Source of the DNA: Ostreococcus lucimarinus
Taxonomy: Eukaryota
NCBI GenBank assembly: GCA_000092065.1
Contig: CP000586.1
Strand: one strand, 5' to 3'
DNA length: 64,000 nucleotides
Positions 1-64,000 of this stretch are shown here, piece after piece. Numbering within the stretch: the stretch's first letter is position 1; every line of letters begins with the position of its first letter. Made by a program: the position numbers and the translations under genes. The notes below the pieces were generated by a model, which saw only the letters and a list, made by a program, of their open reading frames with translations, ran no database searches and had not been told where the DNA came from.

Positions 1-1
1 G

Positions 2-670
2 TTGCCTCGGGCGGCAGCCGAGACGGCGATGATACATTACTCTACGTTTCCCGTGAGCTTTGGCCTTTTGGCTTTCGTGTTCGCCGGTCACGCGGTGTTT
101 CCCGCGATTTACGCGAGCATGGAGAAGCCGGAAGAGTACGAGGAGATGCTCGACAATTCTTACGCCATCGTGGCCTTGAACTGTCTCGCGCTCGGCGTTG
201 CGGGATACTGCTTATATGGCGACAACGTTGCTGATCAAGTCACCCTGAACCTTCCAGCGGGATCGCTCGCCACACTCGCGTTCGCGTTGATTACTGTGAA
301 CCCGTTGGCGAAATTCGCGCTGACTTTGGATCCCGTCGCCAAGGGCGCCGAAGAAAAACTCAAGCTCCGCGTCAAGGAGTCCAGCAAAGATGCATTCATC
401 TCTCGGCTTGTTCGTACCACGCTCGGCGTCACTGCGCTCGGTATCGCCGTCAAGCTTCCATTTTTTGGCGTCGGCATGTCGCTCATCGGCAGCGTGTTGA
501 CGCTCACCGTCTCTGTACTGTTTCCATCGCTGTGCTATCTCCGCATGTTCGACGACGACATCGACGACGCCGAGAAACTCATCAACTACGCGATATTAGC
601 CATCGGCACCGCGTGCGTCGTTTCCGGCACCGCTGGCGCGCTCGACTCCGCCTTCGCCGTCGCCGCGTAA
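2..670 (+). CDS. C-terminal fragment of an amino-acid transporter (Aa_trans/AVT-like permease); the gene starts upstream of the window
   Basis: Multi-TM C-terminal region with the HAVFPAIYASM motif typical of amino acid/auxin permease-family transporters. The ORF runs in from the window edge and stops at 668-670. Confidence 0.6.
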   Translation: MPRAAAETAMIHYSTFPVSFGLLAFVFAGHAVFPAIYASMEKPEEYEEMLDNSYAIVALNCLALGVAGYCLYGDNVADQVTLNLPAGSLATLAFALITVNPLAKFALTLDPVAKGAEEKLKLRVKESSKDAFISRLVRTTLGVTALGIAVKLPFFGVGMSLIGSVLTLTVSVLFPSLCYLRMFDDDIDDAEKLINYAILAIGTACVVSGTAGALDSAFAVAA

Positions 671-734
671 CCGACGCCGCCTGCTGTAAATTCACCATTC
701 AGTTACGCACCGCACTGCGCCGCGCGCGCGCGCG

Positions 735-2255
735 ATGCGTCACCCACGCGCGGCGGCGCGGCTCTACGCGTGCTTCGCGTGCTTCGCGTGCGCCACGTTC
801 GCGCGCGCGCGCGCCATCGACGACGCCGCGCGCGCGACGACGATGGATTACATGCGCGCATCGACGTTCGACGACGACGATTGGCGCACCGGGAGCGCCG
901 ACGTGACGTCGCTGATACGGTATAATAACCACGCGCGTCGATATCTGCACGCGTGCGCGCCGACCGAGGCGTGGGACGCGGCGGGACGGTTTCTCTCGTC
1001 GCTCGATTGGGCGCTGGCGGGGGACGACGGCAACGCGAACGTGCTGCACGAGTTTAACGATTTACCGACGGTGAAGCACCTGGACGTGAGCCTGCGGATG
1101 GATTATCACGCGAGCGCGAAGAATGGAAATCTGCGGAGGTTGGCGATGTGCGACGCGGCGGCGGGACGAGGAGGCGGTGATGCGTGGTGCATGGGATTGG
1201 AACGGTCGAGCGCGTTCGCAAGACATCGGCGATGGTGGCGAAGGTTGAGCGAGGAATACGAGGATGGGCGACATCCGTATTGGTTGAGTGAGTACATGGA
1301 GTTTGATATGAGCAAGGGGGAGATCGATCCGACGGCGAGCGTGTTTCTGGAGCACTTGCCGGAGAACACGGGGCGTCACGACGAGTACGTCCCGGCGTTG
1401 CGCGAATACTTTAAAGCCATCGAAGCGCGCGTGCCGCCGAGGTTGTATGACAACGTGCAGCGTGTGATCGATTTGGTGACGGGAGAAGGGTTTGACACTT
1501 CTATCTGGGCGGCAGGGATAATGTTCAGTCGTTCAGTCGCGGCAAAAGATGATGGCAAAATTGACAGCGTGCGGTTGTTGATTCATTTCAATCGCCACGA
1601 CAAAGAAGCGACGAAGGAGGGCGATGAAGATGATGACGACGGGTACAGGAGCGAGAAGACTCGTCAAATGGTGCAGTTCCTCGAGATTTTGCATTGGGAC
1701 GGAGACTTCGACGAGTTCGATCGCATCGACGATTATTTCTTGGACGACGGCGGCGTCGGATCCGTCCTGCAAGTCGACGTTCTCTCTCGAGCGCCGACGG
1801 ATAACGCGCCCTCCATCATAGGCTCGCGCGTGGGCGTCGAAATCACCGTCGGTACCGTCCACGGTAAGAACAAGAACATCATGCCTAGGCTCGGTACGCT
1901 CGTCAGCGAGGGCTTAGCCGATGACGCGTGGTGGCAAAACTTCACCGGCGCTCTATGTGCCAAAGGCAGACCGCCTACCGACGCGGCAAACGCATTCTCC
2001 GTACTACGTCGTCCGTGTGTCGTCAAGCGCCGCACGGCCGCGGATAAGCGTGAATTGCGCAAACCCGACGGCTCGGGATTGCTTCCCATGCTCGCCATCG
2101 CCGCGAGCCACGTCAAATTCATCGTCCAGCCCGGTCGGCCTCTGTACGCGAAGACGTACGTCGTGACCCAACACTCGATGCGTCACTGTCTCAACACCGT
2201 CGCGTACAAGACCACCCCACGCGGCTTACCCGAGTATTCACTGTGTGTTAAATAG
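735..2255 (+). CDS. hypothetical protein (no recognisable domain); the true start may be the internal Met near 843
   Basis: Long ORF in a gene-sized gap with GC3-rich codon usage. It begins with ATG at 735. The odd N-terminus (ACFACFACATFARARA) suggests a later start is possible. Confidence 0.4.
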   Translation: MRHPRAAARLYACFACFACATFARARAIDDAARATTMDYMRASTFDDDDWRTGSADVTSLIRYNNHARRYLHACAPTEAWDAAGRFLSSLDWALAGDDGNANVLHEFNDLPTVKHLDVSLRMDYHASAKNGNLRRLAMCDAAAGRGGGDAWCMGLERSSAFARHRRWWRRLSEEYEDGRHPYWLSEYMEFDMSKGEIDPTASVFLEHLPENTGRHDEYVPALREYFKAIEARVPPRLYDNVQRVIDLVTGEGFDTSIWAAGIMFSRSVAAKDDGKIDSVRLLIHFNRHDKEATKEGDEDDDDGYRSEKTRQMVQFLEILHWDGDFDEFDRIDDYFLDDGGVGSVLQVDVLSRAPTDNAPSIIGSRVGVEITVGTVHGKNKNIMPRLGTLVSEGLADDAWWQNFTGALCAKGRPPTDAANAFSVLRRPCVVKRRTAADKRELRKPDGSGLLPMLAIAASHVKFIVQPGRPLYAKTYVVTQHSMRHCLNTVAYKTTPRGLPEYSLCVK

Positions 2256-2494
2256 CCATTCGTAAATAGTCCCGCGCCATCGCGTCGCGCATCGGCCCGT
2301 TTCGCGCCGCTCGTCTCCGCGCGTGGCGTCGCCGCGGCGCCTCGTTCGAGTCTTCACAACCGCGCGCGCCGCGATCGCCCGTGTTTCGTCCGCGCGCCGC
2401 GCGAACGCTCGATATCTATCGCGCGCGCGTTCTCCGCGCGTCCTGACGCGCACGAACGCGTCGCGCGCGTCGAACGACGTGAATCGTTCGCGCC

Positions 2495-5308
2495 ATGATT
2501 CCATCCTCCGAACGCGCGAGCGAACGCCTGACGAGCATCTTGAGCAACGCCGAGTGGGTCACGCGACGGAACGAGCGCGGTGGTGATCATTACATCGCGC
2601 GCGAACGCGTCGGACGCGAGTCGAGGGATGACTCGACGAAGTCTGTGTGGACGGGGTCGCTGTCGATGAGTCGACGAGGTCGACCGCTGGCGAACGAGAC
2701 GCGACCGAACGAAACAGTGGACGAAACCGTCGGCACGGCGATGAAATCGACGTTTGGAAGCGGAAATCTAGAATACATAGGAGCGAGCTCGGCGCAGGCG
2801 AGCGATGCGGATGTGTCTGATGGGGAAGAGCGAGTGCCTTCGACGTCGACGAGACTGGCGGGACGGACGAGTCAAACGATCGATGATTTAAGTAATTTAG
2901 TGCAGTCGAGGACGATCACATGCCAGTTAGTGGCGCAAGCGCCACCTACGGGGGCGAATATTCCAGGGACGGCGCGGGGCGAGGGATTCGCGCGGGCGAG
3001 CGCGGCGGGGAACGCGCTGCCAGAAATAGTGCACGCCGAGTGCGTGGCGCCCGGGGACGATGATTGGCCGGATGTTTGGGATCCCATAGCGTTGTTGCGA
3101 CTGTATCCACTCTCAGCGCATCACGTGACGCCGTTTCATCAGATACACGCTACGTTGACGGATTGCAGAGATGATGCGGCGAAGGACGCCGAGGGCGGAG
3201 AACCCGTGCCAGCGGCGGCGCGCATGGACCTTCCGGATGGTTACGTCGTCTTTATCGTTTCCGACACGGGCTTGCCAGATATCGTGCGCGATGCCGTGGG
3301 GCCGACGAGTGGGAGCACGAAACGTAAGACGGATGAGTCGAAGAAACCAAAGCCGTTGTGGGCGATCATTCAAAGCATCGTTCCGCTCGTCGCGCCGCAG
3401 CCGCCGGCTTCGGTGCCCACGCCAGACTTGAAACCGACGCGTGGGATCCTTCGGGGTTGGGTACCGCCGCCGAAAGAACCGGCGATTGACGAAACGAACA
3501 ACATGGGTCTCGGGCACGCGGCGGAAGAGCAGGAGGGCGTGCGTATGCCCGAGGAACTCTCGGGTGTACACCCAGCCGCGGAGACAACGGACGAAGAGAA
3601 ATCTTTGAGTTCGGCGCACGAGATGACGAGTGGAGTCGAACGCGAGGGTATGGGCACCGTGACTCCGGTTGTGAGCGAAGAAACGAGCGAGTTAACGTCG
3701 GGCACATCTGAGATAGATAGAGTGACGATCAAGATTGGCGGCGATGACGAACTAGACGACTGGCTTTCGCCGCCGCTCGCGCGGCGTAAACGTAAGTCTA
3801 TCGCCGGCCCATCGTCTGGATCTGGGTCTGATGGCGAAAACTCTGACGACTCATCCGGGCGCGAATTTGCCAAACTGAAACGCACAGCGACGTCGCCGAC
3901 GGCGTCGCCGAGCTCGTCTGAAGGCGAAGAAGACAGAGTTCCGATGGAGGGTCAACACGAGATTCCGACGAGCGCGGCAGCGATCGCGCAAGTCATCTCG
4001 CCCGAACAACGCGTACCGTGCATTCCTCTCACTGGCTTGCGTTATATGCTCCTAGGATTCGAAGTCAATCACCCGCATGTGGTTTTCTTGATCAAGTCAC
4101 TCGCCGACGAGGGCGCCGTGTACGTGAGCGACGCAAAGCCAGAAGAAGTCGACTTGATCGTCGTTCACCCGCCATTTTTGCAGCTCTTATCCGCGCCTCA
4201 GTTTCCAGTGCACGTTTCAGATTTCATTAGAACCAGGCACACTCGGTTTGCGCTCGGCTTGCGCCATCTGGAACTTTGCTTGGAGTACAAGCGCAGGCTT
4301 GATCCGCGACTTGAAACCGCAGAGGTTTTCCCCGAAGGTGTCCTGGTTGTCATGGACGATAGTGCGTTGACGAATGACGAAGACGCTTTACATCGAGTTG
4401 TACGCCTACTCGCGCAAGCTGCCGCGGCAAGCGCTGCCGCTGCCGCGGCGAAAGGCATATTTCACTACGGACAAGACGGGAATCGCGAGAATCCACCTTG
4501 GCCGTGGGCTATTAAAGTCGCCAACAGCACGATCCAGAAGCTCATGATGACCAAGCTACGTACGATGCAAACTAACACGGAGAAGGCGTGGAAGATTGAG
4601 ACTATGATCAAGGCCTTGCACGCGTACAAGCACGCTGGCGATCGAGCTGGAAGAGGCGCGAGAGTGATGGGTATTACGTGGGAGGAAGCGTCGCACCAGC
4701 CCGTGGAAGATCCACCGCAAGCGGTGCGCGATGCGGTCAAAATAGCTTCGCGTCACGTATCTATGTGTCGGGCTGTGTTTTTAGTGAGCGAAGACCCGAA
4801 GACACTCGCCGCGGCGAAAGGGCACACGAGCATCCTGTCTGGCTCTGCGAACGACGCCTGCGACTTTTTGACGCAACTCGTTCGCGAGATGTGGGCAGAG
4901 ACCAAAGCGGCGCGAACGGGCATGAACGTGCACGACAGTAATTTGCGTAAAGCAATGTCGGTGAGCGAACCTTCCGCGAGCGAAGTCGTCTCCGATGCGC
5001 AGCACTCGATGAAGCTAGCGGACGTCGAGGACGAAGTCACCGGCGGCGGTCTCGGGCAAAAGCTAACAACGAAAAAAGTTGTCAAGTTCCCTACCATGAT
5101 CGATGACGGTGGTCAAAGCACGCGCAGTCGCGGTCGATATAGTCCGCCGCCTTCGCCCACGCGCACGAACTCCGGACGCACGGGCGAAGATACGAGTAAA
5201 GATACGAGTAAGACGTCGACGGGCGACGCCCCGACCGACGGCGAAGAAACCGCGCAGTCGCCCATCGTGACGCCTCATAAGAAGCTTTGGCGACGTCGGC
5301 GAGTGTGA
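2495..5308 (+). CDS. large hypothetical protein with a BRCT-like segment and a C-terminal PIN-like segment (tentative)
   Basis: 937-aa ORF with an acidic, S/T-rich N-terminal half. A BRCT-like stretch reads LTGLRYMLLGFEVNHPHVVFLIKSLADEGAVYV...DLIVVHP. The C-terminal region carries an AVFLVSEDPKTLAAAKGHTSILSG motif resembling PIN/NYN nucleases. No confident family assignment. Confidence 0.5.
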   Translation: MIPSSERASERLTSILSNAEWVTRRNERGGDHYIARERVGRESRDDSTKSVWTGSLSMSRRGRPLANETRPNETVDETVGTAMKSTFGSGNLEYIGASSAQASDADVSDGEERVPSTSTRLAGRTSQTIDDLSNLVQSRTITCQLVAQAPPTGANIPGTARGEGFARASAAGNALPEIVHAECVAPGDDDWPDVWDPIALLRLYPLSAHHVTPFHQIHATLTDCRDDAAKDAEGGEPVPAAARMDLPDGYVVFIVSDTGLPDIVRDAVGPTSGSTKRKTDESKKPKPLWAIIQSIVPLVAPQPPASVPTPDLKPTRGILRGWVPPPKEPAIDETNNMGLGHAAEEQEGVRMPEELSGVHPAAETTDEEKSLSSAHEMTSGVEREGMGTVTPVVSEETSELTSGTSEIDRVTIKIGGDDELDDWLSPPLARRKRKSIAGPSSGSGSDGENSDDSSGREFAKLKRTATSPTASPSSSEGEEDRVPMEGQHEIPTSAAAIAQVISPEQRVPCIPLTGLRYMLLGFEVNHPHVVFLIKSLADEGAVYVSDAKPEEVDLIVVHPPFLQLLSAPQFPVHVSDFIRTRHTRFALGLRHLELCLEYKRRLDPRLETAEVFPEGVLVVMDDSALTNDEDALHRVVRLLAQAAAASAAAAAAKGIFHYGQDGNRENPPWPWAIKVANSTIQKLMMTKLRTMQTNTEKAWKIETMIKALHAYKHAGDRAGRGARVMGITWEEASHQPVEDPPQAVRDAVKIASRHVSMCRAVFLVSEDPKTLAAAKGHTSILSGSANDACDFLTQLVREMWAETKAARTGMNVHDSNLRKAMSVSEPSASEVVSDAQHSMKLADVEDEVTGGGLGQKLTTKKVVKFPTMIDDGGQSTRSRGRYSPPPSPTRTNSGRTGEDTSKDTSKTSTGDAPTDGEETAQSPIVTPHKKLWRRRRV

Positions 5309-5365
5309 TATATGAATCATTTGTACATTATACGACTAGTTGCATGTTTGACACCACCGTGTCCT

Positions 5366-6481
5366 CTAATCAGCGAAGAGATAGTCGAGCAGGGGCGCGA
5401 CGCACGCCACGCTCATCGAGTTGCCCAAAAGCGTGTACTTTTGACGAGTGGTCAAGTTCGACGGCCACGCGAAATCATTCGGAAGTGAGTGCAACCGTGC
5501 GACCTCATCGACGGTAAAATATCTTAAACGTACGTCGCTCGCGCCATCGCCCATGCGCCCGTCCCACGTAGCCTTGTCGACGCTTTGATTTGCCACGACG
5601 GATCCCGTGCCTTTGACGTATTTGTAGTAACTCTTTGTGAAGCAGTTGCACGTCGTGTCTTCAGCGGTGACTATGTCTATGCTACCCTTGGCGCGATCCA
5701 CGTCATCCTGCTTGACCGCGTTCGCGCGCCAAATATCATCGGTTGCACGATCCAGAAACCTCGAGAGCGGCGCGACGACGACGTCGGCGTCCCTGACGTC
5801 GTCGAAATCCGGAATCCACTCCCTGCGATGCGACAGCTTGCTCGGCGGAGGCGAGCGTCGTATCTCGTCCACGCCGTCCTCAAACGCGCGCGTCGAACGG
5901 GCGAGCATGAAATATCTCGGCCGACTGTAAGGCACGCCGAACATGGTCGGTGTGAGTATGAACTCTTGCGCGTGGAACGCCGACGCGGAGAGCGCGTCTC
6001 GCAGCGCGTCTCGCATGCGACTCGTCTCGAATCCCACCACGTTCTCGACGAACACGTACTTCGGCCGCGCGCTCGCATCCATCTTCACCATCTCGTCCAC
6101 CAACCGCATGAAGCTCTCCGCGCGCCCATCGTCGACGTCCAACTTTAACCCCGCGCGCGTGAACGGTTGACACGGCGGCGACATCGCCCACGCCTCCGCC
6201 TTCGTCTTCACCAGCGTCTCCATCGCCACGCTCACCAAGCTCTTCTGCGACGGTCGCGTCCCATAATTCATCGCGTACGCGTCGCACGCGTTCGGATTCA
6301 CGTCGTACGCGCCGCACACCTCCGCTTCGTCGCCTCGCGCGCGTCGCAGCGCCGCGTGCATGACGCCGACGCCGCAGTACATCTCCAGCACTCGCAATTT
6401 CCCGCCCCTCCGCGTCCTCGCCGTCGCGCCGTCGCGCGTCCCGTCGTCTTCATCGTCTCTCGCGCGCGTTCGCTTCGTCAT
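5366..6481 (-). CDS. TRDMT1: DNMT2/TRDMT1-family cytosine-5 methyltransferase (tRNA Asp C38 methyltransferase)
   Basis: C5-MTase motifs in canonical order: motif I LEMYCGVGVMH, motif IV SPPCQPFTRAG, motif VI ENV, motif X LLGNSMSV. It also has the Dnmt2-specific CFTKSY motif in the target-recognition region. Confidence 0.85.
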   Translation of the reverse strand: MTKRTRARDDEDDGTRDGATARTRRGGKLRVLEMYCGVGVMHAALRRARGDEAEVCGAYDVNPNACDAYAMNYGTRPSQKSLVSVAMETLVKTKAEAWAMSPPCQPFTRAGLKLDVDDGRAESFMRLVDEMVKMDASARPKYVFVENVVGFETSRMRDALRDALSASAFHAQEFILTPTMFGVPYSRPRYFMLARSTRAFEDGVDEIRRSPPPSKLSHRREWIPDFDDVRDADVVVAPLSRFLDRATDDIWRANAVKQDDVDRAKGSIDIVTAEDTTCNCFTKSYYKYVKGTGSVVANQSVDKATWDGRMGDGASDVRLRYFTVDEVARLHSLPNDFAWPSNLTTRQKYTLLGNSMSVACVAPLLDYLFAD

Positions 6482-6878
6482 CGCGCGCGCGCTCGAGCGT
6501 CCGCGCCGCCGCGCGTCGCTTCAGCGGTTCGTTAAAAATGTAAAACCCGCTCGCGACGCCCACGCACGCGGCGACGAGCGGCGGGCCGATCCCGCCGCCG
6601 CGCGACGCGCGGCCGAACAGCGCGCGTCCCGGGAGCATGCGGCGCGCGCGCGCGCGTCGAGCGTCGTCGGGCGGCGCGCGTCGCGGTCTGCGGCGCGCGT
6701 CGTATACGAACGCGACGAACCGCCATCACTCGAAACCCTAACGCGGCGCGAAGATAAAGACTGACGTCAGCGCCATCGTTATCCGACGGCGACGGCGACG
6801 GCGACGCGCGCCACACGCCGACGCGACGCGCGCCGACGAACGCCGCGCTCGACCGCGCGAACGACCACCGCGCGCGCC

Positions 6879-7565
6879 ATGCTCGCCCAACGCCACGCCG
6901 CGAGCGCCGCGGGCGCGCGCGCGCCGCTCGCGCGAAACGCGACGACGCGACGCGCGACGACGCGACGCGGCGCGCTCGTCGTCCGCGCGCAAGAGATCAG
7001 CGCGAGCGTCGATAAGCCGCTGGGATTGACGCTGAAGGAGCGCGGCGACGGTCGACCGGGGGTGCAGATCGCGCAGTGCAAGGGGAACGCGTCGAAGGCG
7101 GGGCTGAAGGCGGGGGACATCGTCAAGTACCACTCGTCGTTTTTCGGCGACGAGCTGTGGCCGGCGGACGCGCTGGCGTTCTCGCGAAGCGCGATCTCGG
7201 CGTGCCCGAACACGGTTGATTTTGTCGTCGTGCGAGGCGGTCAAGGGGCGGACTTTGACGTGAAGCGGTTGCCGAAGCGACCGGCGCCGCCGAAGTTTGG
7301 CCGCAAGTTGACGGCGGCGCAAAAGGAAAGAGCGTCGCACATTTGCGTGGATTGCGGGTACGTGTACACGCTGCCGACGGCGTTTAGCGAGCAACCGAAG
7401 AGCTATATTTGCCCGCAGTGCAACGCGCCGAAGAGTCGGTTCGCGCCGTACGACGTCGAGACGGGACGCGCGAAGGGTGGGGGCTTATCCACGCCCTTGA
7501 TCACCGTCGCGTCCACCGTCATCGGTCTCGGCGGCATCGCGTTCTTATTGAAGGATTTGCTCTAG
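6879..7565 (+). CDS. rubredoxin-domain membrane protein with an N-terminal transit-peptide-like region, a PDZ-like domain and a C-terminal TM anchor (RBD1-like thylakoid rubredoxin)
   Basis: Rubredoxin metal site CVDCGYVY...CPQCNAPKSRF. PDZ-like GLTLKERGDGRPGVQIAQ...GLKAGDIVKY. C-terminal hydrophobic helix ITVASTVIGLGGIAFLL. R/A-rich presequence. Confidence 0.75.
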   Translation: MLAQRHAASAAGARAPLARNATTRRATTRRGALVVRAQEISASVDKPLGLTLKERGDGRPGVQIAQCKGNASKAGLKAGDIVKYHSSFFGDELWPADALAFSRSAISACPNTVDFVVVRGGQGADFDVKRLPKRPAPPKFGRKLTAAQKERASHICVDCGYVYTLPTAFSEQPKSYICPQCNAPKSRFAPYDVETGRAKGGGLSTPLITVASTVIGLGGIAFLLKDLL

Positions 7566-7685
7566 AGAGCGCCGATCGAAAGGAAACGGACGCGAAATAA
7601 TGTAATTCGTCATCAATTTTGTCGTCGTTTCAACGAACGCTAGTCTATAAACTAATCGCCGCGCGCGCGCGCGGCTTCGCTGATT

Positions 7686-8543
7686 TCACGTCGCGGCGTC
7701 CGCGACGGCGTCTTCAACCACCGACGGTTCGCGCACCGAATCGAGGGTTCGCTCCGGTTTAGATTTCTTCGGAAACTCGACCGCCGTCTCGGCCGCGGGA
7801 AGCGCGCAGAAAGCCGCGCACGCGGCATCCACGTCGTCTTGAAATCGACATCGCCGCACTATTCGAAATCCTTCCTCCTTCGTCGGCGGCGCGTTATCCT
7901 TCCCACGCATCTGCAACTGCACCACGCGCACCGAGCTCTCCCCCTGCACGCCTCCCGGATGATTCGTCCGCATCCGCACGCGCTGCTGATACACCGACAC
8001 CGGCTGATTAAACCAAACCGCTCGCAGCTCGCACGGCGGCCGCGCCTCGCGCGCGAGCGCCACGAAATCCGCTCTCTGCTGCCGACTCAGCCCGCACCGA
8101 TCGATCACCACGTGCTTACCCTCCTCCAGCGCTCGTTTCGCCACTCGCACGCACTGTTGCCTCGTCCCACGCTTCCCGTTCGACACCGTGTCTTGGTTCG
8201 CCGTCGTCCACCGCTCGCGCGGCAACCGCGCCGAAAACGTCGACTTTCCCGCCCCGCTCGGTCCGACGAGCACGAGCACCACGGGCGCGCGCGGCGCGCG
8301 CTCGAACATCGTCGCCACCGCGCCCTCGCGCGTCGTCGCCGCCGCGTCGCGCCGTTTCACCGGCGCCCAGCCTCCGTCGTCGTCCCGCGCGAGGACGTCG
8401 TCATCGCGCGCGCGCGTCGCGCTCTCGCGCGCGCGCTCGCGCGCCATCGCGCGACCGACGTCGTCGCGCGCGCCGCGCCGCGCCGACGGTCGATCGCGTC
8501 GCGTCGCGCGCGCGAGCGCGCGCGCGGTGCAGTGACGGCACAT
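7686..8543 (-). CDS. P-loop kinase (PNK-like / AAA_33-type nucleotide or polynucleotide kinase)
   Basis: Walker A VLVLVGPSGAGKSTF followed by a kinase-like core (HVVIDRCGLSRQQR). ATG start at 8543. Confidence 0.55.
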   Translation of the reverse strand: MCRHCTARALARATRRDRPSARRGARDDVGRAMARERARESATRARDDDVLARDDDGGWAPVKRRDAAATTREGAVATMFERAPRAPVVLVLVGPSGAGKSTFSARLPRERWTTANQDTVSNGKRGTRQQCVRVAKRALEEGKHVVIDRCGLSRQQRADFVALAREARPPCELRAVWFNQPVSVYQQRVRMRTNHPGGVQGESSVRVVQLQMRGKDNAPPTKEEGFRIVRRCRFQDDVDAACAAFCALPAAETAVEFPKKSKPERTLDSVREPSVVEDAVADAAT

Positions 8544-8575
8544 CGTCGCGGTGCCATCGCGTCGCGCGCGACGCG

Positions 8576-8899
8576 ATGGACGCGCGACGCGGCGCGGCGC
8601 GCGCGGCGAGCGCGGCGACGACGACGACGTCGCCGAACGCGCGCGCGGCGGTCGTCGCCGCGCTCGCGCTCGCGCTGAGCGCGCGGTTGTTGATGGACAA
8701 GCGCGCGCACGACGACGCGGTCGACGCGCTGCGAGACGAACTCGAGCGCGAACGGCGCGCGAGGGCGACGTACGAGGCGAGGGTGCGGTACTTGGAGCGA
8801 TGGAGACCGTTCGGGAGGACGACGCGGGCGGAGGAGAGCGCGGACGAGGGACGCGCGGCGAAGGCGAACGCGAAGGCGAAGGACGGGGTGATGGTGTGA
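8576..8899 (+). CDS. small hypothetical protein with one TM helix plus a coiled-coil
   Basis: 107-aa ORF with a hydrophobic segment AAVVAALALALSARLL followed by heptad-like DELERERRARATYEARVRYLERW. It sits in the gap between two minus-strand genes. Weak support. Confidence 0.3.
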   Translation: MDARRGAARAASAATTTTSPNARAAVVAALALALSARLLMDKRAHDDAVDALRDELERERRARATYEARVRYLERWRPFGRTTRAEESADEGRAAKANAKAKDGVMV

Positions 8900-8939
8900 G
8901 ACGCGCGCCGATGTAATGTGAACTAATGAGCTAATCGAT

Positions 8940-10442
8940 TTAATCGTCGTCGTTGTCGGCGACGAATTTGGCGACGACCGGGGCGAGCGCGAGCGCGGCG
9001 GCTAAGCGAAGCGGCACGAAGAGACGCACGACGTTGATGAAGACGGCGCCGGCGCCGAATAGCTTGGCCTTGTCGGTGGGATCGGAAAGATCGAGCCACG
9101 TGCCCTCTGCGACTTTGTACCACGTGAACGCCACGGGGGCGGCGACGGCCCAAAATGCGAGTTCGATGATGACGTAGGAAACGGTGCCGGCGACGCCGAA
9201 CGATTTTACGTCTTGCATCGTCAGTTTCGGCGCGTTCGCCCCAGAGTTGAGCGCGTAGTACGTCCACACGACGCTGGGTAGAGCTATCATGCCGAGCGCT
9301 TTACCATACGACGGTTCAGCGAAGAACGCTCCGAAAGGCGAGGCGAGTTCGCCGTACTTGACAGCGGTGCTCGCGAGCGACGTCCACAACGCCAACTTGA
9401 GCGCGAATCCTAATCCGTCTTCGATCGGCGCCGCACCCTCTAAAACGGGCGTCTCGCTATCGGCGCCGTCTTTTTCGTTTGTCGCTATCGTGTACGCCGC
9501 TACCGCGCACCCTGTGTTACCCATCAACGTCAACAGCGCCTGCAAAGGCACGAGCGCGTTGATGGACGCGGGATTGTAAAACGCATGAAACGTGCACGCC
9601 GTTATACCAGACGCCAGAAACGGAGACATGGCCACCGTGAGGTTCCGCCAACTCGCGTTTCCGGTCCTATCCGCGTGCCCGGCGACGTATTTCATCGCTA
9701 ACGCCCATTCGGTGACGCTCGAGACGTGCACCGCCCACGTCGGCAAACTCAGCGCGTTGCCCGGCTCGCTCGCCAGCAACTCACCATCCACGATCGACGG
9801 CGCGACCGCCCCGATCGCGAGCGTGCTCGCCGCGCACGTTAAAAACAAAACCCCCAGCACGACGTACGCCGGCGTCGTCGCGCGCTCCTCACCATCCTCG
9901 TCTTTCTCCCCGTCGTCCCCGCGCCCCGCCGCCGCGCCGAACCCGTACGCGAACAACGCGTTCGACACCGTCAACAGCGATTCCGAGCTCCCGTGCAGCG
10001 CGTCTACGTTGGCTAATATATCTCCATACCGCATCTTGGCCACGATTCCCGCCGGTATCGTCGCCGCGACGAACAACAACAAGAATCGCGCGCCGAAGTT
10101 TGACGCTCGCGGCGTCGCGCGCGCGTCCCGCAGAAACCACAGGTACGCCAGGTACGGCGCGAGTCCGACTTGAAACAGCTGCGTCTCGATCCCGGGCGGG
10201 ATGAATCGCAGCGCGGTGCCGCTCGCGCTCGTCACGGACCACGCGTCGACCGCGGCGAGGGCGTCGACGACCGATTGCGCGCGCGCGATGGTGGTCGGTC
10301 GCCGTGCGTCGCGGCGACGACGCGACGCGCTGGACGCGCGAGGCGGACGCGGACGCGGATGCGCGCGCGCGGACGAGTGATGGCGCGCGAAGTCGCGCCC
10401 GCGCGGGCGGACGCGCGCGGACGCGGACGCGATGGACGCCAT
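8940..10442 (-). CDS. plastid-targeted polytopic membrane protein of unknown function
   Basis: 500-aa ORF with an R/S/A-rich presequence and at least 8 predicted TM helices (for example FLLLFVAATIPAGIVA, VVLGVLFLTCAASTLAIGAV, YVIIELAFWAVAAPVAF). The ATG at 10442 was read from the printed sequence. Confidence 0.6.
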   Translation of the reverse strand: MASIASASARVRPRGRDFARHHSSARAHPRPRPPRASSASRRRRDARRPTTIARAQSVVDALAAVDAWSVTSASGTALRFIPPGIETQLFQVGLAPYLAYLWFLRDARATPRASNFGARFLLLFVAATIPAGIVAKMRYGDILANVDALHGSSESLLTVSNALFAYGFGAAAGRGDDGEKDEDGEERATTPAYVVLGVLFLTCAASTLAIGAVAPSIVDGELLASEPGNALSLPTWAVHVSSVTEWALAMKYVAGHADRTGNASWRNLTVAMSPFLASGITACTFHAFYNPASINALVPLQALLTLMGNTGCAVAAYTIATNEKDGADSETPVLEGAAPIEDGLGFALKLALWTSLASTAVKYGELASPFGAFFAEPSYGKALGMIALPSVVWTYYALNSGANAPKLTMQDVKSFGVAGTVSYVIIELAFWAVAAPVAFTWYKVAEGTWLDLSDPTDKAKLFGAGAVFINVVRLFVPLRLAAALALAPVVAKFVADNDDD

Positions 10443-10565
10443 CGCGCCGCGGAGTGGCGAAGTGGATAGCGCGCGGGACGGGAGTAAAGTCGTCGCGCGA
10501 GCTCGCTCGTGTGCTCTTTACAAAGAATAATGCCGCGAAGCCGCTTTCATTCGATTATTGGATGA

Positions 10566-13118
10566 TCAGAGGAACTTTTTGACGACGCGCTTGGACTCGT
10601 CGACGACGGACTCGAGGTCATCCTTGAGGTTGGCGTCCGAGGTGCCGTAGCGTTGGAACGAGTAAACCAACACGCCGGCGCCGAGAAGCTCTAACAATCG
10701 CGGCGCCGCGATGGCGACGAGCGGCCAGCGGGCGACGTTGCCGAGCACGTACGTGCCCGCGAGGGCGGTGGCCGGGCCCGCGATGTCGACCACGGGGTTT
10801 TCGCTGTCACCGAACCATTCCGGGACCTCCTTGAGCGTGTCGGTCACTTCGGAAATGTCGACGTCTTGCACCGCAGACACCGTCTTGGAGGCGGTCTTAC
10901 CGATCGGGGCCAGTTGATCGATGACTTCGCCGACATCGCCTGGCAACTCGCGCGGCAAGTTGGCGGCGAGATCTTCGATGTCGTCCGCGATATCGTCTTC
11001 GCCGACGAGGAGGTAACGCTCCAAGAGCAAGACGGCGGTCAGGGTGCCGATGAATTCGAGCGGACCCGGCACGAGCGAGCCGAGAACGGGCAAGTGCGCG
11101 ACGGCGTCGGTAGCCACGACAGCACCGACGGTGGCAGCCTTTACGTTAAAGTTGTCGATACCATCAATCGTCTCGAAAACTCCATCCGCCGCACCTTCAA
11201 GGTCGCCCTCGAGGAGCGAATCTCTGACGCCCGGCACGGCCAACGCGAGCGCGACGGCGGTGGCCAAGCTTACGGCGGCGACGTCACTGAACGTGGCGCC
11301 GACGAAGTCAAGGCTCTTGCTGCTGTTGTTGCGCGCAGTGGCGTCCGCGCGCGCCTTCGCAGTCTTGGCCTTGACTTCTTTAGCCTTCTTGTCCGCGAGA
11401 GCCTTCTTCTTCGCGGCGGCGGCAGCCTTGGCGTCAACCTTCTTCGCGGCGGGCTTGGAAGCGGCGGGCTTGGAAGCTGCGGGCTTCGGCGCGGCGGGCT
11501 TCGGCGCGGCGGCTTCAACCTTCGGCACGGCGGCTTCGACGGCCTTCTCTGCGGCGGCAACTTCTCTTTCCGCGGCTTGCTCGGCGCGAAGCGCTTCGCG
11601 TTCCGCGGCTTGCGCCTTGGCGGCGGCGGCGCGAGTGGCCTTGTCGTTGGTCATCGCCGCTTCCATCTTCGCCTTGGCGGCGGCTCGGGCGGCAACTTTT
11701 TCGGTAGCGGCGGCCTTAGCGGCGTTCGCTCTGGCAGCTTGCGCAGCCTTTCTGGCGGCCACTTGCTTATCGGCGCTCGACGTCGCTGCGCTGACGCGCT
11801 TTCTGCTCGATTCCGATTTCTCCGCGATGAGCTTCGCTCGCGCGTCGGCGGCAGCCTTGCGTTCGGCTTGCTTTTTAGCCGCAAGCTTGGAGGCCGCAGC
11901 AGCCTTCTCAGCTTGCTTGATGGCGCCCGGGGTCTTCTTCGGCGCTTGGATGACCGGAGCTTGAACAACCGGAGCTTCGACGACGGGTTCGACGACGACG
12001 GGCTTCTCCGCCTTTACCGGCGCCTTCTTCGCAAGACGCGCCTTCTTCGCGGCTTCAAGCTTGGCCGCGTTCGCAGCCTTAGCTTTGGCGGCAGCTTCTG
12101 CGCGTTCGGTGGCAGCCTTTTGCGCGGCGGCGGCAGCCTTCTCCGCTTCCGCGTCGCGCGCCGCCTTGATCTTGGCCAATTCCGCTTCGCGAGCCTCCTT
12201 GGCGGCTTCGCGCTTCGCCGCGGATGGCTTATCCGCGGACTTCGTCGGCATTTCCGCGACGGCAGGCGCTTCAGCCACCGGCGCGGTGGCCTTGGAAGCG
12301 ACACGCTTGACCGGACGCTTCGTCGTCGGCGCTGCCGTGGCTGCCGGCGCTGGCGCAGCCTTAGACGCCACGCGCTTCACCGGACGCTTCGTCGGCGGCG
12401 CCGCCACACCCTTCACGGTGCGCTTAGACACGACGCGCTTCACCGGACGCTTCGTCGTCGCCGCCGCCACACCCTTCACGGTGCGCTTAGACACGACGCG
12501 CTTCACCGGACGCTTCGTCGTCGCCGCCGCCTTGACCGCGGGCGCGGTCTTAGACGCCACGCGCTTCACCGCGCGCTTCGTCGTCGGCGTCGCCTTACCG
12601 GGCGCCGCCTTCGACGCGACGCGCTTCACCGGACGCTTCGTCGCCGGCACCGCCGTCGCCGTCGCCTTGGTCGCCGTTCGCGCGCGCACCTTCCTCACGC
12701 CCTTTCGCGCCCCCCCGCTCGTCGTTTTCGCCTTAAATTCCTTCTTCCCCGCCTTGACCTTCGGCGCGACGCGCGACGCCGTCGACTTCGCCGTCGTCGT
12801 CGTCGCTCGCCGCTTCGTCGTCCGTTCGTACGGCGTCCCTCTCCCGTTCACCGTCGACGCTCGCTTCGCCTCGTACGCCTCCGCGACGTCCGTCATCCCC
12901 ACGATCGCGCTCACCGCCACCGCCGTCGCCGCCATCGCCGTCGACCGTCGCTTCGCGTCGTCGTCGTCGTCGCTTCGCGCGTCGCCGTCGTCGCGTCGCG
13001 TCGTCGCGCGTCGCGCGATCGTCGCCTTCCCGCGTCGCGCATCGCGCGTCGCGCGTCGCGTCGTCGCGTCGCGTCGCCGCGCGGGCGCGCTCGGGATCGT
13101 CGCCGCCGCGAGGGACAT
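10566..13118 (-). CDS. lysine/alanine-rich repeat protein (histone-H1-like 21-aa tandem repeats, long charged coiled region, conserved hydrophobic C-terminal domain)
   Basis: 850-aa ORF. Tandem TTKRPVKRVVSKRTVKGVAAA repeats are encoded by 63-nt DNA repeats. There is a long A/K/E-rich helical region. The C-terminal ~280 aa are complex, non-repetitive sequence with hydrophobic helices. The opposite-strand ORF 10866..13205 is R/G/L junk. Confidence 0.6.
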   Translation of the reverse strand: MSLAAATIPSAPARRRDATTRRATRDARRGKATIARRATTRRDDGDARSDDDDDAKRRSTAMAATAVAVSAIVGMTDVAEAYEAKRASTVNGRGTPYERTTKRRATTTTAKSTASRVAPKVKAGKKEFKAKTTSGGARKGVRKVRARTATKATATAVPATKRPVKRVASKAAPGKATPTTKRAVKRVASKTAPAVKAAATTKRPVKRVVSKRTVKGVAAATTKRPVKRVVSKRTVKGVAAPPTKRPVKRVASKAAPAPAATAAPTTKRPVKRVASKATAPVAEAPAVAEMPTKSADKPSAAKREAAKEAREAELAKIKAARDAEAEKAAAAAQKAATERAEAAAKAKAANAAKLEAAKKARLAKKAPVKAEKPVVVEPVVEAPVVQAPVIQAPKKTPGAIKQAEKAAAASKLAAKKQAERKAAADARAKLIAEKSESSRKRVSAATSSADKQVAARKAAQAARANAAKAAATEKVAARAAAKAKMEAAMTNDKATRAAAAKAQAAEREALRAEQAAEREVAAAEKAVEAAVPKVEAAAPKPAAPKPAASKPAASKPAAKKVDAKAAAAAKKKALADKKAKEVKAKTAKARADATARNNSSKSLDFVGATFSDVAAVSLATAVALALAVPGVRDSLLEGDLEGAADGVFETIDGIDNFNVKAATVGAVVATDAVAHLPVLGSLVPGPLEFIGTLTAVLLLERYLLVGEDDIADDIEDLAANLPRELPGDVGEVIDQLAPIGKTASKTVSAVQDVDISEVTDTLKEVPEWFGDSENPVVDIAGPATALAGTYVLGNVARWPLVAIAAPRLLELLGAGVLVYSFQRYGTSDANLKDDLESVVDESKRVVKKFL
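12300..12680. repeat. in-frame 63-nt minisatellite (at least 6 copies) inside the K/A-rich protein CDS
   Basis: The CGCGCTTCACCGGACGCTTCGTCG... unit recurs with a 63-nt period (starts near 12371, 12434, 12497, 12560, 12620). It encodes 21-aa TTKRPVKRVVSKRTVKGVAAA repeats on the minus strand. Confidence 0.8.
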
Positions 13119-13210
13119 GTCGTTCGCGAGCCGTGCGCGCGCGCGTGTGCGCGCGCGATCGCCGCGGCGTCGCGAATCGAATCGGATAATCGTCCAAATC
13201 TCTAGTTTTC

Positions 13211-13350
13211 ACTGTTTACGCATACGTAACGTATTCTGCGTACGTTTACGCTATGAATGACGCTTGACGTGGTCGTATGTACTGTTTACGCATACGTAAC
13301 GTATTCTGCGTACGTTAACGCTATGCATGACGCTTGACGTGGTCGTATTC
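13211..13350. repeat. 70-bp tandem duplication (2 copies plus a partial third) in the bidirectional promoter between the K/A-repeat gene and PRP3
   Basis: ACTGTTTACGCATACGTAACGTATTCTGCGTACGTTTACGCTATGAATGACGCTTGACGTGGTCGTATGT is repeated with 2 mismatches. A partial copy CACTGTTTGCGCG follows at about 13359. Confidence 0.85.
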
Positions 13351-13442
13351 TGCGTTCGCACTGTTTGCGCGTCCAACGCGTCGGTCGCCGCGCGCGGCGT
13401 CGACGACCGCGCGCGCACACCGCGACGGACCGCGACGACGGC

Positions 13443-13724
13443 ATGCGCGCGTCGCGGTCGCGGTCGCGGTCGCGGTCGACCGATCGGTCGACGGCGCGCG
13501 CGAGCGCGCGCGACGGCGACGGCGCGCGAGGGACGGCGGCGTCGGACCGGGCGCGCGTGGACGGGATGACGGTGCGCGCGCTGCGGGACGCGCTGCGCGC
13601 GCGAGGGATGGCCACGGACGGGGTCAAGGCGACGCTGGCGGCGCGGTTGCTCGAGAGCGCGGGCGGTTCGGAGGGAGGGACGAAGCGGGCGCGGGAGGGG
13701 GGGGCGGCGCGCGACGGCGACGGC

Positions 13725-13777
<53 letters not shown>

Positions 13778-14270
13778 GGGGACGACGGCGACGCGAGCGA
13801 CGAAACGAAGGCGGTGGGAGGATGGCGACGGTGCGGAGGGGGCGGGGGAGGCGAAACCGGAGGCGGTGGTGGCGAAACCCAAGGCGGCGGGCGGTTTGGA
13901 CAAGGCGGCGCTGTTGAAGCAAAAGCAGGCGTTGTTGAAGCAGAAAGAACTCGCGGCGAAGCTCAAGGCGAAGAAGGTGGCGGACGAGAAAGCGAAGGCG
14001 GCTGCGGGGTCGCGTCCGAGCGCGCGTCCGATGGCGCTGCGACTCGACGCGCAAGGTCGAGAGATTGACGAACGCGGCGAATTGGTGGTGAACAAGGTTA
14101 TCGAGACGTCGACGCTGAGCGTGAATTTGAAGCAGCAACGCGCGAACGCTTTCGCGCAGGCGCAGGCGGAAGCGCAAGCGGAGATCGCGAGTCAGGCCGG
14201 GGCGGATTTTGACGATCCCAGAATGCGGGCTTTCGCGGGAAAGACTCGGAAAAAGCGTTCGGCTTTACAG
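13443..14270 (+). CDS. PRPF3: U4/U6 snRNP protein PRP3, exon 1 (RS-rich N-terminus, SAP-like motif, coiled coil, start of the PRP3 domain)
   Basis: LRLDAQGREIDERGELV and FDDPRMRAFAGKTRKKRSALQ align with human PRPF3 (LDAQGRTVD...FFDPRVS...RRTFKF). The exon ends at CAG|GTGCGT (donor at 14271), phase 0. Confidence 0.8.
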
Positions 14271-14679
14271 GTGCGTTTGAATCGACGCGATTTCCAACCG
14301 CCTCGTGATTTTTTCTTCGTCATTGCATCTTTCAAAGCTCCGTGGTAATCTCACGACATGCCCCTTGGAGACTACAAGATTGCAAAATTGAAAGGCTGGC
14401 GCTCTAATACTCCTCTGAGGTTTCCACTCAGGAGGGTTACGCTGCGTCGGTACATTTTCCACGAAAGCAAGTTACACTCTGTCGCGAGACCTTCTCATGT
14501 CACGTTGCAATTTTTATGCTTGCGATAGTAAATAGCGGATTGGACAGCTGGCGGGGCGCTCTTATCATAGTGGGCGTCATCTCCTTACCATCCGAACCAC
14601 ATTTTTTTGGTTTCGACGAGAAACGTTTTTCTCGGCTTTTCGCCGACTGACCTCGTTTTGCGCGCGTTTTCGTTTGCAG
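14271..14679 (+). other. PRP3 intron 1 (409 nt, unusually long and AT-rich for this genome)
   Basis: GTGCGT donor, CTGAC branch point about 30 nt before the CAG acceptor. GC content near 48% against about 66% in the flanks. Confidence 0.75.
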
Positions 14680-15484
14680 TTCGTCGAGGACGGTAAGTTT
14701 CAGAAAGAAGCCGACATGCACAGGCTTCGCATGCAATTCGGCGACGAAAAGGCGGAAAGGATGAAGGAGCGATCTGAGCGCGAGCGCAAACACGCCGAAC
14801 GCATGGAAAAGTTGGAAAAGGAGGCGACGATGGATCCCAACTTGGTTCCGGTAGGCGAGCGCCCTTCGGCGGCGAAGGGTGCGAGCGCGGCGAGGCCGTT
14901 AGCGCCTTTGGATGAAATACCCGACGTCGAATGGTGGGACCGGGATATTTTGCGTAACGGGACGTACGACGACGTCACGGGTGGAAAATGGAACGTGAAT
15001 ATGGACAAGTTTAACGTGTACGTCGAGCACCCCGTGCCGATCAAACCGCCTCTGAACGCGCCTGCGCCGGCGCCGCAACCTCTGATGCTCACTAAAGCGG
15101 AGCAGAAGAAACTGCGCACGCAGCGTCGCGTCGCACGAGAAAAGGAAAAGCAAGAGATGATCAGGCAAGGGTTGATTGAGCCCCCGAAACCAAAGGTGAA
15201 AATCTCCAATTTGATGCGCGTGTTGAAGGACGAAGCCGTGCTCGATCCCACAGCTATGGAGAAGGAAGTGCGAGAGCAGATGGCTGAGCGCGAGCAAGCT
15301 CACCAAGATAGAAATTTAGCGCGCATGCTCACGCCGGCGGAACGACGTGAGAAGAAGATGCGCAAGTTGCTAGGGAACGATGCGGCGGGCGAGGTACACA
15401 TGCACGTGTACCGCGTCGAAGACATGTCCAACACAAAGAATAAGTTCAAGGTTGACGTGAACGCGCAAGAGAATCACTTGACGG
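14680..15484 (+). CDS. PRPF3: PRP3 exon 2 (PRP3 domain)
   Basis: The acceptor ...CGTTTGCAG|TTC is preceded by a CTGAC branch point. The exon encodes FVEDGKFQKE...IPDVEWWDRDIL...LTKAEQKKLRTQRRVAREKEKQEMIRQGLIEPPKPKVKISNLMRVL, matching PRPF3. It ends with a split codon at G|GTACGT (donor at 15485). Confidence 0.8.
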
Positions 15485-15692
15485 GTACGTTTCACGTTCG
15501 TAACTTCACTCGACATCGATATTTCGTCTTTGATGAATTCGCGAAACCATTACTAGTACTGAAAGCCTCAGAGCCTCCGGGCTTTGATCGAGACAAACGC
15601 TATCCCTGAGACGCTCTGTTGTGAGAACGCTGACGACGTCGCGGGGCCGCGCGCGACTGATGACTGACCAGAAGAAATTCGATCACACGCAG
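15485..15692 (+). other. PRP3 intron 2 (208 nt)
   Basis: GTACGT donor, CTGAC branch point, CAG acceptor. The frame is restored across the junction. Confidence 0.7.
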
Positions 15693-16021
15693 GCGTCGGT
15701 TTAATCGCTGAAGCATTCACGATTGTGATCGTCGAGGGAACGGCGAAAGCCGTTCGCCGTTACGACAAACTCATGATGCGCCGAATCGATTGGAACGCCA
15801 AGCTGAACGATGATAACGACGAAATGGACGCCGACGACGCGAAGAAGAACAAGTGCACTCGCGTGTGGAGAGGGACCTCGACATCACACGCTCTGAGACG
15901 CTTCTGTTTCGAGACGTTTCGATCGGATGCGGCGGCTCGACGATACTTAGCAGAGTTCAAGCTCGAACATCTTTACGACGCCGCGTTTGCGGCGATCGCG
16001 TGCGCCGAAGATTCGGAATAA
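15693..16021 (+). CDS. PRPF3: PRP3 exon 3 (C-terminal DUF1115 region)
   Basis: Acceptor CAG at 15690-15692, with CTGAC about 25 nt upstream. The junction reconstitutes LTG-VGLIAEAFTIVIVEGTAKAVRRYDKLMMRRIDW, the same length and pattern as human [36 protein letters not shown]. Stop at 16019-16021. Confidence 0.7.
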
Positions 16022-16026
16022 TGTAA
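16022..16026 (+). terminator. TGTAA poly(A)-signal-like pentamer immediately after the PRP3 stop (example of a recurring pattern)
   Basis: TGTAA lies within about 5-40 nt of the stop of several genes (PRP3, rubredoxin gene at about 7600, LepA at about 23990, ORF at 8576-8899 at about 8912). This is the chlorophyte poly(A) signal. Confidence 0.4.
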
Positions 16027-16085
16027 TACCATGAAATGAGAGATGGGACGAGAAATCTACTGACATTGTTGATCTTTTACACGCA

Positions 16086-17693
16086 CTAATGCAATTCGAG
16101 CAATTTCATGAGCTTTGCGGCGATATCGAGCGAAATCATCACACCTCCATCCACGCGCTGGAAATCCACCATTAGCCTATCGTTTGGCATCTTGTACACT
16201 TGGAGTTCAAACTTCAACACCGTAGGCTCACGCTGTCGACCTGGGCGCATGGTTGAGCGACCGTCTTCGCTCATTGGTGGTGTCGTGACGCCGAGGTCTT
16301 CGTCCATCGCGTCTTGATCGCCCGCCGCGACGTCACCGTCCGCCATGTCGTTGTCCATAGCGTCGCCGTGGCAGTGGAGAACGCACATGCACTTCATGTT
16401 ATACGGTCCGTTCTTCTTCCAAGACACGTCCATCACGCGTAATACGCGAATCAACTCGTTGAAAACGTCTAGTGCGCCCATCTTTGAAGCCGTTCCAAGC
16501 ATCCAACGCTGCTCGGCGACGAGACGCTGTTGCATCATGTGCGCGTGCACTTGACTCGGTCGTCGCACGCCTAGTGCAGACGCGACGCCGTGTCGCATGT
16601 TGTTGTGTTCCGCCATGATCTCTGCATCGTCGTATTCGGCGCCTAAGTACCCACCGTATATGTTTCGCCTATTGTCCAGTAGCAAGTAATACGTCACCGT
16701 CGCCTTGTTACGGATTTGATGCCTTAGAGCGTCAATCAACGGTTCGCGCTCAAAGCCTAAGTTGATCACCATATCCAAAGTCTCCCCATCGAGATTGGAT
16801 GTTTGCGATATCTGCGTTTGCGGCGGTACCACGAGATAGCGCGGTAGATGCACGACGAACCACTGATGGTGACGAATCTCCGCCATGGTGATTCGCTTGA
16901 GCGGGTCTACGAAGAGCATGCGCGATATTAAGTCTCGCGCCCCCGGGCTCAGATGGCTTGGTAAGCTATATACCCCACCCTTGATCTTTTTAAACAAGTT
17001 TGGGATGCTTTCATCGTCGAAAGGCAACGATCCACACAGAAGCGCGTACAAAATCACCCCGCAACTCCACACGTCCACCTCGGGGCCGCTGTACAGCTTG
17101 CCGCTAATCACCTCTGGCGCGGCGTAGTTGGGACTCCCGCACGACGTCTTCAAAAAGTGACCGTCCCGCATGACGTTCGACAACCCGAAATCCGCAATCT
17201 TGACGTTATTCCGCGAATCCAGCAACAAGTTTTCCGGCTTCAAGTCGCGATGCACGACCATATTCCGATGGCAATACTCCACCCCCGATATGATTTGTTG
17301 AAAGAAATGCCTCGCCTCGTTTTCCCCCAATCGTCCCTTCTCCACGATGTAATCGAACAACTCGCCCGACTTCACGTACTCCATCACCAAAAAGATGTCG
17401 TGCGGCGTCTCCAATATCTCGTACAACCGAATGATGTGCGGATGCATGAACAGCCGCAAAATCTTAATCTCCCGTCGCACCTTTTCCTCCATGTCGATCG
17501 CCTTGATCTTCTTCCGATTCAAAATCTTGATCGCCACCTTGTGTCCCGTCAGCACGTGTTCCGCCACTTTCACCTTCCCGAACGACCCGATCCCGAGCGT
17601 CTTCCCGATGCGATAGTTCGGCAGGTAAATCTCCGCTTGCCCTCGCGACGCCCCCCCGCTCGCGTGCGTCCCGCTGTCCTCCCCGCCCTCCAT
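16086..17693 (-). CDS. SnRK1: SNF1/AMPK/SnRK1 catalytic alpha subunit (Ser/Thr protein kinase)
   Basis: Kinase subdomains LGIGSFGKVKVAEHVLTGHKVAIK, HRDLKPENLLLD, DFGLS, and a T-loop SCGSPNYAAPE. It also has a UBA-like segment and a KA1-like C-terminus typical of SnRK1. Confidence 0.9.
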   Translation of the reverse strand: MEGGEDSGTHASGGASRGQAEIYLPNYRIGKTLGIGSFGKVKVAEHVLTGHKVAIKILNRKKIKAIDMEEKVRREIKILRLFMHPHIIRLYEILETPHDIFLVMEYVKSGELFDYIVEKGRLGENEARHFFQQIISGVEYCHRNMVVHRDLKPENLLLDSRNNVKIADFGLSNVMRDGHFLKTSCGSPNYAAPEVISGKLYSGPEVDVWSCGVILYALLCGSLPFDDESIPNLFKKIKGGVYSLPSHLSPGARDLISRMLFVDPLKRITMAEIRHHQWFVVHLPRYLVVPPQTQISQTSNLDGETLDMVINLGFEREPLIDALRHQIRNKATVTYYLLLDNRRNIYGGYLGAEYDDAEIMAEHNNMRHGVASALGVRRPSQVHAHMMQQRLVAEQRWMLGTASKMGALDVFNELIRVLRVMDVSWKKNGPYNMKCMCVLHCHGDAMDNDMADGDVAAGDQDAMDEDLGVTTPPMSEDGRSTMRPGRQREPTVLKFELQVYKMPNDRLMVDFQRVDGGVMISLDIAAKLMKLLELH

Positions 17694-18027
17694 CGCGCCT
17701 CCGTCGCGCGTCCGTCCGAGCGCGCGCTCGCGTCGCGCTCGCGTCGCGCGCGACCGTCGCTCGCGTCACGCGTCGTCGCGCGGTCGCGCGCGTTCGCGTT
17801 CGCGCGTCGCGCGCGCCGATCGACGCGCCTCGCGCGAGAATAAAATTACGACGCGTCTCGAGACGCGCGCGCGTCCGGGTCGCGCGCGCGCCGCGCGGGC
17901 GCTCGAGTCGACGCGCTCTCTCTCGCGCGCGCCGTTCGCGGTCGCGCGCGCGCGCGCGGTCGCGTGTGCGGCCGACGCGCGCGAGGGCACGGGCCAACGA
18001 ACGGCGTTGCGTCGAGGACGGCTCGTG

Positions 18028-18042
18028 ACTGTTTACCCATAC
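18028..18042 (+). promoter_or_regulatory. ACTGTTTACCCATAC motif in the SnRK1 / malic-enzyme divergent promoter
   Basis: Exact 15-mer, identical to 21886..21900. One C-to-G change from the two copies in the 13211..13350 repeat. Confidence 0.55.
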
Positions 18043-18296
18043 AAAAAGAGTGAGTGTTGAGTCACGACCCGTCGATCGGCGTGGGTCGGCACACCCGCGT
18101 GTGCGGCGTCGCCCGCCGCGTCGCCCGCGCGCGCCGTCGACCGCGCACCGCGACGCGACCGCGACGCGCGCGCCCGCGGGACGATCGCGACGTCCCGTCG
18201 CGACCGGACGCGCGCGGGCGCGCGGTCGACGGACGCGGCGCGGCGCGATTTTTACCGAAAACGCGTCGCGGCGCGGCGACGCGCGACGCGACGGCG

Positions 18297-20210
18297 ATGG
18301 CGACGCGACGCGACGGCGTCGCGCGGGCGGTGGCGCGCGCGGTGCGAAGTCGCGCGATGTGCGGCGCGATGACGGTGACGCGAGGCGCGGGCGAGGCGGG
18401 ACGCGAGGACGCGCGAGGGACGACGCGGGCGTTTCGCGCGACGGCGCGCGGCGAGCGGGACGAGGTCGAGCTCGAGGACGCGCGCGGTGAGTCGGCGACG
18501 CGACGTCCGATGGTGCCGTGGACGCGACAGGTGGTGTCTGGGGTGGAACTGCTGCGGTCGGGGAAGTATAACAAAGGGATGAGCTTCACGCGGGACGAAC
18601 GCGATAGGTTGAACTTGCGCGGGTTGTTGCCGCCGGCGGTGTTCGATCAGAGCGTGCAGGTCGAGCGCGTGATCGAGCGCTTGCGTCGGGTGACGAACGA
18701 CGTCGAAAAACATGCGTGGCTCGCGTCGCTGTACGAACGAAACGAGCGGCTGTTTTATCGCGTGGTGAAGGACCATTTGGAGGAGTTGTTGCCGATTTTA
18801 TCGGCGCCGACGGTTTGGCAAGTGTGCGCCGAGTTTGGTTTGATGTACAGACGACCGCGCGGGTTGTACATCTCCATCAAAGACCGCGGGTCCGTGTATA
18901 GGCTGTTGAAAAATTGGCCCGTGCGCGACGTCAAGGCGATCGTGCTCACGGACGGGCAACGCGTCACGGGACTCGGCGATTTGGGCGTCCAAGGCATGGG
19001 CACGGCGGTGGGCAAGTCGACGTTATTCACCGCGCTCGGCGGCCTCGACCCGGCGGACGTGTTGCCAATTTGTATCGATGTGGGTACGGACAACCAGGCG
19101 TTGCTCGAGGATAAGTTTTACATCGGTCTGAGGCAAAAGCGAACCGGCGGCGAGGAATACGACGACTTGCTCGACGAAGTCGTCTACGGGTTGAAGCGGC
19201 GTTTCGGCCCGCGCGTGTTGCTATGCTTCGAAGAATTTTCCAACAAGAACGCAAAGCGATTGCTTGATCGATACAACAGCAATTCTGTCGCGTATTGCGA
19301 TGATTTGCAGGGCATCGCTGCGACGACGTTGGCGGCGATTATCTCGGCGCTGCCGCAAATGGGCGGATCATTGAGAGAGCAGCGGTTTCTTTTCGCCGGC
19401 GCCGGGGAGACCGGTGCACACACCGCAGATTTATTGGCGACGTATATTTCGCAACAACACGGCATATCGTTGCCCGAGGCGCGAGAGAACATTTATTTCA
19501 TAGATAGAAAAGGTTTGGTGACGCGCGATCGGGCGCAACGCGAGGACGATTTGGAAATTCACAAACTACCCTACGCGCACGACATGGAAGGTGCGGCGTC
19601 CGTGCGCGAATCCGTCGAGCTCATCAAACCGACGGCGTTGATTGGCGTCCGTCGACACCGATTTTCCTTCTTCGAAGGCTCAGTGCTGAAGGATGAAAAG
19701 CTCTTCACCGAGGACGTGTTGCGCGCGATGGCGAAACATAGCGAGAAACCGCTCATCATGGCGCTTTCGCGACCGAGCGCGCTGCGCGAGTGCACGGCCA
19801 AGGAAGCGTACGAGGCGACGAACGGGAAGTGCATCTTCGTCGGCGGGTGCAAGTCGACGCCGTTCGAGTACGCGGGTAGAGAAATCGCGCCGTCCGAATG
19901 CAGCACCGAATACGTCTTTCCGGGATTGGGACTCGGCTTGACCATCGCCGAAGGCACGCGCGTGCGAGACTCTTTACTCATGGAAGCCGCCGAAGTCGTG
20001 GCCAACAGCGCCACTCCGGGCGATATCGCTCGCGGCGCCGTGTTCCCGCGAAAGCGCCACATTCCCGACGTCTCCGCGCGCGTCGCCGCGCGCGTCGCCG
20101 GTAAGGCGTTCGCGAGCGGTTTGTCCGCGCTCCCGGGCAAGCCCATGGACTGGCTTCGCTTGGCGAAATCGTGGATGTTCGACCCGACGTATCGCCCCTA
20201 CACGCCTTGA
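18297..20210 (+). CDS. ME: NADP-dependent malic enzyme with a transit-peptide-like N-terminus
   Basis: Full malic-enzyme N-terminal and NAD(P)-binding domains (RDERDRLNLRGLLPP, VLTDGQRVTGLGDLGVQGMG, FAGAGETGAHTADLL). The ORF-track start at 18054 is non-ATG. The first in-frame ATG is at 18297. Confidence 0.9.
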   Translation: MATRRDGVARAVARAVRSRAMCGAMTVTRGAGEAGREDARGTTRAFRATARGERDEVELEDARGESATRRPMVPWTRQVVSGVELLRSGKYNKGMSFTRDERDRLNLRGLLPPAVFDQSVQVERVIERLRRVTNDVEKHAWLASLYERNERLFYRVVKDHLEELLPILSAPTVWQVCAEFGLMYRRPRGLYISIKDRGSVYRLLKNWPVRDVKAIVLTDGQRVTGLGDLGVQGMGTAVGKSTLFTALGGLDPADVLPICIDVGTDNQALLEDKFYIGLRQKRTGGEEYDDLLDEVVYGLKRRFGPRVLLCFEEFSNKNAKRLLDRYNSNSVAYCDDLQGIAATTLAAIISALPQMGGSLREQRFLFAGAGETGAHTADLLATYISQQHGISLPEARENIYFIDRKGLVTRDRAQREDDLEIHKLPYAHDMEGAASVRESVELIKPTALIGVRRHRFSFFEGSVLKDEKLFTEDVLRAMAKHSEKPLIMALSRPSALRECTAKEAYEATNGKCIFVGGCKSTPFEYAGREIAPSECSTEYVFPGLGLGLTIAEGTRVRDSLLMEAAEVVANSATPGDIARGAVFPRKRHIPDVSARVAARVAGKAFASGLSALPGKPMDWLRLAKSWMFDPTYRPYTP

Positions 20211-20232
20211 GCGTCGATTCGTCTCGTCTCCG

Positions 20233-20279
20233 CGCGTTGTGATACCACTCGATTCACGCGCGTTGTGATACCACTCGCG
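20233..20279. repeat. 21-bp direct repeat CGCGCGTTGTGATACCACTCG twice, in the 90-bp spacer between the malic enzyme stop and the EMC10 start
   Basis: Two exact copies separated by 5 bp (GATTCA). Confidence 0.7.
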
Positions 20280-20300
20280 TGACGCGCCGCACACGCCGAC

Positions 20301-21173
20301 ATGCCGACGCGTCCTCGCGCGCGCGCGCACGTCCTCGCCGCGCTCGCGTGCGCGCTCGCGTGCGCGCTCAACCTCGCGCGCGCCTCCGACGTTTCGTTCA
20401 CCGCCGATGCGCGACGACGCGGCGGCGAAGAGATCTCTTTCCCGCTCGAACACTCCCTCGACGGCGTCGCGTTCGTCCACGCGGGCGTCGTCACGGGCAA
20501 GCTCGCGGTCGATCGGAACGACGCGAGGAACTTTAGGCTGAGCGCGCCGAAGGCGACGCGGGAACCGCTCGACGCGAGCGCGGCGGCGGCGCTGAACGCG
20601 CTGGCGGCGAGCGGCGGCGCGTACAGGATACGAGCGCCGAGCAACTTCGCGAGCGGTAGACCTGGATCGTACGTCATGGCGTCCCTACCGGCGCGGTGCG
20701 TGTTGGCGGCAAATTTGGCGGACGCGCTGACGGTGCACGCGGACGATCGAGGGAACGCGTACGGGATTGAATACGCGGCGGCGAACGGGGAATGCGACGC
20801 GCGCGACGAGGCGGCGACGACGAAACGCGCGAGCGCGGGTTCGAAGTTTAGGACGACGGTGTACGTGCGCGTGGGGAAAGATGCGCCAGGGCTAAATCCG
20901 GACGCGCCGACGGACGTGCGCGGCCACGGCTCGCCGGCGACGGATCGAAGTAAACGCGAGGCGGAACAGCGACGAAAGGCGCGCGAAGGCGGCGACGGGA
21001 AAAGTGACGGCGCCAAAGAAATACCGACGCAAATGACGTTCTTCCAGCGACACTGGTTGAAGATTATGTTTAGTAGCTACGTTTTTGCGTTTTTGTGCGC
21101 GCCGGCGGAGACGCGCGATACGCGCGCGGCGGCGCAACGAAGAGTCAACGCGGCGACGAAGAAACGACAGTAG
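20301..21173 (+). CDS. EMC10: ER membrane protein complex subunit EMC10-like (signal peptide, lumenal beta-rich domain, C-terminal TM)
   Basis: N-terminal signal peptide VLAALACALACALNLARA. The C-terminus FFQRHWLKIMFSSYVFAFLCA resembles the EMC10 FxKYWMYI...TM tail. Confidence 0.6.
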   Translation: MPTRPRARAHVLAALACALACALNLARASDVSFTADARRRGGEEISFPLEHSLDGVAFVHAGVVTGKLAVDRNDARNFRLSAPKATREPLDASAAAALNALAASGGAYRIRAPSNFASGRPGSYVMASLPARCVLAANLADALTVHADDRGNAYGIEYAAANGECDARDEAATTKRASAGSKFRTTVYVRVGKDAPGLNPDAPTDVRGHGSPATDRSKREAEQRRKAREGGDGKSDGAKEIPTQMTFFQRHWLKIMFSSYVFAFLCAPAETRDTRAAAQRRVNAATKKRQ

Positions 21174-21283
21174 CGGCGATGATGGTATACACAGCGCGTT
21201 ATTTTTAATCAAAACATCAGTTAGTCACCAATCAACCGACGGTGTTCGACCGACCGATGTCGCGCGCGCGCTGAGAGCAAAGC

Positions 21284-21784
21284 CTACGCCTCGCTCGTTT
21301 TCGGCTTGGAGCCCGCGCCGGTCTCCGCCAACCCGTTCAACTCCTCGTTCAACTTCTTCACGTTCTTCTCCACCCCACTCTCCGCTTGATCGCTGAAATT
21401 ATCGATCGCCGCGTTCAACGCCGCGATCTTATCGTTCAAATTCTGTCTCGTCACCTCCAGCTCGTCCTCGCTCTCGTCGTCCAGCGCCTTGTTCAGCGCG
21501 CGCTTCCCCCCCAGCAGCGTCTTGCTCAGTTGCGGCGCGAACAAGAACCCCAGCGCGCCGAACACCGCGCCACCGACGAGCAATCCACCGACGAATCCCT
21601 TCCCGCGTCCTTTGCGCTCCTCGAACTCGCTGCGCGCGCGCACGTCGCGCCGTCCATCGCCGATTCGCGCGCGCGCGAATCCAGCCCGCGGTCGTTCGCG
21701 CGCGCGATTCTCCCTCGCGCATCGCGCGCGCGCGGGCGTCGCGCGCGCGCGCGGCGCGTTCGCGCCGACGACACTCGCGCGCAT
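21284..21784 (-). CDS. small plastid-type membrane protein (presequence, one TM helix, coiled-coil tail; YtxH/DUF948-like)
   Basis: GFVGGLLVGGAVFGALGFLFAPQ helix followed by amphipathic ALNKALDDESEDELEVTRQNLNDKIAALNAAIDNF. The ORF-track start at 21877 is GTG. The first ATG gives MRASVVGA at about 21784. Confidence 0.45.
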   Translation of the reverse strand: MRASVVGANAPRARATPARARCARENRARERPRAGFARARIGDGRRDVRARSEFEERKGRGKGFVGGLLVGGAVFGALGFLFAPQLSKTLLGGKRALNKALDDESEDELEVTRQNLNDKIAALNAAIDNFSDQAESGVEKNVKKLNEELNGLAETGAGSKPKTSEA

Positions 21785-21885
21785 CGCTCTCGCGTCGCGC
21801 GCGCGCGCGGGCGTTCGCGCGGCGTCGTGTGACGCTCGGACGCCGCGCGTCGCGGCACCGAACGTTCGGGTCGCCACTCGCTCTC

Positions 21886-21900
21886 ACTGTTTACCCATAC
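21886..21900 (+). promoter_or_regulatory. ACTGTTTACCCATAC motif in the divergent promoter, 33 bp upstream of the LepA/GUF1 ATG
   Basis: Exact 15-mer shared with 18028..18042. Same orientation relative to the plus-strand gene in all three loci. Confidence 0.55.
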
Positions 21901-21932
21901 GTCGACGCGTCTAACCGCAGAAATCGACGCGC

Positions 21933-23933
21933 ATGGCGTCGCGCACGGCGTCGCCGCGCGCCGCGCGCGCGCCGTGCGTCTCGCGCGCGCCCACCTCGCC
22001 CACCGCGCGCGTCTCGAGGCGCGCGCGCGCGCGCCGGGCGTCGCGCGTGACGCCCAGCGCGACGCCGCCCAAGGCGCCGCCCAAAAACGAAGTCGCGCCG
22101 CCGACGCCCGGTCAGGTGCGCCAGGTGCCGCCGAGTCGCATACGAAACTTTAGCATCATCGCGCACATCGATCACGGGAAGTCCACGCTGGCGGACACGC
22201 TGCTGATGCGGACGAAGACGGTGAAGGAGCGGGACATGGTGAAGCAGGTTTTGGATAGCATGGACTTGGAGCGCGAGCGGGGGATCACGATCAAGCTGAA
22301 CAGCGCGCGGATGGATTACGTGGCGAGCGACGGGGAGCTGTACGTGCTGAATTTGATCGATACGCCGGGACACGTGGATTTTTCGTACGAGGTGTCGAGA
22401 TCGTTGGCGGCGTGCGAGGGGGCGTTGCTCGTGGTGGACTCGAGCCAGGGCGTGGAGGCGCAGACGGTGGCGAACGTGTACTTGGCGCTGGAGAATGATT
22501 TGGAGATTTTCACGGTGCTGAATAAGATTGATTTGGCGGGGAGCGAACCGGATCGGGTGAAACAGGAGATCGAGGACGTGTTGGGGTTGGACGCGAGCGA
22601 CGCGATTTTGGCGAGCGCGAAGGCAAACATCGGGATGGACGACATCTTGGAACGCATCGTGCAGGTGGTGCCACCGCCTCGCGACACCGCGAACGAACCG
22701 CTTCGGGCGTTAATCTTCGATTCGTATTTCGATCCCTATCGCGGTGTCGTCGCCGTGTTCCGAGTCATGGACGGGACGATGAAGACGGGGGACGCGATGA
22801 AGATGATGGCCACGGGCGCGACTTTCGCTGCGGATGAGATCGGCATCATGCGTCCAGACAAGGTGCCGGTGAAAGAGCTCGGCCCTGGTGAGGTCGGCTA
22901 CATCATCGGTGGCATCAAGTCAGTCGCGGATGCGCGCGTCGGGGACACGATCACGCTCTCAAAGAATCCCGCCGCCGAGGCGCTGCCGGGTTACTCAAAG
23001 TCGGTGCCGATGGTGTTCGCGGGAATCTTCCCCACCGATACCGATCGATACGATGACTTGCGCGAATCTCTCCAACGGCTGCAAATCAACGACTGCTCGC
23101 TGTCGTTTGAACCCGAGCAAAACAGCGCCATGGGCACGGGCTTTCGCTGCGGTTTCCTCGGGTTGCTTCACATGGAAATCATCCAAGAACGACTCGAGCG
23201 CGAGTATGATTTAGATTTGATCACCACCGCACCTTCGGTGGTTTACAACGTGTATAGAACAGATGGAACGATGGATTCGATATCCAATCCGGCGGACTTG
23301 TGCCCGCCAGAGCTTCGCGAACGAATCGAGGAACCGTACTGCAGATTGGACATGATCGCCCCTTCGGATTACGTGGGCACGCTCATGGAACTTGCGAGCC
23401 AACGGCGTGGAGAGTTCATCGACATGACGTACCTTTCCGAGACGCGTACCTCAATCAAGTACGACATACCTTTGGCCGAGGTCGTCACGAATTACTTCGA
23501 CGACATGAAGTCGCGTTCTCGCGGGTACGCCTCGATGGAGTACGCCATCACGGGGTACCGCCAGAGCGATCTCGTGCGCTTGGACGTCTTGATCAATCAA
23601 GAGCCGGCCGATCCGTTAGCGGTGATCACGCACCGCGACAGGGCATACAGCATCGGACGTCAGCTCGTCGACAAGCTCAAAGAGCTCATTCCCCGCCAAA
23701 TGTTTCGCATTCCGATTCAAGCCGCCATCGGCAACAAAGTCATCGCCGCCACTTCCATCTCCGCGATGCGCAAGGACGTCACCGCCAAGTGTTACGGCGG
23801 CGACATCTCGCGCAAGAAAAAGCTGCTCAAAAAGCAAGCCGCGGGTAAAAAGCGCATGAAGCAATTCGGCAAGGTGGAAGTTCCTCAAGACGCGTTTTTA
23901 GCCGTCTTGAGCGTCGACGGCGCCGCGGATTAA
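21933..23933 (+). CDS. GUF1: translation factor GUF1/LepA (EF4), organellar type
   Basis: G-domain motifs [21 protein letters not shown]. LepA-specific C-terminal domain (LepA_C), 666 aa. Confidence 0.9.
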
Positions 23934-24342
23934 ACGCTCGGGTCGTCGACGCCGCGCCGCGACTCGACGCCACGCTCGACGCCACATTCCATCATTAATA
24001 TTTTCACTGTCATTCTTTTCGCTGTAATCGTCTTCCCTCCGCGTTCCACGCCGCTCGGATCGATTCGCCGCGCCGTCGTCGCCGCCCCGTCCAGTCAACC
24101 TCCAGTCGCGCCGACCACCGATCGCCCCACGCCCCATCGCGCGCCGCGCCATTCATCGTCGCGCGCGACCGCCGACGCGCCCGTCCGACGCGCGACGAAC
24201 CACCGTCGCGACGCCCGCGAGCCGCGCGCGCGCACCGTCGCGCGCGCGCCGTCGCGCGCGCGTAAAGTCGACGTCGTCGGCGATCTGACGGACGCGACGA
24301 CCGATCGATTCGACGCCGCCGCGCGCGCGCCGAGCGCTCGCG

Positions 24343-26055
24343 ATGTCCAACGCGGCGGAAGATTTGTTGAAGATGGACTCGCCGATCCGCGATCCGAGTC
24401 CCGAGGCCGACGCGTGGGCGCCGTCGGCGGAGGAGGAGAAGGCGAGCGAGAAGGCGAACGCGAACGCGAACGCGAACGCGAGACGGGAGACGACGCGAGA
24501 CGACGGCGCGAGACGCGATGAATCGCGGCGAGACGCGAGGACGGGTGTACGAGGCGATGGGCGACACGGGGGAGGACGCGGCGGGGGAGGACGCGGAAGG
24601 GGAGGAGACGACGGGGCGCGTCGGGACGACTCGCGAGGACCGCCGCCGGCGAGAGACGGACGGTACGGTCGCGGACCGCCGCCGAGAGATGGACGCGGGG
24701 ATCGATGGGGACCGCCGCCCGGGGATCGAGGCGCGCCGCCGCCGCCGGCGCGGGATGGATGGGGCGACGACAGGCGCGGGCCGCCGAGAGACTCGTGGGG
24801 ACCGCCGCCGCCGAGAGGTCCGCCGCCGTCGGGATATTACGACGATCGCGATAGGCGCGAGGATTCGTGGGGTCGCGGCGGCGTGCCGCGGCGACACGAT
24901 GACTACGGGCCTCCGCGTTCGGGGTACTACGACGATCGCGATCGGTACGACTCGAGAGGTCCGCCGCGTTCGGGGTATTACGACGACCGCGACAGGCGCG
25001 ACGACGGATACTATCGACGGTCGCCATCGCGCGGGCCTCCGCCGGGGCGCTACGACGACCGCGACCGCGATAGACGTGATGACCGTTACGATTCCCGTGG
25101 ACCACCGCCGCCGCGAGATGACGAGCCGGGGTACGTCATGAACACGAGAGGCAATAACGGTCTCGTCGTCGGGCCTCAAGGTTCGAACGTGAAACGCATC
25201 GAGGACGAGACAGGGGCGAGAGTAAAGTGCTTGAAAGATAAGACCACCGTGGAAATTTACGGCTCGCCCGAGGCCGTGCGCCGCGCGACGGACAAAATAA
25301 TCGATTTGCTCGAAGCGAAGAGTGGCGGCTCGCGAGATCGTCCTGGTGAAAAGCGTCGTCGCGACGACGACAGGTTCGGCGACGACAATAAACGCCCTAG
25401 GGGGGCGCAAAATGATTCACTTTTAGACTACCTTCGTTCATCCGCGGTTGAACTCGGGGTTTCGAAGGAGTTTCCGCCAGACTTCGTCGACGAATCAAAC
25501 GCGGACGAACAAGGTAACGTCGAGGAAACGGCGAGCATCACCAACTACGTCGGGCTCATCATCGGTAAGCAAGGTCGCATGCACTCTGAGATTCAACGCA
25601 TCGTGGACATCCCCATGACGATCAACAAGGAAGACGAGACCGTGACTTTCAAGGGACCGGCCGCGAACGTCGGGCGAGGTCTGGCGTTGATTCGCGAGGT
25701 GATTGAGTTGACGAACGCGGTGCGAGACGCTCGAAACGCGACTCGCGAACGCGACGACGTGGAAGAGACCATCTCCATCACCGGCAACGTAGGCGCCGTC
25801 GTGGGCAAACAGGGAAACACGGTGAAGCGCATCAAGTCACAGTTGCCCCGCTGCTTGTTCCAAGTTGATCGAAATTCTGAAACCGTCCTCGTTCGCGGCG
25901 CGCCGGAGATGGTCGAACTCGCGAAACGGCTGGTGAGCGAGGCGATTGAGAACGTCCAAGCGAGAGCGCGCGAACGTGGCGGTGACGTCGACGCGGATAT
26001 GGGCGGCGAAGCGCCGATGGAACAGGATCGCGACCTTCGCGAGCGGCTTGGATAA
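24343..26055 (+). CDS. KH-domain RNA-binding protein with an N-terminal RG/GPPP/YYDDRDR repeat region and three KH domains
   Basis: Three KH cores: VGPQGSNVKRIEDETGARV, IIGKQGRMHSEIQRIVDIPM, VVGKQGNTVKRIKSQL. The N-terminal low-complexity repeats include SGYYDDRDR three times and GPPPR units. Confidence 0.75.
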   Translation: MSNAAEDLLKMDSPIRDPSPEADAWAPSAEEEKASEKANANANANARRETTRDDGARRDESRRDARTGVRGDGRHGGGRGGGGRGRGGDDGARRDDSRGPPPARDGRYGRGPPPRDGRGDRWGPPPGDRGAPPPPARDGWGDDRRGPPRDSWGPPPPRGPPPSGYYDDRDRREDSWGRGGVPRRHDDYGPPRSGYYDDRDRYDSRGPPRSGYYDDRDRRDDGYYRRSPSRGPPPGRYDDRDRDRRDDRYDSRGPPPPRDDEPGYVMNTRGNNGLVVGPQGSNVKRIEDETGARVKCLKDKTTVEIYGSPEAVRRATDKIIDLLEAKSGGSRDRPGEKRRRDDDRFGDDNKRPRGAQNDSLLDYLRSSAVELGVSKEFPPDFVDESNADEQGNVEETASITNYVGLIIGKQGRMHSEIQRIVDIPMTINKEDETVTFKGPAANVGRGLALIREVIELTNAVRDARNATRERDDVEETISITGNVGAVVGKQGNTVKRIKSQLPRCLFQVDRNSETVLVRGAPEMVELAKRLVSEAIENVQARARERGGDVDADMGGEAPMEQDRDLRERLG

Positions 26056-26139
26056 ACAACAGAACTTACATTAGAGAGTCTTTCGTCGAGGAAATAACAA
26101 GAATATAACAACACGCACGCTCCGTCGGCGCGATTTCAA

Positions 26140-27006
26140 TCAAATATCAGGATAGTACTGATTGGCCGGAGTCGCGTAATGCGACTGCGCCGCAGACGCC
26201 TGGACCGCGGGCGCCGATTGCTGAAACATGATGACCGTATCGCGCTGCCCGCCGCGCCCTGGAACGTGAATTTGCGACGGCGCCGTCGGCTGCATCGCCA
26301 GAGGCGCCCGAGACGCCGGCGGATTTTCTTGGCACACCTCACCTCGTTGTTGCTGTCGCATCGTCAACTGACGCTGAATCGTCGCCTGTCGCTGAAACGG
26401 ATTAACAAACATCGCATGGCGCATGGAAACCTTCGAAGCCCTCGCGATCGCGAACACCCGACAAAACATCGCGCACGCGCCGAACGCCACCGAGAGCCCG
26501 ATCGGCATCGCGACTTCTTCAGCCGCGTCCTCCTTCCCAGACCCCCCACCTCGTTCAAACGTCACCTTCACGTTCGAATTACACATCGCATTACTCCCGA
26601 TTCCACCGATCGGCATCGTGCACTTTCCTCGCAAACACCGGCGTCCCCGCTCCGAAAACCGCTTCTCCCCGTCGCACTTCTCGGGATCGCTCCCATCGCA
26701 CGCCGCGCCCGCGCACGCCATCCCGCCCCCCACCGCCTGCGTCACGTCGCACGCCGTCGACGCGTGCTCGACGCCCGACGGATCGTCGCGCGCGACCCAC
26801 CGCACGGGGTCGTCGAACCCGCTCGGCACACGCGCTTCGTACTCGATCTTTTCGACGTCGTCGGCGCAGCACTCCCACGTCGCCTGCGGCGCCATCTGCG
26901 CGTGGTTCGTCGAGCCGTCCGCGACGCACGACGTCGCCGCCGCGCCGCGCCATCGCGCGAGCGCGACGAGCGCGACGAGCGCGACGAGTCGTCCGCGGCG
27001 TCCCAT
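26140..27006 (-). CDS. cysteine-rich type I membrane protein of unknown function (signal peptide, Cys-rich ectodomain, TM, Q/P-rich tail)
   Basis: Signal peptide LVALVALVALA. About 16 Cys in the ectodomain. TM helix IGLSVAFGACAMFCRVFAIA. The ORF-track start at 27018 is TTG. The first ATG is at 27006. Confidence 0.5.
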   Translation of the reverse strand: MGRRGRLVALVALVALARWRGAAATSCVADGSTNHAQMAPQATWECCADDVEKIEYEARVPSGFDDPVRWVARDDPSGVEHASTACDVTQAVGGGMACAGAACDGSDPEKCDGEKRFSERGRRCLRGKCTMPIGGIGSNAMCNSNVKVTFERGGGSGKEDAAEEVAMPIGLSVAFGACAMFCRVFAIARASKVSMRHAMFVNPFQRQATIQRQLTMRQQQRGEVCQENPPASRAPLAMQPTAPSQIHVPGRGGQRDTVIMFQQSAPAVQASAAQSHYATPANQYYPDI

Positions 27007-27029
27007 GATGCGACACAAAGCGTCGCGAA

Positions 27030-28418
27030 ATGTCGCCGCGCGTCGCGACGTCGACCCTGTCGTGGTGCAAGGCGTATTACTTCTGCAACAGCTTCGGCCT
27101 CGCGTGTTTGCTGCCGTTCTTGCCGCTGTTTTACGCGTCGTGGGGGCTCAGCAAGTCGCGCGTCGGATGGATGGGCGCGACGCGGCACTGCGTCGGCGCC
27201 GTCTTGACGCCGTGCTGGAACGCGCTCGCGGACGCGACGAAGGCGCACAACGCGGTGCACTTCGCGTGCATCGTCGCGCAGGCGCTGGCGTACTTCGCGC
27301 TGGCGCGCGCGAACCACGCGTGGCCGGGGATATGGTGGCGCGTCGTGTTGGCGGAGAGCGCGGCGTGCTGCGTCGGGTCGCTGGGCGATAACGCGACGTG
27401 CTTGATGGTGAAGCGATGGAATCTCGAGCGAGGCGTCGGAGAGGACGACGCGGGAGGGGCGTCGTACGGGAAACAGCGGCTCTGGGGGGCGGTGAGCTGG
27501 GGATTAGTCGCCGCGCCGACGATGGGCGTCATCATGAGCGTCGGCGGGCCGAGGGCGAGAGCGCGCGCGCCGTTCTCGGGATGGTTGATTTTTTTGCTCG
27601 TCTCCGCGATGATCTCGACGAGGTTGAGACACGATCCCGTGGTGAGCGAAAACGCGGACGCGGCGAAAAATGAGCACGAGATGGGTGAGGTCGCCGCGGA
27701 TGAAGTCGTCGGGACGAAGATGTCGCGAAGAATCGCGTCGGCGAACGACTTGCACGCGTCGCAAGATTCAATCGCCGTGCGGTTGTGGCGCGTCGTGCGA
27801 GACCCCGCGGTGGCGCTGCGATTCTTTTTGTTTCTCATGTCGGGCGCGTCGATGACGATCACGGATTTGTATTTGTTTTTATGGCTGGAAGATTTAGGAG
27901 GCACTCCCGCGACGATGGGCGCGGCGCTCTTTTGTACGTGCGTGTGCGAAGTCGCCGTCTTTTACAACGGCGCCAAGATCAAGAAGGCGCTCACGCTGGA
28001 TTGGTGCCTGGCCCTCGTGCCGTTTTGTTACTTCATCAGACAGTTTTACTACTGGCTTTTACCCGCGTTCGGCAATCCCTGGGCCGTTTTGCCGGTGCAA
28101 TTTTTACACGGCGTCACGTTTGGGTTGTACTGGAGCACGGCGAATGATTTCATCCAAGACATAAGTCCGTTCGGGTTGAGCGCGTCCATGACTGGGCTTT
28201 TCAGCGCCGTCAACTCCGCCGGAGGCTTCAGCGGCGCCGTGCTCGGCGGCATGGCGTACGACGCCTTCGGCGGCGGCGGTCTGTTCCTCGGCGTCGGTTT
28301 AATAAACTTGTGCCTGGGCGTGTTTTTCACCGCACTCAAGCTCAGGAGCGATCGCGCGAACGCCGTCGCGTACGTATTACTCGAGAGCGAATCGACCGAA
28401 GAAGCGAACGCCCTTTAG
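27030..28418 (+). CDS. major facilitator superfamily transporter (MFS_1_like / MFSD6-like)
   Basis: 12-TM topology with an MFS_1_like N-terminus (FGLACLLPFLPLFYASWGLSKSRVG). ATG at 27030. Confidence 0.7.
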   Translation: MSPRVATSTLSWCKAYYFCNSFGLACLLPFLPLFYASWGLSKSRVGWMGATRHCVGAVLTPCWNALADATKAHNAVHFACIVAQALAYFALARANHAWPGIWWRVVLAESAACCVGSLGDNATCLMVKRWNLERGVGEDDAGGASYGKQRLWGAVSWGLVAAPTMGVIMSVGGPRARARAPFSGWLIFLLVSAMISTRLRHDPVVSENADAAKNEHEMGEVAADEVVGTKMSRRIASANDLHASQDSIAVRLWRVVRDPAVALRFFLFLMSGASMTITDLYLFLWLEDLGGTPATMGAALFCTCVCEVAVFYNGAKIKKALTLDWCLALVPFCYFIRQFYYWLLPAFGNPWAVLPVQFLHGVTFGLYWSTANDFIQDISPFGLSASMTGLFSAVNSAGGFSGAVLGGMAYDAFGGGGLFLGVGLINLCLGVFFTALKLRSDRANAVAYVLLESESTEEANAL

Positions 28419-28695
28419 CTCTAGATCTTAGTTAGCTCTGTAGACATCGCTAGACGCTAGACCGTAGTCGACCGCTATGCGTACGAGCACACGTAGTGAA
28501 ACTGTCCCTCCACGCGAATGTCGAACGACGAATCGCCTTCGAAGGATTCGAGCGGCATGGCGCGAGGGCGCGTGTGCGGTCGGCGGCGCGTCGTCGGCGG
28601 CGTCGTCGGCGGTGGCGATCTCGGCGGCGCGCGGGCGACGCGCGGCGTCGTGAAGTGTGCTGGAAATGCGTAGTTTACAGAGTACAATCCGAGTG

Positions 28696-29568
28696 TTACA
28701 GAGTGTAATCGTACTCGATCGTCGGAACGACGGACGCGATGAATTTGAGAAAGACGAACATGTAGGAATCGACGCTCGGCGCTTCGCCGCTTTGCGCCCG
28801 CGCGGAATTCACGAGCTTTTTCATCACGCTCGCGTGCTTGCACGGATGAATCGACGCCGACGGCACGCCGGTGTGCGGATGCGGATCGATCGTCACCGTC
28901 TTTTGCGCGTGATCGGCGCTGATGTCTTCCAACGTTTTCGAAGGTTTCAACACCAGTCTGTTTTCGTCGTATCCGTTCAACCACACGCGCGGCGTTTGAT
29001 AGTATTTATCGTACGTGATCGACACGTCGTACGTTCGCGTCTTGACGATATTTTCATCGTCCCTCTCCCCGTTCGCCCCCGCCGCCTCTTTCGCGATCGC
29101 CGTCGCCGTCGGTAAGACCACCGCGTCGTCGTCTTCGTCTTCGTATTCGTCCTCCGCGTCGTCCTCCGCGTCCGCCTCGAGCGTCATCGCCCCCAAATCC
29201 GGGATCGCCTCCATCGTCGCGCCATCGCTCCTCCCGCCCGCCCCCGTCGCGATCCATCCCTCGTCCTCGCCCGTCAGCGCCTCCTCCGCGCCCGCGTACG
29301 CCTCGACGTCTCGCGCTCTTCGCGCGCACGGCACGCGTCGCGTCGTCAGGTACTGCTTCTCCCGCGGCAGGTACGTCCTCGCGCGCGCGCCCTGTCCCGT
29401 CGTCCACGTCCACGTCGGGCACGCGCGCGTCAGCGCGTCCCCCGCGGCGACGAACTCCTCGGGCGTCAGCACGCCCTCGCTCGCGAACGCGCTCGACGAC
29501 CGAATCGGCGTCACCGCCTCCATCGTCGTCTTGTACGCGCCGTGCACCGCGTGTCGCAGCGCGTGCAT
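28696..29568 (-). CDS. ATG3: autophagy E2-like enzyme ATG3
   Basis: N-terminus LTPEEFVAAGD. YLPREKQYLTTRRVPC. Catalytic HPC motif (SIHPCKHA). C-terminal FLKFIASVVPTIEYDYT. Same length and pattern as human ATG3. Confidence 0.85.
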   Translation of the reverse strand: MHALRHAVHGAYKTTMEAVTPIRSSSAFASEGVLTPEEFVAAGDALTRACPTWTWTTGQGARARTYLPREKQYLTTRRVPCARRARDVEAYAGAEEALTGEDEGWIATGAGGRSDGATMEAIPDLGAMTLEADAEDDAEDEYEDEDDDAVVLPTATAIAKEAAGANGERDDENIVKTRTYDVSITYDKYYQTPRVWLNGYDENRLVLKPSKTLEDISADHAQKTVTIDPHPHTGVPSASIHPCKHASVMKKLVNSARAQSGEAPSVDSYMFVFLKFIASVVPTIEYDYTL

Positions 29569-29775
29569 GGCCGACGTCGTCGCCTCGCGCGTCGCCGCTC
29601 GCGACGCGCGCTGACGACGCGACGCGACGCCGACGCGGCGACGGCGGTCGGTATAATCGACCGCGCACTGACGCCCATACGAAATTCAAAAACCACCGCG
29701 ACGACGACGCGCGCGTCGCCACACGCGCGCGCGAGCGACGCGCGAGCGACGGGACGCGCGACGACGCGCCGCGCG

Positions 29776-32700
29776 ATGACGCCGCGAGCGGTCGCGTCGA
29801 CGCGCGCGACGGGACGCGCGACGACGCGCGGCGCGAAGACGACGCGCGCGCGACGATGGACGGCGGCGCCGATGGGCGCGCGGCGACGCGCGATCGTCTC
29901 GCGACGCGCGAGGGAGACGACGGGACGCGCGACGGGGCACGCGACGGCGAGCAAAGTCGTGGAACACTTTTTTAGGCGACCGTTCGTGTCGGACGAGGCG
30001 TGCGAGACGCTGGTGAGGAAGGTGAACGCGAGGCTGGGGCGAGACGCGGTGGCGCGCGCGGAGACGGAGCAGTGCTTCAACGTGGAGTGCGAGGGAGGGC
30101 TGAGCGACGCGGCGAAGGAGACGCTGACGTGGTTGCTGAGGGAGACGTACGAACCGGAGCTGTTCGGGGCGACGAGCGCGCTGGTGGGCGAGAGTGGATC
30201 GCCGGTGGTGGAGGTGGGACCGAGGTTGGCGTTTCAGAGCGCGTGGTCGACGAACGCGGTGTCGGTGTGTCGATCGTGCGGGTTGGAGAACGTGACGAGG
30301 TTGGAACGGAGTCGGAGGTTTAAGTTGTTTGCGGCGAACGGGGCGAGCGTGGACGAAGAGGCTGTGCGAGTGTTCTCGGCTATGGTGCACGATCGCATGA
30401 CGGAGTGCGTGTACGACGAACCTTTGAAGACGTTTGAATCCAACGTCACGCCTGAGCAAGTGTACACGGTGCCGATCACCACGGAAGGACGCGCGGCGCT
30501 CGAAAGGGTTGACAAAGAGATGGGTTTGGCGTTTGATGACCAAGATTTCGACTTTTACATGCGTTTGTTCTGCGACGAAATCGGTCGAGACCCGACGAAC
30601 GTCGAGCTCTTCGACATGGCGCAGAGTAACTCTGAACACTCCCGTCACTGGTTCTTCTCCGGCGAGCTCACCGTTGACGGGCAAAAGATCGACAAGACGT
30701 TGTTCAAGATGGTGAAGGAAACCATCGAGGGCGATCGCGCGCACAACAGCGTGATCCAGTTCAAGGACAACTCGTCCGCCATTCGCGGTTTCGTCAACAC
30801 GCCGCTGCGACCGGCCAACGCCGGAGGGCCGTCGGCAATGGTGAAGAAGGAGACCGATCTCGATCTTCTTCTCACCGCGGAGACGCACAACTTTCCCTCG
30901 GGCGTTGCGCCGTATCCGGGCGCGGAAACGGGCACCGGTGGGCGCATTCGCGACACGCACGCCACGGGCTGCGGTTCCACTCTCGTCGCCGGTACTGCCG
31001 GTTACATGACGGGTAACTTGCGCTTGGACGGTAAGATCCTTCCTCACGAAGACACCACGGCGGTCTACCCGTCCAACTTGGCGTCCCCGTTGCAAATTCT
31101 CATCGACGCCTCCAACGGCGCCTCCGATTACGGGAACAAGTTCGGCGAGCCGGTGATTTTGGGCTTCTGCCGTACTTTCGGTCAACGCATGCCGAACGGT
31201 GAGCGTCGTGAATACATCAAGCCGATCATGTTCTCCGCCGGTTTCGGTCAAATCGATCACACGAACTTGGAAAAGCAAGAGGGCGACATTGGTATGCTCG
31301 TCGTGAAAATCGGCGGTCCCGCGTACCGAATCGGCATGGGTGGCGGAGCCGCATCGTCCAAGGCTGGTGGCGAAGATGAAGCCAACGCGAGTCTTGACTT
31401 CAATGCCGTTCAACGCGGTGATGCAGAAATGTCCAACAAACTCAACCGCGTCGTGAAGGCGTGCGTCGAACTCATGGGGGAGAATCCGATTTTGAGCATC
31501 CACGACCAAGGCGCAGGCGGTAACTGCAACGTCGTCAAGGAACTCATCTACCCGAAGGGTGGGGAAATCAATATTCGCGAGGTCAAGCTTGGTGATAACA
31601 CGATGAGCGTGCTCGAGATTTGGGGCGCCGAATATCAAGAGAACTCTGCGATGCTGATCAAACCCGAATCCCTCCCTATTATTGAGAAAATTTGCGCCCG
31701 AGAACGCTGCCCGTTCTCTGTGCTCGGTAGCATCAACGGTAGCGGACGCGTCACCGTGCGCGATCCGGATGCCCCGCCGGGTACGCCGACTCCGGAAGAT
31801 CTCGATCTCGAGGCCGTACTGGGTGATGTTCCGAAGAAGAAGTACGATCTCAAGCGCGACGCGCCGCTCAGCTCGAAGTTCGTCATGCCGGCGGGCGAAA
31901 CCGTCGGTTCCGCCCTCGACCGCGTACTCTTACTTCCGTCCGTGTGCTCAAAACGTTTCTTGACCACGAAGGTCGATCGTTCAGTCACTGGTTTGATTGC
32001 GCAGCAGCAATGCGTCGGTCCTCTGCAAATCCCACTCTCCGACGTCGGTGTCATCTCCCAGACGCACTTTGGCATAACGGGCGGCGCCACGTCCATCGGC
32101 GAAGCCCCGCTCAAGGGCTTGGTTGACCCGCGGTCGATGGCCCGTGTCTCGCTCGGTGAGTCGCTCACCAACATGGTCTTCGCGAATACACAAGGCATGG
32201 ACTATGTCAAATATTCCGGCAACTGGATGTACGCCGCCAAGCTCGGAGGCGACGGCGCGCACATGTACGACGCGTGCGAAGCGCTTTGCGAAACTATGAA
32301 GAAGCTTGGCGTGGCTATCGATGGTGGTAAAGATTCCTTGTCTATGGCCGCCAAGGCTGGTGGTGAGGTCGTCAAGACGCCCGGCACGCTCGTCATGTCT
32401 GGCTACGTCGGCGTCCCGGATATCACCAAGACGGTGACGCCGGATTTGAAGCTTCCGGGCACGGGCAAGCTCATTCTCGTCGAATTTGGTAGCAAGGATG
32501 GCAAGCGACGCATCGGAGGTTCTGCACTCGCGCAAGCGTACGCCCAGGTTGGTGACGAAAGCCCCGACTTAGATGACACCGCCTATTTCAAGGCGGCGTG
32601 GAGCGCGACGCAAAAGCTCGTCGACGGGCGAAAGATTAGCGCTGGTCACGACGTCTCCGACGGCGGCTTCATCACCGCCGTGCTCGAGATGGCTTTCCCG

Positions 32701-33918
32701 TCCACCACCGCGGGTGTGAATGTGACGCTTCCCGGAAGTGACGCTATTTCTGCGTGTTTCGCCGAAGAACTCGCCATTATTCTCGAAGTCTCGCCTGAAA
32801 ACATTTCCGAAGTCATGGCGACGTACGCCTCCGCGGGAGTCACCGCTCGTGCGATTGGGCAAACTACTAACGACGGCAAGTGCACGGTATCCGCTGGCGG
32901 CGCGCAGTGCGTCAGCGATTCCACAGCGTCTCTTCGCGATAAGTGGGAGGAAATGAGTTTTGAGTTTGAAAAGCTTCAATCCTCCAACGCCACAGTGGCT
33001 ATCGAGAAGGAAGGCCTGAAATCGCGCAAGGCGCCGACGTGGAAGCTGACGTACACGCCGACTCCGACGCCGCCGGAAGTGCTCAACGCGGCGAACAAGG
33101 CCAAAGTTGCCATTATCAGAGAAGAAGGGTCTAACGGCGATCGAGAGATGGCCGCTGCTGTCACCGCCGCCGGTATGGAGGCTTGGGATGTCACCATGAG
33201 CGACCTTCTTAGCGGTCGCGCCAACTTGAGCGATTTCCGCGGCGTCGTCTTCGTCGGCGGTTTCTCTTACGCCGACGTCCTCGATAGCGCCAAGGGATGG
33301 TCGGGCGGTATTCGTTACAACGCGTCGCTGAAGCAGCAGTTCCAAGACTTTTACAACAGATCGGACACGTTCTCGTTGGGTGTGTGCAACGGTTGCCAGC
33401 TCATGGCGCTCTTGGGCTTCATCCCGTCCGACGGCGGCGTCGGCGCGCTTCCGGATTCCAGGCAACCGCGTTTCATTCACAACGACAGCGGTCGCTTTGA
33501 ATCTCGATGGACCACTGTCGGCATCGACGAAAACACACCAGCGATGATGTTGAAGGGCATGGGGGGATCTCGCATGGGCGTTTGGTGCGCGCACGGTGAA
33601 GGCAAAGTCAAGTTCCCAGATGAGAGCATGCTGCCCGACGTGTTGAAGAACGGCCAAGCCGCTGTACGATACGTCGACGCCGACGGATCGCCGACGGAAC
33701 AGTACCCGCTCAACCCCAACGGTTCGCCGCATGGTATCGCCGGTTTGTGCTCGAAAGATGGTCGTCACTTAGCGATGATGCCTCACCCCGAACGCGCCTT
33801 CATCGGTTGGCAAGTTCCGTGGGCTCCGGCGGACGCCGGCGTCGACCCGTACGGCCCGGGCCCTTGGTTACAAATGTTCCAAAACGCCCAAAAATGGGCC
33901 GCCGAGAACGGTAAGTAA
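29776..33918 (+). CDS. PFAS: phosphoribosylformylglycinamidine (FGAM) synthase, large single-chain eukaryotic type, with a transit-peptide-like N-terminus
   Basis: About 1380 aa with N-terminal, linker, AIRS and AIRS_C domains and a C-terminal glutaminase domain (GVCNGCQLMA, catalytic Cys). The ORF-track start at 29542 overlaps ATG3. The first ATG is at 29776. Confidence 0.9.
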   Translation: MTPRAVASTRATGRATTRGAKTTRARRWTAAPMGARRRAIVSRRARETTGRATGHATASKVVEHFFRRPFVSDEACETLVRKVNARLGRDAVARAETEQCFNVECEGGLSDAAKETLTWLLRETYEPELFGATSALVGESGSPVVEVGPRLAFQSAWSTNAVSVCRSCGLENVTRLERSRRFKLFAANGASVDEEAVRVFSAMVHDRMTECVYDEPLKTFESNVTPEQVYTVPITTEGRAALERVDKEMGLAFDDQDFDFYMRLFCDEIGRDPTNVELFDMAQSNSEHSRHWFFSGELTVDGQKIDKTLFKMVKETIEGDRAHNSVIQFKDNSSAIRGFVNTPLRPANAGGPSAMVKKETDLDLLLTAETHNFPSGVAPYPGAETGTGGRIRDTHATGCGSTLVAGTAGYMTGNLRLDGKILPHEDTTAVYPSNLASPLQILIDASNGASDYGNKFGEPVILGFCRTFGQRMPNGERREYIKPIMFSAGFGQIDHTNLEKQEGDIGMLVVKIGGPAYRIGMGGGAASSKAGGEDEANASLDFNAVQRGDAEMSNKLNRVVKACVELMGENPILSIHDQGAGGNCNVVKELIYPKGGEINIREVKLGDNTMSVLEIWGAEYQENSAMLIKPESLPIIEKICARERCPFSVLGSINGSGRVTVRDPDAPPGTPTPEDLDLEAVLGDVPKKKYDLKRDAPLSSKFVMPAGETVGSALDRVLLLPSVCSKRFLTTKVDRSVTGLIAQQQCVGPLQIPLSDVGVISQTHFGITGGATSIGEAPLKGLVDPRSMARVSLGESLTNMVFANTQGMDYVKYSGNWMYAAKLGGDGAHMYDACEALCETMKKLGVAIDGGKDSLSMAAKAGGEVVKTPGTLVMSGYVGVPDITKTVTPDLKLPGTGKLILVEFGSKDGKRRIGGSALAQAYAQVGDESPDLDDTAYFKAAWSATQKLVDGRKISAGHDVSDGGFITAVLEMAFPSTTAGVNVTLPGSDAISACFAEELAIILEVSPENISEVMATYASAGVTARAIGQTTNDGKCTVSAGGAQCVSDSTASLRDKWEEMSFEFEKLQSSNATVAIEKEGLKSRKAPTWKLTYTPTPTPPEVLNAANKAKVAIIREEGSNGDREMAAAVTAAGMEAWDVTMSDLLSGRANLSDFRGVVFVGGFSYADVLDSAKGWSGGIRYNASLKQQFQDFYNRSDTFSLGVCNGCQLMALLGFIPSDGGVGALPDSRQPRFIHNDSGRFESRWTTVGIDENTPAMMLKGMGGSRMGVWCAHGEGKVKFPDESMLPDVLKNGQAAVRYVDADGSPTEQYPLNPNGSPHGIAGLCSKDGRHLAMMPHPERAFIGWQVPWAPADAGVDPYGPGPWLQMFQNAQKWAAENGK

Positions 33919-34040
33919 GTTATCGTCCGAAGTTATTGTCCGTTTACTCGCATCTTTTACGACTATGACCGATGTAATATCCAAGTTTGGCTGTGGTTCA
34001 CAAAATCTACGCGCGCGTAACCGACGACTCCTCGCGGCGA

Positions 34041-34509
34041 CTACGACGGCGACCGCACGCCGCCGAACGGTGAACCTAGAAACGCGGGCAATCGCGACGG
34101 CGATGGCACCGGTCCCTCGCCCGCTCGCGTCTCGCGTCGAACGCGCGGCGTCGTCACCGCCATCCCCGACCCGTCTCGCGCTCGATCGCGTCGCTCAAAC
34201 TCTTTCCTCGCCGCCCGCGTCGCGTCAATCAACAGCGCGTTCTCCCTTCGCAATCGCGCCGACTCGCGCTCCGCGCGCGCCAACTCCTTCTCCAACCCGT
34301 CGACGATCGCGTTCAACCGCTTCAACTCCCTCGTCGATTCCGCGCGCGTCCCCGTCGCCTCGAGCGCGCGCTCCAGCTCGCGCTTCGCGTCTCGCGTCCA
34401 CGCGCTCCGCCCCTCCAAAATCTCCGCCTCGAGCGTCGCGCCTCGAGCGCGCGACTCCCGCAGCGCGCGCTCGAGCGCCGTCGTCCGTCGTCGCAAATAC
34501 CGCGCCTCG

Positions 34510-34543
<34 letters not shown>

Positions 34544-34703
34544 TCGCGCAGCACCGCGCGAGGCTCCTCGCGCATCGTCGCACGGCGTCCAGCGCGTCGT
34601 CGACCGCGTCGACGCGACCGGACGTCGACGCCGCGAGCGTTTCAAGCGCCGCGTTCGCGTCGACGACGTCGCGCGCGCATCGCTCGAGCGCCGTCGAGCG
34701 CAT
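34041..34703 (-). CDS. hypothetical coiled-coil protein with a poly-Asp tract
   Basis: 220-aa ORF with heptad-like E/R/L-rich segments and a D9 run. The opposite-strand ORF is low-complexity S/R/P/A. Weak support. Confidence 0.3.
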
Positions 34704-34794
34704 TTCGAAGCGCGCGCGCGCGAGTGTGGTAACACCCTCGCGATTTTTGTTGTAATGTTGAATCTTGAAGTGAATCTTGAAAATTAGAATGCGT

Positions 34795-35850
34795 CTATCG
34801 GTCGGTAGTCGCGAGACCAGAGCGAGACCACGAGTTGTAGCCCCCTCGCACGGTGAAAACCTTGCTGAAGCCCTGTTTGGCGAGCGCCTTGGCGAGCGCC
34901 TTGGCGGAGCCGCCGTTTTGGTCGAGCAAGATGACCTTTTTACCGCGGCTCACGCCACGAAGAGAAGCAATCTTGAGTGCCGCGACCTTTCCGGCGGCGG
35001 CGTTGGAGAACGCGCCGCTCTTCTCGATGCCACACACGAGAACGCGCTTGTTGGCGCCTCCCGGAAGCTGAACGGTGACTTCGGATCCGCGAGTATCGAC
35101 GATGACGGCGTTCTCGGAAAGAAGCATGTCGTACGCTTCGATCGGACGCAAGTCACCGCGATAACCGCGCGCGATGTCTGCCACCAACTTGAACACCACG
35201 GGCGCGAGGAGGTAGGCCAAAAAGAGTTCGCCAGCCGTCGTCGCCAACTCCTCTCCAGAGGCGTCTGCCAAATAATCCGCGACTTGTTGCGCGATCGGCA
35301 CCGTGGCGTCGAACACGATTTGCGCACCCTCCTCGAAAACCTTAGCGGCGGGCGCGATATCGACGCCTTGCGCCTTCAACGCGCTGTCCGCGGAAGAGAG
35401 AGCTTGGCCGCTCGCGCTCGACGCTTGCTTCAGCGCCTCGTCCGCCGCCGGAACGATCGCCCGTCCCGCGTACGCGCCGACCGCCTCACCGACCGGCGTC
35501 ACCGCCTTCACCGCGCGTTCCGCCACGGGCAAAACAACCGGCGCCGCCTCTTGCGCGAGTTCAACGCCTTGCGCGACGAGATCCGCGGCTTGCGAGAAAA
35601 CCGCCGTGGCCGCGTCCGCCGCGCTATCCGCCGCGTCCAACACCGCCGCGAGTCTATCGCTCACCTGTCCGGCGTGCGCCGCCCCGGCGTGGGTCATCAT
35701 CGTCAACGCCGTCAGCGTCGTCGTCGTCGTCGTCACCGCGCGCTTGTCGCTCGTCGACGCGCGCGCGACGACGCCGGATCTCTTTTCAGCCTTCGCGAAC
35801 GATTTCGTCGCGTTCGTCGCGCGCAGCGCGCATCGCGGCGCGGCGTACAT
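34795..35850 (-). CDS. rhodanese-domain protein, CaS-like (thylakoid calcium-sensing-receptor-like): presequence, Ala-rich helical region, C-terminal rhodanese fold
   Basis: C-terminal rhodanese-like segment AYDMLLSENAVIVDTRG...VLVCGIEKSGAFSNAAAGKVA...VILLDQNGGSAKALAKALAKQGFSKVF. The ORF-track start at 35877 is GTG. The first ATG gives MYAAPR at about 35850. Confidence 0.6.
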   Translation of the reverse strand: MYAAPRCALRATNATKSFAKAEKRSGVVARASTSDKRAVTTTTTTLTALTMMTHAGAAHAGQVSDRLAAVLDAADSAADAATAVFSQAADLVAQGVELAQEAAPVVLPVAERAVKAVTPVGEAVGAYAGRAIVPAADEALKQASSASGQALSSADSALKAQGVDIAPAAKVFEEGAQIVFDATVPIAQQVADYLADASGEELATTAGELFLAYLLAPVVFKLVADIARGYRGDLRPIEAYDMLLSENAVIVDTRGSEVTVQLPGGANKRVLVCGIEKSGAFSNAAAGKVAALKIASLRGVSRGKKVILLDQNGGSAKALAKALAKQGFSKVFTVRGGYNSWSRSGLATTDR

Positions 35851-36034
35851 CGTACTTGAAGACGCGCGTGTTATCACCGCTCACGGCGGCGTTCGCTCGG
35901 GTCGTGCGCGTCGGTCGCGCGCGCGTGCGGAAGTGGCGCGGCGCGCGCGGCGCGGTCGGATTAAAATCAGATATTTCCAGCCTGGCTGAGCGTGGCTGTC
36001 GTTGATTCGCGCACACGGGGTTTAAATATACACA

Positions 36035-36994
36035 CTACGAACCGACGGTCGGGTAATGAGATTTATCGATGCAGAAGACGCGACGCGCGTTGCGCGCGCA
36101 CGCTTCGGCGACGACGTCCACGCCGACGCCGTGCGCGCAGGCGATGATTTGAGCGACGCACACGATGTGCGCTGGCTCGCAACGGTCCTTGATCAGAGCG
36201 CCCGCGAACCACTTTTCCTTCTTGACGGGTTTCGGCCACGAGAGCGGCGGCGCGACGGCGGCGAAACCGGCGTGCGTGGGCTTGATCCCGCACCACGGGG
36301 CGTCGGTTTCGAGAACGATTCGATCGAGTGGAATCGTCTTCACCACGTCGAGGTTTTCTTGGGTCTTGAGCGAGCAGCCGTTGAGACCTATGAGGAGATT
36401 TTCGCGCGCGAGCACCGCGGCGGCTTCGCGCGCGCCGCCGGTGAAAGAGTGCACGACTCCCGCGGTGAATCTGTGCGCGTTGCGATCGATAATCTCCAAG
36501 AAATCGTCGCACGCGGCGCGCATGTGCAAGAACAGCGGCAACGACGTCGCCTCGGCGAGGGCAAACTGTTTTTCAAACATTTCCTTTTGCGTCGCCGCGT
36601 CGCAAAACTCGAGCCTGTCGTAATCCAATCCCATCTCCCCGATCGCCACGATCGTCCCGCTCGCCTTACCGTCGAGCGCGACTCGCTTCAACTTTTCCAA
36701 GTGCGCGTCCGCGCCGTCGACGTCGTCCGCGAACGCGCCGCACCTCGTCGGGTGCACGCCGCACGTCGCGTACAGCCTCGGCGCCGCGCCATCCTCCCGC
36801 GTTTCCCTCGCCAGCGCCACCGCCTCGCGCGCTTCCTCGAGCGTGCCCGCGGTGACGATGATATCGCTCACCCCCGCCTCGCGCGCGCGTCGCAGCACGG
36901 CGCCCAAATCGTCCTCGTGCGCGCGTTTTCCGCGGTACACACCGCGAAACATCCCATCCGTCAAGTTCGCCCCGACGTCCACGTACGTCGCCAT
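36035..36994 (-). CDS. TATD: TatD-family metal-dependent DNase/hydrolase
   Basis: TatD N-terminus VDVGANLTDGMF, with conserved His/Glu/Asp motifs (HPTRCGAF, VAIGEMGLDY, LFLHMRAA, VVHSFTGG, LETDAPW). The ORF-track start at 37297 is TTG. The conserved core starts at the ATG near 36994. An upstream ATG at about 37075 would add a presequence. Confidence 0.8.
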   Translation of the reverse strand: MATYVDVGANLTDGMFRGVYRGKRAHEDDLGAVLRRAREAGVSDIIVTAGTLEEAREAVALARETREDGAAPRLYATCGVHPTRCGAFADDVDGADAHLEKLKRVALDGKASGTIVAIGEMGLDYDRLEFCDAATQKEMFEKQFALAEATSLPLFLHMRAACDDFLEIIDRNAHRFTAGVVHSFTGGAREAAAVLARENLLIGLNGCSLKTQENLDVVKTIPLDRIVLETDAPWCGIKPTHAGFAAVAPPLSWPKPVKKEKWFAGALIKDRCEPAHIVCVAQIIACAHGVGVDVVAEACARNARRVFCIDKSHYPTVGS

Positions 36995-37179
36995 GCCGCG
37001 CGGCGCGGCGCGCGCGCGACCTTCGCTCGCGCCCCCGCGCGCGCTCGCGCACGCGAACCGCGCGCACGCGCGCATGTGAAGCGCGGCGCGAGCGAGACCG
37101 TTACGCAGCACATCGCGACGCACCGACGTCGCGCCGCGTCGCGTCGCGCGTCGCGTCGCGTCGCGCGCGTCGAGGCGGC

Positions 37180-37905
37180 ATGCGCGCGATCGCGAGCCAC
37201 GCGCTCGGCGCGCGCGCGCGATGCGTGCGCGCGCGCGCGTCGCGCGAGGACGCGTTCGGTGACCGGAGACGCGATGCCACGTCATCAGCACATTCAAACG
37301 ATACGAAGAAACGACGCGCGCGCGACGACGCGCGACGCGCGACGACGGCGCCGACGGAGGTGCTGTCGCCGTACGTCGTGCTGAACGTGCCGCGGGACGC
37401 GACGACGACGGAGCTGAAGATTGCGTTTCGAAAGATGGCCAAGGCGACGCATCCGGATTCGAGCGGCGACGCGGACGCGAGCGGGACGGCGTTTCGACGC
37501 GCGCACGCCGCGTATGAGGTGCTCACGGATGACGTGCGAAGAAGCATGATCGACGATGGAATCGTGGATACGTGTCATGGGTTCTCGTTCGTCGAGGGAG
37601 AGATTCGCACGTCGTTGGATTACGCGAAGCGCTCGGGGGCGCCTTTGAAAAAGTCAACCGCCGCGGCGCGCGAGCGTCGACGTCGACGGAAGAAGACGAA
37701 AGTCAAAGCGAGCGCGTGGGAGGAAAAGGTGATGTTTTCGCCGAAGAATCGAGACGAGCTCGTGAAAAAGTGGCACCTCGAGCGATGGAATCGCGGATGG
37801 CGGATGTGGTGCCAGGCGTGGTTCGCGCTTCTGACTTTCGGCGCGCCCGTCGGCGTCGCCTACGCGCTCGCGTTCGCCCATCAATTCGCGATCGCGCCGC
37901 ACTGA
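37180..37905 (+). CDS. DnaJ (J-domain) protein with a C-terminal TM helix
   Basis: J-domain YVVLNVPRDATTTELKIAFRKMAKATHPD. C-terminal hydrophobic WCQAWFALLTFGAPVGVAYALAFA. ATG at 37180. Confidence 0.7.
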   Translation: MRAIASHALGARARCVRARASREDAFGDRRRDATSSAHSNDTKKRRARDDARRATTAPTEVLSPYVVLNVPRDATTTELKIAFRKMAKATHPDSSGDADASGTAFRRAHAAYEVLTDDVRRSMIDDGIVDTCHGFSFVEGEIRTSLDYAKRSGAPLKKSTAAARERRRRRKKTKVKASAWEEKVMFSPKNRDELVKKWHLERWNRGWRMWCQAWFALLTFGAPVGVAYALAFAHQFAIAPH

Positions 37906-38104
37906 CGCCGAGCGTCAGCGCGAACGGAGCGCGTGTACATTAAATCAAGAATTCAAGACCATCTCGAGCGAACGAGCTCTTCCCTCTTGTTGTTGTAACA
38001 TTGACTTCGCGAAGTCGCCGAGCGCCGCAGCCGTCGCGTCGCGACCGCGACGCCTCGCGTCGCCGCGCCACACCACCTCGCACCGCGCGCGCGCGCCATC
38101 GCGG

Positions 38105-39979
38105 ATGACCGCGAAGGCACTCACGCGCGCGCTCGACGGCGACAGCGATTCGGACGACGCGAGTGCCGCGCGCGCGACGGCGTCGAACGATGAGGCGCTT
38201 TTGAGCTCGCTGCAACAAATCGCGACGAAACTGCGCGTGTCGCGCACGCAGTTCGCCGAGTACTGTCGCGCGCGCGCGGAAGAGCTGGATGACATCTCGT
38301 CCGACGGCGTCACGGCTGCCGTGGAGGCGTGCGAGCGGTTAAAGACGGGAAAAGACGGCGCGTTTGAGGACGTGGCGAAAGGGCTGGCGCGAACCGCGCG
38401 AGCGCTCGAGCAAGCGAAGGTCGACGCCGCGGCGACGGCGAACGCGATAGAGTCGGAGTTGGAGGGGGAGAAGAAGAGTGTGGTAACGGTGACGCGGGAC
38501 GAGGACATGGATGACGCGACGGTGGAGGACGCGGGCGAGACGACGGCGACGGCGACGGCGACGGGAGCGCCGAAGACGTCGGATTTCACGGAACGCGCCA
38601 AGTACATCCCGATGCGATTGACGCCCGAGGAGAGGAAGGCGTTGCGATTGTTAGAAGCAGCGTTGCACGTGAGCGAGTACACAGACGTGGTTGATGTGTT
38701 TTCTTATAAATCGAAAACGCAGCGCATCACGAGACAGCTGAAGGAGATTTGCGCGATCATGTGCGGCCTAGTTGTCGCCACGGACTATCGTGCGGGACAA
38801 AAGCTCATCATAGACAAGGAATTCAAGGATAACGAAGAGTTCTTTCAGTACGTGTTCGAGATCGGACGGCGACACAAGGTTATGAATCCAGAGAAGATGC
38901 GAACCGAATACGGGAAGCTCGTATTCTTGTTACAAGATTCTCAGAGTCCAGACGTTCAAGAGTTGCTCGATTTCAAGCTCGTCAAACCTTTGAAGACGGT
39001 TTACACGTTTTTGAAGGAGCGCGGGGGTGAAAGTTTGCTTGCCGATAGCCTCATGGAAACGGCAACGTCGGAGATCATGCACGAAGGTTTGCCGCGTCAC
39101 GAGGTGCAAAAGATGATCAAGAAGAAAGAACGCGCGAGAGAAGTCATCGCGAGCAAGTACTCCTCGGTCTCGCTGAGCAAGGAAGACGTCCTACAGTGTT
39201 TGTACTCCGTCAGTGATAACAACGCGTATTTGCGATTCAATCGCGATCCCGTTGATCGAATGCTTGAGATGTTGACGACGCACTTTGATCCGTCAACTCC
39301 GGAAAAAGGATACGGTTTGGGCATCACGATGGGCATGGGCGGCGCGCGTTTAAGTCACAATCACCAGCGTCAATACACGTATTGCGCGCAGTCGATGACG
39401 CTTTGGCGCGAAGTTTTAAACGACATGTTTAGACTTTGGTACCTCGCAGAGAGCGATTTACTATGCGAAGGTAATCGTTATTCGCTCTCCAATACCGGCC
39501 AAGGCTTGAACCGAGTTCAACACTGCCCGCGAGTCGGCAAGGCGATGTATGGCGTCTTGGCGACGTGCCAGCAAAAGTGTGGCGGATGGGTCGGGAGCTC
39601 GGTCGTGCACCTCGGGGACCACAACGTGCCTAACGCCTTGGTCTTCATCGACAAGTACAGTCAAGTCTCGCGGATTCTCAACCCGATCGTCCTCGTCATC
39701 CAAGAGCTTCCGAACCTAGCCAAAGACCCGGGTCTCAAGGCATACATCGATACTCAATTCGGTAGCGTCGAGGCGTGTCAAAAAACCATTCTCGCCGATT
39801 TCTTCAGGCACGGTTTCGACGGCAGTGGCAGCGATAACTTCTTCGACGCCGGCTCGTGCATCGACGGCCGTCTCACGTCGGCGTGGAACTGGTGCTCGAA
39901 AATAGAAAAGAAGTCATACTACCCGGTTTTCAAGCTCGCCGGTTTCTCCGGTTTCGACGGCGGCGACTTTAGATCATGA
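38105..39979 (+). CDS. conserved eukaryotic protein of unknown function (possibly UPF0652/DUF2009-like; family assignment tentative)
   Basis: 624-aa ORF with a long, non-repetitive, Cys/His-containing conserved-looking core (RLTPEERKALRLLEAALHVSEYTD...HCPRVGKAMYGVLATCQQKCGGW). ATG at 38105. Confidence 0.6.
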   Translation: MTAKALTRALDGDSDSDDASAARATASNDEALLSSLQQIATKLRVSRTQFAEYCRARAEELDDISSDGVTAAVEACERLKTGKDGAFEDVAKGLARTARALEQAKVDAAATANAIESELEGEKKSVVTVTRDEDMDDATVEDAGETTATATATGAPKTSDFTERAKYIPMRLTPEERKALRLLEAALHVSEYTDVVDVFSYKSKTQRITRQLKEICAIMCGLVVATDYRAGQKLIIDKEFKDNEEFFQYVFEIGRRHKVMNPEKMRTEYGKLVFLLQDSQSPDVQELLDFKLVKPLKTVYTFLKERGGESLLADSLMETATSEIMHEGLPRHEVQKMIKKKERAREVIASKYSSVSLSKEDVLQCLYSVSDNNAYLRFNRDPVDRMLEMLTTHFDPSTPEKGYGLGITMGMGGARLSHNHQRQYTYCAQSMTLWREVLNDMFRLWYLAESDLLCEGNRYSLSNTGQGLNRVQHCPRVGKAMYGVLATCQQKCGGWVGSSVVHLGDHNVPNALVFIDKYSQVSRILNPIVLVIQELPNLAKDPGLKAYIDTQFGSVEACQKTILADFFRHGFDGSGSDNFFDAGSCIDGRLTSAWNWCSKIEKKSYYPVFKLAGFSGFDGGDFRS

Positions 39980-40068
39980 TTAGACAAATCGAGCACCACA
40001 AAAACGCTTTTTTAACGAAACGAAGACGCTGCATCGAGTTAGTTACGGCCCTCACACCGCCTCGCGCG

Positions 40069-40776
40069 ATGTTCGCCGCGCGCGCGGCCGCGCCGCGCGC
40101 CCCGCGCGCGACGCACGCATCGCGCGCGTCGTTCGCGCGCGCGTCGCTCGAGAAAACGCCCGATTTCACCGCACAAAAGCGCAAGCGCGTCAGCTTCATG
40201 CCTCGACTTCTCGACAACAACCGCGCGAAGCATCTCACGTCAGACATCCAGACGTGGCAGCGGAACGTGCAGCGCGATATCAGCGCCGTGGAGACGGTGC
40301 GGTTCGGCGACGATTGCTTCGTCGGGGAAGGCACGGAAATATTCGCCGAACCCGGGCGGGACGTGGCGCTCGGGGACGGCGCGCGGGTGGCGGCGCGCTG
40401 CTTCATTCACGGACCGTGCGCGATCGGGGCGCGCGCGTCGTTGAACGCGAACGCGCATATCGAGGGAGGAGCCGTCGGGGTGACGATCGGGGACGACACG
40501 CGGATCGGGCCGAGGTTTTCGGCGTTCGCGTTTAATCACGTCTTCGACGACCCTGAGACGAATATTCGCGAGCAGGGCGTGACGAGTCAGGGGATAACGA
40601 TAGGAAAAGATGTTTGGATAGGTGCGAGCGTGTGCGTGACTGATGGAGTGCACATTGGAGATCATTCGGTCGTGGGCATGGGTTCCGTGGTGACTCGAGA
40701 CGTGGAACCCTACGCCGTCGTCGCCGGAAATCCGGCTCGAGTGATTCGGTATAGAAAGCGCCCACCGCCCAAGTAG
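40069..40776 (+). CDS. hexapeptide-repeat (left-handed beta-helix) acetyltransferase, maltose/galactoside O-acetyltransferase-like, with an N-terminal targeting-like peptide
   Basis: Tandem hexapeptide repeats (VGEGTEIFAEPG..., IGKDVWIGASVCVTDGVHIGDHSVVGMGSVV) and a C-terminal GNPARVIR motif. The first in-frame ATG is at 40069. Confidence 0.7.
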   Translation: MFAARAAAPRAPRATHASRASFARASLEKTPDFTAQKRKRVSFMPRLLDNNRAKHLTSDIQTWQRNVQRDISAVETVRFGDDCFVGEGTEIFAEPGRDVALGDGARVAARCFIHGPCAIGARASLNANAHIEGGAVGVTIGDDTRIGPRFSAFAFNHVFDDPETNIREQGVTSQGITIGKDVWIGASVCVTDGVHIGDHSVVGMGSVVTRDVEPYAVVAGNPARVIRYRKRPPPK

Positions 40777-40833
40777 ACGGCGGGAGTCGAGTCGATTGTC
40801 ACACAAGTAGCGGTGAAGTGTATTAAAAGTAAA

Positions 40834-43545
40834 CTAGCGCCTTCCTCGTCCTCTTCCACGCCCTCCGCCGCCGCTGCGTCCTCCGCTACGTCCTCCGCTA
40901 CGTCCTCCTCCGCGACCACCGCCGCGTCCTCCTCCGCGACCTCCGCCGCGTCCTCCTCCGCGTCCGCCACCGCGATCACCACCGCCGCGACCGGCGCCGC
41001 CGCGACCGCCTTTCTTTTTAGTTTCTTTCCGTTCTTTTCTGATTTGTTCCGCAGATTTGAGTTCGTTGTACGCGGGCGCCGCGGCGTCGACGCCAAAGAC
41101 GCTCTTCGATTCCTTTGCCTCGGATCCCTTCGTGTGCCAACCCTTCTTGAAGCGCGTAGAATCCACAAAAGAGCGCTTGTTCACCGTCGCTTCGTCTTCC
41201 ATTGAACCAGTCGCGGTTATGGATTTGTGTGTCCGCGCTGCCCACTTCTTGTACGTCGCGCCAGCTTCCGCCGCGTTGACGCGCTGTCCGGCTTCGTTTT
41301 TCAGACGCTTTCCGCCGCGCTTGAGATCGATTTCGTCTCTGTTGATGTGGATGTAACGCTTCTTTCGGGCGTCCCAGTGGAAAAGCTTCTTTTGACGAGA
41401 TATTCCCTCGCCGTCTTCTTCGACTAAATCTAGTGTGGCGTCGTTCAGCGCGCCTTCTAAGCCTCGATCGCCGCCTTCGCGCGTAGTGAGCCCAAGTTCG
41501 GTGTGATTTACGGCGCGCGGCGCAGAGTCCAGGAAAAACTCTTGGTCGCGGAATTTCCCGGTGTTGAAAGCATCGTCACCTGCTGTGGCGAGGGTCTCGT
41601 AATCCGCGCCGCCATCATCGTCGGATTCCTCTTGCGCGTCTACGTCAAGAATGGGATCATCTTCCCCTAGCGGGCGCAACGCGCGAGCCGAACCATCCTT
41701 GCCTTCGCGTTTCGCGCGAATAAACTTTTCATCCTTCAAGCGCTTCTGACGCATCGCGCTGCTCGTCTCGGTGATTTTGATCGTTGATGTCTTCGACGCG
41801 CTCGCGACTTCGGCTTCAAGAACAGTGGCTTGAGGGCGATATGCTTTTATGCTCGCCGTGATTTCGGCGAGCTTTTGCGTGTGCTCGTCTACGCCACCGC
41901 TTGCGCACAACAGTGGATGCGGTCCCGCAAGCACGAGAGGCTGCGCGCGACTCATCGATTCGCTTGATGCAGTCCCACGCGTCTTTTGGTACAGTCTATA
42001 AGCGTTATTCGCCGTGCGTTCCAAACCTTCAAATTCATCCTTCGCCTTCATCACCTCCCGCAGGCGATCGGTGAGCATGTCAAGCGCGCCGATGGGGCAG
42101 GTACCTATTATTGACGTAGCAGATTCTTCCGCTTTGCGCGCGATTTCAAGCGCCTCCTCAGTCGAACTCGGCGGTGCTTTCGACGCAGCCGCTATTTTGC
42201 GACCGAGAAACAAGTGCAAGTCAACTAAAAAACCGAGCTCTTCCTTGACGAGGAAGCTGTGCGCGTTACCGGTTCGACCGGCGCGCGCGACGCGACCAAC
42301 TCTGTGGACGAATAACTTGCCCTTTGCGGGGAAGTCGTAATTAATGACGTTGTCGAGCAAAGGAATGTCTATACCGCGCGCAGCGACGTCAGTGACCACG
42401 AGAACATCAGCCTTCTTCGCGCGAAACCTGCCCAGCGCCATTTTACGCGCCATCATGTCCATCGACCCATAAATGCTCGAAACTTTAACGCCTTCGAATT
42501 CGAGTACGTTCTGCAACCACTCAACGTGGTGTCTTGTCGACGCAAAAACCACAGTCTGTTGCCGTTTCGGGATGACTTCGCGAAGCATGTACAACAAAGC
42601 AGCGACCTTTTCGTCGCTTCGCATCAACACAAAGGACATGCGCAAATCAGATGAAATTTTCATCTCAGCGTCGAGGCGCACGACTTCGGGCTCGCGCAGT
42701 CCCACGCGCACAAACTCTGCTAACGCGCTCGGTAGCGTCGCCGAGAACAAAAGTGTCTGCCTGACATCCGCCACAGAGTTCATGATTTGTTTCAACTGGT
42801 CTGCGAAACCCATCTCTAAAAGTCGGTCTGCTTCATCGAGGACGACGTGACACACCGTTCGAAGAGTGAACGCCTTAACTTCATCGATATGATGCAACAG
42901 ACGACCGGGCGTTGCGACGATGACATCTGGGTTGTTGCTCAAATCTGCGAATTGGGCCTCCATGGAATCTCCCCCGACGAGCGCCGCGACGCGCAAATCC
43001 GTAAACTTGGCCAACTCTTTCGCAAACTTGAACGTCTGCAACGCCAGCTCGCGCGTGGGTGCCAATATCACGCACCGCGCGCCAGCTTTCAAGCTATGCG
43101 TCCTGAGTTTACTCAACACTGGTATCAAAAACGCCGCCGTTTTCCCGCTCCCCGTGCGCGCCATGGCGACGACGTCCCGTCCCTCCAACGCCGGCGGTAT
43201 TGCCTTTCGCTGAATCGGCGTCGGCACGCGATAACCCTTGCGCTTGACGGCTCGAAACACATCTGGTAGTATGTCCATCGATTCAAATCCCCCGGAAGAC
43301 TTCTTCTTCTTCGCCTCAGCGGCTTTCCGACGTCCCGTCAGCGCCTCCACGCGCTCGAATCCAAAGTCCACGTGCCCATCCGCGGCGATGCCCTCCTCCG
43401 CCTTCGCGTCCGCGTCCGACGCGCCACGCGGTGCCTTGGCTTTCGGTTTCTTGCCCTTGCTCGTCGTCTCGGCGCCTCGCGCGTCGTCGCGCGGCGGTTT
43501 TGAACGCGCCGGCGGCGCGCCGGTGGCGGCTGCGCGCGCGCCCAT
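40834..43545 (-). CDS. DDX54: DEAD-box ATP-dependent RNA helicase DDX54/Dbp10 (60S biogenesis) with a C-terminal GR-rich tail
   Basis: Q-motif and PTPIQ, ARTGSGKT, DEAD, SAT, HRVGRVARAG. A long DBP10-type C-terminal domain. Terminal RGGG repeats. Confidence 0.9.
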   Translation of the reverse strand: MGARAAATGAPPARSKPPRDDARGAETTSKGKKPKAKAPRGASDADAKAEEGIAADGHVDFGFERVEALTGRRKAAEAKKKKSSGGFESMDILPDVFRAVKRKGYRVPTPIQRKAIPPALEGRDVVAMARTGSGKTAAFLIPVLSKLRTHSLKAGARCVILAPTRELALQTFKFAKELAKFTDLRVAALVGGDSMEAQFADLSNNPDVIVATPGRLLHHIDEVKAFTLRTVCHVVLDEADRLLEMGFADQLKQIMNSVADVRQTLLFSATLPSALAEFVRVGLREPEVVRLDAEMKISSDLRMSFVLMRSDEKVAALLYMLREVIPKRQQTVVFASTRHHVEWLQNVLEFEGVKVSSIYGSMDMMARKMALGRFRAKKADVLVVTDVAARGIDIPLLDNVINYDFPAKGKLFVHRVGRVARAGRTGNAHSFLVKEELGFLVDLHLFLGRKIAAASKAPPSSTEEALEIARKAEESATSIIGTCPIGALDMLTDRLREVMKAKDEFEGLERTANNAYRLYQKTRGTASSESMSRAQPLVLAGPHPLLCASGGVDEHTQKLAEITASIKAYRPQATVLEAEVASASKTSTIKITETSSAMRQKRLKDEKFIRAKREGKDGSARALRPLGEDDPILDVDAQEESDDDGGADYETLATAGDDAFNTGKFRDQEFFLDSAPRAVNHTELGLTTREGGDRGLEGALNDATLDLVEEDGEGISRQKKLFHWDARKKRYIHINRDEIDLKRGGKRLKNEAGQRVNAAEAGATYKKWAARTHKSITATGSMEDEATVNKRSFVDSTRFKKGWHTKGSEAKESKSVFGVDAAAPAYNELKSAEQIRKERKETKKKGGRGGAGRGGGDRGGGRGGGRGGGRGGGRGGGRGGGRSGGRSGGRSGGGGRGRGRGRR

Positions 43546-43837
43546 CGCGCGCGAACGCCGCGCCGTGAGCGACGACGAGCGCGATTGCGCGTCTGCGCGC
43601 CCTAAAACGCGCGCGGGCTCGCGCGAGAAGGACGCGCGACGGCGCGGTCGCGGACGAGCGAGGTTGGTTGTGGCGCGAGAACTAACGCGAGGTTGGTTGC
43701 CGAGTTTCGCGACGGCGAACGCGAGCGGTGACGGCGCGTTTCTTTGAATTGACGCTCACTCACAACGACTACTAAGATAAAATATGCGGTGTCGGCGCGA
43801 CTAGTACACGAAATCAATCATCTACGATTCTCGGCGC

Positions 43838-44716
43838 TCACTTTGCGGCGTCGGCCTTTCCCGAATCCTTCGGTTTTTCGTTCTCCTTGTCCGTATCCTT
43901 CTCCGCGTCACTCGCTCCCGGGGCATCCAGGGCGCGCTCGCGTTCCTTGTTCGTCGCCTTGTTGTTGATCAAGTCGTGCAGAGCGATGACTGAACGAATC
44001 AACGAGCTGAGGTACACGACGAGCATGGCGTCGTTCGTGGAGACGTTGAATCCCTTGACGTAATCCTCCAAGTTCAGGTTCGGCAACAGGTTAAACGCGT
44101 CTTGCAGATGACCCATGATCTCGTGATTCATCGGCAACGAGCCGTCGACAACCTTATCCATGTAACTCTTGATTTCTTCTAATCGCGCCTTCAAACCGCG
44201 CAAAGACTGCACTTTTTCGCTCACCTTGGTGCTCAGCGTCGACACCGTGTTATCCTTCACATCGCGCAGCAAGTGCTCGACCCCGATCTCTTCCGCCTCG
44301 AACGCCTCAATCGAGTTCGGCACGTGCACGAACGTCTTCTGTTGCTTTTCCGTTCCATCCTCCTTGACTTCGATTTGCGCCGCGAACGCGCTCGTCGGAA
44401 TGTTCGCGTTCTCCGCCCGCACGTCCACGATCACGAGCACCGGCTCGGGCGTGTACGCGTAAAACAACTCGTGTATGTCGATATCACTCTCCCGCAGTTT
44501 CGGTCCGGTGCTGTACCACCCCACAATCTTCTCCTTCGCGCTAATCTTCTTCGACATTCGATACATGTTTTCCAAGTAACTGTGATCGAGAAACCAAATC
44601 CCGTTATCCCCGTCGTCCTCCTCGAACGGCACCGCGAACGAGCTCGTGACGTCCAACCGTCCCTTGCGCTGTTCCCCGAGCAGCACGCCGACGACGCGCT
44701 TGTTCTCCTCGTCGCC
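43838..44716 (-). CDS. RPN8: 26S proteasome lid subunit RPN8/PSMD7, exon 2
   Basis: The MPN domain continues as [30 protein letters not shown]...[12 protein letters not shown]. The C-terminal region matches RPN8. The acceptor CAG|GGC is preceded by CTGAC. Confidence 0.85.
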
Positions 44717-44841
44717 CTGCGCGTCGAACCGTCGGAGTCAGTCAAAACTCGCGCGAAGGAAGCGATCCGCGATCGCGCGCGTCTCGCGCGTCCCGCGTCG
44801 TCCCGCGTCGTCCCGCGTCGCGCGCGCGCGATCCCGCGTCC

Positions 44842-44876
<35 letters not shown>

Positions 44877-44897
44877 GCGTCGTCGTCGTCGTCGCAC
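44717..44897 (-). other. RPN8 intron (181 nt, rich in GTC/GAC trinucleotide repeats)
   Basis: GT...AG boundaries with a CTGAC branch point. Removing it joins DHFRRCDE to [14 protein letters not shown] in frame, the same spacing as in RPN8 orthologues. Confidence 0.8.
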
Positions 44898-45029
44898 CTC
44901 GTCGCATCGTCGAAAGTGATCGACGACGCTGAGCAGCACGAGCGGGTGCACGACGACCTCGCTCGCGCTCGCGGGCGCCGCCCGCGGCGCGACGGCGGTC
45001 GCGCCGTCGCTCGGCGCCGGCGTCGACAT
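44898..45029 (-). CDS. RPN8: RPN8 exon 1
   Basis: Encodes MSTPAPS...EVVVHPLVLLSVVDHFRRCDE, the MPN N-terminus. It ends at GAG|GTGCGA. The intron at 44717..44897 is a (GAC)n-rich 181-nt sequence. Confidence 0.8.
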
Positions 45030-45234
45030 CGGCGTCGTCGAGTCGCGCCCGCGCGCGCGACGCGCGGCGACGCGCCGACGACCGCGGCGGTCGATCGACA
45101 AACGCATACATACATGCAGGTTTTAGACACTAAAACATGTATATTCGATCGTACTTAATGCGGTCGAAACGCCATCGACGGCGCACCGCCGCGCGCGCGC
45201 CGCCGCACTTCGCGCCGCGCGTCGCGCGCGCGCC

Positions 45235-48200
45235 ATGGGCGTCCCGAGCTTCTACCGCTGGATCGCGCAGAAGTACCCGAAGATCGTCGCCGACGTCGTC
45301 GAGGACGAGCCCGTCGACGCGCTCGGACGCCGGGTGGAGCTGAACAGCGCCGAGGCGAACCCGAACGGCATCGAGTTCGACAACCTGTACCTGGACATGA
45401 ATGGCATCATACACCCGTGCTTTCACCCGGAGGACCGACCGGCGCCGACGACGGAGGAGGAGGTGTTTGAGTGCATATTCGATTACATCGATCGGTTGTT
45501 CTTGATGATACGACCGAGGAAGGTGCTGTACATGGCGATCGACGGGGTGGCGCCGCGAGCGAAGATGAATCAACAGCGAAGTCGACGGTTTCGAAGCGCG
45601 CAGGAGGCGAGAGAGAAAGCGGAGGAGGAAGAAAAGTTGAGGGAGAAGTTGATCAGGGAGGGGGTGAAGGTGCAGCCGAAACAAGAGTCGGGGGTGTTTG
45701 ATTCGAACGTAATCACGCCGGGGACGCCGTTCATGGGACGGCTGAGCGAGGCGTTAAAGTACTACGTGCACGATAAGTTGAACAACGATCCGGGATGGCG
45801 GGGAATTGAGGTTATCTTTAGCGATGCGAGCGTACCGGGGGAGGGAGAGCACAAGGCGATGCACTACATACGGCAACAAAGGGGGCTGCCGGGGGCGAAT
45901 CCGAACACGCGGCACGTCGTCTACGGTTTGGACGCGGATTTGATCATGTTGGCGCTCGCGACGCACGAGCCCCACTTTTGGATCTTGCGCGAGATTGTGT
46001 TTCAGAAGAAGGATAACGAGGCGCCGCAGACGCTGGGGCTCGGGACGGAGGAGACGAAGAAAAAGGTGGCCATCGCGCGTAAGCCGTACCAGTTGCTCAG
46101 CGTGAGCGTCTTGCGCGAATACTTGGCGTTGGACATGCGCCCTGTCGCACCGACGCCGTTCAAGCTCGACCCAGAGCGGATGTTTGACGACTTTATCTTC
46201 ATGTGTTTCTTCGTCGGAAACGATTTCTTACCGCATTCGCCGACGTTGGAAATCCGTGAGGGCGCCATCGACTTGTTGATGACGCTCTACCGAAACTGTC
46301 TTCCGACGCTCGGTGGATACCTGTGCGCGGACGGCCGTCCCAATCTCTCCATCGTCGAAAAGTTTGTGCGGCTCGTGAGTGAGCACGAGGACGCCATCTT
46401 TCAGAAGCGTGCCAAGAAGGAGGCGCGAATGCGGAGTTCAAGACAACGCGATAAACAAAAGGCGAAGGATTACTACGAGCGCCAGCGCAAAGGGAGCGGT
46501 ACCAACGTGCCGCAACACCGCGTGCTCGGTGGATCGAGAAACGCGAGTGATCGCGCGCCCGCAGCGCCGACAGAACAGCTCGTCGCGCTCGGTCGCGGAA
46601 AACCGACGCCACCTCCGAGCGCGCCGAAGACGGCGGCGGAGAACAAGAGCGCCGCGGATGCGCTGCGCGAACGATTAAAGACGCGAGGTAAGCGCGCCGC
46701 CGAAGCGACGGCTGACGTCGCGCCGGAAGCCGATACCGACGCCAAGAAGGCTAAAGTATCGGACGCGGATAAGGCTGAAAAGGACGAAAAAGCAAAGGAG
46801 TTTTGGAATCAGCTCGCGGAGAAGGCTGAATCTGAATCAGCCACGACGGTTGAAACCATCGACACCGTCGAAAGCGATGAAGTGCCGTCGCACCCTTTTG
46901 TACAATCGACGGCACCCGACGCGCAGCCCGGCGATTGGATGTGTCCCACAGGGTGCGGAAGCATGTACGCATCTAAAGGTTCGTGCTTCAGGTGCGGATG
47001 CCCACGTCCGAGCGAGGTGCGAGAGTTCAAAGCGGGCGAGGTGATGGACAGTAAATCCTTCTTGAAGCAACTTGAAGGCATCGTCAAGGCCATGGGTGAG
47101 CGCGAGGAAGAAACGGACAACATTCGGCTCGGAGAAAGTGGCTGGAAAGATCGCTATTACGAAGCAAAGATGCAGGCAACGCCACAAACGCGAGATGAGA
47201 TCATTCGGGGCATGGTCATTGAGTACGTGCGCGGCTTAATTTGGGTGTGTCGATATTACTTCGAAGGGTGTTGCTCTTGGAGTTGGTTCTACCCATACCA
47301 TTACGCCCCGTTCGCGAGTGATTTATATGACTTGAGTACGATCTCTACCGATTTTGATCTCGGCAAACCGTTCAAGCCGTTTTCGCAGCTCATGGGCGTG
47401 TTGCCGGCGGCGTCTTCGCACGCGTTGCCCGCAGCGTTCGCGCCGTTGATGTCGGACAAAGACTCTCCTATCATCGACTTTTATCCCGAAGACTTCGCGC
47501 TCGATATGAACGGGAAGCGTTTTACGTGGCAGGCCGTGGCACTGCTCCCTTGGATCGACGCCAACCGTCTGCTAGAACAAACGGAGATGCTCGAATACAC
47601 GCTCACCGCCGAGGAAAAGCGCCGAAACTCCATCAACGAGGAGGAAATATACGTCAATGCCGCGCATCCGCTCGCAAAACAGTTTCTCGAGCTCGAAGAG
47701 CGGGAAGACGAAGACGTGGAAAAAACGCTCAAGATGGATCCGAAGCTTAGTAAAGGCATGAACGCCACGCTCGTGTCGGTGAAACGCGACGCGCAGCCCA
47801 CGATGATACCGTCGCCGATGTCGAGTCGCCAAGACATCTCGAACAACAAAGTAGTCGTGGCGTCGATGCGTTTGCCGACCGATAGATTTGTGCCGCCGGT
47901 GCTGATGCCCGGTGCGGTGTTACCGACGCCTATGGTGACGGAGGCTGACTTGCCGCCGCCGCCGCAGTTGTTTCATCAGACGGACAACTACGGGCGCAAC
48001 AACAACAACAACGCGCCTCGAATCGATTACGGACGCGGGATGGCGGGCCATCCCTTGGCCGGCGGCCGAGGTGGTTTTCAAGGATCAAATCAAGACGCAC
48101 ACGCGTTGATGCACCAAAGTCTCGGTCGAGGCGTGCCGCTCGGGATGAATTATCAGCAGAGACTCCCGACTCGTACGCCGCCGCCGCCGCCGCCGGGGGG

Positions 48201-48414
48201 TCCTGCGCTACCGCAAGGGTATCCGCAAGCGTACGGCGCCGGTCGAGGCGTACCACTCGGTGGGTTTCAGCCCGGCGCGCCGCATCCCGGACCTCCCGGA
48301 CGCGGTCCGCCCGCCTCGTACGCCCCCGGCGGAAACCGCTTCGCCCCCTTCAATAACTTACCGCCGCGTTCGCGCGACCCGGCGCCGCCGCGACCGCAAA
48401 CCAAAAAACGCTAG
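45235..48414 (+). CDS. XRN: 5'-3' exoribonuclease (XRN2/Rat1-like size) with an inserted RanBP2-like zinc finger and a G/P/Q-rich C-terminus
   Basis: XRN_N catalytic motifs: MGVPSFYRWIAQKYP, LYLDMNGIIHPC, AIDGVAPRAKMNQQRSRR, PGEGEHK, GLDADLIML. ZnF DWMCPTGCGSMYASKGSCFRCGCP lies between the conserved regions. Confidence 0.9.
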   Translation: MGVPSFYRWIAQKYPKIVADVVEDEPVDALGRRVELNSAEANPNGIEFDNLYLDMNGIIHPCFHPEDRPAPTTEEEVFECIFDYIDRLFLMIRPRKVLYMAIDGVAPRAKMNQQRSRRFRSAQEAREKAEEEEKLREKLIREGVKVQPKQESGVFDSNVITPGTPFMGRLSEALKYYVHDKLNNDPGWRGIEVIFSDASVPGEGEHKAMHYIRQQRGLPGANPNTRHVVYGLDADLIMLALATHEPHFWILREIVFQKKDNEAPQTLGLGTEETKKKVAIARKPYQLLSVSVLREYLALDMRPVAPTPFKLDPERMFDDFIFMCFFVGNDFLPHSPTLEIREGAIDLLMTLYRNCLPTLGGYLCADGRPNLSIVEKFVRLVSEHEDAIFQKRAKKEARMRSSRQRDKQKAKDYYERQRKGSGTNVPQHRVLGGSRNASDRAPAAPTEQLVALGRGKPTPPPSAPKTAAENKSAADALRERLKTRGKRAAEATADVAPEADTDAKKAKVSDADKAEKDEKAKEFWNQLAEKAESESATTVETIDTVESDEVPSHPFVQSTAPDAQPGDWMCPTGCGSMYASKGSCFRCGCPRPSEVREFKAGEVMDSKSFLKQLEGIVKAMGEREEETDNIRLGESGWKDRYYEAKMQATPQTRDEIIRGMVIEYVRGLIWVCRYYFEGCCSWSWFYPYHYAPFASDLYDLSTISTDFDLGKPFKPFSQLMGVLPAASSHALPAAFAPLMSDKDSPIIDFYPEDFALDMNGKRFTWQAVALLPWIDANRLLEQTEMLEYTLTAEEKRRNSINEEEIYVNAAHPLAKQFLELEEREDEDVEKTLKMDPKLSKGMNATLVSVKRDAQPTMIPSPMSSRQDISNNKVVVASMRLPTDRFVPPVLMPGAVLPTPMVTEADLPPPPQLFHQTDNYGRNNNNNAPRIDYGRGMAGHPLAGGRGGFQGSNQDAHALMHQSLGRGVPLGMNYQQRLPTRTPPPPPPGGPALPQGYPQAYGAGRGVPLGGFQPGAPHPGPPGRGPPASYAPGGNRFAPFNNLPPRSRDPAPPRPQTKKR

Positions 48415-48482
48415 CGCATTAGTCATTCTGTACACCTAATTAGTAGTTTTGTTGTTACACGAGCTAGACGCTATAGATCAAA

Positions 48483-49073
48483 TCACTCGCGATTCGGCAG
48501 CGACGACTGATTTTGCCACGACTCCATCCGACTCGCCGTGACGAGATTCGTCAACAATTTTATCCTATCCGCCCTATTCGCCGCGTGCGCCTCCGTCAGC
48601 GCCGCCACTCTCGCCGCCATCTTCCCTCTCGCTCGTTCATACGCCCTCCTCAGATCGTCGTCGCCGTCCTCTCCCTCTCCCTCGCCTTCCTCGTTCGCGT
48701 CGCCGTCGCTCACCAGCGCGCGCGCCAACGCCTCCACCGCCGCGCTCGTCTCGTCCGTCGCCAGCGACTCCAACAGATCCCTGTCGCACGTCATCGCCAC
48801 CGGCGTCGCCAGCGCGTCGATCAGGCGAAAGTCTTCCTCGCACTGCGCCTCGCTCGTCGCCAGCGCGTCCTCGAGCGCGCGCGCGCACGCCGCGAGCGTC
48901 GCGTCGTCCGGTCGGTCGAGCGGTCGAATCGTCGTCGCGCGCGGCGGCGACGACGCGCGCTCGCGCGGCGGCGACGCCGGCGCGTGCGCGCGACCGTCCA
49001 TCGCGCCGGCGCGTCGGCGCGCGCGTCGGTGCGGCGCGACGCGCGTCGTCCGTCGAATTCGGCAATTCGGCAT
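48483..49073 (-). CDS. small acidic hypothetical protein (weak)
   Basis: 196-aa ORF in the 680-bp gap between XRN and the threonine-synthase-like gene. Non-repetitive acidic sequence with helical segments. The plus-strand ORFs here are R-rich junk or a non-ATG extension. Confidence 0.3.
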   Translation of the reverse strand: MPNCRIRRTTRVAPHRRARRRAGAMDGRAHAPASPPRERASSPPRATTIRPLDRPDDATLAACARALEDALATSEAQCEEDFRLIDALATPVAMTCDRDLLESLATDETSAAVEALARALVSDGDANEEGEGEGEDGDDDLRRAYERARGKMAARVAALTEAHAANRADRIKLLTNLVTASRMESWQNQSSLPNRE

Positions 49074-49098
49074 TCGGCGCGCGCGTCACACGGCGGCG

Positions 49099-50979
49099 AT
49101 GAAGTACGTGAGCACGCGCGGCGGCGCGCCGCCGACGACGTTCGTCGACGCCCTGCTCACGGGCTCGCCGCTGGACGGCGGCGCGTACGTCCCGGAGCGC
49201 GTCCCGACGATCGATTTCAAAAAGATTTTAAATTCGAGCTACGAGACGCTGTGCGTGGAAATCCTGTCGGTGTTTTGCGCGAATGGCGAGGAGTTCACGA
49301 AGGAAACGCTGCGAGAGATCGCGCACGAGGCGTGTAAGACGTTCGCGGACGACGCGATCGCGCCGGTGAAGACGCTCGGGCGAAGAGGCGCGAGAGGATG
49401 GGTGCACGCGTGCGAATTGCATCGCGGACCGACGCTGAGCGCGGAGGACGCGAGCATGCAGATGGCGGTGCGGATGATGGATCGGGCGTTGAAACTACGT
49501 GGGAAGCGAGGAAATGTGATGTGCTCGACGACGGGGGAAGAGGGGGGGGCGTTCGCGCGCGTGGCGGCGGAGATGAAGAATATGGACGCGTGGATCGTGT
49601 ACCCGGGCGACGACGGCGACGTGACCGAGCCTCAGGAACGAGAGATGACGTGTCACGTGGAGGATCACGTGCATCCGGTTAAGGTGAGCGAATGCCCGGA
49701 TGGAATGAGCGATGTGGACGCGGTCGTGATCGATGTGCTGAACGATGAGGCGTTTCGGTTGGCGAACGGGATGGTGAGCGCGAATAGCGCCAACGTGGCG
49801 CGCGTGTTGTGCTTTGTGCCGTTATTTTTTCACGCCTACGGACAAGTGCGCGCGAAGCGCGAAGAGTGGGGGAGACCCGTGGTGTTCAGTATACCGAGCT
49901 CCACGTTCGCGCTGGAGTACGCCGGTCACCTGGCGCGTTTGATGGGGTTGCCGATCACCGTCGTCGCCGCGTGCAACGCCAACGGCGCGGCGCACCGCGC
50001 CATCTCGCTCGGTGAATTGTACAAGACTGATATGGTGCACACGTCGTCGAGCGCGTTGGATGTCGTCGTGGCTGAAAACATGTGGCGGTCGCTGTACTAC
50101 GCCACTGGATCAAATCCGCTGATTTTGAGCGAGCTGCAAGACGATTTCGACGAAGACGGCGAAGTTGAATTGCCACCGAAGATGACGAGTGAGTTAAACG
50201 CCGTGTTCAAGAGCGCGGTCGTGAGCGACGAACTCATGTATAGCACGATACAGCGCGAGGAGCGCATGGGGTACTTACCCTGTCCTCAAACTGCGATCGC
50301 GATCGCGGCGCTGGAGTTGGTCGAGGACATCGCCGAGGACGTTCCGTGTGTGGCGCTCGCGGTGTCGCATCCGAGCAAGTTTCCGACCGTTATCCGTCGC
50401 GCGGTGCCGCAACTGAGCAACGGAGCTTCACATCCTACTGTGGATGGTATGAAGGGCTTGTTCCACCGCCGTCGCACGTGCTCGCTCGAAGAGCTCGAAC
50501 GCTCGTTGCGCAGAGACATCTCAGCGGTGACTTCGCTGCGCTCGCCCGCTCCGGTTAAGATCGAGCGCGTCTTACTCGCGCGCGACGAGTACGAGAAGAT
50601 TTACATGACCACCGTGATCAAGCGCAAACGATGGCGAGGTTTCGACAGTCCACTGTTCACCATCGCCTGCGCCGTCGCGGTCGCCGCGTGGGCCGCCGTC
50701 ACCACGCCGGAGACGAACCGGCAAACCGGGTCCGCGCGCGCCGCCGCGCGCGCCGCCGCCAAAGCGCGACGCGCCGCCGCCAAAGCGAGCGGCGAAAAAG
50801 CGCGAGCATTAGCCAGGACTCAGCGCCAAGCCGCGCGCGACGCCGCCAAGCTCGCCAAAATCCAAGCCGAGTCGGCGCGCGAATCCGCGCGTCCTCGCGT
50901 CTACGCGCGCGACCGCCGCGCGGCGCGTCCACCCAACGAGCACTTCGCGCACCAACCCCATAGAAACATTTATGCTTAA
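49099..50979 (+). CDS. threonine synthase-like PLP enzyme (THR4/THNSL family), with an atypical K/A/R-rich C-terminal tail
   Basis: The N-terminus MKYVSTRGGAP...LDGGAYVP matches the threonine-synthase N-terminal motif (YRSTRS...ATDGGLFIP in yeast THR4). PLP-fold core. The last ~90 aa (AARAAAKARRAAAKASG...) are low-complexity, so an unrecognised intron or an earlier stop is possible. Confidence 0.65.
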   Translation: MKYVSTRGGAPPTTFVDALLTGSPLDGGAYVPERVPTIDFKKILNSSYETLCVEILSVFCANGEEFTKETLREIAHEACKTFADDAIAPVKTLGRRGARGWVHACELHRGPTLSAEDASMQMAVRMMDRALKLRGKRGNVMCSTTGEEGGAFARVAAEMKNMDAWIVYPGDDGDVTEPQEREMTCHVEDHVHPVKVSECPDGMSDVDAVVIDVLNDEAFRLANGMVSANSANVARVLCFVPLFFHAYGQVRAKREEWGRPVVFSIPSSTFALEYAGHLARLMGLPITVVAACNANGAAHRAISLGELYKTDMVHTSSSALDVVVAENMWRSLYYATGSNPLILSELQDDFDEDGEVELPPKMTSELNAVFKSAVVSDELMYSTIQREERMGYLPCPQTAIAIAALELVEDIAEDVPCVALAVSHPSKFPTVIRRAVPQLSNGASHPTVDGMKGLFHRRRTCSLEELERSLRRDISAVTSLRSPAPVKIERVLLARDEYEKIYMTTVIKRKRWRGFDSPLFTIACAVAVAAWAAVTTPETNRQTGSARAAARAAAKARRAAAKASGEKARALARTQRQAARDAAKLAKIQAESARESARPRVYARDRRAARPPNEHFAHQPHRNIYA

Positions 50980-51151
50980 CACCACGACTCGCCGCGCGAC
51001 GACTGCCGCTTCCCTTCCCTCACCGCGACACGATTTCCATCCGTCGCGTTCGAACGCCGCGTCCCGCCGCCGCAACTAACTCGCGCGCGCCGTCCCGAGC
51101 GCCGCAGTGCTCGCCGCGCGCCCGCGCCCGCGCACCGGCGGCGCGACCGAC

Positions 51152-52324
51152 ATGAGTCGATCGCGCTCGCGCTCGCGCTCGCGCTCGCGCTCGAGCGCGT
51201 CGTCGTCGTCGTCGTCGTCGCGCTCGCGCTCGCGCGACCTCGCGCGTCGCGTCGCCGCGCTGAGCGACGACGCGCTGCTCGCGCGACGCCGACGGCTGCT
51301 CGAGCGCATCGACGTCGAGCGCGAGATCGCGCGTCGCGCCGAGACGACGCTCAAGCGCGCGCGCGAGGAGGCGAGCGACGAGGAAGAGGGACAGATTCCG
51401 GGCGACGCGCGCGACGCGCCGCCGCCCGCGAAAGTCGCGCGAGGGTACGTGCCGCCGCACGCGCGCGATCGAGGCGGATCGGGCGAGAAAAACGACGGAC
51501 GAGACGATTGGCGACGCGCGGACGGACGCGCGGACGCGGGGGATTGGCGAAGGCGAGAGGGAGAGAAGGCGGCGCGGCCGAAGCTGCCGGTGCCGGGCGA
51601 ACGCGGGTTCGGGCACCGCTCGGTCGGCGTCGGACGCGGACGCGCGGTCGAGGGCGGCGGCGGCGGTCAGAAACCGTCGTCGCTCGGCGGCGGTCCCGGG
51701 ACGGAGGCGCCGGGACGCGCGCCGGTGGAACCTCGAGGACGATTCGAGGACGCGGACGCGGCGCCGAGGCCGAAGACGATTCCCGCGCCTCGAACGGTTC
51801 CCGTCCCGGCGCCGCCGCCGGTGAAGCCGAAGAGTCCGCCGCGCGCGGTCGTCGCGCCCGCGCCGGTCCCAGCGCCGCCGCCGAAAGAACCGTCGCCGGC
51901 GCCCGCGGCCGACGACGACGAGGACGACGACGATATCGAAGCCATCCAAGCCGCCGCCAAAGCCGCCAGAGCCGTCAAAGCCGCGGCGACGAAGCCCGCC
52001 GCTCCCAAGGTGGTCGAAATCGAGGTCGAGATTCCGGATAAACCAAAAGCCGACGCCCCGCGTCGATCCTCGAGGCGTTCGACGTCGCCCGAGCGCGACG
52101 CCGATCCTCCTCGTCGATCGTCCAGACGTTCCGTCTCCGTGGAGCGCCGCTCGACGAATCCGCCGCCGAGCGCCGACGGTTTGACCCCCGTCGAAGGCGA
52201 TCCCGCCAAGCTCACCGTCGTCGTTTTGAAGAAGCTCCTCACCGAGCGCGAGTTGAGCACCGCGGGCTTGAAGGCTGCCCTCGTCGAGCGCTTAAAATCC
52301 GCGTTGGCCGACGAACGCTCGTGA
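51152..52324 (+). CDS. nuclear RS-domain / proline-rich protein with a C-terminal SAP motif
   Basis: N-terminal SRSRSRSRSRS repeats. PAPxP-rich middle. C-terminal SAP-like LTVVVLKKLLTERELSTAGLKAALVERLKSAL. ATG at 51152. Confidence 0.55.
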   Translation: MSRSRSRSRSRSRSSASSSSSSSRSRSRDLARRVAALSDDALLARRRRLLERIDVEREIARRAETTLKRAREEASDEEEGQIPGDARDAPPPAKVARGYVPPHARDRGGSGEKNDGRDDWRRADGRADAGDWRRREGEKAARPKLPVPGERGFGHRSVGVGRGRAVEGGGGGQKPSSLGGGPGTEAPGRAPVEPRGRFEDADAAPRPKTIPAPRTVPVPAPPPVKPKSPPRAVVAPAPVPAPPPKEPSPAPAADDDEDDDDIEAIQAAAKAARAVKAAATKPAAPKVVEIEVEIPDKPKADAPRRSSRRSTSPERDADPPRRSSRRSVSVERRSTNPPPSADGLTPVEGDPAKLTVVVLKKLLTERELSTAGLKAALVERLKSALADERS

Positions 52325-52360
52325 GCGTCGTCGTCGCATTCAATAGAACTTTATTCGTCA

Positions 52361-53638
52361 ATGCACCATCCCGCACTTCGCGACCCCGCGCGCGCGCGAC
52401 GACGCGTCCGAACGCGACGTGACCGAACGCTCGACATGACCGCCGTCGCCGACCTGCGTTTCCTCGCCGTGAGCGCCACCGCGGCTCGAATCACGCGCAT
52501 CGGTGTCCCGCTCAAAACCTCCCCCGACGGCGCGCTCGCGACGCGCGACGGCGCCGACGGCGCGCGCGACGGCGACGACGGGCCCGGTGATATCCTTCGC
52601 GATTGGCAAATCATGCAAACCAGGCTCGATCGCGAGGAAGAGGCGGAGGAGATGAGCAAGCTTTGGCACGACGACCCGGCGACGTGGCTCGAGCGAAGCA
52701 AGACGCAGTGGAGCGCGAGACATCGAGCGAGCGTGTACGCGAAACAGAAGGCCATGGGCGTGGCGAATCCGAGCACGACGGGACACGCGTCGCGAGCGCA
52801 GGGAGGGACGTCGAGCTCGACGGTGAAGACGACGAGGAAGAATCGCGCGGCGGGCGAACCGTTGGTGCAACTGGGCGAACGCGGCAAGGCGGGCATCGGA
52901 AAGATATCGTGCTCGCTGGTGGATTTGATCCAGTCGGGGCTGTTGAAGAGTGGTGCGGAGAAAATGTTCATCGTGTATCAAGATAACGTGTGGAAGGGCG
53001 ATCTCGGGGAGGACGGGGTGATCACGTTTCAAGGGCAGCGGTTCACGAGTCCGAGCGCGTGGGCGATTTTCGCCAAACGTTTAACGAACCCGACGAAGAA
53101 GGCTGACGACGGATGGAAGAGCGCACGGTACGGCGATCCCGATGGACCGACTTTAGATCAAGTGAAAGGGGAGTACGCGAGAATCAATCAGTTGAAGTTG
53201 GCGGGGTTGGAGGTGCAAGTGGAGGAGGCGTCGCGAACGCTCACGGCGGAAGCGTCGGCGGCAAAGGCAGCCGGTGGAGCCGCGGATTCGCCTCGCGCTA
53301 CTCGTAAACGCAAAGCAGCCGGCGTCGTTACGGCATCCGCGGACGACATGTCGTGGACGGTAAAGTTTCCAGGATGCGAATTCGGCGCGCCAGAGCCGTA
53401 CGCCGGGACGGTGGCGGACGAAAACATGGACTTCAAAGGCTTAGTGGGCAAGTACGTCTGCGTGTTTCGCGAATGCGCTGGCGATAAAAGCTGGTGGGCG
53501 GCGAAAGTAATCAAGGTGCGCGACCTAGACACCCACGCGGAGGCGGACTTGCTATTTTCAGACGCGAAAATTGAACGAGAGGTCGACGTGGAGTCGCTCG
53601 CGAGCGAAGGCGAACTCGTCGTGTTGGACGAATGCTGA
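52361..53638 (+). CDS. hypothetical protein with a conserved-looking central domain (W...SPSAWA...DGW, possibly RAMA/PUA-like) and a C-terminal Cys/Trp-rich domain
   Basis: 425-aa ORF with ATG at 52361 and an alternative start at the Met near 52436. Complex non-repetitive sequence. No confident family. Confidence 0.5.
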   Translation: MHHPALRDPARARRRVRTRRDRTLDMTAVADLRFLAVSATAARITRIGVPLKTSPDGALATRDGADGARDGDDGPGDILRDWQIMQTRLDREEEAEEMSKLWHDDPATWLERSKTQWSARHRASVYAKQKAMGVANPSTTGHASRAQGGTSSSTVKTTRKNRAAGEPLVQLGERGKAGIGKISCSLVDLIQSGLLKSGAEKMFIVYQDNVWKGDLGEDGVITFQGQRFTSPSAWAIFAKRLTNPTKKADDGWKSARYGDPDGPTLDQVKGEYARINQLKLAGLEVQVEEASRTLTAEASAAKAAGGAADSPRATRKRKAAGVVTASADDMSWTVKFPGCEFGAPEPYAGTVADENMDFKGLVGKYVCVFRECAGDKSWWAAKVIKVRDLDTHAEADLLFSDAKIEREVDVESLASEGELVVLDEC

Positions 53639-53805
53639 CGGCGCCACGAAGAGTTCACCAGTAAACCTTAGTAAACCAACAGTACAGTTCTAGAGATATT
53701 CACTCGTTTTCCGCTCGAGATCGGCGGTCGCGTCGAGCGGTTCGCGCGGAACCGAGCGAGCGCGCCGGCGCGCCGTGCGCTGTGAAATGGGCGACCGACC
53801 GCGCA

Positions 53806-55440
53806 ATGGGCGACCGACCGCGCGACCGACCGTTAATCGTCGATCGCGCGCCGCACCTCGCGACGCGCGCGATGCGGCTCGCGTCGCGCGCGATCGATCG
53901 CGTTCCGAGCGCGTCGCCGCGCCGCGCGCGCGCGACGCGTCGACGCCGCGCGCCGCGCGCCGGTCTCTTCGGCTTTGGCGATGCGACGCGAAGCGAATCG
54001 GCGAAGACGAAGGCGAAGACGAAGACGACGATCCTGGGCGACGCGGCGTCGAGCGTCGACGTGAAAGATGCGTACGAGTTCGGCGCCGAGCTCGGACGCG
54101 GACAATTCGGCGAGGTGCGCGCGGTGACGGACAAGGAGAGCGGACGCGCGCTCGCGTGCAAATCCATCAGCAAGCGAGGACTCTCGAGCGAACGGTCGAA
54201 AGAGATGGTGCGGAACGAAGTAAAAATCATGCATCACTTGAATGGGAACGCGAAGGTCGTTGAACTCGTCGCGACGCACGAGGATGCGACGCACGTGCAC
54301 TTGGTGATGGAAAAATTGGACGGCGACGAGTGGTTCGACGCGATGGCGGAGCAGTTTGAGACGGCGCCCTATAGCGAAGCCGAAGCCGCGGCGCAGTTTC
54401 GAAATGTGGCGCACACGGTGGAGTACTGTCATATAATGGACGTCATGCATCGCGACTTGAAGCCGGAGAATTTCGTGTTGAAGAGCGGCGCGAAGGATTC
54501 GCCCGTGTGCGCCATCGATTTCGGGCTGTCGACGTTTGCGACGCGAGACCAAGTGTTCACCGACTTCGTGGGCTCCCCGTATTACGTCGCTCCAGAAGTC
54601 ATGGCTTACAAGTACTCCAACGGAGCCGATGTGTGGTCGTGTGGCGTTATTTTATACATTCTACTCTCCGGCGTGCCGCCGTTTTGGGGATCGAGCGAGA
54701 AGCAAGTGTTCGACGCCATCAAGCGATATAAGACGGGCGCCGAGCCGCTCGATTTGGTGAGCGAGCCGTGGCCGTCAGTCAGCGATGCGGCGAAAGAGCT
54801 CATACAAGGCATGCTCACGGTGGATCCGACGAAGCGCATGACGATCGAAGACGTACTCCAGCATCCCTGGCTGGCCGATCCGAGCGTCGCTCCAAAGACG
54901 GCGCTCGACAACATCGTCTACAAGCGCTTCAAAAACTTCGCCGCCATGAGCAAGTTCAAGAAGCTGGGGCTGCACGCCATGGCGCGCGCGATGCCCGCGG
55001 AAGAGATCGCTGGACTGAGCGTCATGTTCAAGGAGCTGGACAAGGATAAATCGGGAACTGTTTCCATCGATGAGTTACGAGAAGGATTAAAGCTCCAATC
55101 CTCCGACGCCGCGGCGGAGCTCGAAGAGATCTTCAAAGTAGTCGATCTCGACGGCACCGGCGAAATTCACTGGGAGGAGTTCATCGTCGCCACTCTCGCG
55201 CGGTCGAAGCGTGAATCTAAAGCCGCGATCCAGCGCGCGTTTGATTACTTCGACACCGACCACGACGGTTCCATCACCGCCGAGGAATTCCAAAGCGCGC
55301 TCGACACGATGTCCCCCGTCGAGCGTGCGAATCTCGGCGACGTCACCGAGCTCATCGCCACCGCTGACGCCAACGGCGACGGCGTCATCGACTTTGAAGA
55401 GTTCATGACCGCGATGTCCGCCGACTCTAGCGCCCGGTGA
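53806..55440 (+). CDS. CDPK: calcium-dependent protein kinase (CDPK): Ser/Thr kinase domain, autoinhibitory junction and four EF hands
   Basis: Kinase motifs LGRGQFGEV, HRDLKPENF, DFGLS, GSPYYVAPE. Four EF-hand loops (DKDKSGTVSIDE, DLDGTGEIHWEE, DTDHDGSITAEE, DANGDGVIDFEE). Confidence 0.9.
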   Translation: MGDRPRDRPLIVDRAPHLATRAMRLASRAIDRVPSASPRRARATRRRRAPRAGLFGFGDATRSESAKTKAKTKTTILGDAASSVDVKDAYEFGAELGRGQFGEVRAVTDKESGRALACKSISKRGLSSERSKEMVRNEVKIMHHLNGNAKVVELVATHEDATHVHLVMEKLDGDEWFDAMAEQFETAPYSEAEAAAQFRNVAHTVEYCHIMDVMHRDLKPENFVLKSGAKDSPVCAIDFGLSTFATRDQVFTDFVGSPYYVAPEVMAYKYSNGADVWSCGVILYILLSGVPPFWGSSEKQVFDAIKRYKTGAEPLDLVSEPWPSVSDAAKELIQGMLTVDPTKRMTIEDVLQHPWLADPSVAPKTALDNIVYKRFKNFAAMSKFKKLGLHAMARAMPAEEIAGLSVMFKELDKDKSGTVSIDELREGLKLQSSDAAAELEEIFKVVDLDGTGEIHWEEFIVATLARSKRESKAAIQRAFDYFDTDHDGSITAEEFQSALDTMSPVERANLGDVTELIATADANGDGVIDFEEFMTAMSADSSAR

Positions 55441-55906
55441 CCCCTCGCGACCGTGTAATCGCATCGCCCGAGCCTCGCGTCCCGCCGTCCTCGCGCTCAG
55501 AGCGGCACGTCGTCGATCGCGCGTAACTCGAACGCTTTCAACGCGCACGTCGCGCGCGCGTCCATCCTTCGCGTCGCGGCGTCGACATCGCGCGCCGTCG
55601 TCGCGCTCGGTAGCTCGCGCTGTGTCTCGCGCAGCTCGCGGCGCAGCGCGTCGGCGGTCGCGGTCGCGCTCGGTGTGGTCGCGCCGCGTTCGCGTTGCAT
55701 CGCTCGAGGCGTTCGCGCGCGCGACGCGCGCGCGTCGACGACTGGCGTCGGGACGGGACGCCGCGCGCGCGAACGGCGACGGTTTCTTCGTTTTCGTTTG
55801 GTAAAAGTAACTACAAGATGACACTAGGATTGTAGAGTAGAATCGATCAATTAAGCAGTAGTCACGCCGCGGCGAACGCGGACGCGCTCGGACGCGAGAC
55901 GGCGAC

Positions 55907-56611
55907 CTAGGCGTGCGAAAACCGGCACGAATCGCCGCGGGTGCAGTTTCCTTCGGCGAAGGCGTAGCACTTGCCAGCGGGACCGCGAGAGCCCGGACGA
56001 GACGGCGGCGCGTTCGGATCGTGCGAGAATCGACACGAGTCACCGTACGAGCAGTTACCGTTTTGGAAGGCGTAGCACACGCCGCCGCCGCCGCCGCCGC
56101 GACCGCCGCCGCCGCCGCGTCCCGCCGCGCTCCCCGGCCCGTGCGAGAATCGGCACGAATCGCCCCGATCGCACTCGCCGCGTTCAAACGCGTAGCACTT
56201 CGGCACGTCCTCTCCGAATCGTTCCTTTTTCGCCTTTTTACACGGTTCGCACCGCGTCGGTTGGTTCGTCCAGCCCTTCGTCGCGTAAAACTCTTGTTCG
56301 CCGACGGTGAACACGAACTCCCCGTTACAATCCCGGCAGTTCAGCGTCACGTCCTCGTAGTTCCCCGTCGACACCTTACCCGGCTTCAATTCATCCGCGG
56401 ACTTTTTCGCGTGCACCTTGAATCCCGAGTCGCTGTCCTCGCCGTCGTCGGCGTCGTCCACCTTTTTCTTTTTTTCGGCTTTTTCCTCGCTTCCCGATTG
56501 ATCGCCTCCGGACGATTCATCGCGCTCGCGCTTCTCCTTCTTCTCCTTCTTCTCCTTCTTCTCCTTCTTCTCCTTCTTTTCCTTCGGGCTCTTCGGCGTT
56601 TTGTCGCCCAT
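55907..56611 (-). CDS. CCCH-type zinc-finger protein with N-terminal KEKKE repeats, a C2C2 zinc-ribbon-like segment and three C-x8-C-x5-C-x3-H fingers
   Basis: Three CYAF...C...C...CRFSH units and a CRDCNG...CEPC segment. ATG (MGDKTPKSPKEKKEK) at about 56611. The longer upstream ORF extension is R-rich junk. Confidence 0.7.
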   Translation of the reverse strand: MGDKTPKSPKEKKEKKEKKEKKEKKEKRERDESSGGDQSGSEEKAEKKKKVDDADDGEDSDSGFKVHAKKSADELKPGKVSTGNYEDVTLNCRDCNGEFVFTVGEQEFYATKGWTNQPTRCEPCKKAKKERFGEDVPKCYAFERGECDRGDSCRFSHGPGSAAGRGGGGGRGGGGGGVCYAFQNGNCSYGDSCRFSHDPNAPPSRPGSRGPAGKCYAFAEGNCTRGDSCRFSHA

Positions 56612-56805
56612 GGCTCGCGCTCGTCGGCGTCGGCGCGCGCGTGTGGCGTCGCGGCGAATGGCGGCGGCGGCGGCGGCGGCGCGGGCGACCGACCGAGATT
56701 GGCGCGTATGGGCAAACAGTGATGTTACACGTGGACGCGCGACGCGCGACGCGGTGCGCGCGCGCGACGCGCGGGCGGCGCGCGCGCGACCGCGAGTCAT
56801 CGCGG

Positions 56806-59397
56806 TCACCGCGCGTCGTTCGCGGCGCGGCGCGAGCGCAGACAGCGGACGTGGCGCATCGTCGGGCGGCCGTGCGGGCAGTTCCACGGCGCGTCGAGCG
56901 CGCCGAGGTTGCGCAAGACTCGGCGCATCGAACGCGCGTCCAGGGCGTCGCCGATCATGATGGACGAGCGACAGGCCTTCATGGCGAGCGCGGCGCGGGT
57001 TTTGGAGGGGCGGAGCACGCGCGGTGAGGCGTCCCGTCGCGACCGCGCGGCGGCGGCGTCCTCTCGCGCGAGGCCGATGGAGAGTTGGCTCTTGGAGGGA
57101 AGAGAATGTTGGCCTTGGTCGAGCATGGACACGAGCTCTTGGACGTCGGACTTGTCGAACGCGACGTTCTTGAGAAATGGAACCGCGTTCAGTCGCAGCG
57201 CGCCGCATCTCGCCGTGGGATCGATGGAGGAGTTGTTCATGTCCGCGCCGGGAACGGTCTCGGCGACGTCGCAAAACCCAAAGCCATTTTGCAAGAATAC
57301 GGGCATGTTTTGCAACACCGTCTGTTCCTCGCTCGCGGTCAAGTCGAGCGGAACCGGGTGTATGAGCGGCTGCCGCGTCAGTGTCGATGTGCGTTGCAAG
57401 CGCTCAAAGTTGTAAATCTCGTCGCTCGCGTGCTGGTCGACGATGAACAAGTCGTCGCCGAGCACGGCGAGGATGAAACCAAGATTGAACTGGCCCACGA
57501 TTCGCATTTTGGCGAAATCGGCTTTGTTGAACACGCGCTCAAGTTCGCTCGCCGCCGCCGCGTGCGTCGCGTGAGACGGTTCCGTTTCGCCATCCACGGC
57601 GGGAATTCGCGCGGCGGCGAACGCGATTTCCGACTTCGATTTGGACGCTTCGTCCACCGTCGTGACGACCTCGCTGCGCACGTTTCGCCTTCGCGCACGC
57701 ATCGTCTCCATCGAAAACGCCAAAGCGCCGCCACTGGAGTCTTCGCGCGTTGAATCTGGTCCTCGAGGTTCTTCCACCACTGCGGCGACCACGACGTCGT
57801 CAAACGTCACTTGCTCGTGTCCCACGTTGGCGCGTTCGTCCTCGGTATCGGGTTCTTTCGTTCGCGTGTCGTCGGATTGACTGTCCCCAACCTTTGGTTT
57901 CTTTACGACGTCTTCCTCGAACGCGACAATCGCCGGAGCATCGCGCATCTCGGTCTCGCCGCCTGCGCCGTCCGCCGTGGCCATCGTCCAACCGCCACCG
58001 ATTGCCACCGCCGTGGTTTCGCGCGTGAAGCCGAAATTTTGTAAACCCTTCTGCGCAGAGCTCGCGTCACGCTTCTTTCCTCTTCCACGAGTATCGTTCG
58101 CGGCAGGCTCCTTTGCCGTGAGCAAGAGTGTTTCAAATGTTTCTTCGTCCATGCACTCGGTTGGCGTCAACTCTTCGTCGTCGTGCTCATCCTCCATAAC
58201 GTCGTCACCGTCATCGCCTTCAAACGATGTCGAAAGTGAGGGACGTTTCTTCGTGTTACTTAGTGGCGCCTGCGATACGGCGTACGTGTATCGACTCGGC
58301 GCGAATGCCTCCGTGAGCTTTTCCTTCATCTTGGTTAGCAATTCTTGCTCTTGGTGTAGCATCACTTTGCGCTTGTCTGGCGTCACATTCACGTCATACG
58401 AGTCCGTGGGGAGTTGAACGTCTAACACCGCCATGGGCGCTTGGTTGGGGTTAAACGAACGGTAAGTCTCGTTAAGAACCTTGGCCACACGCGGTAAATC
58501 CACCGGTCTGCCGTTGACGTAATAAAATTGCCTATCCGTGCCCGCGCGACCACATCCATTTTGCGCCTTGGAGACGTACCCAACGATGCGACACGTCAAC
58601 GATGACGACCCATCACCATCGGCATCACTCAAATCAAAGTCGATTTCTTGCATCGCCGCGACCATCTTCGCGCCGAACACAGTCACGACGTTTTCCCGCA
58701 CTGACGCTTCCTCGCCCCCGCGCGTGTGCAACACATTCGTCCGTCCGTACTTTCCGCTCTGATGCGTGCACAATATCCTCACTGACTTCGACATCAACGC
58801 ATACGCCTGCACGACGTGCAACGCTCTCCCGTACTCGCGCTTCACGTTTCTCAAAAATTCCTTCCTCCGCACCGCGAGCGGCTCGAACAACCGACACACC
58901 GTCGCCGTCGTCCCCACTGATCTCGGCACCACACTCTCGCTCACGATCGCCCCCTTCGCGTCGTACACGATTTTCGTCCCACTCGCATCGTCTGCCGTCC
59001 GCGTGGTGACGCTAAACTCCCCCGATATCCCACATAAACTCGACAGCGCCTCGCCGCGAAATCCAAACGTTCGCAGCGTCTCCAAGTCTTCGAACGCCTT
59101 CAACTTGCTCGTCGCGTACTTGGTCGTCAGCGCCTCGAACGACGCCTTGGGCACGCCCGAGCCGTTATCGGACACTTCGACGACGTCCGCGCCGTGGTCT
59201 TTCAGTCGAATCTCCACGTTCGTCGCGCCGGCGTCCAGCGCGTTTTCGACGAGCTCCTTGACGCAGCTCGCGAGGCTGAGGACGACTTGGCCGGAGCATA
59301 TACGATGCACGACGACGTCGTCGATTCGTTTGATGCCTCGCGGGGGCGCGCTCGATGGGTTTTCGTCCATCGGCGGCGCGTCGGCGGCGCGCGACAT
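56806..59397 (-). CDS. PMS1: DNA mismatch repair MutL homologue, PMS1/PMS2 type (MutL-alpha endonuclease subunit)
   Basis: GHKL ATPase N-terminus (VVHRICSGQVVLSLASCVKELVENALDAGAT, SDNGSGV). The C-terminal dimerisation domain carries the endonuclease motif DQHASDEIYNFE and CPHGRP. The start is at the ATG near 59397, alternatively 59370. Confidence 0.85.
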   Translation of the reverse strand: MSRAADAPPMDENPSSAPPRGIKRIDDVVVHRICSGQVVLSLASCVKELVENALDAGATNVEIRLKDHGADVVEVSDNGSGVPKASFEALTTKYATSKLKAFEDLETLRTFGFRGEALSSLCGISGEFSVTTRTADDASGTKIVYDAKGAIVSESVVPRSVGTTATVCRLFEPLAVRRKEFLRNVKREYGRALHVVQAYALMSKSVRILCTHQSGKYGRTNVLHTRGGEEASVRENVVTVFGAKMVAAMQEIDFDLSDADGDGSSSLTCRIVGYVSKAQNGCGRAGTDRQFYYVNGRPVDLPRVAKVLNETYRSFNPNQAPMAVLDVQLPTDSYDVNVTPDKRKVMLHQEQELLTKMKEKLTEAFAPSRYTYAVSQAPLSNTKKRPSLSTSFEGDDGDDVMEDEHDDEELTPTECMDEETFETLLLTAKEPAANDTRGRGKKRDASSAQKGLQNFGFTRETTAVAIGGGWTMATADGAGGETEMRDAPAIVAFEEDVVKKPKVGDSQSDDTRTKEPDTEDERANVGHEQVTFDDVVVAAVVEEPRGPDSTREDSSGGALAFSMETMRARRRNVRSEVVTTVDEASKSKSEIAFAAARIPAVDGETEPSHATHAAAASELERVFNKADFAKMRIVGQFNLGFILAVLGDDLFIVDQHASDEIYNFERLQRTSTLTRQPLIHPVPLDLTASEEQTVLQNMPVFLQNGFGFCDVAETVPGADMNNSSIDPTARCGALRLNAVPFLKNVAFDKSDVQELVSMLDQGQHSLPSKSQLSIGLAREDAAAARSRRDASPRVLRPSKTRAALAMKACRSSIMIGDALDARSMRRVLRNLGALDAPWNCPHGRPTMRHVRCLRSRRAANDAR

Positions 59398-59524
59398 CGC
59401 GCGCGACGCGCGCGAGGGGCGATGTGTGGCGCCCAGCGCCAGCTGGGATGGATTCAAACGCGAGCGGGACGACGAGCGGGACGCGGGTGGTGATGCTTGT
59501 ATATTGTATCGTCGCGAGGCTAAG

Positions 59525-61075
59525 CTACTTTCGACGCCTGTTCGTGGCGACGTGACGACGTTCGTTCGGGTTGCGACGGACGTCGCCGCCGCCGATTTCG
59601 TACGCCGTCTTCTGACTGGCGAAGTGCTTGGCGTCGGCGTACGATTCCTCGTTGTACTCGGCGGCGAAGACGTCTTCGCCTACTTGTTTCTTAGTCAGCC
59701 GCACGCTCATGAGTTGGTCTTCGCGTAAGATTATTTTCTTTGCGTTGCGACCACCCTTGGGCGCGGGCAAGGTGTACTTGCTGCCGCGTAAAACAAACTT
59801 TTTACGAACGCCGAATTGTTCGACGCCGTCGCGAGTGACGGTGTGCTCGACTTTTTGCAACGTTTGATTGCCGCACTTGGGACAAAACATACGAGTGAGA
59901 TTGCGGGTGATTTCGTTGCACGCGTGGCAGCGAAGAACCCATCGCCGTAGGTGCTCGATGCGCATGCCGTCGGGCGCGACGAGTTTAAGGCCCATCTGCA
60001 GAATGACGTTTTGCATGGCGTAATCAGCCGTTACGGAGGAGACGCACGATTCGAGTTCGACTTCCTCGTCGTCGTCGCTACGAGTGGACGCGTCGTCGTC
60101 CTCTTCCTCCTCCACATTCGCCTCGATTTCACCACGAGAGGTGAAGAAGTCCGTCGCTCGTTTGCTTTGCTCTTCGAGTTCCTCGGGCGTGGCTCCCTCA
60201 ACTTCCGCGTTCGCCGTCGCTCGACGTTCGGCTTCCTCCGCCGCTAAACGCGCGCGCTCCTCTCGCTTTTGGCGACGCACGCGCGTCGTTCGACAAATGA
60301 CCGGCGCCCATTCGTCGGTATCGCCCTCGACGTCCTTAACTATATGTTCCTGCGCCACCAACGCCTCCGCAGCCTTCTCCTTCAACGCTCGCACGCGTTC
60401 CTCCTCGGCGGCGCGTCGTTCCCTCGCCACCGCCGTCTCCGCCTCGCGCTCCTTTCGCAATTCCTCCTCCGCCGCCTGCTCGATCGAAACCTTGGCCATC
60501 TTTTCCCGCATCTCGCGTTCGGCTTCCTCCTGGAGCTTATTCATATCGTCCAACTCCGCCCAATCGTCCGCGTTCGGCACGTAATCCCATCCCGGCTGCT
60601 TCTCGAACCGATTCGTCTTTTTAGCGTGCGTCCTCGGCGGCGCCGGCTCCGTCCTCAAATGTTCCACCCCGTGACATCTTCCCTCCAAGTCATACGCCAG
60701 CGCGATGAGCTTCATGTCTACCCTCGACAGCGCGTGCACGTCTCCGGTCTTACTCGCGAACCGTTTCACCGCTTCGATCGCTTCTTCGCTCGGTTCGGCG
60801 ACTTCGAGCGCGCCCGCGCTCGCCGCCACCGCGTCTCGTCCCTTGGCGTCCCGAATCTCATCCAGCACCTCCGCGATCGTCACGCACAGCACGTTCGGGT
60901 CGGTCAGCGCGTAGCCCTTGAACACGGCGTTGGCGTCGACGACCGCCTTCAGCGTCGCGGCGTCGCGCAGTTTGCTCTCGAGCGTCGCCTCAGCCGCCGC
61001 CGCCGCGGACGCTTCGGCGGCGTCGACCGGCGCCGGTGCGGGATCGTCGCGCACGATTTTGGACCACGCGGACAT
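59525..61075 (-). CDS. NOB1: NOB1 (PIN-domain endonuclease for 18S rRNA 3'-end maturation) with a C-terminal zinc ribbon
   Basis: N-terminal PIN domain (VVDANAVFKG). Long acidic insert. NOB1 zinc ribbon LRCHACNEITRNLTRMFCPKCGN. Confidence 0.85.
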   Translation of the reverse strand: MSAWSKIVRDDPAPAPVDAAEASAAAAAEATLESKLRDAATLKAVVDANAVFKGYALTDPNVLCVTIAEVLDEIRDAKGRDAVAASAGALEVAEPSEEAIEAVKRFASKTGDVHALSRVDMKLIALAYDLEGRCHGVEHLRTEPAPPRTHAKKTNRFEKQPGWDYVPNADDWAELDDMNKLQEEAEREMREKMAKVSIEQAAEEELRKEREAETAVARERRAAEEERVRALKEKAAEALVAQEHIVKDVEGDTDEWAPVICRTTRVRRQKREERARLAAEEAERRATANAEVEGATPEELEEQSKRATDFFTSRGEIEANVEEEEDDDASTRSDDDEEVELESCVSSVTADYAMQNVILQMGLKLVAPDGMRIEHLRRWVLRCHACNEITRNLTRMFCPKCGNQTLQKVEHTVTRDGVEQFGVRKKFVLRGSKYTLPAPKGGRNAKKIILREDQLMSVRLTKKQVGEDVFAAEYNEESYADAKHFASQKTAYEIGGGDVRRNPNERRHVATNRRRK

Positions 61076-61258
61076 GGCGTCGACGCGGCGTCGACGCGCG
61101 CGACGTCGAGCCGCGCGCGATGGGCGAAGGACGCGCGAGGCGAAGTGGCGTCGGCCGGGCGAGGGAGGCGCGCGGGACGCGCGAACGCGGGACGAGCGAC
61201 GGTGAAAGCGTCGGAGGTTTGGATTACAAAACGAAAGACGCGTGATGGTAATGTGCTA

Positions 61259-62650
61259 TTATTCGCTGAGCTCGGTGCCGGCCTGAATGGACCCCCAGCC
61301 GATCAAGCGCCAATGCTTCTCGACGCGACGACTCAACGCGACTTTTTCGCCAACCTTGGTGCACACGGGCGACGTGAGCTGAAGCTTGGCGAGATCCGAC
61401 TTGACGGCGACGACGCGCGCGCCGGTGCACATGGAACCTATGTTCAACATCAAAACTTCGCTCTTGGCGAGCTTCGATACCTTCCCTTGGCGCTCGCTGC
61501 CTTGGGTGCGAACGCCGAGGAGACGACGGAGGAGGAAAAAGTTGACTTCGAGTTCGGTGAAAACCTCGGGGAGCTTGCCGACTTCGCCGAGCACTTGACC
61601 GACGAGGCGATCGGCGCGCGTGAGCGTCGGGTCGCACGTCGTACCGACGCCGATTAAACCACCCGGGACGGCGTACTGAAGCAGGTTTTGCTCCGCAAAC
61701 AGCGAAACGATGCGAGTCATGATGGGCTTGCACTGAATTTTCCCATCCGCGTCCTTGGTGACGATGCCGGGGCGAACCTCGATGTCTTGACCAACCTTCA
61801 ACACGCCTTGGAGAATCGATCCACCGGCGACGCCGCCTTGAATTTCTTCAACCTCTGCGCCGGGTTTGTTCACGTCGAACGATCGAATGACGATCATGTT
61901 CGGCGGGGAGATGAAATTCCTCTCCGGCACCGGAATCTTTTTGATGATGTACTCGCACACGACGTCGATGTTGTACTTTAACTGCGCCGAGATCGGAATC
62001 ACGGGCGCACCATCCGCGATCGTGCCTTGAATGAATTTGCAGATCGTATCGTACTGGTTCGCCGCCGCGTTCTCTTGCACCAAATCAATCTTATTTTGCA
62101 AAATGATGATGTGCTTCAGTCGCATAATCTCCACCGCCGCCAAGTGCTCGCTCGTCTGCGGCTGCGGACACGTCTCGTTCCCGGCGATCAACAACAACGC
62201 CCCATCCATCACGGCCGCCCCGTTCAACATGGTCGCCATCAAAATATCGTGTCCAGGGCAATCCACAAACGACACGTGTCGCACCAACTGCATCTTTTTA
62301 TCCTCGAATCCCTTCACCTCGCACGCCGGCGCGTCCTCCTTCGTCGACGAGTACGCTCGATAGCAATCCGGTCTCGGGCATTTCTCATCCTCGCACTTGT
62401 ATATCTTCGCGTTCGCGTATCCTAGCTTAATCGTAATGTTTCTCTCCAGCTCATTCTTAAACCGCACCGTCTGCACGCCGGAGATCGCCTTCACCACCGT
62501 CGATTTCCCGTGCGCGACGTGTCCGATGGTGCCGATGTTGATGGTGGCTTGCCTCGAGATCACCTCCGGCGACAGCGGCGTCAGCGACCCGACGTCCAGC
62601 GTCGCCAGGTCTTGCACGCTCAATCCATCGTCACCGCACGCGTACACCAT
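61259..62650 (-). CDS. EIF2S3: translation initiation factor eIF2 gamma subunit
   Basis: [32 protein letters not shown], zinc-ribbon Cys motif, domains II and III. The ORF-track extension to 63169 is a non-ATG R-rich artefact. The ATG giving [15 protein letters not shown] is at about 62650 (464 aa). Confidence 0.9.
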
Positions 62651-62987
62651 CGCGCTTTCGAGCGCTTCAGCGCGCGCTCGCGCGTCCTCGCGCGTCGACC
62701 GATCGGAAACCCTCGCGTCGCCCCGCGCGCGTCCTTCGCCGCGCCTCGCGTCGCTCTTCGCGCGTCGCCGAGACGACCCGCGCGCTGCACCGCGTCCGTC
62801 TCGCGTCGGCGGTCGCGTCCGTCGCGCGTCGTCGAGCGCGTCGCGGTGTGCGCGCGACGCGCGACGACGACGACGCGCGGCGTCAAAACGAACCGCGCGA
62901 TCGACGCGACGCGGCGAGCGTCGACGCGCGCGCGCTCGAGCGCGACGGCCGACGCGGCGACGCGCGCGTCCGACGCGCCGCGCGCGA

Positions 62988-64000
62988 ATGCCGGCGAAAC
63001 GCGCGCGCGAGGCGGCGTCGCGAGGCGATGCGGCGTCGAACGACGACGCGAATCTCGCGCGGGCGATCGCCGGCGCGCGCGCGGCGTCGCTCGCGCGACG
63101 GGAAACGACGTGGACGGACGAACGATGCGACGGCGCGGCGGCGCCGGGCGCGAGGCGCACGGAGATCAACTTTCCGGGGTCGAGGGAGGAGTACGAGGAA
63201 TTGCTGCTGACGCTCGGCGACGGCGACGCGGCGAGACGCGCGGCGAATGTCGAGAAAAAATTGCGCGCGCGCGAGGGCGAAGCGGGAGAGGACGACGCGG
63301 ACGACGCGTGGACGGTGGCGGCGGTGATCGTGCCGGAGAATGGGCGCGCGGGCGAGGAGGGGGGGGGGGAGGGCGCGGCGCGCGACGGGAGGTGGGTGCA
63401 GTCGCACGACGCGGAGAGCGACGCGTTTTATTATTTTCACTCGGTGACGCACGAGACGACGTGGGAACGGCCGAGTGGGGTGGAGATCGTGCCGGACGAG
63501 ACGGCGGCGGCGAAGATGGCGGCGGAGGCGAAGGCGAAGGAGACGAAGGCGAAGGAGGCGCGAGAACGCGCGTTCGCGGAAGCGCGCGCGGACGCCGACG
63601 TCACGACCGACGCGTTGGACGCGTTGAAGAAGCACACGTCCGTGGACGTCGCGCGCGTCAAGTTGCCGGGACTGAAGAGTTGGTATTACGAAGATGATTC
63701 GGGGAATTGGCAGGGGCCGTTCGCCGCGACCGAGTTGATGGCGTGGCGAGCGATGCTTCCCATGGAGCTTCGTCTCTTCGAGCACGGTGACGAAGAGGCC
63801 GAGACGACGCTCGCGAATGTGCTCGGTGACGCGCCCCTGCTCGCGCAGTGCGCCGCGCTCGGGGTTGTTTTACCCCCGCGGTCGACGGCGGCGCACGCCC
63901 AAGCCGCGCTTCGCGAGGCCAAGGGCTCGGCGGCGCTTCCAGAGGACGAAGCAGAAGAGGAGCCTCGAGCGCGAAACGATTGGGAACGGGCCGTCATGGA
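62988..64000 (+). CDS. WW-domain plus GYF-domain protein, 3'-partial (runs off the window)
   Basis: Open frame with no stop to the window end. WW domain [32 protein letters not shown]-like [27 protein letters not shown]. In-frame ATG at about 62988, 338 bp from the divergent eIF2-gamma start. Not listed in the ORF track because it lacks a stop. Confidence 0.55.

What the first reader, a model, noticed from the sequence alone, without database searches (positions are those of the whole stretch)
13211..21900. Shared 15-nt motif ACTGTTTAC(C/G)CATAC at three unrelated bidirectional promoters
The 15-mer ACTGTTTACCCATAC occurs exactly at 18028-18042 (SnRK1/malic-enzyme promoter) and 21886-21900 (plastid-protein/LepA promoter). 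The one-mismatch variant ACTGTTTACGCATAC occurs twice in the 70-bp tandem repeat at 13211-13350 (K/A-repeat-gene/PRP3 promoter). All four copies sit in divergent promoters and point the same way, with the plus-strand gene downstream. A 15-mer is not expected to recur by chance in 64 kb, and none of the flanking sequence is shared, so this is not a transposon copy. It looks like a discrete cis-element, such as a core-promoter or TSS element or a transcription-factor site. I do not recognise it as a described motif.
Basis: seen in the sequence. Interest (0 to 1): 0.6.

Follow-up and report, generated by a model that had tools for sequence, protein, structure and literature searches.

The report
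Recurring 15-base promoter motif in Ostreococcus
A 15-16 base sequence (ACTGTTTACCCATACG) recurs just upstream of unrelated housekeeping genes in a marine picoalga and several relatives, and most likely is the docking site of an unidentified DNA-binding protein that helps define promoters in these very compact genomes.

Summary
ACTGTTTACCCATAC is exact at 18028 and 21886. The one-mismatch form occurs twice in a 70-bp tandem repeat at 13211-13348. Shuffles predict 0.01-0.09 matches.

The window comes from an Ostreococcus-clade green alga. All four motif loci fall in the ~12% of the window that is non-coding, and their flanks are unrelated.

A metagenome scan found 61 distinct sites in similar CpG-rich algal contigs. 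Of these, 72% lie outside predicted genes against 24% expected. They favour divergent and same-strand upstream positions (12 divergent, 8 sense-tandem, 2 antisense, 1 convergent). The downstream genes are diverse, and nothing outside the 16-mer is conserved.

Two diverged species keep the motif 207 and 211 nt upstream of the same purine-synthesis gene. The distribution is otherwise patchy, with none in small samples of O. tauri, Micromonas and Bathycoccus.

The same 15-mer also sits inside 74-nt repeated introns (introner-like), inside a repeated mobile-looking element, and next to a telomere.

Best reading: a binding site for a sequence-specific, general-regulatory-type factor. A transcription-start-positioning element is the main rival. 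The motif appears undescribed in the literature I could search.

The parts
13211..13225 (+). Motif copy 1 (ACTGTTTACGCATAC, G at position 10). It opens unit 1 of the 70-bp repeat. It lies 92 nt from the ATG (13118) of the minus-strand K/A-rich gene and 217 nt upstream of the ATG (13443) of the SAP-domain/PRP3 gene.
13281..13295 (+). Motif copy 2 (ACTGTTTACGCATAC), which opens unit 2 of the 70-bp repeat, 147 nt upstream of the ATG at 13443.
13211..13348 (+). 70-bp tandem repeat (2.0 copies here). Other haplotypes of the same species carry 1, 2, 3 or more units, each starting with the motif.
13360..13374 (+). Degenerate copy ACTGTTTGCGCGTCC directly after the repeat. It is probably a decayed third unit.
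18028..18042 (+). Exact motif in the divergent SnRK1 (16086-17693, minus) / malic enzyme (18297-20210, plus) intergenic region. It lies 334 nt from the SnRK1 ATG and 254 nt upstream of the malic enzyme ATG.
18057..18073 (+). Companion motif TTGAGTCACGACCCGTC, 14 nt downstream of the main motif. The same pairing and spacing occur at three non-orthologous loci (L206, L248, L175). The companion also occurs alone in other promoters.
21886..21900 (+). Exact motif in the 148-nt divergent intergenic region between the Ssl2009_C plastid-type gene (21284-21784, minus) and LepA (21933-23933, plus). Only 32 nt separate the motif from the LepA ATG.
56706..56720 (-). Fifth copy (ACTGTTTGCCCATAC, G at position 8) in a head-to-tail intergenic region. 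It lies 85 nt downstream of the stop codon of the MutL/PMS1-type gene (56806-59397, minus) and 94 nt upstream of the ATG (56611) of the CCCH zinc-finger gene (55907-56611, minus). It has the same orientation as both genes.

Best explanation
ACTGTTT(A/G)C(C/G)CATAC(G) is a discrete DNA cis-element of RNA polymerase II promoter regions in a subset of Ostreococcus-clade prasinophytes. It is most likely the recognition site of one asymmetric, multi-domain, sequence-specific DNA-binding protein of the 'general regulatory factor' type. A Myb-repeat protein is the leading guess.

Inferred mechanism: the factor binds in the short intergenic regions, 50-350 nt from start codons, of many unrelated housekeeping genes. 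There it would keep the promoter nucleosome-free, activate transcription, or insulate it from the neighbouring gene. Local duplications (units of 70, 41, 32 and 13 bp) create clusters of sites.

Shown here: non-random recurrence, restriction to non-coding upstream DNA, absence of conserved flanks, invariance within a population, retention at some orthologous promoters, and turnover at others.

Inferred only: protein binding, the identity of the factor, and the effect on chromatin or transcription.
For: **Recurrence in the window**
- 5 copies (6 counting the degenerate one) against 0.01-0.09 expected.
- All 4 loci fall in the ~12% of the window not covered by predicted genes. By my arithmetic 0.12^4 is about 2e-4.

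**The motif is discrete**
- No shared flanks in the window.
- No information outside the 16-mer across 59 distinct sites, apart from a weak T/T/C preference at -5 to -3.
- No half-sites in the window.

**Metagenome scan**
- The scan with the 16-mer hit its 120-locus limit. 93 hits lie in CpG-rich Mamiellales-like contigs and form 61 distinct sites.
- 44 of 61 sites lie outside crude coding predictions, against 24% expected (p = 4e-15).
- Context counts are 12 divergent, 8 tandem-sense, 2 tandem-antisense and 1 convergent.
- Unseeded extra copies (up to 2 mismatches) number 13 in 537 kb, against about 0.65 for shuffled motifs.

**Downstream genes are functionally diverse**
- Among the ORFs I recognised by eye are amidophosphoribosyltransferase (family confirmed), glutamyl-tRNA synthetase, phytoene synthase and glutaredoxin. 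Only the window's own genes were run against Pfam. This argues for a general rather than pathway-specific element.

**Constraint**
- The motif is invariant in 7 haplotypes while the nearest SNP is 2 nt away.
- Two species whose PurF proteins are 86% identical keep the motif 207 and 211 nt upstream of the ATG, and the motif is the only long alignable block.
- The LepA/Ssl2009 intergenic region carries the motif in this species and, as 3 tandem copies in the opposite orientation, in a species with 85% SnRK1 identity.

**Position is flexible**
- Distance to the downstream ATG ranges from 0 to about 700 nt and both orientations occur. This fits a binding site within a nucleosome-free region better than a fixed-position core element.

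**Resemblance to known sites and other contexts**
- The motif contains TTACCC, the invariant part of the yeast Reb1 core TTACCCK. It also contains ACCCATAC(A), which fits the Rap1 core ACCCRnRCA. Both consensus sequences were read in PMC5880240.
- A copy lies about 34 nt inside a telomeric (CCCTAAA)n tract. Yeast general regulatory factors also occupy subtelomeres (PMC9531808, title and abstract seen).
- The motif sits between inverted CCAAT boxes in a repeated element.
Against: - No binding, chromatin or expression data exist. The factor is hypothetical.
- Orientation is biased in head-to-tail regions: 9 sense against 2 antisense including the window copy, one-sided binomial p about 0.03. The LepA copy ends only 32 nt from a start codon that has no alternative Met (sequence). 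Both points would also fit a transcription-start-proximal or transcribed element.
- Distribution is patchy. The syntenic 21.5 kb of a sister species (SnRK1 at least 90% identical) has no copy within 3 mismatches. None was found in 21.6 kb of O. tauri, 12 kb of another Ostreococcus contig, 2 x 21.8 kb of Micromonas or 21.8 kb of Bathycoccus. An essential general factor would be expected to be more uniformly used.
- The same 15-mer is carried by introner-like introns and by a repeated element, so mobile DNA may explain part of its spread.
- The metagenome sites were selected by the motif itself. Gene models there are crude GC-frame ORF predictions.
Confidence: 0.55

Rival explanations
1. Core-promoter or transcription-start-positioning element. 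The motif is read directionally by the basal machinery or a dedicated start-site selector, and transcription of the gene it points to begins in or just downstream of it. The distance to the ATG would then simply be the 5' UTR length.
For: - Sense orientation is preferred in head-to-tail intergenic regions: 8 to 2, plus the window copy at 56720.
- The LepA copy ends 32 nt from a start codon with no alternative Met, so it must lie within about 35 nt of the start site or inside the 5' UTR.
- Several other sites lie 0-45 nt from the first ATG.
- There is a weak pyrimidine preference just upstream of the initial A.
- Distances of 30-350 nt are plausible 5' UTR lengths.
Against: - Distances to the ATG are broad, from 0 to about 700 nt.
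- In divergent promoters the motif is often closer to the gene it points away from, for example 13-46 nt.
- At the LepA/Ssl2009 promoter the orientation is flipped between two species.
- Tandem arrays of 2-3 copies at 32-70 bp spacing are unusual for a start-site element.
- It is absent from orthologous promoters of close relatives that still express the same genes.
- No transcript 5' end data could be obtained.
Confidence: 0.2
2. Mobile-element-derived sequence. The 15-mer is a functional part of transposable or introner elements, for example a transposase or host-factor binding site, or the element's own promoter. The solitary promoter copies would be remnants or domesticated fragments spread by insertion into open promoter chromatin.
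For: - The variant ACTGTTTGCCCATAC lies at the centre of 73-77-nt repeated introns with the layout GTACGT..TTTCCCAAATCCC..motif..ACTGACA..CAG. There are 4 copies in 8 kb of L185 and one in L231. Removing two of them restores open reading frames.
- Their size and polar origin match the E2-IEt1 introner family of Micromonas clade E2 (PMC4540971).
- A repeated element shares 0.5-1 kb upstream of the motif and ends about 100 nt downstream of it. It carries the motif flanked by inverted GTACCAG-type repeats in at least 7 loci.
- The patchy species distribution, promoter turnover and copy-number-variable tandem arrays fit mobile or unstable DNA.
Against: - In the window, and in most of the 61 sites, nothing beyond 16 nt is shared. 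There are no terminal inverted repeats, target-site duplications or inverted partner copies.
- A decaying insertion would not leave an invariant 15-mer in otherwise randomised flanks unless the 15-mer itself is under selection. That brings the argument back to a functional site.
- The motif is retained at the orthologous PurF promoter of two diverged species.
- Mobile elements commonly carry host-type promoter motifs, so the direction of borrowing is open.
Confidence: 0.12
3. RNA-level element. The sequence acts in the transcript, in 5' UTRs and introns, as a binding site for an RNA-binding protein or a small RNA.
For: - Sense bias relative to the downstream gene.
- Some copies lie so close to the ATG that they must be transcribed or sit at the start site.
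- The introner-like copies are all in the sense strand of the host gene.
Against: - Antisense copies exist.
- The orientation is flipped at an orthologous promoter.
- One copy sits next to a telomere.
- Introners are retained only in sense orientation regardless of any such role, because they carry the splice signals.
- There is no conserved flanking structure and no Rfam family in the window.
- The divergent-promoter copies lie far upstream of some ATGs.
Confidence: 0.06
4. Another chromatin landmark, such as a replication-origin recognition sequence, that merely coincides with intergenic nucleosome-free regions.
For: - The density of about one locus per 16-20 kb in this species.
- The intergenic location and the presence next to a telomere are compatible with origin-like elements in compact genomes.
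Against: - The strong preference for gene 5' sides, 12 divergent against 1 convergent, is not what the yeast precedent predicts.
- Four copies within 8 kb of introns are hard to reconcile with origins.
- Nothing here tests the idea.
Confidence: 0.03

Closest known systems
Binding sites of yeast general regulatory factors Reb1 (TTACCCK) and Rap1 (ACCCRnRCA)
   Same: - Long, asymmetric, nearly invariant motifs found at hundreds of unrelated promoters in a compact genome, and also at subtelomeres.
- They organise nucleosome-free regions and can block read-through from the upstream gene (PMC5880240; PMC5052057; PMC9531808).
- The algal motif contains TTACCC, and ACCCATAC(A/G) overlaps both cores.
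   Different: - The seventh Reb1 position is A here, not G/T. Most copies end in G where Rap1 has A.
- The 5' half, ACTGTTT, has no counterpart.
- No Reb1 or Rap1 orthologue was sought or shown.
- The similarity is by inspection only, and the organisms are very distant (fungi versus green algae).
Long housekeeping-promoter motifs of animals (for example the ZNF143/Staf site, or Drosophila Motif 1 and DRE/BEAF sites)
   Same: - 12-20-bp motifs in promoters of broadly expressed genes, often close to start sites.
- This is from my own knowledge. BEAF at housekeeping promoters is mentioned in the PMC12549938 abstract.
   Different: - The sequence is unrelated.
- Those factors are metazoan zinc-finger or BED proteins.
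- Positional constraint relative to the start site is documented for them but is untested here.
Plant telo-box (AAACCCTA) bound by Myb-type telomere-repeat-binding proteins
   Same: - A short promoter element of housekeeping and translation genes that is related to telomere biology (my own knowledge).
- Here, telomere-type heptamers lie 18-34 nt upstream of the motif at several sites, and one copy abuts a real telomere tract.
   Different: - The motif is not a telomere repeat on either strand.
- A true telo-box occurs once in the window at 6733, separate from the motif.
Micromonas clade E2 introner element E2-IEt1 (Simmons et al. 2015, PMC4540971)
   Same: - 74-75-nt repeated spliceosomal introns from polar Micromonas.
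- The 73-77-nt repeated introns in L185 and L231 have this size, a repeated sequence and canonical GT..AG ends.
- Their centre carries ACTGTTTGCCCATAC.
   Different: - I could not see the published consensus, because it is in a figure and the supplements are not held. Identity with E2-IEt1 is therefore inferred from size, habitat and behaviour.
- The window itself contains no such intron.

Membership tests
Promoter cis-regulatory motif (transcription-factor / general-regulatory-factor site) | Occurs far more often than chance | tested here: met
   5 copies against 0.01-0.09 expected in the window. 13 unseeded copies against about 0.65 for shuffled motifs in 537 kb.
Promoter cis-regulatory motif (transcription-factor / general-regulatory-factor site) | Confined to non-coding DNA on the 5' side of genes | tested here: met
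   4 of 4 window loci lie in the 12% of the window that is non-coding. 44 of 61 sites lie outside coding predictions, p = 4e-15. Divergent 12 against convergent 1.
Promoter cis-regulatory motif (transcription-factor / general-regulatory-factor site) | Conserved at orthologous promoters while flanks diverge | tested here: inconclusive
   Kept at the PurF promoter in two species and in the LepA/Ssl2009 region in two species. Lost at all three orthologous sites of a sister species and at PurF in O. tauri and two other contigs.
Promoter cis-regulatory motif (transcription-factor / general-regulatory-factor site) | Bound by a specific protein, and mutation changes expression or chromatin | not testable with these tools
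   Needs DAP-seq, pull-down or reporter assays.
Core-promoter / initiator-type element | Fixed position relative to the transcription start site | not testable with these tools
   No transcript 5' end data were reachable. The proxy, distance to the ATG, is broad at 0 to about 700 nt.
Core-promoter / initiator-type element | Strict sense orientation toward the regulated gene | tested here: inconclusive
   9 sense against 2 antisense in head-to-tail regions (plus the window copy). Orientation is flipped at the LepA/Ssl2009 promoter between species.
Dispersed repeat / transposon copy | Copies share sequence beyond the motif, with terminal repeats or target-site duplications | tested here: not met
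   For the window copies and most metagenome sites, flanks are unrelated and there is no inverted partner. The feature is met only for separate families elsewhere.
snRNA-type proximal/upstream sequence element (SNAPc-dependent promoter) | A small RNA gene downstream at a fixed distance | tested here: not met
   No Rfam family and no tRNA anywhere in the window. Protein-coding genes follow the motif.
Yeast Reb1 / Rap1 site | Match to the published core consensus | tested here: inconclusive
   By inspection, TTACCC matches 6 of the 7 positions of TTACCCK. ACCCATACA at 18028 fits ACCCRnRCA, while the other copies end in G. Consensus sequences are from PMC5880240.
Yeast Reb1 / Rap1 site | An orthologous Myb-type factor present and binding | not tested
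   No search for the factor was made.
Plant telo-box | Sequence AAACCCTA | tested here: not met
   The motif lacks it on both strands. The single telo-box in the window is elsewhere, at 6733.

The most novel reading that the evidence does not exclude
The 15-mer is the recognition site of a lineage-restricted DNA-binding factor that is shared between host promoters and mobile DNA. An introner family of polar Micromonas (E2-IEt1-like) and a repeated element of Ostreococcus both carry it at their core. Mobile elements would then either have spread a promoter-organising site through these genomes, or use a host promoter factor for their own propagation. That would tie the origin or targeting of an introner family to a defined, testable protein-DNA interaction.
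Probability: 0.15. Interest if true: 0.8.

Novelty: new member of a known kind. Interest (0 to 1): 0.5.

Why it matters
Almost nothing is known about how promoters are specified in Mamiellales, whose intergenic regions are only 100-300 bp long. A 15-16-bp, nearly invariant element near roughly a fifth of gene starts in this window gives three things.

- A handle for finding the factor, by affinity purification or DAP-seq.
- A building block for synthetic promoters in these model picoalgae.
- A marker for studying rapid promoter turnover between very close species.

Its presence inside introner-like introns and a repeated element also offers a concrete link between promoter architecture and intron-generating mobile DNA.

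Tried and rejected
- **Viral contig scan** with ACTGTTTACSCATAC. It returned 120+ single hits, all in low-GC phage coding sequence at about the chance rate. Uninformative.
- **Rfam and tRNA scans** of the window. Nothing found, so the motif is not part of a known RNA gene or a small-RNA promoter.
- **Full-text search** for the motif and its reverse complement. Only chance primer matches. Searches on Ostreococcus/Micromonas promoter motifs and start sites found nothing relevant. The one paper likely to bear on it (Piganeau et al. 2009, J Mol Evol, phylogenetic footprinting in Ostreococcus) is not held. The supplements of the introner paper are not held either.
- **Searches for weaker forms in the window.** Half-sites, the companion motif CGGACATTCGG and other recurrent 11-12-mers gave none or only coding low-complexity words.
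- **Alignment of the three promoters with the sister species**, to look for insertion boundaries. The intergenic DNA is too diverged to tell. At the malic-enzyme promoter the sister has 8 of 15 matching bases at the motif position while the companion motif is kept.
- **Orthology of L206, L248 and L175 to the malic-enzyme promoter.** Rejected by tblastn. They are independent loci with the same two-motif arrangement.
- **Transcript 5' ends.** The contig look-up returns the longest (genomic) contigs first, so transcript-derived contigs could not be reached.
- **Plant transcription-factor sites recalled from memory** (forkhead TGTTTAC, Myb core CNGTTR, E2F, site II). None fits the whole motif, and to my knowledge forkhead factors are not known in green plants. 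These remain untested leads.

Full report
**1. The observation**

A pattern search confirms the 15-mer ACTGTTTACCCATAC exactly at 18028-18042 and 21886-21900. The variant ACTGTTTACGCATAC is at 13211-13225 and 13281-13295, all on the plus strand.

Allowing three mismatches adds nothing. Dinucleotide-preserving shuffles give 0.01-0.09 expected matches, and none of 100 shuffles reaches five.

The first two copies open the two units of a 70-bp tandem repeat at 13211-13348, with 97% identity between units. A decayed copy, ACTGTTTGCGCGTCC, follows at 13360.

Printing each copy with 60 nt upstream and 120 nt downstream shows that nothing outside the motif is shared. There are no half-sites elsewhere in the window. 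No other non-coding word of 11-12 nt recurs at three loci.

**2. Where the copies sit**

The window is a gene-dense eukaryotic sequence with 62.5% GC, and about 88% of it is covered by a simple GC-frame ORF model. Its proteins identify a Mamiellales green alga of the Ostreococcus clade:
- The SnRK1 kinase is 85-88% identical to unnamed marine relatives and 70% identical to Bathycoccus prasinos.
- A purine-synthesis gene from one motif-bearing contig is 84% identical to the Ostreococcus tauri protein.
- Identical proteins occur on many Tara Oceans contigs and on contigs of 0.82-0.85 Mb.

I could not name the species.

Gene calls and Pfam hits place the copies as follows.

| Site | Intergenic context | Distance to gene behind the motif | Distance to gene ahead of the motif |
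|---|---|---|---|
| 13211 / 13281 | Divergent: K/A-rich gene (ATG 13118, minus) and SAP-domain gene (ATG 13443, plus) | 92 nt (from 13211) | 217 and 147 nt |
| 18028 | Divergent: SnRK1 (ATG 17693, minus) and malic enzyme (ATG 18297, plus) | 334 nt | 254 nt |
| 21886 | Divergent, 148 nt long: Ssl2009_C plastid-type gene (ATG 21784, minus) and LepA (ATG 21933, plus) | 101 nt | 32 nt |
| 56706-56720 (minus) | Head-to-tail: MutL/PMS1-type gene and CCCH zinc-finger gene, both minus | 85 nt past the MutL/PMS1 stop | 94 nt to the CCCH ATG (56611) |

The SAP-domain gene is the front part of PRP3, because Bathycoccus encodes SAP and PRP3 as one protein.

All four independent loci therefore fall in the roughly 12% of the window that is non-coding. 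The probability by chance is about 2e-4 (my arithmetic). The shared plus-strand orientation of the first three loci is uninformative, because either orientation points at a gene in a divergent promoter. The fifth copy is informative: it has the orientation of its downstream gene.

**3. Variation within the species**

Six contigs from different metagenomes carry the identical LepA protein and the same gene order.
- The 15-mer is unchanged at every site in all six.
- The 70-bp repeat has 1, 2, 3 or more units, each starting with the motif.
- SNPs occur in the flanks, the nearest 2 nt after the motif at 21902.

**4. Orthologous loci in relatives**

| Sample | Relation to the window species | Sequence examined | Motif within 3 mismatches |
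|---|---|---|---|
| Sister species (L127-L129) | SnRK1 at least 90% identical, fully syntenic | 21.5 kb | None |
| More distant Ostreococcus-type contig (L130) | SnRK1 85% identical | 21.5 kb | Three tandem copies, 41-bp period, in the LepA/Ssl2009 region, pointing at Ssl2009 instead of LepA |
| Two Micromonas-type contigs | Partial synteny | 21.8 kb each | None |
| Bathycoccus | Partial synteny | 21.8 kb | None |
| O. tauri, around PurF | Named reference genome | 21.6 kb | None |
| Another Ostreococcus contig (L257) | PurF 88% identical to the motif-bearing L135 contig | 12 kb | None |
| Third PurF contig (L258) | PurF 89% identical to the motif-bearing L135 contig | 10.6 kb | A cluster of degenerate copies (ACTGTTTCCGCATAC, ACTGTTTACACATAC) upstream of a steroid-dehydrogenase-type gene |

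At the malic-enzyme promoter the sister species has 8 of 15 matching bases where the motif would be. The neighbouring element GAGTCATGACCC is retained there.

Extending the window's own species by about 16 kb added only one 3-mismatch copy. It lies 77 nt upstream of a CHD-type gene, in sense orientation.

Each single absence is weak evidence at a density of one locus per 16-20 kb. Taken together (0 in about 108 kb, my sum over the sister species, O. tauri, the two Micromonas contigs and Bathycoccus), the absences show that use of the motif is uneven among species. Sites also turn over quickly.

**5. A wider sample**

One scan of public metagenome contigs with ACTGTTTACCCATACG hit the 120-locus limit.
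- About a quarter of the hits are chance matches in low-GC bacterial or phage sequence.
- 93 hits are in CpG-rich, 46-69% GC contigs of the Mamiellales type.
- These collapse to 61 sites with distinct flanks.

Location was scored with a crude gene model: ORFs with GC3 > GC1 > GC2.
- 44 of 61 sites lie outside predicted coding sequence, although only 24% of those loci is non-coding (binomial p = 4e-15).
- Where both neighbours lie within 800 nt, 12 sites are in divergent regions, 8 in head-to-tail regions in the sense orientation, 2 in head-to-tail regions antisense, and 1 in a convergent region.
- Adding the window copy gives 9 sense against 2 antisense, one-sided p about 0.03 (my arithmetic).

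The element therefore belongs to gene 5' sides, not 3' ends, with a moderate sense bias. The distance to the next ATG ranges from 0 to about 700 nt, with a median near 170-200 nt.

A position-by-position count over 59 sites shows no information outside the 16-mer, except a weak T, T, C preference at -5 to -3.

In the same 537 kb, 13 further copies with up to 2 mismatches were found, against a mean of 0.65 for 20 shuffled versions of the motif. Variable positions are 8 (A/G), 10 (C/G), 12 and 13.

The downstream ORFs are diverse. By eye I recognise amidophosphoribosyltransferase, UDP-sugar pyrophosphorylase, a ZIP transporter, glutamyl-tRNA synthetase, a histidine-kinase rhodopsin, phytoene synthase, mannose-6-phosphate isomerase, glutaredoxin, GDP-mannose dehydratase and an LSD1-type amine oxidase. 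Of these, only the amidophosphoribosyltransferase family was confirmed by a tool.

Among the 61 sites, three pairs have orthologous downstream genes. The clearest pair is the amidophosphoribosyltransferase (PurF) promoter of two species whose proteins are 86% identical. The motif lies 207 and 211 nt from the ATG and is the only long block that aligns. This sample was selected by the motif, so it cannot measure conservation rates.

**6. Other contexts of the same 15-mer**

*Introner-like introns.* In a 56% GC contig from a JGI marine metagenome that I suspect, from memory of the sample series only, to be Arctic (L185), and in L231, the variant ACTGTTTGCCCATAC sits at the centre of repeated 73-77-nt introns. 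Their layout is AG|GTACGT..TTTCCCAAATCCC..motif..ACTGACAC..TTTTC..CAG.
- There are four copies in 8 kb.
- Removing two of them restores open reading frames of 159 codons.
- This matches the description of the 74-75-nt E2-IEt1 introner family of polar Micromonas clade E2 (PMC4540971).
- I could not see the published consensus.

*A repeated, mobile-looking element.* At least seven loci share 0.5-1 kb upstream of the motif. The shared sequence ends about 100 nt downstream of the motif at GATTCAAGCACCCCTA. In these loci the motif sits in the core GGTCAAT-motif-ATTGGCGCGTTCGGACATTCGG, flanked by inverted runs of GTACCAG-type units. Shorter versions of this core occur in ordinary promoters (L188, L201). 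CAAT and ATTGG are inverted CCAAT boxes.

*Next to a telomere.* One contig ends in at least 14 CCCTAAA telomere repeats, with the motif about 34 nt inside. Telomere-type heptamers lie 18-29 nt upstream of three other copies.

*A companion motif.* A second long motif, (TT)GAGTCAYGACCCGT, recurs in these promoters. It lies 14 nt downstream of the main motif at 18057-18073 and at three loci that are not orthologous to the window's malic-enzyme region.

**7. How it most likely works**

An invariant, asymmetric 15-16-bp word with random flanks is the signature of a site read by one sequence-specific factor with an extended DNA-binding surface. So are its restriction to gene 5' regions, its presence at many unrelated housekeeping genes, and its tendency to form homotypic clusters.

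The flexible distance and the occasional inversion fit a factor that works anywhere in the short nucleosome-free intergenic region. Such a factor could act by nucleosome exclusion, by activation, or by blocking read-through from the upstream gene. A fixed-position core element fits these features less well. I put this reading at 0.55.

The main rival, at 0.20, is a start-site-proximal element. The sense bias and the LepA copy support it. The LepA copy ends 32 nt from an ATG with no alternative Met before the GTPase domain (sequence). That copy must therefore lie within about 35 nt of the start site or inside the 5' UTR.

Lower-ranked rivals:
- Mobile-element origin (0.12). It is suggested by the introner and repeated-element copies and by the patchy distribution. 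A 15-mer kept invariant in randomised flanks still implies a function of its own.
- An RNA-level role (0.06).
- An origin-like landmark (0.03).

**8. Comparison with what is known**

Functionally the closest analogues are the yeast general regulatory factor sites.
- Reb1 has the core TTACCCK, extended to VTTACCCGNH. Rap1 has the core ACCCRnRCA. Both 'positionally organize chromatin' at promoters (PMC5880240).
- Both factors can roadblock polymerase II ahead of a downstream promoter (PMC5052057).
- Reb1 also acts at subtelomeric X elements (PMC9531808).

The algal motif contains TTACCC and ACCCATAC(A/G), so it overlaps both cores. The match is partial and by inspection only, and no factor was examined. 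It works like such a site, but membership is not established.

It is not any of the following:
- A telo-box.
- A small-RNA promoter element.
- A transposon copy, at least in this window.

**9. Novelty and verdict**

Searches of the held literature for the sequence itself, and for promoter motifs in these algae, found no description. One potentially relevant paper could not be read.

I rate it a new member of a known kind: a promoter cis-element with an unknown factor. Its unusual features are:
- Its length and invariance.
- Its uneven use among very close species.
- Its presence in introner-like introns and in a repeated element.

Interest is 0.5.

**10. Limits**

- No transcript, chromatin or binding data were available.
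- The wider sample was ascertained by the motif.
- Gene models outside the window are crude.
- Species assignments of the metagenome contigs rest on composition and on two protein comparisons.

Noticed in passing
window 18178-20275 (compare L005:7901-8700): One haplotype of the same species (L005, a Tara metagenome contig) lacks about 2.1 kb, including the whole malic-enzyme gene. The two flanks overlap by about 57 nt in the alignment. There the motif lies about 100 nt upstream of the next gene call (ECM10-like, L005:8369). This could be a real presence/absence polymorphism or an assembly collapse.
   Followed up: partly
window 13211-13348; L001-L006: The 70-bp repeat varies in copy number within the population (1, 2, 3 or more units). 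Similar motif-bearing tandem arrays with other periods occur elsewhere: 41 bp in L130, 32 bp in L171, and 13/61 bp in L258.
   Followed up: partly
window 18057-18073; L128:9693(-) and 21378; L206:416; L248:9865; L175:2948; L163, L176, L196, L249, L250: A second long promoter motif, (TT)GAGTCAYGACCCGT, contains an AP-1-like TGAGTCA. It recurs in these genomes with or without the main motif. In four cases it lies 11-14 nt downstream of the main motif (14 nt in three, 11 nt in L175).
   Followed up: partly
L185:266(+), 3999(+), 5536(+), 732(-); L231:265(+): Repeated 73-77-nt spliceosomal introns (GTACGT..TTTCCCAAATCCC..ACTGTTTGCCCATAC..ACTGACAC..CAG) occur in a Micromonas-like contig from a marine metagenome. 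They are most likely the E2-IEt1 introner family.
   Followed up: partly
L179, L205, L243, L236, L142, L137, L183 (motif positions): A repeated element shares 0.5-1 kb of sequence and ends at GATTCAAGCACCCCTA. Its core is CAAT-motif-ATTGGCGCGTTCGGACATTCGG, flanked by inverted GTACCAG/GTATCAG runs. It sits on lower-GC contigs (46-56%). Its nature (long terminal repeat, terminal-inverted-repeat element or foldback element) was not determined.
   Followed up: partly
L178 (reverse strand 1-140); L251:60-130: One motif copy lies about 34 nt inside a terminal (CCCTAAA)n telomere tract and points toward the chromosome interior. L251 has the same arrangement next to a short interstitial tract.
   Followed up: partly
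window 17601-18400, 21601-22000, 29201-30000, 48801-49200 and others: Intergenic regions and gene 5' regions are much more GC-rich (74-78%, with long CG-dinucleotide tracts) than gene bodies (51-60%). The motifs form small AT-richer islands within these tracts.
   Followed up: no
window 13443-14348 and 14716-15609: The SAP-domain ORF and the PRP3 ORF are separate here, but Bathycoccus encodes them as one 804-residue protein. They are probably one gene with an intron between 14348 and 14716.
   Followed up: no
window 10566-13118 (-), repeats 12291-12654: An 850-residue K/A-rich ORF has no Pfam match and contains a 63-bp internal tandem repeat of 5.7 copies. Orthologues in relatives are also repeat-rich and vary in length (773-908 residues).
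   Followed up: no
window 6733-6741: A single plant-type telo-box (AAACCCTAA) lies in the divergent intergenic region between the DNA-methylase-type gene (5366-6481, minus) and the next plus-strand gene.
   Followed up: no
L259:8227-8241(-): Just upstream of the window in the same species lies a 3-mismatch variant, ACTGTTTGTACATAC. It is followed 13 nt later by CCGAATGTCCG, the reverse complement of the CGGACATTCGG companion seen in the repeated element. It lies 77 nt upstream of a Chromo/SNF2 gene.
   Followed up: no

Follow-up and report, generated by a model that had tools for sequence, protein, structure and literature searches.

In metazoan bidirectional promoters, a short shared region drives two divergent genes whose transcription start sites (TSSs) lie less than 1 kb apart, usually across hundreds of base pairs of non-coding CpG-island promoter, and some of these pairs overlap at their 5′ ends. 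In microsporidia and nucleomorphs, which are parasites or endosymbiont remnants and often produce multigene transcripts, intergenic spacers measure only tens of bases, and promoters and transcription starts are found inside upstream genes. Among the Mamiellophyceae, intergenic regions of Ostreococcus average below 200 bp (PMC2850359), and overlapping UTRs are so common in Ostreococcus tauri that RNA-seq assemblies concatenate neighbouring genes (PMC4378021); 2288 bidirectional transcript pairs have been described in this species, with about half of its transcripts belonging to such pairs (PMC4035068). In Micromonas, neighbouring genes with UTRs overlapping at their 3′ ends have been reported, and possible reciprocal regulation was proposed for them (PMC4815162).

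Here we describe a head-to-head gene pair in Ostreococcus lucimarinus CCE9901 with start codons separated by 23 bp, well below typical Ostreococcus spacing. The pair resembles the bidirectional pairs and overlapping UTRs of O. tauri in that neighbouring transcripts would crowd and overlap (PMC4378021, PMC2850359, PMC4035068); however, those reports are genome-wide statements in which this pair is not described, and one of its two genes, encoding a cysteine-rich (Cys-rich) protein, is absent at the O. tauri locus. The convergent overlapping pairs of Micromonas, from related Mamiellophyceae, are alike in being adjacent protein-coding genes with overlapping UTRs, but they meet tail-to-tail at their 3′ UTRs in a low-GC region, whereas the present genes meet head-to-head at their 5′ ends in high-GC sequence (PMC4815162). 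Unlike metazoan bidirectional promoters, the O. lucimarinus pair has essentially no non-coding promoter DNA, and unlike microsporidia and nucleomorphs, Ostreococcus is a free-living alga in which no multigene transcript is implied.

Results

Geometry of the junction

The window, a stretch of 64,000 nucleotides of contig CP000586.1, contains the gene order LepA, KH, Cys-rich (minus strand), MFS (plus strand), PpnP (minus strand), ATG3 (minus strand) and PurL (plus strand). The gene for a Cys-rich type I membrane protein of 288 aa (26140–27006, minus strand; assigned from its ORF, GC3, syntenic orthologues and hydropathy) and the gene for an MFS_1_like (MFSD6-like) major-facilitator (MFS) transporter of 462 aa (27030–28418, plus strand; assigned from Pfam PF12832 and orthologue alignment) face each other with their 5′ ends. 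Direct reading of the sequence bears out the distance of about 23 bp between start codons given in the original prediction: the minus-strand ATG occupies 27006–27004 (plus strand cat, context cgcATCATGG), the plus-strand ATG occupies 27030–27032, and the spacer separating them, GATGCGACACAAAGCGTCGCGAA, covers the 23 bp from 27007 to 27029. The spacer was identical in 12 of 12 fetched metagenome contigs of O. lucimarinus; as these contigs were chosen by exact protein identity, they are not independent.

The spacer contains no motif that recurs in the window (2 matches at up to 3 mismatches, against 1.3 expected by chance), and Rfam covariance models gave no match at E ≤ 1 between 26000 and 28600. 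A GCGAC...GTCGC inverted repeat, considered as a spacer element, was given no weight, being composed of the genome's commonest words. The junction itself is located in ordinary high-GC sequence.

The 3′ ends in this part of the window are crowded too, since the stop codons of the Cys-rich gene and of the KH-domain protein gene (24343–26055, plus strand; ORF and Pfam), which is convergent with it, are 84 bp apart. A PpnP-like gene remnant (28419–28695, minus strand) separates the MFS and ATG3 genes, and in it alignment reveals an internal deletion in this strain; an intact PpnP copy matches PF06865 at E = 6.5e-28.

The Cys-rich gene

The Cys-rich ORF has a coding-type composition (GC3 0.77, GC2 0.55). 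Its product, with the N-terminus MGRRGRLVALVALVALARW, comprises an N-terminal signal-like segment, a 10-Cys ectodomain, a single TM helix (about residues 165–188; 164–189 by hydropathy with a 19-residue window) and a conserved cytosolic tail ending in YYPDI. Codons 1–24 (26935–27006, minus strand) encode a putative signal peptide with a basic n-region (MGRRGR), a hydrophobic core (LVALVALVALA) and a c-region of small residues (RWRGAAA); the mean hydropathy of residues 5–18 reaches 3.18 (Kyte-Doolittle, 11-residue). The n-, h- and c-regions together with one internal TM helix form the pattern predicted for a signal-peptide-bearing type I membrane protein, and four orthologues retain it. The (LVA)n hydrophobic core of the predicted signal peptide is encoded by a tandem repeat of 9 bp in four copies, CGCGACGAG (26954–26988; TRF score 63, 96% matches), and the string GCGCGACGAGCGCGACGAGCGC is also present in lineage L014, where it encodes IALVALVALA.

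A Pfam search with the Cys-rich protein returned no family, and only 4 database relatives, all unnamed, were obtained; the more distant orthologues (lineages L014, L023 and L017) were found through synteny. Nine Cys are invariant in the resulting five-way alignment, which also shows a DP..W motif, one TM segment and a conserved tail that contains IPG..G.RDT and ends in YYP(D/S)(I/V). Against the sister lineage (L026/L045), changes in the conserved blocks are mostly synonymous, a purifying-selection pattern; in codons 181–200, for example, all 20 residues are identical despite 7 synonymous differences. Furthermore, the L017 gene carries a 99-nt GT..AG intron behind a 219-nt first exon, and removal of this intron restores the frame. 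The invariant Cys, the synonymous-dominated change and the frame-preserving intron indicate that the Cys-rich gene is a real gene restricted to Ostreococcus.

Its start codon at 27006 is likewise well supported by comparison between lineages. A basic-then-hydrophobic N-terminus precedes the first invariant Cys (residue 27) in all five lineages, residues 18–37, which include Cys27, are conserved, and the next Met of the protein, M38, is replaced by Ile in the sister lineage. The ATG at 27006 is the sole in-frame ATG upstream of Cys27.

The MFS gene

The composition of the MFS ORF is also of coding type (GC3 0.82, GC2 0.50). The protein, which begins with MSPRVATSTLSWCKAYYF, matches PF12832 with a score of 162 bits (cut-off 25.2); residues 12–419 align to profile positions 3–371 of 373, and only 11 residues precede the Pfam domain. 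An in-frame TGA (27006–27008, plus strand), read from the sequence 8 codons upstream of the ATG, excludes an N-terminal extension in the absence of splicing. The alignment of 18 orthologues shows no variation at M1, L10 or K14, and the next Met, M48, comes only after TM1, LACLLPFLPLFY. Seventeen orthologues start about 9–13 residues before L10, where prokaryotic gene callers did not over-extend, and the curated O. tauri orthologue XP_003080018.1 begins at the equivalent ATG. Pfam coverage from residue 12, the TGA, the orthologues and XP_003080018.1 together indicate that the MFS start codon is at 27030, unless an unseen upstream exon exists.

Both N-termini had been predicted to be genuine, and each part of this prediction withstood the comparison: TM1 and the invariant L10 and K14 upstream of M48, the in-frame TGA and the XP_003080018.1 start for the MFS protein; the signal-like N-terminus in five lineages, the invariant Cys27 and the M38-to-Ile replacement for the Cys-rich protein. 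Judged by this conservation, both ORFs are real genes, and not chance ORFs of GC-rich DNA.

In the metagenome contig index, the two proteins occur in 201 and 332 blocks, the latter number referring to the exact Cys-rich protein; O. lucimarinus is abundant in marine metagenomes. Among the cluster members examined, neither exact ORF product was tied to an nr/UniRef accession, in contrast to threonine synthase (XP_001418305.1) and ATG3 (XP_001418543.1) from the same window, both of which are represented by identical O. lucimarinus CCE9901 proteins, in agreement with the Mamiellophyceae origin assumed in the original prediction. The reference annotation may thus model the Cys-rich and MFS genes differently or omit them.

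Conservation of the junction across lineages

The gene order of the locus is common to all Ostreococcus-like lineages recovered, with the Cys-rich and PpnP genes as its variable members. The head-to-head orientation of the Cys-rich and MFS genes was found in five lineages, with a different ATG-to-ATG spacer in each: 23 bp in the window, 37 bp in the sister lineage (both in L026 and in the independently assembled L045; MFS identity to the window 90%), 80 bp in L014 (about 65–67%), 108 bp in L023 (about 59–61%; 177 bp if the second Met is used) and 146 bp in L017 (about 56–57%). Similarity within the spacer was limited to a short CAAA(G/A)CG...GCGAA stretch, shared by the two closest lineages only. 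O. tauri lacks the Cys-rich gene at this locus, with 74 bp between the KH stop codon and the MFS ATG, and L024 lacks the gene as well. In the lineages compared here, the orientation is thus conserved wherever the partner exists, whereas the spacer length is labile (23–146 bp) and the Cys-rich partner is dispensable. The overlap had been proposed to be obligatory, which is doubtful for an architecture with so labile a spacer and with a partner lost in two lineages.

Comparison with other divergent pairs

First-ATG ORFs delimit about 10 divergent junctions in the window, of which, after inspection, none is tighter than the 23-bp one; the remaining junctions then range from about 97 to 668 bp. 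Three further pairs appeared tight or overlapping before inspection. The first ATG of the neighbour of ThrS, at 25 bp, falls in another frame in close strains, and the real start is M25, ~97 bp away. In the TatD/DnaJ pair, with an apparent 106-bp overlap, the Pfam domain of TatD is not reached until residue 124, and an N-terminus typical of TatD results from M98, which is almost certainly the start. The first ~55–80 residues of the aprataxin-like protein, whose pair is separated by an apparent 32 bp, have no homologue coverage, and the reference model is 207 aa long.

The description of the Cys-rich/MFS arrangement as unusual in the original prediction is overstated, given how common UTR overlap is in Ostreococcus (PMC4378021) and that about half of O. 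tauri transcripts belong to bidirectional pairs (PMC4035068). We judge the 23-bp pair to be an extreme but expected case of the known compaction of Ostreococcus, and no new kind of arrangement.

Upstream ATGs and leader sequences

On the MFS strand, two out-of-frame upstream ATGs are present at −25 and −22 from the MFS ATG (27005–27010, plus strand), both contributed by the CATGATG of the Cys-rich start context. These ATGs, at 27005 and 27008, open a 127–128-codon ORF that overlaps the MFS start. The sister lineage and L014 lack upstream ATGs, whereas L017 and L023 have them, and those of the window are therefore not a conserved feature. On the Cys-rich strand there is no ATG in the 265 nt upstream of the start, so that a Cys-rich leader extending antisense across MFS codons would incur no translational cost. 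In a leader-depletion test, antisense ATGs were absent from the first 300 nt in 15 of 34 genes, and their absence is too frequent to discriminate. A literature search on TSS and 5′-UTR mapping in Ostreococcus yielded nothing specific.

Discussion

A 23-bp spacer is too short to hold two core promoters and two ordinary leaders. Judging from this spacing, promoter and leader sequences almost certainly lie within the neighbour's coding sequence, each gene's promoter elements being placed inside the 5′ coding sequence of the other. The reading that we consider probable combines such embedded promoters with transcripts that overlap, at least in part, at their 5′ ends, and in it the positions of the mRNA starts are entirely inferred. 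One or both mRNAs would most probably begin within the neighbour's coding sequence and produce 5′-overlapping antisense transcripts, which is easiest to envisage for the Cys-rich gene. The MFS mRNA might start within the spacer, with a leader of no more than 21 nt, or else be translated through leaky scanning; one or the other is favoured by the two out-of-frame ATGs, at −25 and −22. The arrangement would then have arisen as this lineage's genome became compact, rather than as a dedicated regulatory device, and this view is supported by the series of spacers of 146, 108, 80, 37 and 23 bp, by the lack of any conserved or recurrent element in them and by the loss of the partner in O. tauri.

A counterpoint to overlap is that an MFS mRNA starting in the Cys-rich coding sequence would carry two upstream AUGs and an ORF across the start codon. 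Such upstream AUGs are costly under scanning, and fit short leaders better than a long overlap.

We regard it as unlikely that both mRNAs begin within the 23-bp spacer, in which case the leaders would total no more than 23 nt, the transcripts would not overlap, and only promoter elements would be embedded. An MFS TSS downstream of 27008 would indeed escape the ATGs at −25 and −22, and the bases around the Cys-rich ATG, with A at −3 and G at +4, make a strong start context; however, initiation tolerant of very short leaders would be required, and in most eukaryotes leaders only a few nucleotides long support scanning initiation poorly. TISU-type translation from very short leaders, relevant here for leaders of up to about 20 nt, finds no motif at either ATG: both CATCATGGGACG (Cys-rich) and CGAAATGTCGCC (MFS) deviate from the TISU consensus SAASATGGCGGC by several mismatches. 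The orthologous pairs, with their spacers of 37–146 bp, also argue against this explanation, as do the upstream ATGs of L017 and L023, which indicate that avoidance of upstream AUGs is no general rule at the locus. The O. tauri data, moreover, favour overlapping over short UTRs (PMC4378021).

The remaining explanations remove or displace one of the two 5′ ends and are, even taken together, improbable. One of them is that one start codon is wrong, with translation beginning at a downstream Met (M48 of the MFS protein, or M38 or M96 of the Cys-rich protein) or at a non-AUG codon, so that the true 5′ ends are further apart. First-ATG calls are often over-extended in this GC-rich genome, three other tight or overlapping pairs of the window (ThrS neighbour, TatD and aprataxin-like) dissolved, and the exact products are seemingly missing from the reference annotation; yet invariant positions fall within MFS residues 10–47, as does TM1 of the Pfam domain, and Cys-rich residues 18–37 are conserved including Cys27, with M38 being Ile in the sister lineage. 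These observations make a wrong start very unlikely, and the worst case would still leave the conserved coding parts only about 125 bp apart. A 5′-UTR intron or spliced leader in one gene, with a non-coding first exon and promoter beyond or inside the neighbour, was the alternative offered in the original prediction. An AG is present in the MFS-strand spacer (ACAAAG, 27015–27020), and the Cys-rich orthologue of L017 has an intron, though a coding one; but the minus-strand spacer contains no AG, and the comparisons suggest neither a donor/acceptor pair nor an upstream exon, leaving nothing in support of this alternative. Introns are sparse in these genomes, and we consider splicing here to have only a slight chance of being correct; it would in any case put the TSS deeper in the neighbour, and the overlap would not be removed. 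Least of all do we credit that the Cys-rich ORF is not expressed, being a chance antisense ORF or a decaying pseudogene, and that no real pair exists. The protein belongs to no Pfam family and has only 4 relatives in the databases, the gene is missing in O. tauri and L024, and a C-terminal frameshift variant (P0071) is present on one sister-lineage contig. Against this, five lineages conserve the invariant Cys, the TM segment and the tail, change in the conserved blocks is synonymous-dominated, the L017 intron preserves the frame, and the exact protein is found in 332 metagenome-index blocks.

With embedded promoters and partial 5′ overlap as the preferred reading, the pair leaves the existing understanding of compact Ostreococcus genomes unchanged, and carries a caution for annotators that promoters here would lie inside coding sequence. 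It is doubtful, although conceivable, that this free-living green alga has in the pair a built-in toggle, in which transcription of one gene hinders initiation of the other, or in which an unusual scanning-independent initiation is used. This idea rests on a forced choice between mRNAs that are complementary at their 5′ ends and leaders of a few nucleotides; if it were true, the pair would in addition represent a bidirectional promoter of minimal size that consists wholly of coding sequence. The locus is a natural test case for the minimum of non-coding DNA that a eukaryotic divergent pair requires, with 23 bp in O. lucimarinus against 37, 80, 108 and 146 bp in its relatives, and may serve as a guide for the design of minimal bidirectional promoters in Ostreococcus engineering.

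Cys-rich gene in related lineages

The syntenic locus was found without the Cys-rich gene in O. tauri (L022:3926-4001) and in one other lineage (L024:3790-4001). The KH stop codon and the MFS ATG are separated by only 74 bp in O. tauri, where the MFS promoter must therefore extend into the KH gene at its 3' end. In the orthologue of a more distant lineage, we observed a 99-nt GT..AG intron (L017:3669-3767) following a 219-nt first exon, whereas the Cys-rich gene of the window is intronless. Within the sister lineage, the Cys-rich protein P0071, encoded on a long contig (L045:3001-3882), is frameshifted over its last ~65 residues relative to its counterpart P0070 (L026); the cause is either variation between strains or an error in assembly.

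The putative signal peptide of the window's Cys-rich protein has an (LVA)n hydrophobic core, the coding DNA of which is a tandem repeat of four 9-bp units (26954-26988); an identical DNA string in a distant orthologue (L014) encodes IALVALVALA. No copy-number variants of the 9-bp repeat were present among the listed cluster members, and the full-length members were all 288 aa. At the other end of the gene, the stop codons of the convergent KH and Cys-rich genes lie only 84 bp apart (26055-26140), so that the 3' UTRs and terminators at this junction are likewise crowded.

None of the listed cluster members was an O. lucimarinus nr/UniRef accession for the exact products of 26140-27006 (Cys-rich) or 27030-28418 (MFS); such accessions are present for ATG3 and threonine synthase, also from the window. 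The reference gene models for the Cys-rich/MFS pair may be missing or different.

Other head-to-head starts

In the region 48999-49099 of the window, the neighbour of the threonine synthase gene has an in-frame ATG at 49073, 25 bp from the threonine synthase ATG. In close strains, the equivalent ATG does not share the reading frame of the conserved ORF, which starts at 49001; in the window strain the ATG at 49073 therefore behaves as an upstream AUG or an N-terminal extension. For the TatD (minus strand) and DnaJ protein (plus strand) genes, the ORFs called from the first in-frame ATG overlap head-to-head by 106 bp (36994-37285 / 37180); M98 (36994) is the most likely start of TatD and leaves a gap of 185 bp instead of an overlap.

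Disruption of a PpnP-like gene

The MFS and ATG3 genes flank a small gene for a PpnP-like protein of 106 aa (PF06865, E = 6.5e-28), located at 28419-28695 of the window and at 6446-6766 of the natural O. lucimarinus contig L003. The gene is undisrupted in five natural O. lucimarinus contigs (L003, L004, L006, L007 and L008), as well as in the sister lineage (L045). Alignment of the region (A4, including L001 and L005) revealed that ~237 bp are deleted from the gene in the window of the reference strain, that a distinct deletion of ~216 bp is carried by L005, and that the middle segment is both shortened and inverted in L001. The PpnP-like gene thus has several independently disrupted alleles.
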